Assembly: GCA_030704615.1 (NCBI GenBank)
Contig: CM060733.1
Coordinates: 930,001-994,000 of the forward strand
Length of the DNA stretch: 64,000 nt
DNA from: Takakia lepidozioides
Lineage: Eukaryota > Plantae > Bryophyta
Direction of reading: 5' to 3'
Under the pieces are notes generated by a model. That model saw only the letters and a program-made list of their open reading frames with translations. It ran no database searches and was not told the DNA's origin. Shown here piece by piece: positions 1 through 64,000 of this stretch. How positions within the stretch are numbered: the first letter of the stretch is position 1; the number at the start of each line of letters is the position of its first letter. A program made the translations under genes and the position numbers.

Positions 1-840
1 ATGCGTGGAAAGAAGGAATCAGGGTCCACACCCTGCTTTGCAACATAATAAATCTTTAGTACTACAGTGGCCATGGATTGAAGTTTCTCGATCTAGCCAT
101 GTAAGAACTACGATCCCTTCAAAGGTTGCACTCGCTGCTACACTCAAAGCCCAAGTTAGCCCATACTTCTGCTCTGAGATTGCCAACTCGTATGTGTGGG
201 TGTGACCTACGTACAAGAACTGAGTGATTCCATACTTGAAATCCAATCCGAGAATGCATGAATTCAGAGATTGATTTGTATTCGTGACTTACAGGGTGAC
301 CTACAGAGCTCCGTAACGCAGCTCAGTCGAACCCAACAGTCTTCGAATACAAAATTTTCTGGTTAAATTAGTTCTAGTCTTCGTACATAACGTTGTAAGA
401 TGTCGAAAGTTGCAGGACCTGCATTGTACATATATTCAATGTGGAATCTTGAAATGTGTGCGAAGAGGGTTTAGTAATGTGACACATCCCCAATCATGTC
501 GAGATTACCTGTAATGTGCCCATGTACCAAGATGAAGCAGGGGCTTCCCATGCATCGGCAATGGTGAGATGACACACAGCTAAGTACTGCTCACGTTGTC
601 TCTCTAAAACTGAACTCTTAGATGTATACTATTACGTTCACTCTACAGCCAGATACGCGCATAATCTTTAGCGGTCGAGATAAGTGTGTTCTATGCAGGT
701 CCTTCGTAAATACTTAGTATACTTCGAGGACTAAAGTGACTATCAACTAGCAACCTGTGTTTTCCAGGCTCTCTAAAGTCTCTCCCTCTCTCTATGTTCT
801 GATTCAGCACGGTATAGAAAGACGTGTCTCAACTCCATCA

Positions 841-1107
<267 letters not shown>

Positions 1108-1884
1108 TCAACAGTCCTACTTGAGAAACCACAAAACAGAGCTGGAACCAGAAACGATTACTTGAAGTCACATAAAGTGCATTTCAATCAAAGTGGAGAG
1201 TGATGCAGGGATCGTGTCCATCTGGAATGAAGCCATCTTGCCTCCTGTATGCCCCAGCGACGGAGTGGCCCTACCTTTACAAGTGATAACTTTGCCGATC
1301 GTAGACTCGCTCTCATTGATGTGACCCATGCTGCACTTGCAAGTCATCTGTTCGATCACCTCTATTGCGTTCGTTCACATACTCCCTGATCACTGTCTCT
1401 CATCTCTCACACACACACTCTACGCAGGCGCCCACAAGGCACAATGTCTCCTCCTTCCACACGTCTGTCTTATCTATGAATCTCACCTGTGTATAGCCAT
1501 TGTCTTATTAAAGCGCCTGACTGTGTGGAGAGTGTGTCAGACTCTCAGGACACTGTGAACTGGCAGTTTGACGGGTAAAGTGCAAAGTGTCGAGCTGCGA
1601 GGACAGACCCACCTGCTCACAATGCACAGTAAACATCAAGGCCCATCACTGTGCGGATGACTGCCCACCAGTACACCAACACGGGGCAGCTTCAATTGCG
1701 CCCACTCCGTTGTATGTACGTCCATCACAACCTCGGAGCCCCCTCCTGTGGAGGAGGTGGACGGTGCCAGGATATTAAGGCACCACATTGGGGATTCATA
1801 GATCCCATAGAGCTTGCCAGTTTTAACGTACATATGTCGCAATAAGGGTTGGTAGCACGTGAGTAGCGTGTGAGCATAATAGAT

Positions 1885-3054
1885 GCCGTTGGCCCAAGTG
1901 TCAAGTGTCATCTAAGCCCAAGTGCAATCTCCTATGTATGCAAGTGCGTCTCCTATGTCTAGGCCCAAGTGCGACCTCTAGGGTAGCCTCTGCGTTGGCC
2001 CAAGGGTCCAATGTCATCCAAGTCCAAATGCATTTTTTCTTCCATAGAGCCTACGACCAGATTTGAACCGGAGACACTTCCCTTGATATCTCTCCTCTGG
2101 AAGCTCCAACCATTGTGCCAGGAATTCTCACTTTGCTATATTTCGGGAATTTCCAACGACCCAAAGTACTTGAAATTCCACATCTCCTATAGAGCAGGTC
2201 CAAAAATCGTGAGACCAAGCCTTTGCACCCCTCCTTGTCGAGGGCTTTCCAACTGGACAAAGCACTCAGGGTGGGGCCCCCCAGTTTGGGACATCTCAAA
2301 TCTACAAAACAAACAAAACAAACGTCTCGCTTCACATATTGATTTCACATATAAGTTCTAAGAATATCTAGAGAATCAATGTCTATTTCAATGTCTGTTC
2401 TTAGAACTCATATGTGAAATCAATATATGAAGCGAGACGTTTTAGACGTTTGTTTTGTCTGTTTTGTTTTGTAGCGTCGGTGAGATCTCCCAACCAGGGG
2501 GCCCAACCCCAGTGCTTGGTACCCCTCGATGAGGATGCGGAGGGGTGCACCGGCTTGGTCTCATGATTTTTGGACCTGCGGTCTGGGAGATGTCGAATTC
2601 GGAAATTCGTGAAAAATAGCAAAATGGGCTTTCCTAGAGCAATGATTGGCCCTTCATGTGGGAGAAGTATTTTTGGTCACAAAATTCATGAAAATAAATA
2701 AATTAGTAAAGTGGGCTTTCTTGGGCCAATGATTAGATATATCAATATATGAAGCCTCGATATGAGATATATCCATATATGGAACGTCCATAGGAGATGC
2801 AGTTGGACTTGATGACATTAGACATTGGAGGTCACACTTGGGCCTCTAGATATATAGGAGACGCACTTGGGCTTAGATGGGCCTCAACATAGGAGACGGA
2901 TACATAGGAAATTGCACTTGGGCTTAAAATTCACAGGCTACCCTAGAGGTTGCACTTGGGCCTCGACATAGGAGACGCTCTTGGATACATAGGGGATTGC
3001 ACTTGGACTTAACTGATGACATTGGACACTTGGGCTAACGGCACAGGCTACCCT
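1885..3054. mobile_element. Foldback/MITE-like non-autonomous element, probably PIF/Harbinger-related
   Basis: GGGTAGCCTCTGCGTTGGCCCAAGGGTCCAATGTCATC (1981-2018) is inverted to GATGACATTGGACACTTGGGCTAACGGCACAGGCTACCC (3016-3054). GCCCAAGTGC/CTCCTATG subrepeats lie on the left and their complements on the right. An inner inverted repeat pairs ~2140-2364 with ~2397-2610. Confidence 0.65.
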
Positions 3055-4293
3055 AATATATTATGGTGAAAAGAGAATGTGTTCATGTGAGAAAAATTGC
3101 AAAATTATCATTTGCAACTCTATGTTGGATGGATGAGTCGTATCTAGTATTGGTACACCGACTTCCTTGCATAGTTGTGTAAGATACTTATCCGCGAAAA
3201 CAAATTGTTTGGCATCCTTTTTGTTTTCCTTGTTGTTCATCAACCAACCCAAATCTTGTGTGGCTCTCAAATCCCCAAATCTTGGGGGGGTGGACATAGG
3301 GTAGGACAGCGGATCTGGGCCACATCTCTCTTGGGGATTTGAAAGTTGAGGCCTGTGATCCACAAAAAACCTGGGGTAAGAATTTCACTTGTTGTTATGA
3401 AGCAAAGTTCCAAAATTTGCCCTTGCCCCTACCGGATTACACAAATGCCCCAAGTTGAGGGCTGTAATCTGCAATCACTTGTGATGCAATTCAGTGACAA
3501 GGTATTGTGCTTGAAATGTCTAACACTTATATATTTACAAACTTGGGAATTTTTGAGTAATGTAATACCTAGATAGATTTAATCAAAACATTAGGATTTC
3601 CAAACAATATTACACCCAATTGTTTCCCAAAAAAGTGTTTAAAAAATGGCATCTAGGTCTAGATCAGTACAAATGAGAGATACCCAATGTACAGATATTA
3701 TCATTTTGATTTGATACTTCATGGTTCGGGCCTTTATTGGCTCATCTTTAGAATAAAGAGGAGGCTACGCATCATTGTCAAAAATCGCTAAGCCCCTCTT
3801 GTGCCTTCCTCGGGCGTTACCTCCTCTCCTTTACTGAAAACTACTTCGTCATATATTTCTCAAGGGGTAATACCTCCCTCAGCTAACATCTTTCTTACTG
3901 AAAAATAAATAGATATATTTTCAGGTTTATTATGGATAAAAGTAGAGTTCACTATTCGCAAAGAGGAGCCATATGCGTCTAGCCGCTTGTTTACAAATAT
4001 AAACATTTGAAAATTACAAGAGTATAAAAACACTAAAGAAAACAAATATACAAATCTAAAATGCATGCACGTTCCGACGGGTTCTAGAAGATACGGGGAT
4101 GTCCAGAACCTATTCAGCAACAAGAGTATGCATCGGAGACTGTGTACCAAATCTATAGAATCGGACGACCCCGATTCAACAGTAGCCTTGTCTACAAGTT
4201 CAGTAGAGTACAATTCCCGCAAACTGGAGCTAGTTGTACCACATTCAAAGAAAATCTGTACTACATCCACCATTTCCAACACATGCGGTTCGA

Positions 4294-4869
4294 TCATTGT
4301 CTTCCAGATCGAGTGAGCTCTGTTACAATCCATGCCACTATTCTTAAATGGAACAACTCAAGATGTTGCAGATAAAATTGACCAAATTTTAACATGTTGA
4401 AGAAAACACTTGGCAGGGCGGTATCAAGTTGTCTAGGTATTGGTCTAGAATGTAACTCGAATGTAAAGGACAACAATTATTCTAGGGGCCCAGACCTTCC
4501 GTTTCGATTTCCCATAGCTGCAGACCAGGGGAATATGTTGATGTTGAATCCTTGAGGATGAGGATTGAAAGAGAGGGCTCTTTCTGCCGCCTCTTTTGTC
4601 TCTAGAAGGATGGAGAGCCTTTTCCCTTGGAATGGCAAAATTGCTGTTTCAGATCGCCAGAACCCCTCATGCATTGGTGTGTTTCCTGAAAGAAATTGCA
4701 GACACCCATTTTCCATCTGTCCTGGGTTCCTCGTCTGTGCGCGGTGTGCCAGAAAGAAACCCATACCCGACAAAGGTTGAGATCTGTGAGTTGTTGGGAG
4801 CCTGTTGTAATCATATTGCACCCGGTTCTTGGACGATCCTCTAAAGGATCTGTTCCCGAATGGACCCAT
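4294..4869 (-). pseudogene. Degraded LINE (L1-like) ORF1 fragment
   Basis: Peptide ...RLSILLETKEAAERALSFNPHPQGFNINIFPWS resembles the DUF4283/RRM-like region of plant L1 ORF1 (motif ending in PW); reading frame broken. Confidence 0.35.
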
Positions 4870-5931
4870 TGAAAAGGTGCTACACCTGCCTCAGAGGCGA
4901 GAGAAGGCTAGGAAATATTTGGAACAGAAGCTCAAATGAGTGAAATGAGAGACCAGTTAAGAGAAATGAGAGAATAGCATGAGAATTGCGAGTTAACGCT
5001 TAGATAGGAGTGAGGGAAGGAGTTGAGTGGAGCTATGAAAGCAACCAAAATGGCACAGACTGCGAGGGCGTGAACCTCACAACGAGCCTTTGGAGAGAGG
5101 ATGAATGAGAGCTGTAAATAAGAGGAACGGAGAGTGGAGATCGGGCAATACAGGGGTGGAACAAGGCAGTGAAAGGATTCAAAGAGAGTGTTGAATGGTT
5201 GCAGTTGTCATTGCATTCAGCAGTGGTTGTCGGCAGACATTTCAGAGGGAGATGAATGAGGGGAGGTTGATAGACTATGAGGAGTGGTGGGAAACCGAAG
5301 AGTATAGCTGCATGGTGGCTGAGAATAAATCGAGTTGATAATTGATCAGTCCACAAGTAGAGCCATCTGAGGTGGTCGGGAAGGGATGAAGGCTGAATAT
5401 TTCATTAGACTATCATTTTCATGAGATCTCATTAAGCCATGAAGGGAACGAGAGAAGACGAAGGGTTTATGTCCCTTATTCTGGTGGGAAGTTTGCAGCG
5501 ATGAATGTACCCAAACATTACTGGCCAGTGGAAGGGGGGGTGTGGTGTGAATCCGAGCCTAAGGAAACCGGGATTTCTAAGCTAGGGTCTGGAAATCCAG
5601 TGAAGATGGGTTGCAAGAGTGATCAGAAAAGTTATCAATGCAGATGTAGAAACACGTGTGTCTTGCTGAAGGAAGCAAGGGGGAGCGTAGAGGTTCGCAT
5701 AGCATTCAGAAAATCCGAAACCTCGGAGGTGAGAGGGACGAAGGGGCCGTTGAACGTCTCTCTCACACTAGTCCCTCTATCTCACCGCAAACCACGGAGC
5801 TACATTGCGCCTTCTCACATCACTATCTATTTTTTACCAAACTTCACGGAGGCCCCTGTTATTCAATGAGGAAAAATAATCTTGCCAAGGCCTCAAGCTC
5901 AAACAATGGGGGGAATTTGGCAATGGTTTTT

Positions 5932-6731
5932 AGCGTGAGCACATTCTCGTTTCGCCATAATATATTCTTTGTATATTTTTAGAATATATGGAATATCCTA
6001 GTTTCCTGGAGTGTTCATGCTCACACGCAACCCGACCCAACCTCCATACCAAGAGCACCCTCGACTCCCTAGAATTGTGTTTCTAACCAGGGCTAGGTAA
6101 TTTACAATAGCATATGTCCACTCATTCTGCTTCAAAATGATTCCTTAGAAAATGTCCATAAAAATAACAAATAAAAATGAGTATAACTGCTCAGGCAATT
6201 CTGTTGCAAAAGTTTTTGTAACAAATTTTCTTCGAGAAGCATCATTTGGATACCTAAACACTGGTACAGAGTTAACCAGTGGCTTTGACAGATACCAACA
6301 TTTTCTCTTTTTCTTTTTATATCACAAAGGACGGGCATGACTTTGGTCAACTTTCTAGATGTTTCCCTAGAAGAGGTTACCGCTTTTTTCGCTTTGTGAA
6401 GAAGATTAGAAGGGCACATTAACATAGAACCATTTTTTTTAAATGGATACCAAAAATTTGGTACGTAGTGGTGGGGTGCGATAGGACTTAGTGGTACCTA
6501 GTGGTGGGGTAGGATCTTAGGGACTCAAGGTGGGCGTTGGCGGTATTCTCATGGGGGGCCAAAACTAGGGCGACGAGTGGGCTGACGCCGGAAATCCGCT
6601 CGCGAAGGGTGCTCTTACGAGGTTTTAGAGCATGTGCGCAAGCTCACGCCTCACTGAGCATGCTCATGATATGTGAAATTCCAAGATTATTCTTTGAAGA
6701 TACTTAGGCGAAACTGAAATGTGCTCACGCC
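5932..6731. repeat. Degenerate inverted repeat pair (MITE-like remnant)
   Basis: GCGTGAGCACATTCTCGTTTCGCC (~5933-5956) vs GGCGAAACTGAAATGTGCTCACGC (~6707-6730); TGCTCAC/GTGAGCA motifs recur nearby. Confidence 0.4.
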
Positions 6732-9119
6732 AAACTTTTCGAAATGTTTGCTCAGGTGAGCACAAGGCACACATCTAGGGCTTGGGGGATTTTCTGTTAG
6801 GGCCAACTCCTTAAATGATGCCCGATGATTAATTGTGGTATTTTTTATCATATGATGTTGTCAATAATAGCACTCCCTAATATGCAAAAGTTGTCACTTT
6901 CCATTTTGTTTCACGCACGAAATTGTTGGATATTGACCTACCATAACAATCACGTAACATTTTGTTCGCAAAATAAATTAACTTGATGTCAAGTGACAGT
7001 TCGTCAACGATGATGTCATCCAGTTATCCTTAATAAAATCCTGAAAAATCTAGATTCTTGATTTATTTCATTGGCGAAGCCCGTGGTGTGCTTTACTATA
7101 TTAAAATTTTAATTATTTGTGTGTTCTGGATGGCCCTGTTGGTCACTATTTGTGACTTTGTTTTCCCTATTGTGTTATTCTCTTGCAAAATACCAATTTG
7201 TAAATATATGGAACTTGAAACTTGTAAATATACAGTAAGAGAGTCTATTTGCGTGTAGCAACCATATGTCTCTCCTTCATATTCTATTTTCGTGGAAACA
7301 TGGGTACCCTATTGCCGTTTATTGTGCTCGCGCCTCCATTTTTCTGCGCTCACATGAGCTATGCTCACAGGTGTGCTCACGTTCTACCAGCCCCCCCTAC
7401 ATTTGTTGGGTCCCTCTCTAACCAGACTATCTTCAAAGACGCAAGCATGTGAATTATAGTAGAATTCCAGGCAGAGGAGATCTGACCCATCGACTTTACG
7501 TGTAAAACATCCTGAAATTTTCTCACATCAACTCACTGTTAGAAAATTTGTAGATTCCTTGGATTTAGCCTACAGCAAAAGAATGAAAGTGAAGTTTTGG
7601 GCTGCCCGTCCTTGACTCATCTTTGGCAAGCTCTCCAAATAACACTACAAAACAGGTACACGAAATACAACTCATCAATGGGAAGGTGGGTGCCATGGTG
7701 GAATTTTCTCTCAATTTGGCCTTGTGTTTTAGGGATTACGATAAGAACGTTTGCCCCAGAAAACAACTGCTGGGGTTTAAGTTGTTTTTGGCCTCCACTA
7801 AACCATTGTAATATCTCAATTTCTGCAGTGGAGTTCTCAAACTTTTTGAGGTGGTAGAGGCCAAGTTACCGCACCTATTATACAGTCAATGTTGATAGAT
7901 ATGTCAATATGGTCGTTTCCAGAGGTGGACATTCCAGTTTCGCTAAAAAGGGCTTGGGAAATTACGGGTTAACTTATTAGACATCCCAGCTGGACAGATT
8001 TACAGAGAAATCTTTGCCAAGCCAAATTCAAATCCACTTGGGGCTATAAAGGCATCCATCTTATGCAGGTAAGCTGGGGTCAATGGCCAGCAGTGGCACC
8101 ACTCATCAGTGCCAACACATTCCAACTCCCTTCCCTGAATTCGAAAGGCTCAGTTTGTATCTGAATCTAGATTAGCTAGTGGGGCGTATCCTGTCGGTTT
8201 AGATCGCTCCCCTGCAGCCCTCTTTACTTCCTCCATTTGTTGTGTAAACACATTTCTCATTGAGCTGCTTAGATTGCCTTGGTGTGGCAGCTCCCCCTGT
8301 TCGTGGATCCATGCAGGGAGTCAACATGGAAAATCACCCCGGGGAACATCTGGAGAGACCGCCTGGCACCCAATATCAGAGAACAGCAAGATTGTTGTTC
8401 TGCTGCATAGCTCCACCTCCAGAGTAAGGGATTCCTGCTAGCTGCCGCATTCTGGTTACAGGGGACTTGCAATACTAACATTGGGAGGTGGCAGGTTCAA
8501 ACAATCGTCATGGAAGACCCTTCCCAAGTCCAGCCTAGGATTTTAGATATCTTGTTTTGTTCATCTGTGACGATGCAAGGGTACCTGATAACCTCAATCT
8601 CTCATAATTGGTTTCAGGTATATATTATCTCATCTAGTTGATATTATGTTGCTGAATTGATACCAGCACAAAACCACCTCAAACTGAACTCATTTTTTTC
8701 TTGCAGGCTTGGCAAGATGTTGCTAGGCACCCAGTGGTTTATGATCAGTTCACTAACGAATGGGCATTAGTGCCCCACTTACAGTTAACTAACTAGATTT
8801 CAATTAAGCTTGGCCATGTACACGAGGGCCTTTGCAATAAGTCTCCTCTAGGTGTTTTTTATTTGAAGAATATGAAGGCCGCTTGACTCCCTTCTACAGT
8901 AAGGCGCAGTAGGAATTGCAGCAGAAAAACAAGAGCTTCAAATCCAAGCAGTTTAGCACTGTGGACAACGCAGTCTCTATAACTCTCTCAACATGCCACA
9001 TATAAAAAATGTGTTCGCTAACAATTGTGTAATCATGCAGCCTTGTCCTTGTTCTACATAGAAAGGGATAGCCAGGTGGATTGCAAACCAACCGTGAGGG
9101 CCACATACTAATGTCGATC

Positions 9120-10428
9120 CTACACCTTGTAGCCAGTGAGCGTGCCACCTCGACCCACAATCTCTCCCACACAGAACCAGGCATAGCATTCACCCAGAAA
9201 TAGAGCAGCAATGCCAACCTCTTCCAGCTTCAAGTCGTTCCGGTTCAGTAGCCTCTTCTTCACATAGTCAGACTCTTTCCATAGAGACTCATACCTCCCT
9301 GGCAAGCTGCACAATGGGTGGAAACATGCCTTCAATTATTCACATCAACGTAAATACCTTCATTCAGACAAACATAGGCTCAACTGACAGAAGAATTGGT
9401 AAGCACCTGCAGACACCAGCTTGACCAGAACTTTGAAACCACATAACCTAATGCACGGGACTTGAGTAACAATGCAAAAGTTTCTAGTCTTCTATTTAAT
9501 TGTATACACCTGGAGTAAGACAATGCTGAAAAGGCCCCTTTATAGCCTCAATTCTAAACACCGGCATCATTAGCTCAGGAGGTCAGCCACAACACAGGAA
9601 CAGGAAGGGGAAGTACTGGCAGTTCAGTGGCCAACGATGGGCTCTGCAGGTATCTGCAGATCACACCCGCTCTTAATAACACCACTGCAACGACTCCCCA
9701 CATGTAAGCAGAGGGATCTTTCCTGCTAGGTCTGAATTTAGGGCACATACAGCAGCCATCTATACCTGCTACATCCATGTTTTCCCTCAAATACCCAGAT
9801 GTTTGTCTCTCACATTTACAAGGCCCTTACTCCATTCATAAGTAGCGAGCCTAGCGCAGATAGTAGGGCACTGTCTGTAAATCTAAACGTGACGCACTCC
9901 AATCAAACCACATATAGACCGTCGGCTGCCCTTCAAAATAGTCCACAATCGAACATGACACCGCACCTAGGTGAGAAAGAGAACAATTACAGGTAGAATT
10001 GATCTACAGAAAGTCAGGAGCAGACCCAAGAACAACTGTCAGATGTAGAACCGTGAGCGGACTAGTAAACAAGCTCCGCGAGTAGGTGAAGAAATCTAGG
10101 GTAAGTGAGCGAACCGAGGAATTGAGAAAGTGGGGGTCGGGGCGATTTAAGCCACCCGTAGGTAGATATGCGTTTTGCACACAGACAGTGCGTGCTTGTG
10201 TGTGTCGATTATTTGAGGGGGATGAAGAGAGGAAGAGAGAGAAAACCTTGCAAGGCGTGTATAGAAGAGTTGCTTGGATAGTTCCTGACATTTCGCCACG
10301 GTGGGCTCTCCAACAATGTATTGCTTGTTTTCCTCAAGCAGCTGCTTGTAGTAGGATGCGCCATGCTTGGACACGATCTCTGATGTCACCGCTACCTTGC
10401 TTTGCAACTGCTTTATCAGGGACGCCAT
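9120..10428 (-). CDS. Mitochondrial ATP synthase subunit g (nuclear-encoded); exons 10428-10247 and 9306-9120, 122 aa
   Basis: MASLIKQLQSK...EPTVAKCQELSKQLFYTRLA-S-LPGRYESLWKE...GIAALFLGECYAWFCVGEIVGRGGTLTGYKV has the plant subunit-g signature (GEIVGR). The GT-AG intron 10246-9307 (phase 2) joins the exons in frame. Confidence 0.95.
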
Positions 10429-11826
10429 GGCTGCACAATCGAGAAGACCCAACAAGGGCAACGAGGGCGGATCCACAGACCAAGCGTGCGCAGAGATCCC
10501 CTTCTCTCTCTCTCTCCCGTAGCGTTCCGCCGACTATTCAGACGGACGAGGCGTGATCAGTCTGCGATTCCTCCTCCTGCCGACTTGTGCCACGTCTTTT
10601 AGGGTGTGTCAGCTGCAATTTAGGGTGCCCGCTAACTTGCCTCCCCTCTACTCTACCTAAACTGTCCACAGTAAAGCTCTTCTCTCTCTCTATAAATCAC
10701 TCCACTGTCCATTCCTGGATCCCCTTCTTCCTGGCTTCAATGCCTGCCCCTTCTCTCCAGCTCTCACTCCCTCAGCTCATGAACATGTACATGTACATCA
10801 CAAACATATGCACTAGGACATGTCTTCTGCAGGCACTGGTCAAAAGTGAGGAGCTAGATTGAAGGTGATTGCATGTTGGATATGCACACTGGCATATGTT
10901 GGATCATACAGTTACTAGAATGATTGCTCCATGGCTGCTTGCACCTGGAAAGCTTGTTGACAGCCTGTGGACTCTGCTTAAGCTTAGGAGCCTGGACTCC
11001 GGATGAATGTCATTGAGCTTCAGGACTCCAAAGAGACTGATGATCCTGAGGCAAGCTTCCTTCCTGCCCATAACTTCGAATGATTGTGCAAATGATGATT
11101 CCATACTGCCAGAAAGTGTGGCACTTGCTGATTGCGGCTACTCACTGTCATTGGACGATTGCCGGCCACCATGAACCGCATAGCTAAAATTGAATGCACC
11201 CTGCTCCATAGGTAGCTGGGGCAAGAAATTTGAAGATGAGAAATCATCTCAATTACAAAGCTCTTGTTGCGCGGGGCTTTCACAAGATCTCCTACACAAC
11301 CTCAAAATGACAAAATGCTATTTGAAAATTGGCTGTGGATACTATCAATGTACAGGGTGGTTGTCATTAAACTGAAGTGAAGCCGGTAATGACTAATTGG
11401 GAAGTTTCCAAGACTGGATACCATTCTTTGGTTTACCCAGTGCACAACGGATAAGTTCCCAACCGTTCTCAACTGACAAGCCCTTCAACTAAAGCTCTTC
11501 GATTGCCACCTAGTTGCTATACTCATTGCACTTCTGTAACACAGCACGTCCTCTTTCAACTTAAAACTAACAAAATGGACCGATGATTCTGATTCATTGC
11601 AATGAACCACACATCTCTGGCAACGTCTTTCCGCAAACTGTTTTTGAGAACCTACATCCAATGTGATGCATGAGGCAAGGTAAGGTAACAGATACAGTTC
11701 TCCTTTCTGGCGAGTGCCTTCCCAGAAAGGGGGATTTAGTTTCCAAGAGCGGAACACTCACCCACAGAAAGTTGTGAGTGCTGGAAAAAGTCTTTCACCC
11801 AAAAAAATGCCAGTAAACAGCAATTG

Positions 11827-14800
11827 TCAGAGTCCGCCCCCTTCGAACACTTTTTCCCAGTCATCCTCGCAGTTATCTGCTTCTGGGGTTCCCACAAGAG
11901 TTGGTGAAGAAATGGCAGCTGATACTGTACCCGGGCCTCCTCCATGGGCAACCCCTCTGTCTGTTGAAGGAACCATGCCAACCCTCCTTCCTCCACCTGA
12001 GCTACTAAGTGTTGATTCAGAGGTATGCCCTGAAGCTTGATGCCTGGACGATGAGGAACTTCCCTGAGACTGCGCAGTACTTGCAATCAGCCCCCCCTGA
12101 GCAAGAGCTCCCCATGGATTATTAGTGGCTATTGGAACCACTTTGTGTTGCCATGCTCCCACTGGATCTTGATTCCCAACTCTTTCTTCATCCCCCCATG
12201 CATCTTCCACCCAGTTTGAATCTTGCATGCCCTTTTTAATAGATGAGCTTTTGGCTCCTGCAAGCCCTGTAGACGGTGGCCCCCAAGCCCCACTCCGAGT
12301 CGTAGAAGATCCTACAGCTCGTGGCAGCCCTGTTGCACCCCGATAGGCTGAAGCATGGTCAACTCGCCGTAGAGCAGTTGCTGCCCGTGCTGCGTCAGAG
12401 AAGATAGCCAGTGCATTTTTGTCATTGAGCCACACAAGTTCGCACTCCCCACCGAATCGCAATACTAGAGTGCTGACATCAGCATCCCTTGGTAAGTCAA
12501 GCAGCGTCACAACAAGGCCTGGCTCCATATCAACCAATGAATTGAAAGGAGGGGCACGCGCCTGCCCTGTTGCCGGGAGGGTTCCACCTTTGGAGAACAA
12601 ACCTCTGGCTGGAACTTTGGACTTTGTAGTCACATGTGCAATCACAAACCGGCGGGGTTCTCGGCCAACTCCAGTTACTGACAGACCCCACCGCTCTGCA
12701 AGCTGGTAGATAACCTCTCTCCTCTCTTTTGACGTGGCACAGAATACATGAAGTCGAAGATTGCCAACGGCCCCGGATCCATTCTTTGGCCCCAGAAGCA
12801 GGTACTTGAAGCGGTCCTCAATTGAGGCGACCCACTGCGGATCCCTTCTAGCAATCTCTGCCAACACTTCAGACCCAACTAGTCCACCTTCCAAGCTGGG
12901 AACTGCTTCCCCAGGAGTGGCTGCCCCAAAAGCATCTGCAAGTATACGTTTCTTCTCAAGCTTTGCACAATCATCGTCACATGCCAGTTTCCGTTGTCCC
13001 AGTGGCACTCTCTCTCTCTCCTTGCCTTCCAAGGGCTGCAATGGACTGGGCAATCTAGACAGGGCCATGGCAGCAGCCTCCGAAGCTCCTCGAGTACTGC
13101 TCCCCCCCGTGTCACAGGGAACCTCCGCAGTCAAACGTCCACACACACAGGTTATTGTCACATTCGCTTTGCATGGGGTCTCTGGGCACGGGGAGGCTGG
13201 ATGGCACACGGCTGCACATGTATGAGAGCAGTCCCTGCGAGGGGCCCCACAAGCTTGGCCACAAGAAGCCTGCCTAGTTGATGGTCTTACTCCACCTCTC
13301 TGAGTGCCCACACCAGGGCTAGCAGCCTCAACCTCCACAGAATCACATGGAGGTAAGTGACAAGTTCGACCACAAGCATGAAACCCACACTGCCTCGTTT
13401 TCCCACAGAGCTTGTTGCATTTTATGTCTCGAGAGCCGCAAGGGACACCCCGCAGCACCACATGATTCCCCACGCACTCTTTCGACACAGGGACTGTACA
13501 AGGGGGACAATCACCAAAATGGCAAAGATGGGTGGCTTCATGACCACATACCTGCAAAGAGCAACATTCAAGGTTGGTACTTGCTGATCAGATTGGCAGT
13601 ACTTTGTTGAGCACATCGACTTTATTTCCAAAGAACAAGCATTTCACGGGAATATATTTACTTGCATCTCAACTAACTAACACATAACTTTGAAGTTTTA
13701 AGAAGTGAATATTCCAGTTGTAAAAACAGTGTATGGAGCGACTTGCATTCAGATTTCTGCTCCCAACAAAAAATGAAGAGATTCAATGCAACTTGCCTGA
13801 GTGATAGAGCAGGGGTACGGACAAGATGGCAGTGGAGTCCCACAGGGCACAGGCGGGGGGATTGATGTTTGTCCACAGGCACATGAAAGCTCTGTGAAGG
13901 TTGTCTCCATGCAGGGCCGGCAGTGGCCCGTATGACACAACTCTTGACAATTGTGCTGCCGGCAGCGAAGTCTTTTGCCACATGGGAGCGTGCAGAGATG
14001 CAGATCAGGAACTCCCGTTATCTCCTCTTGCAAGGAAGCCCCATCTTTTGCAGCTGGACAACACCTGTTAGCACCAAAATAAACGTAGCTTTTAGAGCTG
14101 AAAATCCTAAATCCCTCAAATTTACCAAGGATATCATAAACCGTATGAGCAACTCCTTTGAGCAGTATCTGCGTCAGTGCTGCTTCTGGGGTCAGCTTGC
14201 AAGGGATTCAAAGACACATTCTCAACTTCTCAGAAACAAGATAATTCTAGAGAAATGAATGACAAACTGAAGCTGTAAATATTCTACCCAGAATGCTAAA
14301 GGTTCTACCAAACAATACTGACCTGTTATTGCACCGGTGACGCCCACAATTTTTCTTCTTCTCACACTTCTTATCGCACATGAACAATCCGTCCTCTGCT
14401 TCCTCAGACACTCCATCTCTCAGACCTTCTCTTTCTCCTTGAATCACTTTGTCAACCTTGAGAGAGATATGGCAAGCTACAGTCCGAGACGAAGACCCGC
14501 ACTGACACTTCTGTTCTACTGGAACCAAGCAAGAAGGACAGAGCCCCATGTGACACAAACTGCGACAGACATGTTTCTTGCATGGAAGCAACTTTCCACA
14601 GGCTTGATGGCAAGTGGGAACCAGGTCTGTGCAACTCTGTCTTGGCTTACCAGCTCCTAACAATTCTTTCAACACAGTCTTTCCACAAGGACAACTCTGA
14701 ACAACTGACGGAGAGAGCTCACACTCCCCACAAGAGCCCGGGTGACATTTCTGAGTGCACTTGTGTTTACCACATGGGAGCATTTTGGGGCACTCAAACT

Positions 14801-17193
14801 CACAGGAAAAGACACCTCCCTCAAAGTTGACCTCTCCAGGAAAATCCAGCTGCCCACAATGCATGCCTTCCTGCTGCCGCCCACAAAAACATTTTGCAAT
14901 GACAAGCACATCACAGGAGCCACATGCACCCTCATGGCATATCTGGTTGCACATGTGGCGACCACAATTGAGCCGCCGTTCACAAGGCTGCCCACAACTG
15001 CCTCCCACCTTCTCTTGCTCTGAGCATCGCTGAGTACAGATAGACTTCCCACAGGGGCAAGGCTGAGGAAGTGTTCGAGCTGTACAGGGAGGGCATGGAC
15101 CTGGGTGACACTGCATTGTGCAATGATGTTTGCAACGTCCAGCTTTTCCTCGATCTAGTGCTTTCTGACAAGACCCCCCACAACTGTGGGGTGTAAGATA
15201 ATAATCTAGAGGAGGGTCCTCCAACTGCCCACAGAAGCAATGATACCTGAGATCATTTGCACTGATCAACTGAACAGCCTGGCAACCGGGGCAGCGCCAG
15301 TTTCCTTCAAATGCATGCCCAGATGCTGAAACTGAGAGATCTGCCGAAGAAGGAGCCTTTGCCCATTTCCGAATACAGGGCAAATGGAAGATGGAGTAAC
15401 AGCTAGCACATGACCACACTGGAGCACCTCGCCCAACCATATCGTAGCATATCATGCACTCCACTTTCCCTCGAGTGAGCTTGTCTTCTAGCTCTTGAAC
15501 CAGCTGCGGTACGTTCAATTTCTCACCAGGTTGTCTCCAAAGCCGTGAGTCGGTGGTCTTCCTATCTATACGGGAACTTGCAGCCGTGTATCTTCTTGTT
15601 TCTGGTTCTACACCGTCTGATTGATGTCTACTAACTCTTGTAACTCCATCGGGGTTCCCTGTCAAATCCCTGTTACTTGCACGAATATTGTGTCTCCAGT
15701 TCCCACTGTCTGCCGCTCCTCTGAAGCGTCCCCCAGTTCTCCCTCTGGCATTGGTGGCCCAAATTCTTCTATCCTCTTGTCTCTCTCTGCTATTCCCTTC
15801 ATGTACCTCTGGCATGTGGTATGCAGACACACTATTTTGGTCTGGTACCTCTACTCTAAAGTCTCCACTAATAAAATTCCCCGGTGCATCTCTTCGATTT
15901 GGCACATGTTGCAAACCATCTCTGCTTAATCCTGACTCTCCTGACCTATCTTGTTCCCTTCGCTCAAACTCTCCCTCACTTCCATCCCAACCTCCTTGTC
16001 TATTGGATTCTTCACGTCCACTTGGTATATCTCGAGCTATTACATCTCTCCTGTGTGGAGCATCCCTTCCTCTGCCTGAGCCTTGAAAACCTCCTCGCCG
16101 GCCAGGCCTTCTGTGTCCTTCCGACACATAGCCTCGTCGTGGATCATAGGAAGTAGAGTCAACACTCCAGTTACTGTTGACGGACGCACCCTCTCTCACA
16201 GGCTCTGGGCGGTCCAAAACATAAGGGGGATGGGAGGAAGGCTGCATCATCCAACAAATTGCATGCTCATCAGGAGTATACAAGACCCCCTGCATTGCAA
16301 TTCATTACTACACCTAATCCAGATGCATTACTTCACCATTTTCATGAACACATTTTTACTGAGGAGGAAATTATTCCCACCACAATGCACAACAGTTTCA
16401 CTGTTGTACGCTTTCAAATCCCTTTCCAGATTCAAGCCAGTTTCAAAACCCAGGCACTTGATTAGTAAATGGAACAGTTCTTACCACGCATAATTTTTCT
16501 TCTGACCTGGACATAAACTAGTCAAGTTTCACCTCAACTAGGAACTAGACTGCACTCAATTCTTCCTTAAAGAGCAACCATTTCAACAAATTTACCCTAT
16601 CCCATTCATGGTGTGGCGGGGTGGAGCAGAGTTAGGATGGGGAACTGACAACCAAGTCATAACAACTCAAACTATTAAGCCTAAAACTAGTCCCTTAGAG
16701 TTGCAGCGAGTCAGTTGAAATCCAAGCATGGCTGAGGCGTTTCTGAAACGTTATGAGTCATCTTACAATAATGTTGAAAGATGACATCTCTTTCAGAAGC
16801 ATTAGGGTTGCGACTATGGAATGCAAATGCTTGTCTTTACTATACTACTGCCACGGTGCGCCAGTCCTACAATTTGAAGCCTGTCGGCTGTGCTTTTGAA
16901 GGTTGGCTATGACATACCCTTGAGGGGACAGTGCCGGCAGGATAGTCAGAACTTCTGGACAGAGTATGAAGCTCGGATCTCCGAATTCTCATGGCCCTCA
17001 CAGACAACCCCTGTGTATCGGCTTCCTGGGAATATAGTGGTGATTGGAGGCACCTTGACACCAAACTCACTAAAATGAAGTTGACAACATGAACGCGACC
17101 ATAGACCTCTCTTTTGACGATTTAGTCGCACAGGTGGCTATGGTGCAGTGATGAACTGCATAATAAATGCTACGTGTGGGTGTGGGTGAGGGG

Positions 17194-17225
<32 letters not shown>

Positions 17226-17534
17226 TACCTCTGCTGGCAGGAACCTATCGCGATTATGGGAATCCATAGCTCCTGTGGTAGTCCCCTGTCGCTCTACGCC
17301 CCGGCCCCAAGAAGCGTCCACAAACCTTCCTCTTCTTCCATTACTCGAAGATAGCGTGCCTTCTCCGCCATACCTACGATCGGACGGCCTATCCACGTAA
17401 CCATGCGTAGAATTGCTACTACTGGAAGGTAGAGAATCTATGTTGTTATCATTAAAAGAAATGTGCCTCTCTTGGTAAGTTTCCATACGAATTGATCCAG
17501 AAGAGTTTGTAGTGTTCTCTCTAGAACCGGACAT
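11827..17534 (-). CDS. NFXL1: NF-X1-type zinc finger protein (NFXL1-like); predicted exons 17534-17229, 16241-14323, 14064-13797, 13551-11827 (~1405 aa)
   Basis: RING/PHD-like CMICYDMV...WSCASCYSIFHLPCIRKW, many NF-X1 CGxHxC...CHxGxCxxC repeats, an R3H-like region and the plant-type RFGGECELVWLNDKNALA motif. Exon lengths sum to 4218 nt (in frame). The first exon and the exon-2 acceptor are less certain. Confidence 0.92.
17193..17218. repeat. (GA)n microsatellite in NFXL1 intron 1
   Basis: Direct reading. Confidence 0.9.
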
Positions 17535-19168
17535 CAACGGAGGATGGATGTCAAGTATTGAAAACGGTGCTTCCAATCAGACTATACCAAGAAAGTCCTA
17601 TGCAGAGAGACGAGTCGAAGTTAAAGAATGACCAGCAGGAACCACCGGAAACAGCGTAGGAAGATAAATTCAAGAGAACTCAACGTTCGGCTATGCCTCA
17701 GGGCAAGAGAGAAAAGAATCCTCGAGCCCCAGGCCCGAATGAGAGGGATCCTACAGAACCTGAGAGACGAAGGAAATCCACAACACCTTGGAAAAGAAAC
17801 GTAAGACTCAGTAAAAGAGAGAAGATGATGTCTTCGGGACAAGAATCCTCGAGGATCCAATAAGAGGAATCCTACAGCAATGGAACCGACACAGAGAGGA
17901 GAACCAAGGAGCGAGAGAGGATAAACCAGGCCAAGGAAGTCCAGGTGATCAGAATATGGAAAAATAAATAAAGGATAGAGAAGTGAGAAAAGAAGAGAGG
18001 GGGAAAGAGGGATAAGAAGGAAATACAGACTTGCGTAGCACGGTGTTGAAGAAACCAAGAAACAGCCAAGAGCGCAGAGAGGGAAGGTGCGAGACGACTG
18101 ATTCACATTGTTGAACTTATTTGAACTATTTTCCAAGGGATTTGCAATGAACAATTAATATTTAAAAACTTAAATATGGCCTAATAAGTTAGGACTGAGT
18201 AGGACTTAGTAGGACCGCACTAGGTATCAGAATAATATTTACGGTCATCGAGCGATTTGCCGGAGGTTATTTTTTCCTCCCTTTGTTCCCCCCTTTAAAT
18301 GATACATTTCCAGAGCCTCTGTCCATTGTATTGTTTCAAAGCAAAAATTAAAAGTCGGATACTATGTACCCCAATTCATTTGAGGAGTTTGGGAAGGTGA
18401 GGCAACCCGACACCTTGGGAAGAGCCAATCTGTGGGACCGCGGGAGGCTTGGAGAGGAGGGAAGTGGCTCCACAGGATGTAGACAGATAACTTAGTGGGA
18501 TACGTACCGTGCACTTCATTGGACACATTAGCTCTAATTAGGGTTTGACCATTCTCAACTGGAAACTAGCCCAACCATTGGAAAATAGAATATATATATA
18601 ACCGTACTTTTGCAAAAGAATGATGGAGATTTTTTTTTCAAATTTTATTAAAACAAAATAAATATATGATTGGATTTTTGCAAAAGCACGGTGGAGAAAA
18701 GTAGCCGAGGATTTGAAGAGGGGGGAGGATTTAAGCACATCAGGGCTCTGACCTAATGGTTTGGCACCTTTGCTCATCCTTTGGCAATGACCTTGTGGGG
18801 TTCAACCCCCTGTGCTTTCGTTTGCCTTCGGATTGGGGCTCTACCTACCCCTATATGCCTTAAGGCTCATGAGGGGGTTAGTTTTCCCTAGCCTCAAGGA
18901 CCATCGCTCATATTTTCTTCATTAAAAAATATATATTAATGAAAATTATGCCCAAGCAAGAACCCACAGGTATATGTAAAACAATAGGGATAATGTAAGA
19001 ACTTAATGCACGTGTGTACTCTGACCCTACTTTTGCAGGATTCAGGCATCATCAATCCCCCCCATTGGGCCCGTTGTCAAATCCTCCCCACCCACTCTTA
19101 CCTTGAGTTCGCTATTGAATATTTTAGAATACTGGACATTGTCCAACAATGGTGAATAGCCTATTGTA

Positions 19169-19450
19169 CTAGATAATGGGCTGGGATTGGCATATTATGC
19201 CGCCAAGTGAGCAGTCAGGCGAGCCCGGTTGGCATAATATGCCAATCCCAACCCATTATCTCTGGCGTAAAGGATTTCGGGGGCAGATTATGAGGCCTGG
19301 ATTGGGCAGGCCATAATGAGCTGCTAAAAGTCAAACAGCCGATTATGAGAGTCAAACTACCAAGTATGAATGGCATAATGTGGAGCTTCCGCTTCTTAAT
19401 TTGCCTCAAAAAAGGCATAATCTGCCCCCAAAATCCTTTCCGGTAGTGTA
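19169..19450 (-). mobile_element. Small Helitron/Helentron-like non-autonomous element
   Basis: The minus strand ends in a 31-bp-stem hairpin (19171-19201/19231-19261) running into CTAG|T. An asymmetric inverted repeat pairs 19269-19292 with 19416-19439. Confidence 0.45.
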
Positions 19451-19600
19451 GGCGGCAAGGTATTGGGTCCAATTCTTGATGGGTAGCTAGTGTAACCTTG
19501 GGCTTGTATCTACAGGTACTGTCACTGGTGTCTTGTGTAACTCCCTTTTTTTCTTTTCTTTTTTAGGGGAAGTAGCCCTCAGTAAAACTCCTCTTAAGTA

Positions 19601-19671
19601 CTAGATAATGGCCACCGGGCGGACCCGGCGAGTGGCGGGGTCACGATCAGGGTCAACCGGTGGCCATTATC
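19601..19671 (-). mobile_element. Second Helitron-like 3' end (hairpin + CTAG)
   Basis: Perfect 15-bp stem GATAATGGCCACCGG (19604-19618)/CCGGTGGCCATTATC (19657-19671); shares GTACTAGATAATGG with the copy at 19166. Confidence 0.4.
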
Positions 19672-21899
19672 GAACGTAATTGGAATGGGGGGAGTATTAC
19701 TGGGGCTACAAACCCCAGATGTCGCTATCAGAGCTACGATAGCCAAAAATAACTTGCCACATGGTGCAATGTGGCAAACTCCCTTGACAAGTGAAGGGCC
19801 AAACCCTGCGAAACGTTGGGTGGCAGCTGTAATACGACCCCATGTCCAATTACGTACATTTCATACTTACCCAAATTTGGACTTAGTCAAATTTCGAGAC
19901 CAAGTGTGAATTACACCTAGTAGAGTTACACTCATTTCCATGTAACCTGGTGATAACCCCCAGTGGAATTACACGCCATACCATGTGTAACCAGGTGTAC
20001 GCTAGTAATCTGTACACTCCCTCCCTCTTGACCCGATGTCACACGGCCTACAGGAGATACTACGCTCCCTTCAGTTCATGTCACTCTCCAGAGGGGGTGG
20101 GGAAGATTTGATATGCCAAAATCCGGCATACTGTTCTGTCAGAGATGGCACGTATGCATTAAGTTCTTACATTATTCATAGTGTTTTCCGAGGATATAGG
20201 TGGATGCATGGGATATACTCAACACCGACAATTTGAAAAATCAATTTACCTGGATATAGGTGGGTACCAATCCGGATTGTTTGGGATACTAGGGGTGGGT
20301 ATCAGAAACATTTTATTTATTTATTTTCCTGCAAAAGGGCCGCACCCAAATAATTTATAAAGAAGGGACGGAAAAATAAAATGACCTGTGTAGTATAAAA
20401 AGTGACAGGTTGACACTTGGCCTGAGGAGTAGCACATTAGAGCCTGGGTGTAGAAGCACTGGTTTAGGTGATGCGGGAAAAATCACCACCAATTTATACA
20501 CATACATTTTGACAAACGGCTAGTCGCGTATGACTCCTCTTTGTAAATAGCAAGATCTACTTTCATCCATAATAAACTTTAAAATTCATCCATTTATTCT
20601 TCGTACAATGTTCAATAAGAAAGACGTTACTTGAGGGAGATGTTACTTGGATGCACTTCATGAAGTAGTTTGCAACAAAGGAGAGAAGGTGACACCTAGG
20701 GAAGGCACGACACGGACTTAGCGATTTTTGACACTGATGCGTAGTCTCTTCTTTAGAATAAAGAGGAGCCAATAAACTTGAGAAATTGCATGAAGACACA
20801 CCAACAATAATGTCGGAAACCTATTTGTAGCTATTGTAATGCATACTTAAAAGCCAATATAACAAATGTATTGTAATTTTATGATTTTAGATATTTTGAT
20901 TTTTATAAACTGTGGCATCTTCAAATATGCTTCCTTCTATCGCCTCATTGGCCACTTCTAGATACTATTTAAAGGTTTATTAAAAAATTATTTAATGCAC
21001 CAATATGCTAACCGAAGCTTCAATGATACTCCAATATTTAAACAAATTTTCATCAATAAAGATGAATGATGACTCATGTGTCAATATTCAGGAATGAAGT
21101 GATATATGAATTGCGTAATTACTAATTACATGGATATCGGGTATGTCATTTTATGTGTATGTGTACAATATGCAAATAGGCTCAGCTACTATATGTGTAT
21201 AATTTCTATGATAAACATAATTCTAACTACATATAGTCAATTTGGTAATCTTTAAAAGAACTTATAACTAAGTGTAAACTTACAAGCTTGGAAACATTTA
21301 AAATACCAAATTAAAACCCTCATGGTGCCACATATCAAATTATTATTATTAATATAATATCGTGACGGTCTGTAAACGAAGTGAAGAATAAACGTTGTTC
21401 AAGAGCCGGCGCTATCCGTCCCCCTTTTCAAGCTTCAGCTTCTCTTATTTGTCCACAACAGTTTAAGATTCATGTGTGGATTCATATATTTTACTTTATT
21501 TTTCAAGAAAAAAGGATTTCTCTTTCAAATTGGTTTGATTTCGATTTCGCATGAGCAATTACCCTTTGTGGGAATATTGCTACTTACCAACTGAATGTCC
21601 GTGGATATGGGTCTCGTATCTACGGGTTTAAGTGTTCAGTTGATGTCCTTCCATGACCTAGGCCCGAATCCAACACGACCCTAACAACCATGCAGACTCA
21701 AATCTGCTCACATAAGCGTGTGAATCTGCTCACAGGCTAAGGGCCAGGCCGCACCTGGGGGGTTAAGGAGCAAAAATGGTCTACTAGCCGCCAGATTTCG
21801 TTGAACAGGTGCGTACATAGCCGAGTGGTTACAACAAAGTAGGGACTCTGTCGGGGCTTGTCCGGCAAGCTTAACCGGAGGCGATAGCCCAAAACGGGG

Positions 21900-22200
21900 G
21901 GTAACAACTGTACGATTTGAGGTCCGTTTGGGAGAAACTTTGATAGATATGGATGCATGTCGGCGTTTTCAATTCCCGACGTTCGTTTGTTCCCCTGAAG
22001 CGCTTGTTCCCCACAAACTATTGTTTGAAATGTTTCTCCCATGAGTGCATCTGGAGATACGGTGGTGGAGACATGGTGGTGAGCTTGAAGCATTTACATC
22101 TTCACCAACTTGTGCCTCTAGGGCTTTATCTAACAGGTATTTCTTCAAGTATCATATTACCAAATGGTGAAATGTTATCACATTTGCGTTTCTTTTCACA
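21900..22200 (+). pseudogene. Possible highly degraded hAT transposase C-terminal dimerisation-domain fragment
   Basis: Frameshifted peptides IRWWRHGGELEAF...RALSN and GISSSII..NG loosely match the WW..HG...LQ..A.R.LS...SSS.CERNW pattern. Confidence 0.3.
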
Positions 22201-22839
22201 TGCAGTTTACTAGGGAAAGTTCGGGGCACACTACTGGCTGACAATCACATTTGCATTTCTTTTCATAGTGTTGGATTGCATGAGGTGCGCATTAAATGGC
22301 AGGTATGCTGATGTGCCCTTTTTGTCAGATGCATCCTACATGCAGATCCCATAGGACAGTGAAAGGAAAAAATTGAAATCTCCGGTCTAAATCTCATGTT
22401 GTCATCGCTTGCGCAAGCAGGGCACAAGCTGCCAGCATGCTCTAGATAGTTCCATCTACCAGTCTCTATCAGCAGATCAATGGCCACAAGGCTACGACAA
22501 ACAATCTCTTATGAGTACATTCTATCAGCAGGGTGTGTGGGCCTGCCCTGAACTATTATAGAACTGCAATTTGATTATGTGGTATGGAGGTCCTGAATAT
22601 GACGTTTCATCAGCTCCTGCATAATAATCTTGTTGCAGTCTTGTCCGGAGAAATATCCTGGATTTTGTGGCTTTAGAATGCAACTGACACTCTGTGTCAG
22701 TCAAAAATTGGGGACCTGCATACCAACAGGTCTTCATACCAGCTGCTTTGAGTCTCAATGATGTTGTAGGGCACAAACCAGTAGTCACCACTTGGGGGAG
22801 TACAAAGAGTGTTAGTCAAAGTCTGGTGTTGGGTTAGTA

Positions 22840-23230
22840 GTATGCAAACATATTCAGGCAGTCTTTCCCATCTCCAACCTGTCCGTAGCTGTATCTCAGG
22901 TACCAATAACATGTGTGACTTTGTAAAAGACTTCAATAATAACTATCTATCCAGGGATGAAATGCAGGAGGCTGACAAGAAAGCGTGGAGGAATAACATC
23001 CTCACTTTGGACAAGGAGCGTGAGGCCAAACTCCGATTGAAGGACAATGCCACATCAAACATGGAGGAACATCTGTACGAGCTGGAAGTCCAGAAAGCAC
23101 AGAACTTCCTAGGGAACATGACATCAGCTTAATTTGGTAATGATGGCTTCCTCCATGGAGTCTCTCACCAGGTGCACCAATACATCACAACCTCTATCAT
23201 ATTTACAATTATGTCTTTATGCTGCTGTAA
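22840..23230 (+). pseudogene. C-terminal part of PIF/Harbinger ORF2 (Myb/SANT-type partner), inferred from position
   Basis: Charged coiled-coil-like peptide (EADKKAWRNNILTLDKEREAKL) with an in-frame stop, lying tail-to-tail with the Harbinger transposase C-terminus. Confidence 0.4.
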
Positions 23231-23238
23231 TCTCTTGT

Positions 23239-23610
23239 CTATGTTGGTCCCGTAGTTGTGTGGGCTCTTCTACGATTAAACCTCGCATTTTGTACTCTCA
23301 CCAGATAATCCAGTATGTCCTCTCGGGCCATTCTGCCCTCAAGTAATTGTCTTTCCTCTATTATTGTAGCCATACCTCGTGGCATTGCTGGTGGTGCGGC
23401 ATGTGCCTCCACATTGCAGTCAGCCATTACTGTAGTAATTGGAGCCATTTGACACTCCACTAGAATTTCGTCCAAACTTTTATCCTTGCTAGCCAATAAT
23501 ATATTATGCAACATGCAACAACAATGTATAACCTGCGGTAGAAACTCCAGTGCCAATCCTGTCTTTGTTCCAATCTCCTTGAAACGGCCCTTAAGAATAC
23601 CAAAGGCTCT
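23239..23610 (-). pseudogene. PIF/Harbinger transposase C-terminal fragment
   Basis: AFGILKGRFKEIG...VIHCCCMLHNILL is the typical end of the Harbinger DDE_Tnp_4 domain. Confidence 0.8.
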
Positions 23611-24211
23611 TTCTTAAGGTTCAATATTTGGTAATTAGTAAGTTGAGATTGAGAATTTTGAAGTTTTAAATAGACTCCAAGATTCAATTTGGAAGGCAAA
23701 CGTTCTATCAAAGCCATCAAGACCAATGGCATAAAAAATATCTAGTACAATCCTTTCTCAAGATAGATTTCTACATGTTAAATGTTACTAAATAATAGGA
23801 AAAATAAGTGGCTAGTAATGAAGTGAGCGGAGAGTTGATGTGGCTCTCCTCCATTACTAGCTCTAGCACTAAAGTGGCTACCTAAACCCCTTGAATTTGA
23901 CCCAAAAAAATACCTTTTTAAACCTTCATTTTCTTTGTAGATGTAGCCACACTATGTTTTTTGAGGTCAAAACTTTCTGAATTTTGTCAAGGAAAAAAAT
24001 CACAAACCACATTAAATCACCTGCCTTGGCTCACCACCTGGTCAACACAACCCTTTAGATCATGGCCACCTGCAAATGCATGATGCTGGAAAAAGAGCTG
24101 GTGGTGGGCCCCTGCTAACACCTCCAACAAGTCCCCTAGTCCACAACACAACAATTGCCTTTAGATCACTACCCCAGCTCCTACAAATCTTGTCTCTATT
24201 ATTTTTTTTCC

Positions 24212-25299
24212 ATGGCAGATATGGTGCTGGCAGCCTTAAACATTACACTAATCGGCTCTAACAACATTGTAGTTGGTATGTCTCATGCTGACAGAAAAAG
24301 AAAAAGAGACTGTGATGAGGAGCAAGATCTTATGACGAGAGCTATATACAAATGGAATGAGGATGGTGGAATAGAAGGAGTGTATAAATCACAAAACAGT
24401 GTTGAATCTTATGGCTTGGCACTTGAACATATTGAACAATCTGTGGTATGTTAAGTTACCCATGTCAACTTGTTGGTTTGACACATTTCTATACGATGTG
24501 TATACCCAAGAACCGTGGTTTGATATTGTGAGGATGCGACGTAGGATATTTCAGAAACTCTATGATGACTTGCTGCCATATGTGCAAGGCTAGCACACAA
24601 AGTGGAGGGAGCCAATAAGCATTGAAAAGAAGGTAGTTTTCACCCTATGCAAAGTCATGCATGGCCATACTTGCACACTCGTTGCAAATAAAACAAGGAT
24701 TGGTCGATCTACAGTCTACGACATCATGAGGGAGGTAATCGCAATTTGTAATGTACTCAGGCACCTCATATCTTGGCCAACTGGCCGCAGGCTGGAAAAA
24801 AACACAAGAAACTTTGAGAAGAAGCAATGGCTCCCGAACTGTCTGGGGGCAGGGAGCCACATCTACATCCGTGCACCAAAAGATACAAAGGTTGCGGCTG
24901 ACCATAGGAACAGGAACAAGTTTTTCAGTGTCCTATTACAGGGAGTGGTTGACTCAAGGTGTTACTTCACGTCTATAAACACTAGGGTGCCCCGCAATAT
25001 ACACGACTCCTACCACCTGAAATGCTCAGAACTATATCGCAAAGTTGAGGAGGGCATCATATCTTGGTCTCAATATGGATCCAACATTGTACCATCCAGA
25101 CTTCCGTTTCCCCCTTACATTGTTGGTGACAAACGATACCCACTCCTCAAGTGGCTTATCACTCCATTTAGTAAACCAAGATGGTATGGGAAGACCTTTG
25201 AGCCTAGAGGAATTGTGGTTTGAACAATAGAAAGCACTCTAATGTGGAGCCTACAGGGATCCCACATCACAAGAAAAATGTCATATTCTATGGTCTCCC
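24212..25299 (+). pseudogene. PIF/Harbinger transposase pseudogene, 3'-truncated near the CACTA insertion
   Basis: VRMRRRIFQKLYDDL, IGRSTVYDI, LPNCLGAGSHIYI, FSVLLQGVVDS, HDS, YIVGDKRYPLLKWLITPF; in-frame stops and frameshifts. Confidence 0.88.
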
Positions 25300-25321
25300 C
25301 ACTACAGGAAAAGGGGGGGGG

Positions 25322-25990
25322 TAGTGACGCCGCGGAAATGGCGCAGCCACGCCGCGGCGTCACTAAATGTCGCCTTTGAGGCAGGGGCGCGGGCGCCCTT
25401 TTGCCACGCCCGGGCGTGGCACGACCGTCCCCGGGGCGTCATTAATCGGACGTCGCATAAATGCGACGGATGGGGTTTGCAAGCTGCTACCCCCCTCCAG
25501 TGACGCCCCGCCGTCGCTTCTTGGCTATCCAGGGCTTTGGGGGGGGGCCTCCTTGTAGCCACGCCCGGCCGTCGCTACCATCCCCGCGACGGCGTTGGTT
25601 AGGGCGACGGCTCGGCGCGACAACCAATATTTTTTATTTCCATGCCCGGACTAAAAAACACCACGTGGCGGAGGGGTGTTAGGCTCAGCCACCCAGTGGC
25701 GTCGCTGCCAGACACGCCACGGCGGCGCATGGGGAGACCCGTCGCCTCAGTGCAGTCGCCCAATGCGACTCCGAGGCATGGTTACTTGCGACGCCCGGGG
25801 GTGGCTGGGTGCTTTTTTTTACAAAAACAAACAGGTGGCGCTGGGGGGTCCGGCTTTGCCACTACGTTGCTGCTAGCCACGCCCGGCCGTGGCTAGTTGC
25901 GACCCCCATCCGTGGCAAGCCTAAAAAAACCCGTCGCAAGGGCGCTGGCCCAAGCGACGCCCTGGGATGGCAATGCGGGTGGGGGGTCAT
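25322..25990. repeat. Left subterminal repeat region (GC-rich palindromic GCCACGCCCGGCCGTGGC / GCGACG motifs)
   Basis: e.g. GCCACGCCCGGGCGTGGC ~25403, GCCACGCCCGGCCGTGGC ~25877. Confidence 0.8.
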
Positions 25991-26271
25991 TTTGGGGGGT
26001 GAATTGGGGGTGATTTAGGGTTTTTCCCTGGTTTCTTCTTGGGTGTTGGAAGACATTAGAGCTTCCATTGCTCTGATTTAACAGGTACTCAATTTTGTTT
26101 ATTGCATTGGTTCAAGCAAGCATGAATCGAGGATGAGGCCATGCGACACATGAGTAAGATGGAAGATGGAAATATATGTACAAATGGAAATATGTTTACA
26201 AGCAATGAGCTGAATTCTTTGCTCACAAGGGTTCAATAGACTGACCCTGGGACCAGCTACACGGATTAGGA

Positions 26272-28499
26272 CTACTCATCCTCATCCTCATCCTCATCCT
26301 CATCGTTAGAGGAGGAGTCGTAGCTATCCGATGAGCTGGATGACTCCGCGCCCTTCGCCTGAGCACATAAACCAGGCGGTGTTCCCCTAACTCCCACAGA
26401 GCTCTCATCCAATCCCTGGCCATGACACCCCCCCCCCCCAGCCATACTAGTGCCTTGTAGTGCACTCATCCCCTCCGTCTTGGCCATGTTGGTCATGAAG
26501 GATTGCCAACCAGGCGTAGTCGTACTCTACCGGAGATGACAACCTCTCAAACGTGGTTTCCTACACATGCCACAAATTAAAGTCAGTTTCTCATGATGAT
26601 GGAGCCAGAAAGAAGACATAACAAAATACATAGAGAAGTATGACTAACAAATCGGAAGATAAAACCCCTCGATCCGCCGGGGCCTCACTTGTGTGTGGAT
26701 TCGTGCTTCTCAAGGCGGATTGTTGTTGCTTTGTGTGCCCTCTGAAACTTATCCTTGTTTGCCGCATCATTCTCTCCCGCAATGAGCGCATCCCACGATA
26801 CCTATGCACCCCCTTCCCCCACAATTAGTGAATTACACACATACGTTGCATCGAATCCACCTCATTAATGCACATGCAAGAAATGGAAGGTGAAATGATT
26901 CAAGGATTTGCCAACCTGTGAAATTTCAAAAGGTGGTTTGGGTGTGACCCCCTTTTCCATTGCCCTCCGAATTCTTTGTCTGGCACGGTATCTCTTGTTC
27001 TTCAAGTTCTGCCCCACCATCTCCATCACCCTTGTCTCACTCCAATTGCTCGGAAACCGGCGGTCTAACTCACAGGCATACTTGCGCTTCTGGCCATAAT
27101 GCTAATCGCCCCACTCGATGTGCCAAGGGAACCACGCCGCTGTGAGTTCAAAAGCTGGCCCCCTCATAGCCGCCCAAAACGCACCGCACAGGTCACCATG
27201 CTTATTGACCTCCACCGGTGGCACAACGATCTTTGTCAAGGCCACCTCCTTTATCCCCCGGGATTTCTTCTTCTTCTTCCCATCCTCTTCCTTTGCAGGC
27301 TCCTTCCCCACCTCCTTTGTTACCCCACTGCCCTCCCCCGCACGCACACCCACCCCGTCGTCTCCATGGGACTTCTTCCTCTTCTTCTTTTCCTTCCCCT
27401 TCTCCACGACTACCTCCTTCCCCTTCCCCGCTACTTCCTCTCTCTCCTTCTCCCTCTTCCTCCTCTCTCTCTCCTCGGCAGCCCTTTCATTGATGGTAAA
27501 ATGGACCTCGGGAGGTCGAGGCCTCTTCTTCTTACCTTTGGTGTTCGGGTCCTTCATCAATCCCCCAAATTCAAAAAAAGAAACAAACAAGAAAGAAATA
27601 CATGCATGCAAAGGAAATGACAAAACATGGAATGGGCAAGGTGCGACGGTTGTACCTTTGCAAGCTTGTCCGACTCGGCCCCGGTATCACCCGATGTGGT
27701 AGGAGTCCCCGCTGCCGGAAGTCCCCGCGCTATCCCCTCCTGGAGCGCCGCTGGAAGTAGGTTCCAGATGTCGACCATAGCCGGCGGCGGCGCCCCGTAG
27801 TCCAGGCCCTTCTTTGCTGACCGCTCAGGCTGAGGGGGCGGCATCGCTGATCGGCTAGGCCGCTCCAAACCGGCCCGTAGCTCCTCCTTCCCCCCCCCTG
27901 AATGTGTAGCAGGGTAGAAGCCCTCACCCGACTTCATTAATTCGAGGTGCTTCGCTATCTCGGCCTCCTCATTGGCCCTCCTCATCAACTCCTCCCTCAT
28001 GATCAACATTGGGCTAGGAACCGCCAGTTCCCGAGGCCCTTCAACCTGACCTTGGGCCTTGGGCCTTGGCAAGTGCGGCCTTCGCTACGGAGGAAGGGGT
28101 CTGTATAGGGGTGACATCCAAAAGTTGCCCGAACCGGGCCCCCGAACGGGTGATGCCCTTTCCAAGGCATGTCTCACCCGTCTTGGTGGCCGGGGGTGTG
28201 CTCAACTGAGCATCCGGCCCAGCAACAACCTCCCGAATAGGAGAGGTGGCTGAGCCGGCCCCTGGCGAATCCAAGGCGCGGACAAGAGGGATGGGGGGGG
28301 TGGCCTCAGGGGGCAGAGGAGCCCTCCGGCTGCGGCTGTTGACAGGGCCGGTTAACCATGAGACGCCAGCCCACATCACACGTGCTGGCAGAGCAAACGG
28401 GTTCTCCGCCCCTTTCTTTAGGGCAGGGGACTTCTTCTCTTTCCCCATAAGCCTGGCACCTGTCATGCACCCCCAAAAGTTGGCCTCACCAGGAAACAA
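26272..28499 (-). pseudogene. Multi-exon CACTA second gene (TnpA/Ptta-like?), decayed
   Basis: Consecutive minus-strand ORF pieces: Pro/Ala-rich, then K/E-rich with NLS-like KKKR runs, then NLKNKRYRARQRIRRAMEKGVTPKPPFEIS, QQSALRSTNPHT and an acidic tail. It lies next to the left terminus; family assignment is weak. Confidence 0.45.
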
Positions 28500-28694
28500 T
28501 CTCTATATTCTAGATCCAAAAAAAAAAACAAAACATGTGGGGGGCTGAGAGCAGCAAGTGCTGCTGCTCTCAGCTCCGCCCCACCAGAGAGGGTGCAAGA
28601 AAAATAAAAATAAAATGTGGGGGGGGGGGGGGGGGTGACTGAGCAGCAACTGCTACTCAGTCACTCCCCCCCCACCATTTTTGTTTTTGTTTGC

Positions 28695-28729
<35 letters not shown>

Positions 28730-28939
28730 GTCACTCCCCACAAAAAAACCAAAATCAGAGAGGAGAGAGAGGGGGCAGAAGAGAGGGAGACAAGACCCAC
28801 TAGGGTCATTGTCAATTAAAGACATAAACAGCCCATGACAGGGCACCATCTAACACTTCTTGTCTTGTCATAGCATACCACGTGACGACACCCATTCAGT
28901 CATGATAAAACAGGGTGGAAGGGCGGGGTTTATTCATGT

Positions 28940-29760
28940 TCAAATTCCTGACTGTACCCAAGTGACCCTCTTGCACAATACAAGTCAGATTGTAGCCTCA
29001 GATTATATCATCCATAATTATCCACAAGATATGCATCATGCAAGATATCATGGCATATAAGAATTACTTGCCACATTATAGATCCAAGATATGTATACAC
29101 ATGTACCTTGAAGTGACCCAAGACATGCACCATGCAAGGTTCCATGGTTAGGCCCAGCCCTACTACAGATTCAGGGTATGTACATACAAGCACCTTAAAG
29201 GACCAGCCTGCAATTTACCAGATTTCAAACATGCAACCAAGTAAACTTCTTGGGCATGACAAAACATATTGCAGCTTTGCTCTTTGCCATTTGTAAGTAC
29301 CCCAAGATGTGCATCATGCAAGGCTCCTTGGGTAGGTAAGAATAGTCTGTCCTACTACAGATCCATGATATGTTCATACAAGTACCTTGAATAGCCTGCA
29401 ATTAATTACATTTCAGGCATATAACCAAGTAAACTTCTTGGGCATGACAAACCATATTGCAGCTTCACACTTGACCAATTGTAAGTACCCCAAGACATGC
29501 ATCGTGCAAGGCCTCTTGGGTAGGTAAGAACATCCTGCCATTGTACATGTCATTCAAGACATGTGTACACAAGCATCTTGATGGACCAGCCTGCAGTTTT
29601 ACAGACTCCAAACATGCAACCAAGTGACCCACTTGGGCACGACAAGACAGACTGCAACTTCATTCTATACCATGTACAGTTGCCCCAAGATATGCATCAT
29701 GTAAGGCATTTTGGCATGGAAGAAAGGCCTGCTATGTTACAGCTTTAAGATATGGACACA
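28940..29760. repeat. Degenerate ~190-bp tandem repeat (~4 copies)
   Basis: CAACCAAGTAAACTTCTTGGGCATGACAAA-like anchor at ~29234, ~29422, ~29617. Confidence 0.75.
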
Positions 29761-29889
29761 CATACTCTTTGAGTGCCTGAGACCAAGCCCACTTGGCCAA
29801 AATAATAAATCATACATTGCAGGAGGCTGGTCTGATGGCAAAATAAGGCAAATAAACACTAGCAAAGGTTCAGTAGAGCTTACGCCAGA

Positions 29890-32375
29890 ATTGACAGTCG
29901 CTTGTTTTCAATAATACATAAAAAGCAAGCGACTGCCATAATATGGCGGTCGCTTTATTTTTAAAATATATTAAAAAAACCAGCGAGCACCATAATCGCT
30001 GCATTTTCAGAAATTAAAATTATACAAGCGACCGCCAGTAATGGCCGTCGCTCTATTTTTAAAAAACAAAAACAAAAGCGACCACCAATAATATCGGTCG
30101 CTCTATTTAAAAAAATAAAAAATAAATGCGACCGACATTACTAGAGGTCGCTGCATTTTCCGAAATTAAAAATGTTTTTAATATTTTTAATATTTTTAAT
30201 ATGTTTACTTTTTTATTCTTTTTAAAACAAAACGACCGCCATATTATGGCAGTCGCTGTTTTGTTTTTGTTTTTGTTTTTGTTTTTGTTTCGAATTAAAG
30301 CGACCACCATAATATGGCGGTCGCTTTATTTTTATAATATTTTTAATATTTTTAATATCAGAAAATGCAGCGACCGCCAGTAATGTCGGTCGTATTTATT
30401 TTTTATTTTCTTAAATAGAGCGACCGCCATTATTGGCAGTCGCTTTTGTTTTTGTTTTTTTTTAAATAGAGCGACGGCCATTACTGGCGGTCGCTTGTAT
30501 AATTTTAATTTCTGAAAATGCAACAACCGCCAGTAATGACGATCGATTTTGTTTTTTATTTTCTTAAATAGAGCGAGCGCTATTATTGGTGGTCATTTAA
30601 AAACTAATAATAGACCGACTGCAATTATTGGCGGTCGCTTGAATATTTTTTAATTTCTGAAAATACAGCGACCACCAGTAATGGCAGTCACATTTTTATT
30701 AAAAAAAAATAAAAAAATATCGACCGCCATTATTTGGGTCACTTTTGTTTTTTTTATTTTTAAATAGAGCGACGGCCATTACTGGCGGTCGCTTGTATAT
30801 TTTTAATTTCTGAAAATGCTGCGACCGCCAGTTATTGCAGTCGTTTTTTTTTTTCATTTTTTAAAATAGAGCGACTGCCATTACTGGTGGTCGCTTGTAT
30901 ATTTTTAATTTCTGAAAATGTTGCGACTGCCAGTAATGGCGGTCGTTTTTATTTTTTTGGTATTTTTAATAGAGCGACCATCGTTACTGGTGGTCGTTTT
31001 TATTGTTTAATTTTTTAAATAGAGTAACCGCCAGTAATGGCAGTCGCTTTTTGGTTGTTTTTTTTAAATGTAGCGACCGCTATGGTGGCGGTCGCTTCTA
31101 GAAGGTGTGCCTTACGCGTGGACCAAAGAATGAGAGGGGGGGGGGGGGGAAGGAGGCTCATTCTCCCCTCACTTCCTCTCCACACAAATTATGTGCGACC
31201 GCCATTATTGGCGGTCGCTTTCGTTTTTTATTTATTTATAAATAGAGCGACGGCCATTACTGGCGGTTGCTTGTATATTTTTAATTTCTGAAAATGCTTC
31301 GACCACCAGTTATGGCGGTCGCTTTTATTTTTTATTTTTTTAAATAGAGCGACCGCCATTACTGGTGGTTGCTTGTATATTTTTAATTTCTGAAAATCTT
31401 GCGACTGCCAATAATGGCGGTCACTTTTATTGTTTAATTTTTTAAATAAAGCGACTGCCAGTAATGGCGGTCGCTTTTTTGTTGTTTTTTTTAAATGTAG
31501 CGACCGTGATGGTGGTGGTCGCTTCTAGAAGGGGTGCCTTACGGGTGGACTGAGGAATGAGAGGGGGGGCAGATAAGCCAAGGGAGGCTCATTCTCCCCT
31601 CACTTCCTCTCCACACAAATTATGTGCGACCGCCATTATTGGCGGTCGTTTTTATTTTTTATTTATTTTTAAATAGAACGACGGCCATTACTGGCGGTCG
31701 CTTGTATACTTTTAATTTCTGAAAATGTTGCGACTGCCAGTTATGGCGGTTGCTTTTATTTTTCATTTTTTAAAATAGAGCGACCGCCATTACTGGTGGT
31801 CGCTTAAATATTTTTAATTTTCTGAAAATATTGCTCTTGCCTGTAATGGCGGTAGTTTTTTTTATTTTTTATTTTTTTAATAGAGCGACCGTCATTACTG
31901 GCGGTCGCTTTTTTGTTGTTTTTTTTAAATGTAGCGACTGCCATGGTGGCGGTCGCTTTTAGAAGGTGTGTCTTACGCGTGGACCGAGGAATGAGAGGTG
32001 TGGGGCAAATAAGCCAAGGGAGGCTCATTCTCCTCTCACTTCCTATCCACATAAGTTATGTGCGACCGCCAGTTATGGCAGTCGATTTCATTTTTTTAAA
32101 CCGCCATTACAAGTGGTCGCTTGTATATTTTGAATTTCTGAAAATGTTGCGATTGTCATTAACGGCGATCGCTTTTATTGTTTAATTTTTTAAATAGAAC
32201 GACCGTCATTACTGGCAGTCGCATTTTTGTTGTTTTTTTTTAAATGTAGCAACCGCCATGGTGGTGGTCGCTTCTATAAGGTGTGCCTTACGCGTGGACC
32301 GATGAATGTGGGGGGGGCAGATATGTCGAGGGAGGCTCATTCTCCCCTCACTTCCTCTCCACACAACTTATGTGT
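29890..32375. repeat. Hairpin minisatellite array 1: GCGACCGCCA(GTAA/TTAC)TGGCGGTCGC units with A/T-tract spacers
   Basis: Dozens of palindromic units at ~40-50 bp spacing; higher-order block GAATGAGAGG...GGCTCATTCTCCCCTCACTTCC at ~31128, 31556, 31989, 32304. Confidence 0.92.
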
Positions 32376-32715
32376 GCGTGACATGTAACTATTTCACGAC
32401 AAGCAGTCACGTGGAGAAAGAGGCCATTGGCTGGGGGGGATTTTTTTGCCGCAATTTCCGTGAAGTCGTTGCAGAATGCTCCTATAGCCCCTCCTCTGGC
32501 TTCTAGGAACATTTCATTCTATAAAATTAGCTTTTAATAACTATTATGACACTTATTTAGACTCGTTTCGTGTTAAGGGTTTAGAGTCAATTGTAATTTT
32601 TCGATCGAGATCGCAGTTCCTTAATTCTTAGCCATTTCCACGTTTGCTTCAGTAGTGTTTAACTTTCCGTTACTTATTAGTAAACGTCGTTTAGGGTTGC
32701 TCTGATTGTTACAAA

Positions 32716-33595
32716 ATGGCAGAGGCCGGCCAGGACGATGAGCGTCATGGAAGAGATGACCCTTATGAACATGGACTGCCCCCTAAGAAAATCAAATGAT
32801 CAAGGCATGACTTGAATTGGGAAGTATATGATGACCCTAGCATACTAGCAGAAGAGGGGTGGGAGGATTTTCCGGAAGAGTTCAGGTGGTCGAGCACGAG
32901 ATGCAAAAAATTCGTGAAATGGTGTCACATCAATCAATTATGGCCTAGACCTAGGTATGCGGTGCAAACCAGAAACAATTGCGCAGACTTCAGGTCTTGC
33001 ATGAATTTGCATTTCCAGCATAGGGCGACTGAGGTGCATTGCACGTTGTGGGATGAACCACTCTTAAAGGGCTAAATCTCGTACACCTTAGCAGCCATAT
33101 TGTACGTGGAGGTGATACTGTTGCGTCCAGTGAATTGGCAAACTGCTAGTAGGCGGAACGCAATGATGCAATACCATTTCGTCGATATCCCTAACACGAT
33201 TGGAACACCCCCGGCTACGATACTGGGCGTACGCAAGGCCCCGGTACTCCAGGCTATGATACTAGGCGTGTCTGAGGCACCAGTGCAACAAGTATCTAGA
33301 ACGTTAGAGGATGAACTGGTGGAAACAAAACAGCGAGTCTGAACCCTGCAAGACCTTATGGAATGACAGACTGCGCATAGTCGAGTTGGAGGTACATTGC
33401 AAAACACGCCTTGAAACAATGAAGGCACTGTTCACAATGACGTTCGAACGAACGACGTGGACATATCCGCGGAGTTTACAATGCCAGATCGCAGTATTGA
33501 CCGTATCATTGTCGGAATTACGAACGTCTTTTGACCCTCGTCACGTCGTGAGATTCTGCAAGAAAGTCAACTTTCGTCGCAAAGTAAGCGGATGA
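32716..33595 (+). pseudogene. Intronless cargo ORF of unknown function, disrupted
   Basis: One frame runs from ATG 32716 (MAEAGQDDERHG...) through stops at 32797, 33073 and 33340, then frameshifts into a coiled-coil-like tail. Confidence 0.5.
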
Positions 33596-34149
33596 TGGTC
33601 GGAATTGATCACATGTCATTGGGCCCCTCATTGACCACATGTCATTGGGCCCCTCATTGACCACGAGATCACGGTCCCAGGCTCTCCGTATTGGCAATGC
33701 AAATCATAGCACAACAGCACATCTCTTGTCCCTAGACAGTGACGACGAGGATTCGAATGAGTAGCAACGTAGTACATAGACAATGTGGATTTTTGTTGTA
33801 CCTTGAATTTTTGGAACACACTGATAGCACTCCGCAAATTTTGTATATACACCAATTTTGTTAATACACATGTGCGGTACCTACAAATTTCAATTGCATG
33901 AACAACGTAACGGGTTTTATTCCGGTTTTGCACTCATGTGATGTGGAAGAAGTGGTTCACCCTCAAATTTACAATGGTGTAATATTTGGTCATGACGTGT
34001 ATGTGGATATCTGCAATGAACTCCTTAAGATGGGCAACAAGAAAAATGGATGTTAACCAATAAGAACACTCGTCGTCCTGACAAATTTTGCCTAGTCTCC
34101 TATTTCAAAATCATGTCGAATATTCGATCTACATATGAAGAACATACCC

Positions 34150-37100
34150 ACAAAGTTAACGAAGCACAATATAATTTTGATTGATCTCATATTACTCTGG
34201 GACCTGTCAGATGGTACATTGGACATACTGACCAAGTCTCGAAGCGAACGAAATCATTTGGATAGGCAACCATCCGTTGGCCCATTGGACGAATTTCGTT
34301 TCATCTCACATTACTCTAGGACCTCTTAGATGGTACATTGAGCACACTGGCAAATCTGAAAACTAACCAAAATCGTTCGGATGGGCAACCATCCATTCAG
34401 CCATCGAATGAATTTTGGATTGATCTCATATTAGTCCAGGACCTGTGAGAAGGTGTACCAAACATACTGGCAAAGTTTAAAAATAAACAAAAATGATTTG
34501 GATGGGCAACCATCCGTTCAACCGTTGGATGAATTCCGTTTGATGTGCTATTACTCTTAGACCTGTTGGACGACGTTTCGGGTGCACATGATTTTTTTTT
34601 CATTCCATTTTTTAGTCATATGTCTAATGACGGCATATGCAACGTGCGTGCAAATTTTTATAGCGAACAAAAGTCATTATGATCCAAAATCATAGTTTCT
34701 TCCCTAATTTGCACTCCGAACTTGATTTCTCTTCTACTTCATACACTCTTCATAGAGAGTTCTGCAACAGTGAGCAAAGTGAACACTTAAAAAAAAAAAT
34801 CATTTTTGTTTGATCCAAAATTTTATAGGGATGTAGCGATGGGAAGGTAGAAGCCAGAAAACAAGATTGAGCAAAAAATAAAATCGTTACGTAACAGAAA
34901 ACCCCAATCAAAGACAATGTAAACCTATTTATTTGCTTGAAATTCATTTAAACTCAATTTAATTGAAGATTGGTGGAAGAGCGAGGGCGCGGTTGGGGAG
35001 GCAAATGTTTGTTTCTTCTATTGGTTCTCCGCATATGCGTTACACACATATTCAAGCACATGCGGGCAAAAGATATACCTCAACATTGTCCGTTCAATGG
35101 GTGCATTGGTCTTTCACCCATGACATGATTTTTTTTTCGCAATGAACAAAATTGAATGACACATGAATGCCTCATTGGCCTATTGAATGAATTTTGATTG
35201 ATTTCATATTACTCTGGGACCTGTCAGATGGTACATTGGACAAACTGGCCAAGTCTCGAAGCAAACGAAAATCATTTGGATGTGCAACAATCTGTTGGCC
35301 CATTTGACGAATTTCATTTCATCTCATATTACTCTTGGACCTTTTACATGGTACATTGAGTACACTGGCAAAGTCTGAAAACGAACCAAAATTGTTCGGA
35401 TGGGCAACCATCCGTTCAGCCATCGAATGAATTTTGATTGATCTCATATTAGTGAGAGGGTGTACCGATCGTCTGACAAAGTTTGAAAGCAAACAAAAAT
35501 AATTTGGATGGGCAACCATCCGTTCAACTGTTGGATGAATTCCGTTTGATGTGCTATTACTTTGAGACCTGTTGGACGGCGTTTCGGGTGCACATGATTT
35601 TTTTTTTCATTCCGTTTTTTTAATCATGTGTCTAATGACGGCATATGCAACGTGCGTGCCAAATTTCATAGCGAACAAAAGTCATTAGGACCCAAAACCA
35701 CAGTTTCTTCCCTAATTTGCACTCCAAACTTGATTTTTCTTCTACTTCATACACTTTTCATAGAGAGTTCTGCAATAGCGAGCGAAGTGAACACTTTTAA
35801 AATTTTTCATTTTTGTTTGGTCCAAATTTTTGTAGGGATGTAGCGGTGGTAGGGTTGAAGCCGGAGAACAACATTGAGCAAAAAATAAAACCGTTACGTA
35901 GCAGAAAACCCCAATCAAAGACAATGTAAACCTATTTATTTGTTTGAAATTCATTTAAACATAATTTAATTAAAAATTGGTGGAAGGACGAAGGCGTGGT
36001 TGGGGAGACAAATGTTTGTTGTTTCTCTTGTTTCTCCGCACATATGTTGCATACATATTCAAGCATATGCGGGCAAAAGATGGGCATCAACCTCATCCGT
36101 TCAATGGGTGTGTTGGTCGTTCAACCATGACAGGAATTTTTTTTCGCAAGGAATAAAATTGGATAACATGTGAACGCCTCATTGGTCTGTTGAACAAATT
36201 TAGATTGATTTCATATTACTCTGGGACCTGTTAGATGGTACATTGAACATACTAGCCAAGTCTTGAAGCGAACAAAAATCATCTGGATATGCAACCATCC
36301 GTTGGTCCATTGGACGAATTTCGTTTCATCTTATATTACTCTGGGACCTCTTAGATAGTACATTGAGCACATTGGCAAAGTCTGAAAGCGAACCAAAATC
36401 GTTCGGATGGACAATCATCCGTTCAGCCATTGAATGAATTTTGATTGATCTCATATTTGTGAGGTGTACCGAACATATTGACAAAATTTGAAAGCAAACA
36501 AAATTGATTTGGATGGGCAACCATCCGTTCAACCGTTGGATGAATTTCGTTTGATGTGCTATTACTCTTAGACCTGTTGGACGGCGTTTTGGGTGCACAT
36601 GATTTTTTTTTTCATTCCATTTTTTAGCCATATGTCTAATGACGGCATATGCAACGTGCATGCAAATTTTCATAGTGAACAAAAGTCATTATGACCCAAA
36701 ATCACAGTTTCTTCCCTAATTTGCACTCCGAACTTGATTTCTCTTCTATTTCATACACTCTTCATAGAGAGTTCTGCAATAGTGAGCGAAGTGAACATCT
36801 TTTTTTTTTAAATCATTTTTGTTTGGTCCAAAATTTTGTAGGGATGTAGCGGTGGGAAGGTAGAAGCCATAGAACAAGATTGAGCAAAAAACAAAATCGT
36901 TACGTAGCAGAAACCCCCAATCAAAGACAATGTAAACCTTTTTATTTGCTTGAAATTCATTTAAACTCATTGCAAATTGGTGGAAGGGCGAGAGCGTGGT
37001 TGGGGAGACAAATGTTTGTTGCTTCTCTTGTTTCTCCGCACATGTGTTGCACACATATTCAAGCATATGCGGGCAAAAGATGGGCTTCAACCTCATCCGT

Positions 37101-39005
37101 TCAATGGGTGCATTACTCGTTCACCCACAACATGATTTCTTTATCGCAATGAACAAAATTGAATGACACGTGAATGCCTCATTGGCCCATTGAACGAATT
37201 TCGATTGATCTCGTATTACTCTGGGACCTGTCAGATGGTACATTGGACATACTGACCAAGTCTCGAAGCGAACGAAATCATTTGGATAGGCAACCATCCG
37301 TTGGCCCATTGGACGAATTTCGTTTCATCTCACATTACTTTGGGATCTCTTAGATGGTACATTGAGCACACTGGCAAATCTGAAAACTAACCAAAATTGT
37401 TCGGATGGGCACCCATCCATTCAGCCATCGAATGAATTTTGGATTGATCTCATATTAGTCCAGGACCTGTGAGAAGGTGTACCAAACGTACTGGCAAAGT
37501 TTGAAAGCAAACAAAAATGATTTGGATTGACAACCATCCATTCAACCGTTGGATGAATTTCGTTTGATGTGCTATTACTCTTAGACCTGTTGGACGGCGT
37601 TTTGGTGCACATGATTTTTTTTTCATTCCGTTTTTTTAGCCATATGCCTAATGACGGCATATGCAACGTGCGTGCCAAATTTCATAGCGAACAAAAGTCA
37701 TTAGGACCCAAAACCACATATTTGCACTCCAAACTTGATTTGATTCCTACTTTATGCACTCTTCATAGAGAATTCAGCAATAGAGAGCGAAGAGGACACT
37801 TTTAGAAATTTTCATTTTTGTTTGGTCCAAAGTTTTGCAGGGATGTAGCGGTTGGAGGATTGAGACCAGAGAACAAGATTGAGCCAAAAATAAAACGTTA
37901 CGTAGCAGGAAACCCAATCAAAGACAGTGTAAACCTATTTATTTGCTTGAAATTCATTTAACTCAATTTAATTGCAAATTGGTGGAAGGGCGAGGGCGTG
38001 GTTGGGGAGACAAATGTTTGTTGCTTCTCTTGTTTCTCCGCACATGTGTTACACACATATTCAAGCATATGCGAGCAAAAGATGGGCCTCAACCTCATCC
38101 GTCCAATGGGTGCATTACCCATTCACCCACGACATGATTTCTTTATCGCAATGAACCAAATTGAATGACACGTGAACGCCTCATTGGCCCATTGAACAAA
38201 TTTCGATTGATCTCATATTACTTTGGGACCTGTCAGATGGTACATTGGATATACTGGCCAAGTTTCGAAACGAACGAAAATCATTTGGGTGGGCAACCCT
38301 CCGTTGGCCCATTGGATGAATTTTGTTTCATCTCATATTACTCTAGGACCTCTTAGATGGTACATTGAATACACTTGCAAAGTCTGAAAAGCGAACCAAA
38401 ATCATTTGGATAGGCAACCATCTGTTCAGCCATCGAATGAATTTCGTTCCATCTCATATTAATCCGGGACCTGATACATGGTATGTTGAACACAGTAACA
38501 AAGTTTGAAAACAAACAAAAATGATTTGGATGGTCAACCATTTGACCGCTATTCTTTTTCGCAATGAGCAAAACTTTTATGATAGGTGAACGCGCCGTTG
38601 GCCCATTGAACGAATTTCGTTTCATCTTATATTACTCAGGGACCTATGAGACGGTATACTGAAGACGTTGTGGAAGTTTCGAAGCGAACAAAAATCATTT
38701 GGATGGGCATCCATCCGTTGGCCCATCAAACAAATTTCGTTTCATCTCATATTACACTAGGACCCGTCTTATGGTATGTTGAACATACTGACAAAGTTTG
38801 AAAGCAAACCAAACTCATCTGGATGGGCAACCGTCTGTTGGGCCATTGAACGAATTTCGATTGATGTCATACTCCTACGGAACATGTGAGACGGCGTACC
38901 GAACATACCGGCAAAGTTTGAAAGGAAACAAATATCATTCAGATGGTCAACCATCCGTTGTCCAATCGAATGAATTTCGTTTCATCTCGTATGACTCCTG
39001 GACCT
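34150..39005. repeat. ~1.0-kb tandem repeat (~5 units) built on ~120-bp subrepeats
   Basis: ATTACTCTGGGACCTGTCAGATGGTACATTG-like anchor at ~34190, 35208, 36215, 37215, 38217; recurring GGATGGGCAACCATCCG palindrome. Confidence 0.93.
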
Positions 39006-39010
39006 ATTAG

Positions 39011-39310
39011 GATAAGCCACACGGTGGCAATGGCAATTGGAGATCGAAGGGAGGGCCTTCGCACGCCAGGGCGACACCCCGTGCTACGAAAGGAGAAATA
39101 GGTGCAACAGCACACGGCTGGCAGAAGGCGACCTTTGATGGGGTGTACTTTAATTGCGGGGAGACTAGGCACATGGCCAAAAAGTGCCCGAAACCCCGAC
39201 AGTTGAACATGACAACGGCGACCACGGAGCTTTCCGAAGACTCCATCAACCGCTTGGTGGAGGCAGTGGTCGCCAAGACTTTGCAAGGTAGACGACTACA
39301 CGTGTGAGCT
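39011..39310 (+). pseudogene. Isolated retrotransposon gag fragment with zinc knuckle
   Basis: DKPHGGNGNWRSKGG...FDGVYFNCGETRHMAKKCPKPRQ is a degenerate CCHC knuckle. Confidence 0.6.
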
Positions 39311-39397
39311 GTTCCAGGAGGCAAGAGCATCACGTAGCGGAAGCCGCTTCATGTTCATAAGTAGCAAAATTTTCAGAACTATCGTGTCGTTGTCGTA

Positions 39398-40620
39398 TAG
39401 GCGGTCGATTCATTTTAAAAAACAACAAAAAAGAACGGTCGCTATTGGGCAGTCGCATCATCTTTATAAATACCAAAAAGAGCGACCACCATATGGTGGT
39501 CGTTTCATTTAAAACAAATACCTAAAAGAGCGACCATCGCATTGGCGGTCGCTTCATTTTTAAAAAACAAAAAAGAACGATCGCCATAGGATGGTCGCTT
39601 CACTGTTTAGAAAAAATTAACAGAGCGACCGCCGTAGTGGCAGTCGCTTCATTTTGTAAAAAAATGAAAAAGAGAGAAAAAAAAATTAAAAAAATTAAAA
39701 CTTTAGGAGCGACCGCCGTATTGGCGGTCGGTTCAGGTTTTTTAAAAGCGAAAAAGAACGACCGCCATGGGGCGGTCGCGTCATTTTTTTAAGAAATAAA
39801 AAACTTTAAAAAAAAATTAGTAACAAATTTAAGGAGCGACCGCTGTATTGGCGGTCGCTTCACTTTCTTAAAAAGCGAAGAAGAGCGACAACAGTATGGC
39901 GGTCGCTTCATTTTATTATTTTAAAAAACTTATTTTAATAATTTAATAATTAATTATTGTTTTTAAAAAAACCTTAAAGAAGTGACCGTTGTACTAGCAG
40001 TCGCTTCAGTTTTTAAAAAAGCGAAATAGAGCGACCCCCATATGGCGGTCGCTTCATTTTTAAAATAAATATACGAAAATGAGCGACCACCGTAGTGGCA
40101 AAAAAAAAACGACCACCGTATTGGCGGTTGCTTCATATATATATTCTTAAAAAGAGCGACTGCCGTAATTGCAGTCGCTTCATTTAAATTTCTTAAAAAA
40201 AAGAGCCACTGCTGCTAAATTTAAAAAACCAAAACGAGCGACCGCCATTTGGTGGTCGCTGCATTTAAAAAAAAAAATTAAAGAATCGACGGTTTGGTGG
40301 TCGCTTCATTTTAGTTTCAAAATAAAAATATGCGACAGCCGGCGAATGGCGGTCGTTGCATTTCTTAAATTTTTTTTTAAAATTGCGAGCGACTGCCAAT
40401 CTGGGCGGTCGCTTAATTTTTAAAACTAATAGTTTTCAAGCGACCGCCAATATGGGCGGTCGCTCCATTTAAAACTTCATAAATTACCGGCAACCGCCAA
40501 TATAGGCCGTCGCATAATTTAATAAAATATTAAATTACAAGCAACTGCCAATATGGGTGGTCGCTTGATTTAAAAACTAATAACTTTTAAGCGTCCGTAT
40601 TTTTGGGCGGACGTATGTTT
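39398..40620. repeat. Hairpin minisatellite array 2 (GAGCGACCGCCGTATTGGCGGTCGCTTC variant)
   Basis: Same GCGACCGCC/GGCGGTCGC stems with A-rich spacers. Confidence 0.9.
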
Positions 40621-40759
40621 TAAAATAAATTAATAAATTTTAATAGTTTTAATAAATTACAAAAGATAGAAGTAAATCGTAAAAGTGAAATATTAAAAAA
40701 TTACTTGGGTAAACGTCCGGATTCGACGTGACGTCTGACGTGTCCGGGCCACGTCACGT

Positions 40760-43318
40760 CAGGAATGATAACTAGGAGTGAAGCATACAAGCATCCTTGC
40801 TAAGTTTAAGAAGGGAGAGAGATACTTCCCAACGCAAGCGCCGCTGCGAAACATAAAAGCCAAAGGAAGGAAAGAGACAATGCATTCACAGCATTGTCTC
40901 CCGCCTGTGAGAAGAGACAAAACACCGCCATTGCGCATCCCCAGAAGCTCGTCCAACATGGGTACGAAGCAGTAGACAGGGTAGCAGCAAAACGCAGACG
41001 CCATAACTCTCATCCCGCGAGCTCAGAAGCACGAGGAGTGTTGCTGACGGCAGGAGAGATACCCTAGGGCCATGCCCAATTTTTCATCCGTGCAGGATAA
41101 GTAATCAACACTACTTTTTTCAAAACCCGACGGATGTCATCCGTTAGCTAGGTTTAAACAATAGGTTATAGGGTAGGGGTTAGGGTTTCACTCCTTATTT
41201 AGCCATAATTAAGGGTAATTAAACAACAGTCCAGGGCCATCATAGGTTGCATATTTTATCCGGTTCAGATGAAAAAATTAATAAGTTCATCCATTTGGAG
41301 AAGGTTCATCAGTAGGATGGAAAAACAATACATAATATCCAAGGCAACGGTTTCACATCCTAACAGGTAATTCAACATCCCCCAAAAAAAATGCATCATC
41401 CGGTACGGAAAAAAACCATAAAAGAGGAATAAACGAATTAATATCCTGGTATTTTTCATCCGGTATGGATGGAAAAATTTATACATAGGATGCCAGTGTC
41501 AACCCCTACAGAGATAATTCCTCATTCTCTGGTGACTCATCTGGTATGGATGAAAGTCAAATAAAAGAGGAATGAAAAAATCATAGACCCAATTTAGAGG
41601 TAATTTAGTGTCCACCTAGGTAATTCATCCGGTATGGATAAAAATCGTTATAGGGCGGGTGAAAACACTGTTTAGAGTCCATCCGGTATAGATGGAAAAA
41701 CAGGAAGAAAACACTGATAAAACCGGCAGGCGGGGTTTGTTCTTGTGTGGGACAAGATAAGATATTGCCACCTATATGTAGGCTGCAAGGCATCTTGGTT
41801 CAACCTGCTCACATACCTTATCACCAGGTTATGTATTGAAGGAGCACAAAGTGCTGAGGTCATGCAAAGGGCAAGGTACCATGGTCCAGCCTGCCCTATT
41901 ACCTTTTCAAGACACGTTTTCAAACATACATCTTGGGCATGACCCACAGGTTGCAGCATCTTACCTTATCAGCCATTATTTACGGCAGGTCATGCATCAG
42001 CCAAGGCATAAGGACCAACCTGCAATTTGTCAGAATCAAAATATGCCTCCAAGCAATCCTACTTGGGCATGATGAAATAGATTCCATACCATTTGTATTC
42101 ACCCCGAGACATGTGATCATACAAGGTGTCAAGGGACTGTGAATTCAGCCTGTCAAATTGCAAATTCAAGACTTGTATACACAAACAACTTGAACAACCG
42201 AGATCCAGCCTCTTTTGCACATAAAAAAACCAGATTGCAGATCATAGGCCTGATGTCATGACAAAGCCAAAACTAGAAGTAGGATCCCATTACAGTTTAC
42301 CATCCTCATCCTTCAAGAGGTCCATGCTAAAGCTTGCAATGAACACCTCACTATGATCCATTACACACCAGAAACAGGCCCGAAAAGGAGCAGGTCGGTG
42401 CCTTATCAGGCTACCACCATAACATTCAAGGCCACCATGTCCATAGAGACCCAAACCCGCCGAAGCAGCCCTCATAAAACCAGATCCTCTATGGCCCAAA
42501 GAACTTACAACCTAGCTCAGTAATCCACAGGCCCTGCTGTCAAAGATCAAAATATAGGGTATGCATGGTTTGTATGCAGGCCTCAGGAGACAGGCCAGAT
42601 AGGTCGAGCTGCCCCATCGACGGCAGAACAACAAAAGCCAAAACATAGGTTGTAGCAAGCCAAACCACGAGCAGTCGGGTTGAATTCGGGGCTGCAGGCA
42701 GCAACCACTTCAAGGCGCGATAACTTACAGGTCTCCTCAGCCCATATCCCAACTGCATGATCAAGAAACTTCAAAGTAGGTGATGATCCTCACCTGGTCC
42801 CATCACAAACCCCCACAAAATCAACGGATTAGTGAGGATTGTGGAACCCCAGGTGAATCACAGACCCTCACACTTGTCATCGATGTCAACTAAGAATCTC
42901 AAAAGCAAGAGAAGAAGATAAGAACACAAGGATCCCTAAACTCCAAAGGCACCTTAAGCGATTGGGGAAGAGGGTTATGCGCCATCACCACCCACAGCAA
43001 GCCGCATCCACAAAGCACATGAGCAATGAAGCAAAGCAGGCAAACTCGCAAGGCTATTAGAAGGGAGGGAGAGAGACTTCCCAGCACAAATGCAATTGCT
43101 AAAATTAAAAGCCAGAGGAGGGAAAATGCTACTGCATTCACAGCGATGTTTCCCGCTGCAAGAGAGACAAGGCGTCGCCTTCGCGCCTCCCCAGGCACTC
43201 GTCCAGCACGGGTACGACACCACAAACGGGGCAGCCACCAAAGCACGGCCGCCATAACACTCTCCCCACGAGCTCAGAAGCACATCGCGTGCTTCTGACA
43301 GCGGGAGAGACAACATAG

Positions 43319-43350
<32 letters not shown>

Positions 43351-45855
43351 CTTCCGATTTTTCATCCGTGGATGAAAAATAGTAGTACACATCCTTCTAC
43401 CCTGACGGATTTCATCCGTAGCAGAGTTAAAAATAGGTTTTAGGGTAGGGGTTAGGGTTTCACCCCGTAATTAATCATAATTAGGGGTAGTTAAGACCAA
43501 TTCCAGGTCATAATCATCTGTACTCGTCATCCATAAACAGATCACTTTGTCAAGATAAAAAAAAGTAGGGAATATCATCCGTGGCAGCAGTTTACCTCCA
43601 CCTAGGTAATTCATCATTCCTCACCAGACCACCTTGTATGGATAAAAGAGAGTCAATGAAAGAGGAATGAAGAATCATTATCCTGGAAGTTTTTCAACCG
43701 GTATAGATGAAAAACATGATGGTGTTGGCGACCCTCATAGAGGTAATTTTTCATTCCTTGGTGACTAATCCGGTATGGATGAGAGTCAATAAAAGAGGAA
43801 TGAAAAAACCAAAAAACCATCGTAAAGGTAATTCAGTGTCCATCTTGGTGGCTCATCCGGTATGGATGAAAAACCGATAGAGGATGGATGAGCCTCTGTC
43901 AAAACTTCATCCAGTATGGGTGAAAAAACATGAAATCAACACTGAGAACAACCTGCTGGTTCCCAGTAGAGAGGGAAGATATTCATGTCATGTCAAGACA
44001 TGGACAAGACCCACTAGGGTCATTGTCAATTAAAGACATAAACAACCCAAAACAGGGCACCATCTAACATTTCCATTCTTGTCATAGCTTCCCATGAATT
44101 GACATCACCCAATTAGTCATGATAAAACAAGGTGGGAGGGCGGGGTTTGTTCATGTAGGGGATGCAAACATCTTGAACACCCGAGATCCGGCCATCTTGG
44201 CCAATGAATCATTTGTTTATGTGTGGGACAAGATAAGATATTGATGTCCCTGTGCAAGGCCTCTTGGTTCAGCCTGTACACATACTAGCAGCCTACCATT
44301 TCAGCCATTAATTATGGCAGGTCATGCATCAGCCAAGGCATAAGGACCAGCCTGCAGTTTGTCAGAATCTCAGTATGCCACCAAGCAGTCCAACTTGAGC
44401 AAGATGAAATAGATTCCATATCATTTGTATTCACCCCGAGACATGTGATCATACAAGGTATCAAGGGAATGTGAATGCAGCCTGTCAAATTGCAGGTTCA
44501 AGACTTGTACCAACAAGCAGCATGAAGAGCCGAGATCCAGCCTCTTTTGTATATAAAAAACCAGATTGCAGGTCATAGGCCTGATGTCATGACAGATCCA
44601 AAACTATAGGTAGGATCCCATTGCAGCTTACCATCCTCATCCTTCAAGAGTTCCATGCTAAGACATGCAAAGAACACCTTACTACGATCCAGTACACATC
44701 AGAAGTAGGCCTGAAAAGGAGCAGGGCAGTACCCTACCAGGTTGCCGCCTTAAACTTCAAGGCCACCAGGTCCATAGATACCCAAAACCGCCAAAAACAT
44801 ACCACCAAAACCAGATCCTCTTTGGCCAAAAGAACTTACAACCTACCTTAATAATCCACAGGCTTTGTTGTCAAAGATCAAAAGGTAGGGTATGGTTTGT
44901 ATGCAAGCCTCAGGAAACAGGCCAGTCAGGCCGAGCTGCGCATCGGCGGCAAAACGACAAAGGCCAGAACGTAGGCTGTAGCATGTCAAGCCAGGGGCAG
45001 TCGGGTTGAAATCGGGGCTGCAGGCAGCAGCCACCTCACAGCGCACAAGCCCATAGGTCTCCTCAGCCCATATCCCAATCTGCATGCTCAAGAAACTTCA
45101 AAGTAGGTGAGGATCCTCACCTGGTCCCATCACAAGCCCCCACAAAAACCAACAGGTTAGTGAGGATTGTGGAACCCCAGGTTAATCACAGACCCTCACA
45201 CTTATCACAAATGTCAACTAAGAAACTCAAAAGCAAGAGAAAGAGATAAGAACATGAGAATCCCTAAACTCCAAAGGCACCTTAAGCAATTGGGGAAGAG
45301 GGTTATGCGCCATCACCACCCGCAGCAAGCCGCCTCCACAAAGCACATAAGCAAAGCAGGCACAATCGCAAGGCACTAGAAAGGAGGGAGAGAACTTCCC
45401 ATCATAAGCATCCTTGCTAAGCGCAGAAAAGCCAGAGGAGGGAAGATGTCACTGCATTCATAGCGGTGTTTCCCGCTGCAAGAGAGACAAGGAGCCGCCT
45501 TCACGCCCCCCAGGCGCTCGTTCAGCATGGGTACGACACCACAAACGGGGCAGCCACCGAAGCACGTCCGCCATAACACTCTCCTCGCGAGCTGAGAAGC
45601 ACATCGCATGCTTCTGATAGCGGGAGATACGACATAGGGTTGTCCCTCGATTATTCATCCGTGGATGAAAAACAGTAGGACGCATCCGTATACCCTGACG
45701 GATTTCATCCGCAGCAAGGTTAAAAATAGGTTTTGGGGTAGGGGTTAGGGTTTCCACCGTAATTAATCATAATTAGGGATAGAAAAGATCAATTCCAGGC
45801 CATAATCACATCATCCATAGACAGATCACTTGTGTCAGGATGAAAAAGTAGGGAA
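40760..45855. repeat. ~2.3-kb tandem duplication (two full units plus a partial one)
   Basis: AATAGGTT...GGGTAGGGGTTAGGGTTTC anchor at ~41160, ~43432, ~45726; 41.97-43.5 kb aligns by eye with 44.3-45.85 kb. Confidence 0.9.
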
Positions 45856-47135
45856 CTGGCCTGGGCGCAACTCAGGATGCAAACCATAGCACTGGGCCTC
45901 TCCATGCCCGTACTTGCCACAATGGCCACAGTGCAACTGTGTCGGCTGTGCCGGTGCCAAACCATTGCCTCCCTCTGGGAAATCCTTGTTGACATGGGGT
46001 CCTCCACATGTCCAGCACACCACATCCGCCCGTTGTTGGCTTGCAAATAAAGGGAGAGACCCCTGCATCTGAGGTCCTCTCTGTCCTTCCCTGGGCTTCA
46101 CCTGAGCTCCCTTGTTGCCTTGAGCACGTTGAGGTAGTGGCTGGCTAGGAGCACCACTACCCCGTGGTGCCTCCTTAGCAAATCCCACCATGACCACTCG
46201 TTCCTCCACCATGTTGAGCTCTATCCACTCTGCCAGCAAAAACACATTTGCTAAGGTGGGTTGGGCCGCTTGTAGGAGAGTTGCATCCCGCACCCTTCTC
46301 CTCAGCTCCTTGTCCAATATCCCGTACCAGAATTGGACTGCCTGAGCCTCCGTAACCCCTTGGGTTACATTAATCAAGCGCCTCATGCGAGTGAAAGCCT
46401 CCCTCAAGCTCTCAGTAGGCTTCTTCTGGAACTCTTGCAAGCTCCTCAACTTCTCTGTCCTCACCCCATGGTAGTTCTTTCTCAACTCTTTGAAGAACTC
46501 CACAACAGGGTTGAAGGCAGGCACCGCCACTGGTGCCGGTGCAACAGTAGCTTGGGTGGATGTCGTAGTTGTTGTACCACTAGTCCCACTACTGCTCGTG
46601 GAAGCTGCCGTTGTAGCTGCTGGTGCTGGTGTAGCTGCCGGTGTGGCTGCTGCCCTTTTGCTTTTAGTGCTCTAGTGATGGAAACATAGTCGGGTGACTA
46701 GTACATCATCCACTCCTTGATCTCAACATCGTGCCCCCGCCTAAACTCATGGTAATCCATGGGCGGCCCCTCAAGGTGCTGAAACAACCCCTTCCATGCC
46801 ATGAAAGGTGTAAACAGTTGTGGATTGCGCATTTGTTGCAAGTCACACCAACTATCAAACTCTTGGATAAAATCATCCAACTCAATGGTGCCCACCGCCC
46901 CAGAGTACCTACGTGGCCCCTTGGTGGCTCCATACATCTCCTCCATTGTGTCCCACAACAATGGCAAGGAAACAGCTTGCACCGCCGGTGTGAGTCCTCC
47001 TGATTCACAATCCGAATCAGAATCTTCCGTAGAAGACACAGAAGGTGAAGGTGGCCTAAACTGCACACCTCGTCTCGTATATCTGCTAGTATCGCTAGTG
47101 CTCGTACCGGCACTTTCCCCAGCAACTTGTGGCAC
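45856..47135 (-). pseudogene. Ty3/gypsy-like gag pseudogene (pol deleted)
   Basis: YSGAVGTIELDDFIQEFDSWC, FQKKPTESLREAFTRM (Retrotrans_gag-like), knuckles CWTCGGPH and CGHCGKYGHGEAQC; stop at 46698 plus frameshift; abrupt junction to the 2.3-kb repeat. Confidence 0.85.
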
Positions 47136-48296
47136 CTCTGTGTTGACAAACTGACACTCAACCGGTCATGAACATGTCTCTAACCCCCTCTCCACAAGGT
47201 ATCCGGGTAGAGAACCTGATGCGGCTTATGGTTGGAATACTAGGTTCCTAACATAGCCTGCACATGCACCTGCATCCACCGCAGGTACTCCTATGGTTGG
47301 CTGGTCATCACCTCCAACCTCACCACAGGAGAAACAAAGATGGTCTGACTGGTCATCAACCTAGCCTCACCATCGACAGCATGCTCTATAGTGGGATCGG
47401 CGATCAAGCCTGAGTTCACCACCTATAAAATCAAGCGCCCACACAAAACTAGCATGACGCACAATCAAGCATGCAGGTGTGGAGGGGATCCAAACACAAG
47501 AATGAGAACAACAACTCCCCCACACCAAAAACAACTCCACAGTGTCGCTCCTGCAACCCAGCCCAAACCCGGACTGACTCTTGCCCCCACCTACGGAAAG
47601 GTCTCGGCCTACAGAGAAGGTAGAAAGCTACGAGGAAGGGAAACTAAAGCAATGCCTATCCCCAGCACGCTCTCATCCCAACACCCTCTTTTTTCCTCTC
47701 TTCTCTCACATGCATGACCATGAGAGCATCCTGTAGACACTCCTCCATCCGCCCTCCACGAGCTCATGAAAGTTGGCCTCCAAGGCCCCATGCAAGCCTC
47801 CACAGGGTCCGCCAGTGCCTCCTCTTGTCCACCAGTCATTCCTCAGAATGGAACCACCTCAGGAAACCACGCCGTTCACTGAAGGTTCAAAAATGGAGCA
47901 AATAGAGGTACATATCAGTGTCGTGCGGTTCTTGCCATATTGAAAGAACCGCCGGTTCCGGTTCCTTGATATATTTAAAGAGGCGGTTCCGGTTCCGGTT
48001 CCAAAATTCATGAGCAGATGCCGGTTCCGGTTCCGGGTATTTTTTGGGAAGGATCCGCCGGTTCCAGTTTCCGGTTCCGGTTCTGTATTTTTTGAATATA
48101 TATATAATCTTTTTTAATCTTTTTTTATAAATCTGAAAATGATTTGTGAATCCCATTAGTTATACCAAATATTTTGACCATGTTGAAAAGAAACAACACA
48201 ACATTCATAAACAAATTTATGAAATAATAATAATCCAAAGTAACCAAGTGTAAATCAATGTGTGTAGAGTAGTGTACTATAGAGTACACAAAGAAA

Positions 48297-50575
48297 TCAT
48301 TCTATCTCAAACAACTCAGCCTCTACAATCAACTCCTCGTTGTCATTTAAGAGGACTTCCTCACTGTTCAAAAATTCGCTCATGGAAGAGCTCATGCAAC
48401 CAACACGAGCATCATTCGGCCAATTTTTGACAATGCTCACAAGCATATCAAGGTTCAAAACACCTAACTTGCAACGTCGCAAGTTTGTAATAACACCTGC
48501 AATGCTAAAAACCCTCTCACATTCAATCTGAGACCCAACAATGCCCAACAGGAGACGTGCTAAATACCCCACATATGGAAATACAGATTCGTGCTCCTTC
48601 CACCATTTCAAAAGAGCACTGCACTCAGTGTTAGTGACTTTTTGCCTTCGGAAATGCGCAAGCTGATCTCTCACCACCATCAATGCCATATCGTCACATG
48701 GCTCCTCCAAACCAAACAATGACATGTCATCCTGAGTGGAATCTGGCTCCAGCTGGGTCGTAGTATCCGGGTGAAAGATCTTGAAACATTTGACCAAAAG
48801 AGGCTCCAACACCAAGGTGTCATATTGCCGAACAATGATATATCCTTGTTCTCTGCCCACATATTGTGTCACCAAGGACAATCCCTTGAAACGCGGATCA
48901 AGCATCAGCACCAACATATTGTGGGCTTTCAATGGTTGAACTCCTTCCAAAAATGAAAAAAATGGCCCCAATACATGCAGCACCTCCTGAGCCATCTGCC
49001 ATTATAACAATTGCAACTCTACATCAAAATCGCCAATGCAATAATCCACTGTACCCAACCTTCGAACACTCTCTGCTCGCATGCGTACACAAGTTGTAAT
49101 TGCTGCAGCAAGAGCATCAGACAACAGCCAATATCCACCTGACTGGTTCATAACACACTCATGAACCACATGTCCAAGAACCGTGGAAATAGACTTTGCA
49201 ATTGCCCGCACTTGTGGGCTTGGTATGCGAGATTGCAAAGATAGTGAAGCCTGCCTAGAATAACAAGTAATGATGGCTTGCCGAAATTCCAAAGTTTCTT
49301 GAAAGAGGATCACTTTGGAAGCAAACCTGGTTTTCACTGGAGTCTTCAACTTGCGAGGATGAATGCCACTATCAACACATGCTGCATTCCATTCTTGCCT
49401 TCCTTTTCCACTCTTCTTGGTCCAAGTGATGGTCTTCTGCAACTCTGATTGAGCATCCTTTATAGACACAACCCTCATATCCATGCACACCTTTGCATCA
49501 GTCGTGGCATGCTGACAACACTTGGACATTACATGTCCAAAGCAACTTCCCACAAATGGTGCAGACAGCCCCAATGGGGCACAAGACACGACTGCATTCA
49601 AAGCTGCAGTCAAAGTACCCAAATTACCTCCTTCATCTTTGACATAAGCTATGATGCGCGGATTCAAACCATACTTTGTCAAAAGGTCATTCACTTGTCG
49701 TGCCATGGCTGCCCCCGATGTATCAGGTGCCTCAAACATTCCCAATGTCACATGGCATGGTTCCCATTGCTCATTAAGAAAGTGCGCTATGATGACAAAT
49801 GTATCTGTTCTTCCTCTTGACATCCACAAATCAAAACTGACAGTACAAGTTACACAACTAGATATCAATGGGGACATGTACAAGTCTTGTGTTTTTGCTA
49901 CCAATGATGGGAGCGTCTCATTCACAAGTGTGCGTTGAGAGAGGAAAACTAGACAATCATTTTGTCTCCCCACTACCCTTCGTAGCCATGGAGATTCGAC
50001 CAAATCTGTTGTTCATCATCTTTCTTGTATGGAGTTCGACTGCCAAAGAAAGAAGATATGTTCCCTGGGGTAGGGCCAAGTCTCTTCTTCGCAGGTCTAC
50101 GAGCATCCGGCCCATTTTTTTCCATTTCAATCCACTTACTAACCAAAGCCCCATGTTTCTGACTCACATGCTTGTGAAGAACAGAGTTTCCATGGTCTTT
50201 GTTGTAAGTCATACATCCTGGCATCTTTTCAAACACAGGAGCAAGATGACAAAACACACACCTCATATACTGCGGGTGTATTGCATCTATTGGACCCGCG
50301 TTGGCAACTGCATAAAATGCCCATGATGAAGCAGTGCGATTGTAAGGTTTCCAAAAATCACATTGTTTGCTTAGGATGGAAAACTGCTCTTCCTCGGACA
50401 TTGAGCTGCTTGAATATTGTGATATTGTGGAAGACCCACCGACCGCTGAAGTGAGAGGAATTGATGAAGAAGACGATGCACATAGCGTAGGGCAAGCTTC
50501 CATAGCTCCCGCATTGTTGACATGAACAACACCTCTCTCCAGTTCTTCAAAGATATTGGGCTCCATGCGATGCAA
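48297..50575 (-). pseudogene. hAT transposase with one frameshift (~50005) and one in-frame stop (49002-49004)
   Basis: BED-like finger (WAFY...MRCVFC...LHKHVSQKH), SFDLW, DEGGN, CFGH, KTRF, LDPRFK and the dimerisation domain LKWWKEH...SQIECERVFSIAG. Confidence 0.93.
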
Positions 50576-50754
50576 ATGGCTGGATACACTCCCTGAATCA
50601 AATTATTCCCAATCCAAGCTGTTGGGTGGCACAAGCACTCATACATTCATAGTAGAACACATATATATAAATGTAAAATAGGTCATTTCAGTCATTCAGC
50701 CCCTTTAGACACCATGACAGATCTTCAAATGTGGAAATTCAGTTTTCAGGTGTC

Positions 50755-52065
50755 ATACCGCTGCTGTTTCCAGTTGACCATCCACCCACATTGTCCCACC
50801 ATTGACTGGGGTCAGAAAAGTGTCTCATTCCAAAGCTTCTCTTCATCTCTGTTATCTGTTTTTGTGTACTTTCCTGCTGCCACCTCGGCAGTAACTTGCA
50901 AAGTCACTCCAAACCACCACAGATCATCCCAACGAGCTAATGAGTCTGATGAAAGGGCAAAACAGGCTGAAATAGGTTGAAGAAGAAGGTGCCCTCACCA
51001 CAAATGTGTTGAAGAAGGTACCTTCATCAGTAGTGCCTTGCTCTTTCAATTGCGCTACTGCCGCTGCTGTTTCCAGTTGACCATCCACCCACATTGTCCC
51101 ACCATTGACTGGGGTCAGAAAAGTGTCTCATTCCAAAACTTCTCTTCATCTCTGTTATCTGTTTTTGTGTACTTTCCTGCTGCCACCTCGGCAGTAACTT
51201 GCAAAGTCACTCCAAACCACCACAGATCATCCCAACGAGCTAACTTACAGAATTCAATATACAAATTCAGGGCTGAGCCCGATGAGAGGGCAAAAGAGGC
51301 TGAAACAGGTCAAAGAAGAAGGCTGAAATGTGTTGAAGAAGGTACCTTCATTAGCAGTGCCTTGTTCAAATTGCGCTGCTACCGCTGCTGTTCTAGTTGA
51401 CCATCTACCCACATTGTCCCACCATTGACAAGGGTCAGAAAAGTGTTCATTCCAAAGCTTCTCTTTTATCTCTGTTATCAGTTTTTGGGTACTTTCTGGC
51501 TGCACATTGGCAGTAACTTGCAAAGTCACTCCAAACCACCACATATCCACCCAACGAGCCAACTTACAGAATTCGATATGCAAATTCATGGCTGAGCTTG
51601 ATGAGAGGGCAAAACACACTGAAACAGGTCAAAGAAAATGGTACCATCAGGCTGAAATGTGTTGAAGAAGGTACCTTCATTAGCCGTGCCTTGTGGTGTC
51701 AATTGCGCTGCTACCGTTGCTGTTCCAGTTGACCATCTACCCACATTGTCCCACCATTGACAAGGGTCAGAAAAGTGTTCATTCCAAAGCTTCTCTTTAT
51801 CTCTGTTATCAGTTTTTGGGTACTTTCCGGCTGCCACATTGGCAGTAACTTGCAAAGTCACTCCAAACCACCACATATCCACCCAACGAGCCAACTTACA
51901 GAATTCGATATGCAAATTCATGGCTGAGCCTTATGAGAGGGCAAAACACACTGAAATAGGTCAAAGAAATGGTACCATCAGGCTGAAATGTGTTGAAGAA
52001 AGTACCTTCATTAGCCGTGCCTTGTGGTGTCAATTGCGCTGCTGCCGCTGCTGTTTCCAGTTGAG
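50755..52065. repeat. ~300-330 bp tandem repeat (4+ copies) upstream of the hAT transposase
   Basis: AGTTGACCATC(C/T)ACCCACATTGTCCCACCATTGAC at ~50772, 51075, 51395, 51727; partial at 52039. Confidence 0.92.
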
Positions 52066-52948
52066 CATCTATCTAGGCAGATTTCTTGTAGGTATTGATC
52101 CACAGGGAATCAAACGTAATCTTGTGTGTGAAATTCCGCCCTCTTAGATGAATCTGGACCTCTATCCCTGGTCTTCAGCTGTGTCTGGGTGCCTCACCAC
52201 ATTGTCCTCGACCTTCTGTCATGACCCATGGAGGTTGACTGACCATCAACCCAAGAGGACCTCTTGTGTGTACTTACTTGTGTCTGTAGTCAGGTAATGA
52301 CGGATTGGTCAATGAGAACCACCACGGTGCAGCTGAGCGGGCAGAGATTGAAACACGGACTGCTAAGAACTTCCCCGTTACCCTAGTGAACCTGCTAAGT
52401 AGAAGGGGAGAGAGAGAGAGGTGCAGAAAATGAACAGTAAGAGGCCCAGGTAGTCCAAAAACAACCTGGAACTAAGCAAGGAGAGAAGGGGCCTTTATGC
52501 AAGGTAAGGAAGATGGACACTGAAGCAACATTCTAAAGCGTAAATCGTGGAGAATCGAAGCTGCGAAGGAGGTGAGGCCTCGAAGCAGAGCCGCAGATAT
52601 TAAAATCAGAACTTGAGCTGAGTTCTGGACCATGTCAACTCCATCCATTCAATCATGTGGGCCGCTCGGATCCTCTGCCAGCTGATGCCATTCTTTCACA
52701 ATCCAACACCCTGCAAACCTACCTACATCTTCTTCCTCACTCTCATTCTTCCTCCCTTCTACAAATGCTCCATGCCTTCCTCCATAACACCTAGTCCAAC
52801 TCTTGTAACGTATCCCTCCCCCACGCTGCTCCCCCGTAACCAAACCCTCCCCCGCGCTGCTCCCTCCCCCACACTGCTCCCTCCCCCGCGCTGAAGTCGC
52901 GCTACTGCAGCAGATCGCGCGTGAGAGACGACAGATCGCGGGAGAAGG

Positions 52949-52979
<31 letters not shown>

Positions 52980-55679
52980 CTAGTGCGGGAACCGGAACCG
53001 CCACTCACCCCCCGGTTCCAGTTACAAGCCAGTTCCTGGAAAAACCCGAACCTGCCGGTTCCGGTTCTGGAACCGGCTCGTCCCTGCTCCCCCGGTTCCG
53101 GTTCCAGTATCGGTTCCCAGGCACCGGAACCAGAACCGCCGGTTCCAACCCGCCTAAGCGGGTACCCGCACAACACTGGTACATATAGGCCCCACCAACA
53201 TTCTGTCCAAAGGATTACCTGCAGGCTGGTCTCCCCCATAGTTAAGAACTGGGCTGAAAACCAGAAAAGATTACCTGTAGGGGAATAATCCCCTTTGTTA
53301 AAACGCAACAGGGAGGCAATTCCGACTTTTCTGCCGGATCAGCTAGCTCAAAACCGTTGTTCTTCAGAGCCCAGCCTCCCCATCAAGGTCTACGAAACGA
53401 GTGAAAAAAGTTTTTTTTTTTTTTTTTTTTTTTTTTCCACTCTGCCTGTTCGCGGCCTTCCGTGGCTCCAACCGCCACTACTCCTCACGGCCCGCCCTAG
53501 GCACTCATTGGCCACGGGTTGCCCAGTGATACCCCATGGCACCACTCCCACGAGCCTTCACGGCCCGCCATCCCCACGATCTGGTCACCGTGCCCACCCG
53601 TTGTGTCCGCACCACGACTTCCAATGGTCACGGTCAACGGTCACGGTCAACCATCACAACCTGGGCTCGTGGTATCTCGTGATACCGCCCCAACGGCCCA
53701 TCACGGTCACTATTCCCTGCGTTCCCTTGAACTCCCAACAAGTCCCCATGCGTTCTCGAGGCGTTCCCGGCGTTCCCACGCGTTCCCGAGCTCTCCCATA
53801 GCTGGGGTTTGCTCCTGCACCTGCTGCCACCGAGCTATGGCTTCTGCGGAGCCATCAACCCCGTCGCCCTACACTCCTGAGCTCTCACAGCCCACTAGAA
53901 GTGCCTCCAACTCAACAAGCAAGCTATATGCTGCCCAACAAGCTCCCTTTTCTTCATGAAGCTCACAAAAACAAATCTGAAAATACACACTTTTACAAAC
54001 TTGGTGCACTTGCACTTCTCATGCATCTCCCTTGGCTCTAGGGCGCCTCGTTGCTGCCCTTCCAGCCCCGCTCTTGCCACTCCAAGAGCCCTTACACTGC
54101 TGAGTTTCAAATTGAAACTCCAATCAGCACATGCTTCACAAGTGCACTGATTTGCACACAAGAGGGACCAGCCCCATCTCTTCACTCATACTTCTTCATG
54201 AGCTTGGAGCTGAAGCTCCCAACGAGCTGCGATGCATCCCCTCGCAGCTCCACCATTCGGCTGCTCCTCATCTACCCGCAACAACTAGTTTCGAGCAGAA
54301 ATACCTGGAGCTGATCATATCATCTCCAACCTGCACCATGCTAGCTTCCCATGCGCAGCCTACATTCCTGCAGCTCCTTAACTTGGTCTGCAACTGAAGA
54401 AGACGACCACCAGTTCGTCCACTCGTGGCCAACATCTCCTCTGCTTCATACTAGAGGCCCAAACTTGGTTGTCATAGCGTTGAGCTATGCAACGCCGCTC
54501 TTCAACATAGGCTACCCGCTTCTCTATCCATTGCAAACCTGCAACGTGTTCGCCTTTGCACTCTATCCACTTTGGATAGGCTCATGCACGGATCCCTGCA
54601 CTCTAGGCTGAACCGCTTCTCATGAAAACACAAGTGCTACAAAACAACTCGAACCTCGCACTCACAGACTCGAGCTGATCTTTTTCAAGTGATAAAGAAA
54701 TGAATGATATAAGCACACAAGCTCTCTCAAACTCACATACCTGCACATGAAAACATCACTCATATATTAAGTCGAGCCAAGTGCATCCCACGCCATGGGG
54801 AACCCACACTACGGCGCCATAGCTAGACGCGATGAGGCTCAACTCGAGAAAGATGAGCCCACCGCGATCTGCCGTGAAGATAACAACGCCAGGTGCCCAA
54901 ACATGTATTGGCCCCTGGATTGACACTTGGGTCAAAACCAAATGCCAATATATAAAAGCTAGCTATTTCCTAGCTAACTTCACACTAGTGGTAAAATAAC
55001 TTGACAGAGTGACTCAGCAGCAGCAGCTGCTCAGTCACTCTCCCCCCCACCTTTTTTTTTGTTTTTTTTTCCTTGCCTCTCCCTCTCTTTCTCCTCTTTC
55101 CCTCTCTCTCCTTTTTTTTTTCACTCACCACAATAAAGAACTAACTAGGGAGGGAGAGGGAGAAAGAAAACCTACCTCTGCTGCTTCGGCGCCATGGCTG
55201 CTGCAAACGGCACGTCTCCTCGAACCTATGTTTGTTTCAATGTACGGGTGGTAGTCTAAGGTGCAATGTAAACGTGACTCTTCTGACGTTAATCCCTAAT
55301 CTGGACCATATTTGCAGCGGAAATCTACTGACACTGAACGCAACGCTCTCTCCCCCGCTCCCCCATGCCCCTCTCTCTCCTTCCACTTCCTTTGCGGACG
55401 CCTCTCCACGACGTTTCTGCCACACAGGAGAGAGAGAAGTTAGCAAGAGAGAAAGAGAGGAAGAGAGGAAAGAGACAAAACATACCTACGCAGCACGGCG
55501 TTCGAGCGGCAACAGCAGCTTGGGGCGAGTTCGTCTCCGCGTTGCGACCAACCGGGGCTACCTCTGCAGGTAAGCTTCCTCCACCCCAAGCCCCACAGTC
55601 CCACCTCTCTCTCTCCCAAAGAGCAAACAAAAATTGGGGGGGGGGAGAGCAGGTGCTTCAAGCACTTAGGAAAAACAAA

Positions 55680-55870
55680 ATGGCGCGGTGCCGACATGCC
55701 ACGCCCGGCCGTGGCACGCTGGCGCCGCGCCTTATTTTTGAATTTGAAAATGGGGGTTGCCACGGCCGGTCGTCGCAGCTTGACCCCCCTGTGTGGCAAC
55801 AACAAAAAAACGTGTCGCAAGATGCGACGCCGCGGCGTGGCAATGAGCAACGGCAGGGGGTGGCAACCCC
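55680..55870. repeat. Internal cluster of CACTA subterminal-type motifs
   Basis: TGCCACGCCCGGCCGTGGCA (~55697), GCCACGGCCGGTCGTCGC, GCGACGCCGCGGCGTGGC, as at 25.3-26.0 kb and 63.7-64.0 kb. Confidence 0.75.
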
Positions 55871-57621
55871 AACCTCCCCCTTGTTAGCTGGGCAACAGGG
55901 GGTTACTTTGTAGGTTTAGGGTTTAGGGCCTTTTGGGGTTTTCAGGGTTTTTAGGGATTTTTTTTTTGTTTGTTTGGTTCCCTTATGGTTATGGGCTAGG
56001 GTGTTTGTTTTTCTTTATGGTGCTAGGTTTTGGTTGTGGGTGTTGGGGTTCAAAGGATAAACGGTGTAATTATGATTCACACATCCAAAAAGTGGTTCAA
56101 TCTGATAAGCGCAAAGCGCTGGGTCTCAGTAAATTTTTCCATGATGTGGGCAACCCGAAGACAGAACGTGAGGAAGGATTTATTGTCTTGGGTTCTCTCA
56201 CCAGAGGGATGCTCCACCTTTGTTTATCAATTTTGAAATTCCTGAGGCTGAGGCAAAGGCTCAAGCCCTTGGGCAATGTGGGACTGGTCTTTTTGGGATT
56301 TTTTTCTTTTTTCTTTCCAATATTTTTTTGATATTGGGTTTTGGAGTTTGAATTTGTGAGGGTCGCTACGGCCTCCCAGCGATGGGGCGTAGTGACCCCT
56401 TGCTGTCGTAGGGTGGAAAAGGGACATAGGGTTTTTTCTTTTTCTGCCAACGGGTTTTGAGAAATGAAAGTGGGGGTGGTGTGTGTTAATTAGGATGCGA
56501 TGGTGAGGAAACATCGACCCGTCTCCCTCGAGGATGGGCAGGCGGTGCCACAAATTGAAACCATAACGCCTACGATACCTACGATACCCCTCGACCCTAC
56601 ACATCTCATCTACGTGGTGCTGGGTGAACCAACTGGTCACATGGGGCACAGGCTCTGGCACGAATTCTGCAAGCAGACTGGCGCGAAATGCCTCCCGTGC
56701 AATGTGATTGCGAGCTTGGGCATCAAGTCGTGGCTGCAATATGCGTAGTATACGACGCATCAATACTTATATCGTAATTTGGTTTCATGTATGCTTATCA
56801 ATCATACTATATTATTAGATATACCAAATGTAATATGAATGAGGGTTAATGAGAGGGGGTGGAAAAAGACTCACCTTTGCCGCATCGGCAATCAAGTTCA
56901 TCGCGTAATATTTTTCGACAATATGCGGTCGACGCCTCGGTGGTCTGGTGCCGCCCGGCGGTATCCGTGCCCAACACTTAGTGCACCAACACTCAATCCT
57001 GTCGGGAGGGGGGTCAAAGGTGGACGTGCGTGGGCGTTGTGTCTCTAGACTAGCAAGGCTCTCACCACTGGGTGGTCCGCGAGGGGGCAACCCGCGGCGC
57101 GCCCGACTCGATCCCGGAGTGTCAACACCTCCGCATCACCTAAAATTTGATCCCGGTCCCTTCTACGATTGTGTCCGCCAGCCTGTATTGGATCAGGTGC
57201 AACGGATCGCTCCTGACCAGGAAACACGGTTGGAATTGGGCGGCGAGCAGGCCTACCCCCCCCTCCGCTTTCCTCAGGCGGTCCCCCTGATCCAGAGTCC
57301 TCATCTGATGATTCTCCCCGCCGTATATGTTGTAGCAGCTTGTAGGCCGATTGTGCCCCCCCCTCCCCCCCCTCCGTTTGTTTCTTTGCCTGATCCACGT
57401 CCGGTAATACCTGATCCGGACGTTGTACCCCCGGCTGTGCCTCCGGCATCACATCCTCAACCACCTCCAAAGTTGCTGGAACATACATTTGGTGGCAGAC
57501 TCTTTTTCTCCCTCTCCCTGGCCCCCTTGAAGACTAGAAATACTAAGGCTGCCTACCTAGGTTTCCTCCCCTTCGGCTTGGGCAGCCTGAGCCGGATCCT
57601 CGCCCTCGATGGGAAGCGCAT

Positions 57622-58287
57622 ATGACTATGTTACTGAGGACCGTCCAACCTCGTTGCTGGGGGAATCATCTCGACCCTCCTACCCCCATCCGAGAGAATG
57701 TGGAGTTCGAGTATTGGGGTAGACGATATGTTGTGAGAGCCACTACTGACCCTGCTATGGGTCGGGGTTTATTCACGGTCAATGATATTGTGGTTCCTCC
57801 TCGGAGAAACAACATGGTGGACTTGTTTCCCTACTACGGTCCATACTACACCTCCGCGGAGTTCCGTACATTACGCCTCGAAGCCCCATACATCCTACCC
57901 TACATTTTGTGTGTCAACGGACAAGATGTACGTAGACGGGGGTTGTCTCCCATTGAGATCAGATTTTGTGATGGTGACCCCGATATCTTTGGCAATGTTG
58001 TTGGGCTCATCAACAGTTCTTTTGGTCATCCTAGGAGAACCAATGTAGTAAGGGACGAGCGAAGCGATGGGCATGAGAGCTTTTGTGGTCATATGTCGGT
58101 ATATTGTGAGGGGATGCACATGTTTGTCATGACATGTGCTAGTAGGACTATTACGCCTGGCAGCGAGCTATTTGCCTCATACGAGTTCTCCCGAGATGAT
58201 TGGGACCTCCAGTTACAGCATGAATGGGATGTATATGGTAGAAATAGGGTTCATTTGAGACAGGGATCGCGTAGAGGGACATTGTAG
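57622..58287 (+). CDS. SET-domain protein (putative lysine methyltransferase-like), intronless, inside the CACTA element
   Basis: SET motifs in canonical order: MGRGLFTVNDI, LFPYYG, YIL, DGD...GNVVGLINSS....N (NHS-like), CASRTITPGSELFASY; no post-SET cysteines. Confidence 0.8.
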   Translation: MTMLLRTVQPRCWGNHLDPPTPIRENVEFEYWGRRYVVRATTDPAMGRGLFTVNDIVVPPRRNNMVDLFPYYGPYYTSAEFRTLRLEAPYILPYILCVNGQDVRRRGLSPIEIRFCDGDPDIFGNVVGLINSSFGHPRRTNVVRDERSDGHESFCGHMSVYCEGMHMFVMTCASRTITPGSELFASYEFSRDDWDLQLQHEWDVYGRNRVHLRQGSRRGTL

Positions 58288-58489
58288 ATATTCTCATGAT
58301 GTACTTTGTATACATCCGATTAATCGATTGATGTAAATATTTTTTCTATTGCTCGTGTGGGTTGCAACTTTGCATATGTGATCTGAACATACTTATGCAC
58401 ATGTGGACCAAATATGAGCTTGAACCAATCAATGGGTCATTCTAGTGTTGAACGCAGCTACGTGTCGTAGAGACGGAAAATTGCGTTTC

Positions 58490-59030
58490 GCCTGCACATG
58501 ATTTTTTTTTTATTCCATTTTCCAAGCCATATGCTTAATGATAGCATATGCAATGTGTGTGCAAAATTTGGGAGTAAACAAAAGTCATTTGGACCCAAAA
58601 CCATATTTTGTTCTCTCATTTGTATTCCAAAGTTGAGTTATCTTCAACTTCATGCATTCTTCATAGAGAATTCTGCAAAAGTGACCCTAGAAACACACTT
58701 ATTTTTTTTCCATTTTTTTTTTGTCCAATTGTTTGCATGGACGTAGTGGTGCAAACCCCGATGTCACAGAACAAAATAAAGCCAAAAATAAAATCATTAC
58801 CCACCTCAAAACTGCAATCATATATTTTTCTAAATGTAAATATTCATTTTAAATTCTTTTAAATTCTTTTAAATTCGATTTAATTCAAAATTGGTTCAAG
58901 GGTGAGTGCGTCGTTGGGGAGGCGAATGTTTTTTTTTTTTTTTTTGCTGGATCTTTGCACGTGTGTTGCACACATATTTAAGCACATGTGGGAAAAATTG
59001 AAGCTTGAGCCACATCCGTTTGATGGGTGC
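58490..59030. repeat. Diverged single copy of part of the 1-kb repeat unit
   Basis: TGCACATGATTTTTTTT...GCATATGCAA...AAAAGTCATT..GACCCAAAACC...TTCATAGAGAATTCTGCAA matches 34583-34770 and its sister units. Confidence 0.8.
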
Positions 59031-59282
59031 AATGGCATGAAAGGATTTTCTTTCACATTAAAAACTGGTTGATATGGTGAACGCGTCCTTGGGGGGGCAA
59101 ATGATCTTGTTTGGGTTTGAAACTTTGCATGCGTGACGTTGTGCAAATACATGTAATTATTGAATGACATATTTGGTGCATGCACACATTGAAGGTTGTT
59201 GTTTGCATTTCGCTTATAATAAGTTGTATGGTTGCAATGACACATTATAATATATGCCCGTATGTTCATTTGTTCGTATCAG

Positions 59283-62200
59283 GACTTTGTCCATCCCTTC
59301 CCGATGCTTTCTTGGGGGACCCCATCCAAAAACAACCCAAGTACATTAGGTGGGAGTTGTGGGCGAGACGCTGCCCCGACCGACGATCAAGTACCGAAGG
59401 ATGATGACGATGACAGTGACATTGATAGCAACAGTGATGATGGAATTAGCCAGGAGGATGTGCAAGCTATGAAGGATCTCTTAATGCATCATATAGGCGC
59501 TGATGCAACCCATGGAGAAGAAACCAGGCCAATCGCTGATCCTGAAATGGGCCCCTCAAATGACATGGAGAGGAAGGCGAGAACTCCCTTGTACAAAGAG
59601 GCGAAAGTGAGTCGATTTTCAACAATCTTATTATTGCTCAATCTTCAAGTTCGATTTGGCATAAGTAATGTTGGGATGTCTGCCATAATGCGAACTATTG
59701 CGAACTATATCCTTGCTCCACACGGTCGCGGAAAGAGGTGCGCGAAGTGTTGGACTCCGTGGGGATGGGCTATAAGATTTTTCATGCATGTCCATGTGAT
59801 AAAACCTTATACTACGGAGAGGATTCGCATCTCACCAAGTGCCCAAAGTGCAAGGAAGACTGATATCGAGATGATGTCCAAGGGAAAAAAGTACCACGCA
59901 AGGTATAAGCGTCATTCCCCCTCGCATGAAAATTTTCTTCTTTAATCTTGTCAATGCATGTCAAGTATATTCCACAAAGTTTGGGGTTTAGAGAGTAGTA
60001 CTCATGTAAGATCTGATTGTGGCTTTGGAAGGAGTGAGTAATACTAGCAACGTTCGGTTTTGACCATTCACGCCCAAATGAGAGAGAGGCTGTATAAAAG
60101 GAAAGACATAAGGGTGTTGTATTATGTGTCATAATGGGATGATTATATGTGGGGGACGTGGGGTATTTCATCTTAGAAAATGCATTACTTTCCGTTCCTC
60201 ACGCGATTGAAGGCACACCACTAAAGCCCGGAGTTGGCAACACTGATGAGATGACACGCCTCGCATCGGAGCCCCCCGGGAAAGGTGTGCAGGCCACAAG
60301 ATTCACAAGCATGGAGGCATACTGAAGAGATGTGGCCTTTTCTCTTGGAGGACCCACCATATGTCCGTCTCGGCTTCTCCACAACACCCCTCCGTATCTT
60401 TCAATAAAAAAAGACTATATCATGTTGGCTGCCATTGTACCAGGTGAGTGTTCCCATTTCATGCTTATTATTCCCTTGGACTTTACATTAATCTTATGAT
60501 CTCTAGCGCAATTCGGATGCAAGATTGATGAGTGACATAATCATGGAGTAAGACGTGTAATTCATTATGTAGTATAATTTGTACATTGGTGGAGCATTGA
60601 AACAATGATGTGAATGTCTCATAGGGAAAAAACAAGTGGCAAACATGGACACGTACTTGCGACCTCTAGTTGATGAACTTAAGGAGCTATGGAGGGGGGT
60701 CCCAGCATTGGATGCTTCACTTGACCCTATGGCCGGACAATCTTTTCAAATGAGAGACATATTGCTTTGGACAATGCATGATTATCCAGGTAAATTATGT
60801 TCCCCATGAAGAACCCGCATACATTTACTTGTTAAGGCCAAATAGTCTTGTCAAGGTGACAGTCTTGTGCACCGTAGTGGGGTAGATGGCACTATGGGCC
60901 ATGCACATGAAAACTTCTTGTCTTGGCTAATGTGGCGGGATGTGTACAGGACTAACTGTTTGCTCCGGGCTAAGCACCTACCATGTGTACTTACATTGTG
61001 GCGATGATCTTGATGCACATAGCTCCCGCCATCTTCGCAAGATGGTGTATCCCAACTACCGTAAGTTTCTTCCTATGAGCCATTGATGGAGAAGAAGAGA
61101 TAAACACTTGTTTGATGGAAAAGAGGAGGTATGTCCCCCCCCTGTGACACCATCCGGGCAGTTTTGGGAAGACCGATGGAAGGAGGCCCATACGGGCATG
61201 GTCGGTGAAGTGGACGTGCCCGACATGAAGCGACTTTCAATCTTCTACGAGTTGACATATTGGGCGGTACGTATTCCACAAAAACACCGTCAATATCCCT
61301 ATGCATGCATGTGATATTGCACATTTGGTATGCGTTGCATTGTCACTTTCACGTCAAAAAATTTGTGTAAGTATTTGTGGGTGGGGATATATATTGGACC
61401 TGAAGATTTGCCATCTTCTAGATCCTATGCATATTGAGAAGAATGTCTGCTCGTCTTTTTTTCAGGTTCTTCATGGCACGCCGGCAAAGAAGGGAGTGGC
61501 TGCAAAATGAGATTCTCTCGGTGTTAGAAAGGAGCTTGAGGAGCAGGGTCGCATGCGCCATGTAGGGGCCGAGCAAAATGGTGTGGAACCAAAGGGTGTT
61601 GTACGGTGGAAGTATAGGCGCGTACCTTGACAATGGACAAAGAAGGAATACAAGAATATGATAGCCACCATAGGTGCTGTCCGAACACCAACTGGTTATG
61701 GGTCATCCCTCCGTATGAAGTTCAACGAAGACGGGGTCCATGGTTTGAAGTCTCATGACTACCACAATATTTTGCAAGACATCTTGCCCATTGTAGTACG
61801 TGGGACATTGACGCCCGAGGTCCGCGAGACAATCTACAGATTGGGAGGCTTGTTCCGGTGGATTTGCTCCAAAGAGTTGGATGAAGCGGATTTTCCACGC
61901 ATGAAGAAGGAGATGGCGGAGATAATGTGTATGTTGGAGATGAACCTTCCTCCTTCCTTCTTTGATATCCAAGTGCACTTGGTAGTGCACTTAGTGGAAG
62001 AGGCTTCGATTGCCAGCTCCTTTCCTTGGGCGTTACATGAAGATTTTGAAAGCATTTGTAAGACAAATGGCGCACCCGGAGGGTAGCATGGCGGAGGGGT
62101 ATACATTGCAAGAAGCTATGTTCTATTGCATGGAGTATATGGCAAGGGTGGATGAGGAAGCCCCTCGGATGTTGAAGGAAGAGGAGGATGCACGAACCAA

Positions 62201-63365
62201 TGACATCGTTTTGCCCAAAAAATCGAAGAGGGTAAAATTGCCGACTTAATTATTGAGCGAGCGCATGACTTCATATTAAAGAACACCCCATCCATACATG
62301 AGTGGGAGGCAAGATACAATAACCTTGTTCAACAACGAGAGGAGGAGACGCTTGCATGGAGGCGGAACGATCCAAGGCCGGTTACTAGACGCCGTCGACG
62401 AGGAGCGGGCCGCCGGAATGTTCCTTCATAAGATTTGCTAGTGGAATTGCAGCTTCTAAGTTCATTCCAACAGTGGCTCAAGATTTCAGTTTATGACGCC
62501 GTTTCTCAAGGTGAGGTGGTTTCAGATATGGTGCAAGACCTTGCAAGGAGCCCATCTCAATTCGCGACCTCATACACGGCGGTTTGGGATCACGGTCGTC
62601 ATTTCCGCATTCGTGCTCTTGACATGAAGCGCAAAACAACGTTTGATTCTGGCTTGTGTGCCATATATTGGCAAGACTTCGTGTGGGGTAAGGGAGATAC
62701 ACGACCTGCTATGAGCAAACTTGAGTACATTGGAGAGCTTGAGAGTATACTCCAACTTCAGTATACAAGGTACCGGCCTCTTCTCTTCAAGGGAAGGTGG
62801 TTCTAGCCACATCTTGTGGGGCCCTCCGCAACACTAATGCGAGATGATTGTGGTTTCATGTGCGTCAATGCAGATAGGCTCAACCCTACTCATTGTCCCT
62901 CCAATGAGCCTTTTGCATTTCCTTCAGACATGGAGCAAGTTTTCTTTTCCGGTGACAAAACAAGAGGGGGAAATTGGAAGGTGGTTGTGCATGCTCAGCC
63001 AAGAGGAAGACGTTTCTATCATGGTCTCCGGATCTCCACGGGGTGAGGCAATTACGGTGGAGGGACGGACTGGTCATAATGATGCTGATGATGGAGGCTG
63101 GGTAGAGGGGGTAGAAGAGGATGATGACGCCCCGGAGAATGCATCCCGGACCCTATATGATGAAGCTTCAGAAGATACGGATGTTGGACAAGGAGATGAA
63201 GACACGACAATTGACAACGAGGTGGAGGATGATTCAGAGGTGTCTTTTGAGGGCCGGGCCATTATGACGATGACTCCGATGACCACTTGTAGCTTGATGA
63301 GGATGAAGAAGCTTCGGATGATGATGATGTTCAAGTTGATTAGACACATAATCAAAGCTATATAA
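59283..63365 (+). pseudogene. CACTA/EnSpm TnpD-type transposase (Transposase_21, DUF4218, DUF4216 regions), multi-exon, disrupted
   Basis: TPLYK, HACPCD..LY...CPKC, DTYLRPLVDELKELW, LLWTMHDYPG, LDPMHIEKNV, GLKSHDYH, LPPSFFDIQVHLVVHL, HPEGSMAEGY, LFKGRWF, EPFAFPSDMEQVFF. GT-AG introns (e.g. donors ~59903, 60444, 60790); stops (e.g. 59861, 62804) and frameshifts. Confidence 0.93.
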
Positions 63366-63459
63366 TAATTCTCGCACCGAACTGTACCCATCCCTTCGAT
63401 TGATTGTACATGTACATGCATATTGTAGCTTATTTCTATGATTCATCAATGGTCTTGCA

Positions 63460-63463
<4 letters not shown>

Positions 63464-63511
<48 letters not shown>
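63464..63511. repeat. (CT)n microsatellite
   Basis: Direct reading. Confidence 0.9.
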
Positions 63512-63514
<3 letters not shown>

Positions 63515-63674
63515 AAACAAATCTATTAACAACCAAGAGAGAGAGGGAGAGAGGGAAAGGGGAGAGAGAGGGGGGGCAAAGAAAGAAAAACAGAGAGGTG
63601 CCCCCCCCCCCCCAGAGTCCCTTCCCCCGTCCCCACCCCATCTCCTTGCCCCTTAACTCAAAGAAAAAGACCGC

Positions 63675-64000
63675 CCCCCTTGCCACCCCCCGCCGTGGCA
63701 AGCCTAAAAAACCCGTTACAATACCCCCTTGCCACGCCCGGCCGTCGCAGAGGCCTTTTCCCCCTTCAAGCCACCTTGCCATGCCCGAGCGTGGCAAGTG
63801 GGGCCACCCCCCTTTGCGACGGCTAGGTGTGGCAAGAAAGGGCTACCTCTTGCCCTTGAGGCCACCTTGCCACGTCCCGGCGTCGCAGGATGATCCCGGC
63901 GCTGGGGGGCGACACCTGGGCGCTGGGTTGCCACGCGACGGCGTCACAAGCAGCGCCGGCGTCGCACGCTCAGCGCCGCGCGGGGCGGATGCCGTCACTA
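63675..64000. repeat. Right subterminal repeat region of the CACTA element
   Basis: TTGCCACGCCCGGCCGTCGC and related motifs; CGTGGCAAGCCTAAAAAA is shared with ~25910. Confidence 0.8.

Follow-up and report, generated by a model that had tools for sequence, protein, structure and literature searches.

To our knowledge, few transposons carry chromatin enzymes of their own. Among plants a single case has been worked out, that of VANC of the VANDAL elements, an anti-silencing factor that is encoded by the transposon and acts on its own chromatin. En/Spm, an element of the CACTA type, produces TnpA and TnpD from one transcription unit by means of alternative splicing. Cargo genes with a SET domain have been published for Helitrons. 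HarbingerS DNA transposons (Kojima & Jurka 2014, Repbase Reports, as cited in PMC12730594 and in bioRxiv 10.1101/2025.02.11.637652) have a SET lysine-methyltransferase accessory gene. One more SET-containing accessory gene, PAG2, is described in Plavaka, giant elements of the EnSpm superfamily from the red alga Bostrychia moritziana, where it codes for a fusion of an N6-adenine DNA methylase (PF01555) with SET, belongs to a three-gene cassette in elements of 17–19 kb, has been conserved over long times and is proposed to be a chromatin modifier (bioRxiv 10.1101/2025.02.11.637652).

Here we describe an open reading frame (ORF) with SET motifs, which is located upstream of a degenerate CACTA transposase in 64,000 nucleotides of Takakia lepidozioides DNA (assembly GCA_030704615.1, contig CM060733.1, positions 930,001–994,000 of the forward strand), hereafter called the window. 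Its family resembles HarbingerS as a cut-and-paste DNA transposon lineage with a SET gene as a regular accessory, but HarbingerS falls into the Harbinger/PIF superfamily, whereas the elements considered here are CACTA with Transposase_21, DUF4218 and DUF4216, the two being compared by description only. With Plavaka PAG2 it shares the same broad transposon superfamily and the presence of a SET accessory gene, and differs from it in having SET without PF01555, a zinc finger in front of it and a canonical land-plant transposase of the TnpD type directly downstream. No sequence relation of the SET family to TnpA or VANC was found, and while these two act by DNA binding or hypomethylation, the activity proposed for the SET family is protein-lysine methylation. 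The initial sequence-only reading of this DNA knew of no described plant CACTA family with SET cargo. This stands for land plants in so far as the literature search found no report of a TnpD-type CACTA with a SET gene there, but not for SET cargo in general, given the published HarbingerS, Helitrons and red-algal Plavaka. The overall best explanation of the data, which we consider highly likely, is that the ORF represents the SET exon of an accessory gene of a CACTA lineage and that the copy present in the window is a dead remnant. Coordinates of all features are collected in Table 1.

Table 1. Features of the SET-bearing element in the window (position 1 is the first letter of the window; a dot means that no strand is assigned)
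Feature	Position	Strand	Remark
5' subterminal cluster, palindromic TTGCCACG...CGTGGCAA motifs	55640..55900	.	no CACTA terminus adjoining
Inversion of ~0.7 kb relative to paralogs, approximate extent	56455..57243	.	joint positions in paralog contigs
Exon 2 of the inverted 5' part	56561..56733	-	in paralogs the frame runs on into the linker (57244/57245)
Putative intron of 141 nt, GTGAGT...TTGCAG ends	56734..56874	-	missing from paralog contig X1
Zinc-finger exon (CWCTKC...H)	56875..57090	-	strand opposite to SET in the window copy
Proline-rich linker ORF	57244..57625	+	frame differs from that of SET; stop overlaps SET ATG
SET-domain ORF, 221 codons	57622..58287	+	conserved domain ~57664-58194
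C-terminal tail of the SET ORF	58195-58287	+	without conservation
Spacer between SET and transposase	58503..59031	.	71-75% similar to ~1-kb tandem array units at 34.2-39.0 kb
TnpD-type CACTA transposase pseudogene	59442..63010	+	Transposase_21 motif region, DUF4218, DUF4216
3' subterminal motif cluster	63680..64000	.	extends past the window end

The ORF was found exactly where the sequence-only reading had placed it, and so were its motifs: GRGLF at 57760, GNVVGLINSS at 57991–58020 and ELFASY at 58165–58182. It is translated into 221 residues without stops, and the same frame extends only some 25 codons upstream of its ATG before it is closed. Given the local base composition, the probability of an open frame of 221 codons is ~1.7e-5; chance origin of the ORF is ruled out by this value together with homology. 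Only one SET region and one transposase region of the SET-CACTA family are present within the 64 kb. Taken alone, the ORF matches PF00856 with an E-value of 0.1 (13.5 bits, which is under the Pfam cut-off of 22.4 bits); a word-indexed search for protein homologs with the ORF as a single query gave no matches, and phmmer against PDB sequences gave none either for the ORF or for the domain of P0001. Exhaustive HMMER search registered at least 61 relatives with 30–44% identity, 27 of them below 1e-10, and their alignment revealed the conserved blocks WGRRWIV, GLGLFA, LFPYxGPxY, IDGDPxRxGNIAGYINSS, NxEW and AGDELFxxY. In the profile check suggested earlier, PF00856 was matched by 26 of the 29 aligned members individually (E up to 0.01, the best being 6.5e-9). 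No domains other than PF00856 and no fusion with PF01555 were found in these 29 proteins. In a language-model neighbour search, SET accounted for 23 of the 30 nearest clusters.

When the family profile was compared with solved structures, the best match, over the full length of the domain (E 7.5e-5), was the SET domain of the LegAS4/RomA type from Legionella (PDB 5czy, 8swi), followed by EZH2, MLL, SETD8 and ATXR5. LegAS4 has the same blocks GxG, GN...YIN-x-S, N-x-E-F/W and L-x-x-Y and, like the family, contains neither the histidine of the NHS motif nor a cysteine-rich post-SET. It differs in being a secreted bacterial effector with other domains, and identity is only ~19–22%, so that the match is a resemblance and no evidence for common origin or a common target. 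The AF2 model of the ORF built from the single sequence was poor (pLDDT 38), and the one based on the alignment reached a pLDDT of 79.9 with block means of at least 86 over residues 21–150 and 171–190. With this model the best 50 Foldseek matches were all SET lysine methyltransferases, and VIA-align superimposed 120–139 residues (Z 11–12.4, rmsd 2.1–3.4) on Set1/COMPASS, SETD8, EZH2, ASH1L, LegAS4 and SET7/9. Structure prediction, which had also been proposed as a check, thus recovered the SET fold, and the ORF holds a domain of the SET type with the fold of lysine methyltransferases. Residues ascribed to catalysis and cofactor binding (G47-x-G49, N125, N131, N141, E182 and Y187 of ELFASY) are conserved in the family, and every invariant or nearly invariant family residue is retained in the window copy. 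The replacement of NHS by NSS noticed in the ORF is genuine; it is common to the whole family and therefore does not reflect damage. In some members N of this motif is also replaced by Q (IQSS).

The ORF lies on the strand of the transposase and upstream of it, as was supposed from the beginning, with a gap of ~1.2 kb, and between clusters of subterminal motifs at 55.64–55.90 kb and 63.68–64.0 kb. Linkage to CACTA transposases was followed in the loci that were informative in this respect (L001–L004, L007–L011 and L015–L017), leaving out of the count L005, L006 and L012–L014, which were too short or, like L006 and L012, had downstream ORFs that could not be assigned. In every homologous locus with enough flanking sequence, SET is closely followed on its own strand by a CACTA transposase of the TnpD type. 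Translated comparison showed the window to be collinear with L001–L003 of the liverwort Riccia sorocarpa, the SET exon and then the transposase blocks being on one strand, and the same order and strand were observed in L015 and L016 of this species, in L011 and in L007–L010, which are one element found in four runs. The JGI metagenome contig L004 contains an intact SET ORF of 324 aa, followed after 292 nt by ORFs with Transposase_21, DUF4218 and DUF4216, and in the fern Ceratopteris richardii (L017) unannotated transposase coding begins on the same strand ~200 nt past SET. In the relatives the distance between SET and transposase is 0.2–1.3 kb.

Since SET domains of linked elements are only 30–40% identical to each other, their association with CACTA appears to be old and maintained, which supports the view of SET as an ancient dedicated cargo rather than a chance capture. 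The same order of SET and transposase in liverwort, fern and environmental contigs bears out the original suggestion of dedicated cargo. That the family combines the SET fold with the status of dedicated CACTA cargo can be held with great confidence. Two observations on Riccia sorocarpa may be added. In L002 (10001–11795) the gene model P0002 exits SET before its final tyrosine motif and enters an acidic segment, similar to the acidic N-terminal part of the window transposase ORF (59262–59500); it is either a splice form combining SET with transposase or an annotation artefact. In L001 a gene for Peptidase_C48, a ULP-like protease, is located at 16473–19574 on the opposite strand ~5 kb downstream of SET, outside the SET-transposase unit, and may be another transposon cargo.

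Many of the relatives are proteins of 260–500 aa with SET as the C-terminal part, and several database members are short (159–234 aa) and consist of the domain alone. Upstream of the SET domain, at a distance of 400–700 nt and on the same strand, the motif C-x-C-x2-C-(K/R)-G...H...GRH was found in 8 of the 9 other loci scanned and also, on the SET strand, in the fern locus L017; in none of these loci does it occupy the opposite strand. A single ORF of 423 aa encodes the zinc finger, the linker and SET in L006. Peptides with the zinc finger from five of these eight loci match positions ~28–63 of PF13963 with E-values from 1.1e-4 to 0.14, all below the cut-off of 27.7 bits; the zinc-finger peptide of the window gave no match to this profile, and for transposase ORFs of the same loci no PF13963 is on record. 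By its sequence the first exon looks like the transposase-associated domain, the N-terminal module of canonical CACTA transposases. The family protein, as deduced from the aligned loci, is composed of a zinc finger, a linker and a SET domain of ~175 residues. The assumption that the ORF is an intact stand-alone gene without introns has consequently to be abandoned, because in the family gene SET is preceded by a zinc-finger exon, an intron and a linker. Searches for the upstream part gave nothing meaningful, both when N-terminal regions of the homologs were compared with the window by tblastn (noise only) and when ORFs from both strands upstream of SET, as well as N-terminal parts of the homologs, were scanned with Pfam.

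How the upstream part is organized in the window became clear from two paralog contigs (X1 and X2), assembled from two public runs whose RNA status is a guess; they are 90–99% identical to the window and do not represent the same locus. Both runs join position 56561 to 57244 on opposite strands, and X2 also contains the joint 57187|56455. Removal of 56734–56874 joins the two flanking minus-strand ORFs in frame, as frame arithmetic shows, though what is taken for an intron may be an insertion or deletion that distinguishes the copies. The plus-strand proline-rich ORF, of which the linker is a part, spans 56948–57625 in full, and X1 has 87 nt in place of the 86 nt found in the window at 57470–57555, which would restore a common frame for linker and SET. 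Together with the orientation of the motif in other species, the joints and frames of the paralogs indicate that the ancestral gene was continuous, occupied one strand and has been broken twice in the window. Reading across the joints is a matter of frame arithmetic, the gene pieces having been examined separately, and the ~0.7 kb inversion could be an assembly error. The ORF may therefore be called uninterrupted, as it was in the sequence-only reading, for the SET exon, but not for the rest of the ancestral gene, which is rearranged.

The transposase downstream is collinear in its coding with intact transposases of L002–L004 and matches DUF4218 (E 9e-12 and 6e-9) and DUF4216 (E 6e-4). Its conserved blocks are interrupted by no fewer than 7 in-frame stops. 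The frame shifts at two places or more, namely 59720/59726 and, inside DUF4218, 62038/62037, with no space for an intron at either, and 182 extra nt at 60442–60623 have no counterpart in the paralogs or in Riccia. On the 3' side the window, when reverse-complemented, opens with the TAGTGACG portion of the family terminus, which puts the expected 3' terminal repeat ~22 nt past the window. A 5' terminal repeat was sought near 55.0–55.6 kb and none was found there. The sole canonical family terminus of the window (CACTACAGGAAAAGG, with a perfect CACTACAGGAAAAGGGGGGGGGTAGTGACG) is situated at 25300, and the sequence after it showed neither SET nor transposase coding of the family. The segment 25300–26060 comprises the CACTACAGGAAAAGGGGGGGGGTAGTGACG terminus and a subterminal region of ~680 nt with the same motif family as in the SET-bearing element. 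Either it is a truncated copy in its own right, or it is the real 5' end, moved ~30 kb away by nested insertions. Long GA/CT-rich stretches of low complexity occupy 55000–55640 and 63440–63680, with a (CT)n run at 63460–63510, and their location on non-equivalent flanks hints at additional rearrangement, or else at a piece of some other copy on the 5' side.

With the zinc finger inverted, the linker out of frame, the transposase broken and no 5' terminal repeat found, the ORF is to be regarded as the C-terminal end, open to this day, of what was once a longer protein in an element now dead, and the window copy is probably non-functional. One can imagine instead that the 221-aa product starting from the ATG at 57622 works as a stand-alone SET protein, maintained by the host or, in trans, by the element family. 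The ORF is open throughout and has all family-invariant residues, its exon contains no lesions, as against at least 9 in 2165 aligned nt of the transposase, and several database members are no longer than 159–234 aa. Yet the probability that SET escaped lesions by chance is 0.06–0.11, which is mildly low but not significant, its integrity indicates nothing beyond chance or youth, and the short entries in the database may be fragments produced by gene callers. What the ORF lacks, the zinc finger and the linker, is exactly what is conserved upstream in 8 of the 9 scanned loci, and the segment preceding its conserved core deviates from the family block IPSRxG...LxGxAA. Besides, the stretch was sought among runs on record as RNA and was absent from all of them. 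A working stand-alone protein is on these grounds quite improbable. Selection was also assessed from divergence between copies, as had been advised. The paralog X1 is 93% identical to the SET ORF; of the 23 listed differences, which cover 57622–58031 irrespective of codon phase, 14 fall on third codon positions (p = 0.006), and 14 synonymous versus 7 non-synonymous codons among them correspond to pN/pS of ~0.13. Three young Riccia paralogs, one of them with a stop, are 2–3% divergent, the same as their flanks, and give dN/dS of 0.3–1.0 on only 14–17 changes, a pattern of neutral decay after insertion which is uninformative on the active lineage.

Plant DNA transposons frequently capture fragments of host genes, and in principle a host SET fragment could have been picked up by one CACTA element through transduplication, as in Pack-CACTA, to play no role in its life. 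Apart from this general knowledge, such an origin is favoured by the lack of pre-SET and post-SET domains. It is hardly compatible with the same arrangement in elements of liverwort, fern and environmental samples, whose SET domains are so divergent and still keep their motifs, nor with the low pN/pS between copies, and no close homolog of host type came out of any search; capture is thus highly improbable. For the dedicated cargo of the remaining reading there is a further choice, since the family SET might be catalytically dead and serve for binding or as a scaffold, in the way of a histone-tail reader or a partner of the transposase. The histidine of NHS is gone family-wide, some members have IQSS, and inactive PR/SET-like domains of PRDM3 and PRDM5 also appear among the structural neighbours. 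On the other side, the GxG glycines, the asparagines and the ELxxxY tyrosine show little or no variation, and LegAS4, which is an active enzyme, also lacks the histidine, having NFS at this position of the profile alignment. A dead SET therefore looks unlikely, and judging by the conserved residues we lean towards a catalytically active family protein. That its methylation target would be a histone has slightly less than an even chance.

The SET exon belongs, as we believe, to an accessory gene of a CACTA lineage. In intact relatives this gene consists of an exon with the C-x-C-x2-C...H zinc finger, a short intron, the proline-rich linker and SET of ~175 residues, and the transposase exons come after it on the same strand at a distance of 0.2–1.3 kb. 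Its product in active elements would be a SAM-dependent lysine methyltransferase, perhaps made by alternative splicing of a transcript common with the transposase, similarly to TnpA and TnpD of En/Spm. The N-terminal zinc-finger module would tether it to the element or to the transposition complex, and its substrate there, be it chromatin or a transposition protein, would be modified for the benefit of the element. Most plausible among these roles is anti-silencing through a histone target, a non-histone target being the alternative. In its complete form, with a CACTA lineage older than the divergence of liverworts and ferns that possesses its own zinc-finger-SET writer, co-spliced with the transposase and directed to the element's own ends or complex against silencing or to license transposition, the scheme is tentative and rather doubtful. 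If true, it would mean a transposon-encoded system of histone or protein methylation in land plants. The presence of SET beside CACTA transposases in liverworts, ferns and Takakia suggests that protein-lysine methylation takes part in the life cycle of these elements and makes the gene an assayable candidate for a DNA transposon that writes or counters histone marks. For annotation it means that the ORF 57622–58287 is a transposon relic and not a host chromatin gene.

Other repeats were observed elsewhere in the window. A second, different CACTA-like non-autonomous element occupies 29900–40400. It has dense palindromic subterminal repeats of ~50 nt (CGACCGCCATTACTGGCGGTCGC type) at 29.9–32.4 and 39.4–40.4 kb, and its interior is formed by a ~1-kb tandem repeat of 4–5 units at 34.2–39.0 kb. 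An array of direct repeats with a period of ~320 nt is located at 50758–51969 and comprises four units, two of which are 99% identical. Finally, two direct repeats of 274 nt with 88% identity were registered 2.3 kb apart, at 41955–42228 and 44287–44560, and are possibly the ends of a small insertion of the LTR or other type.
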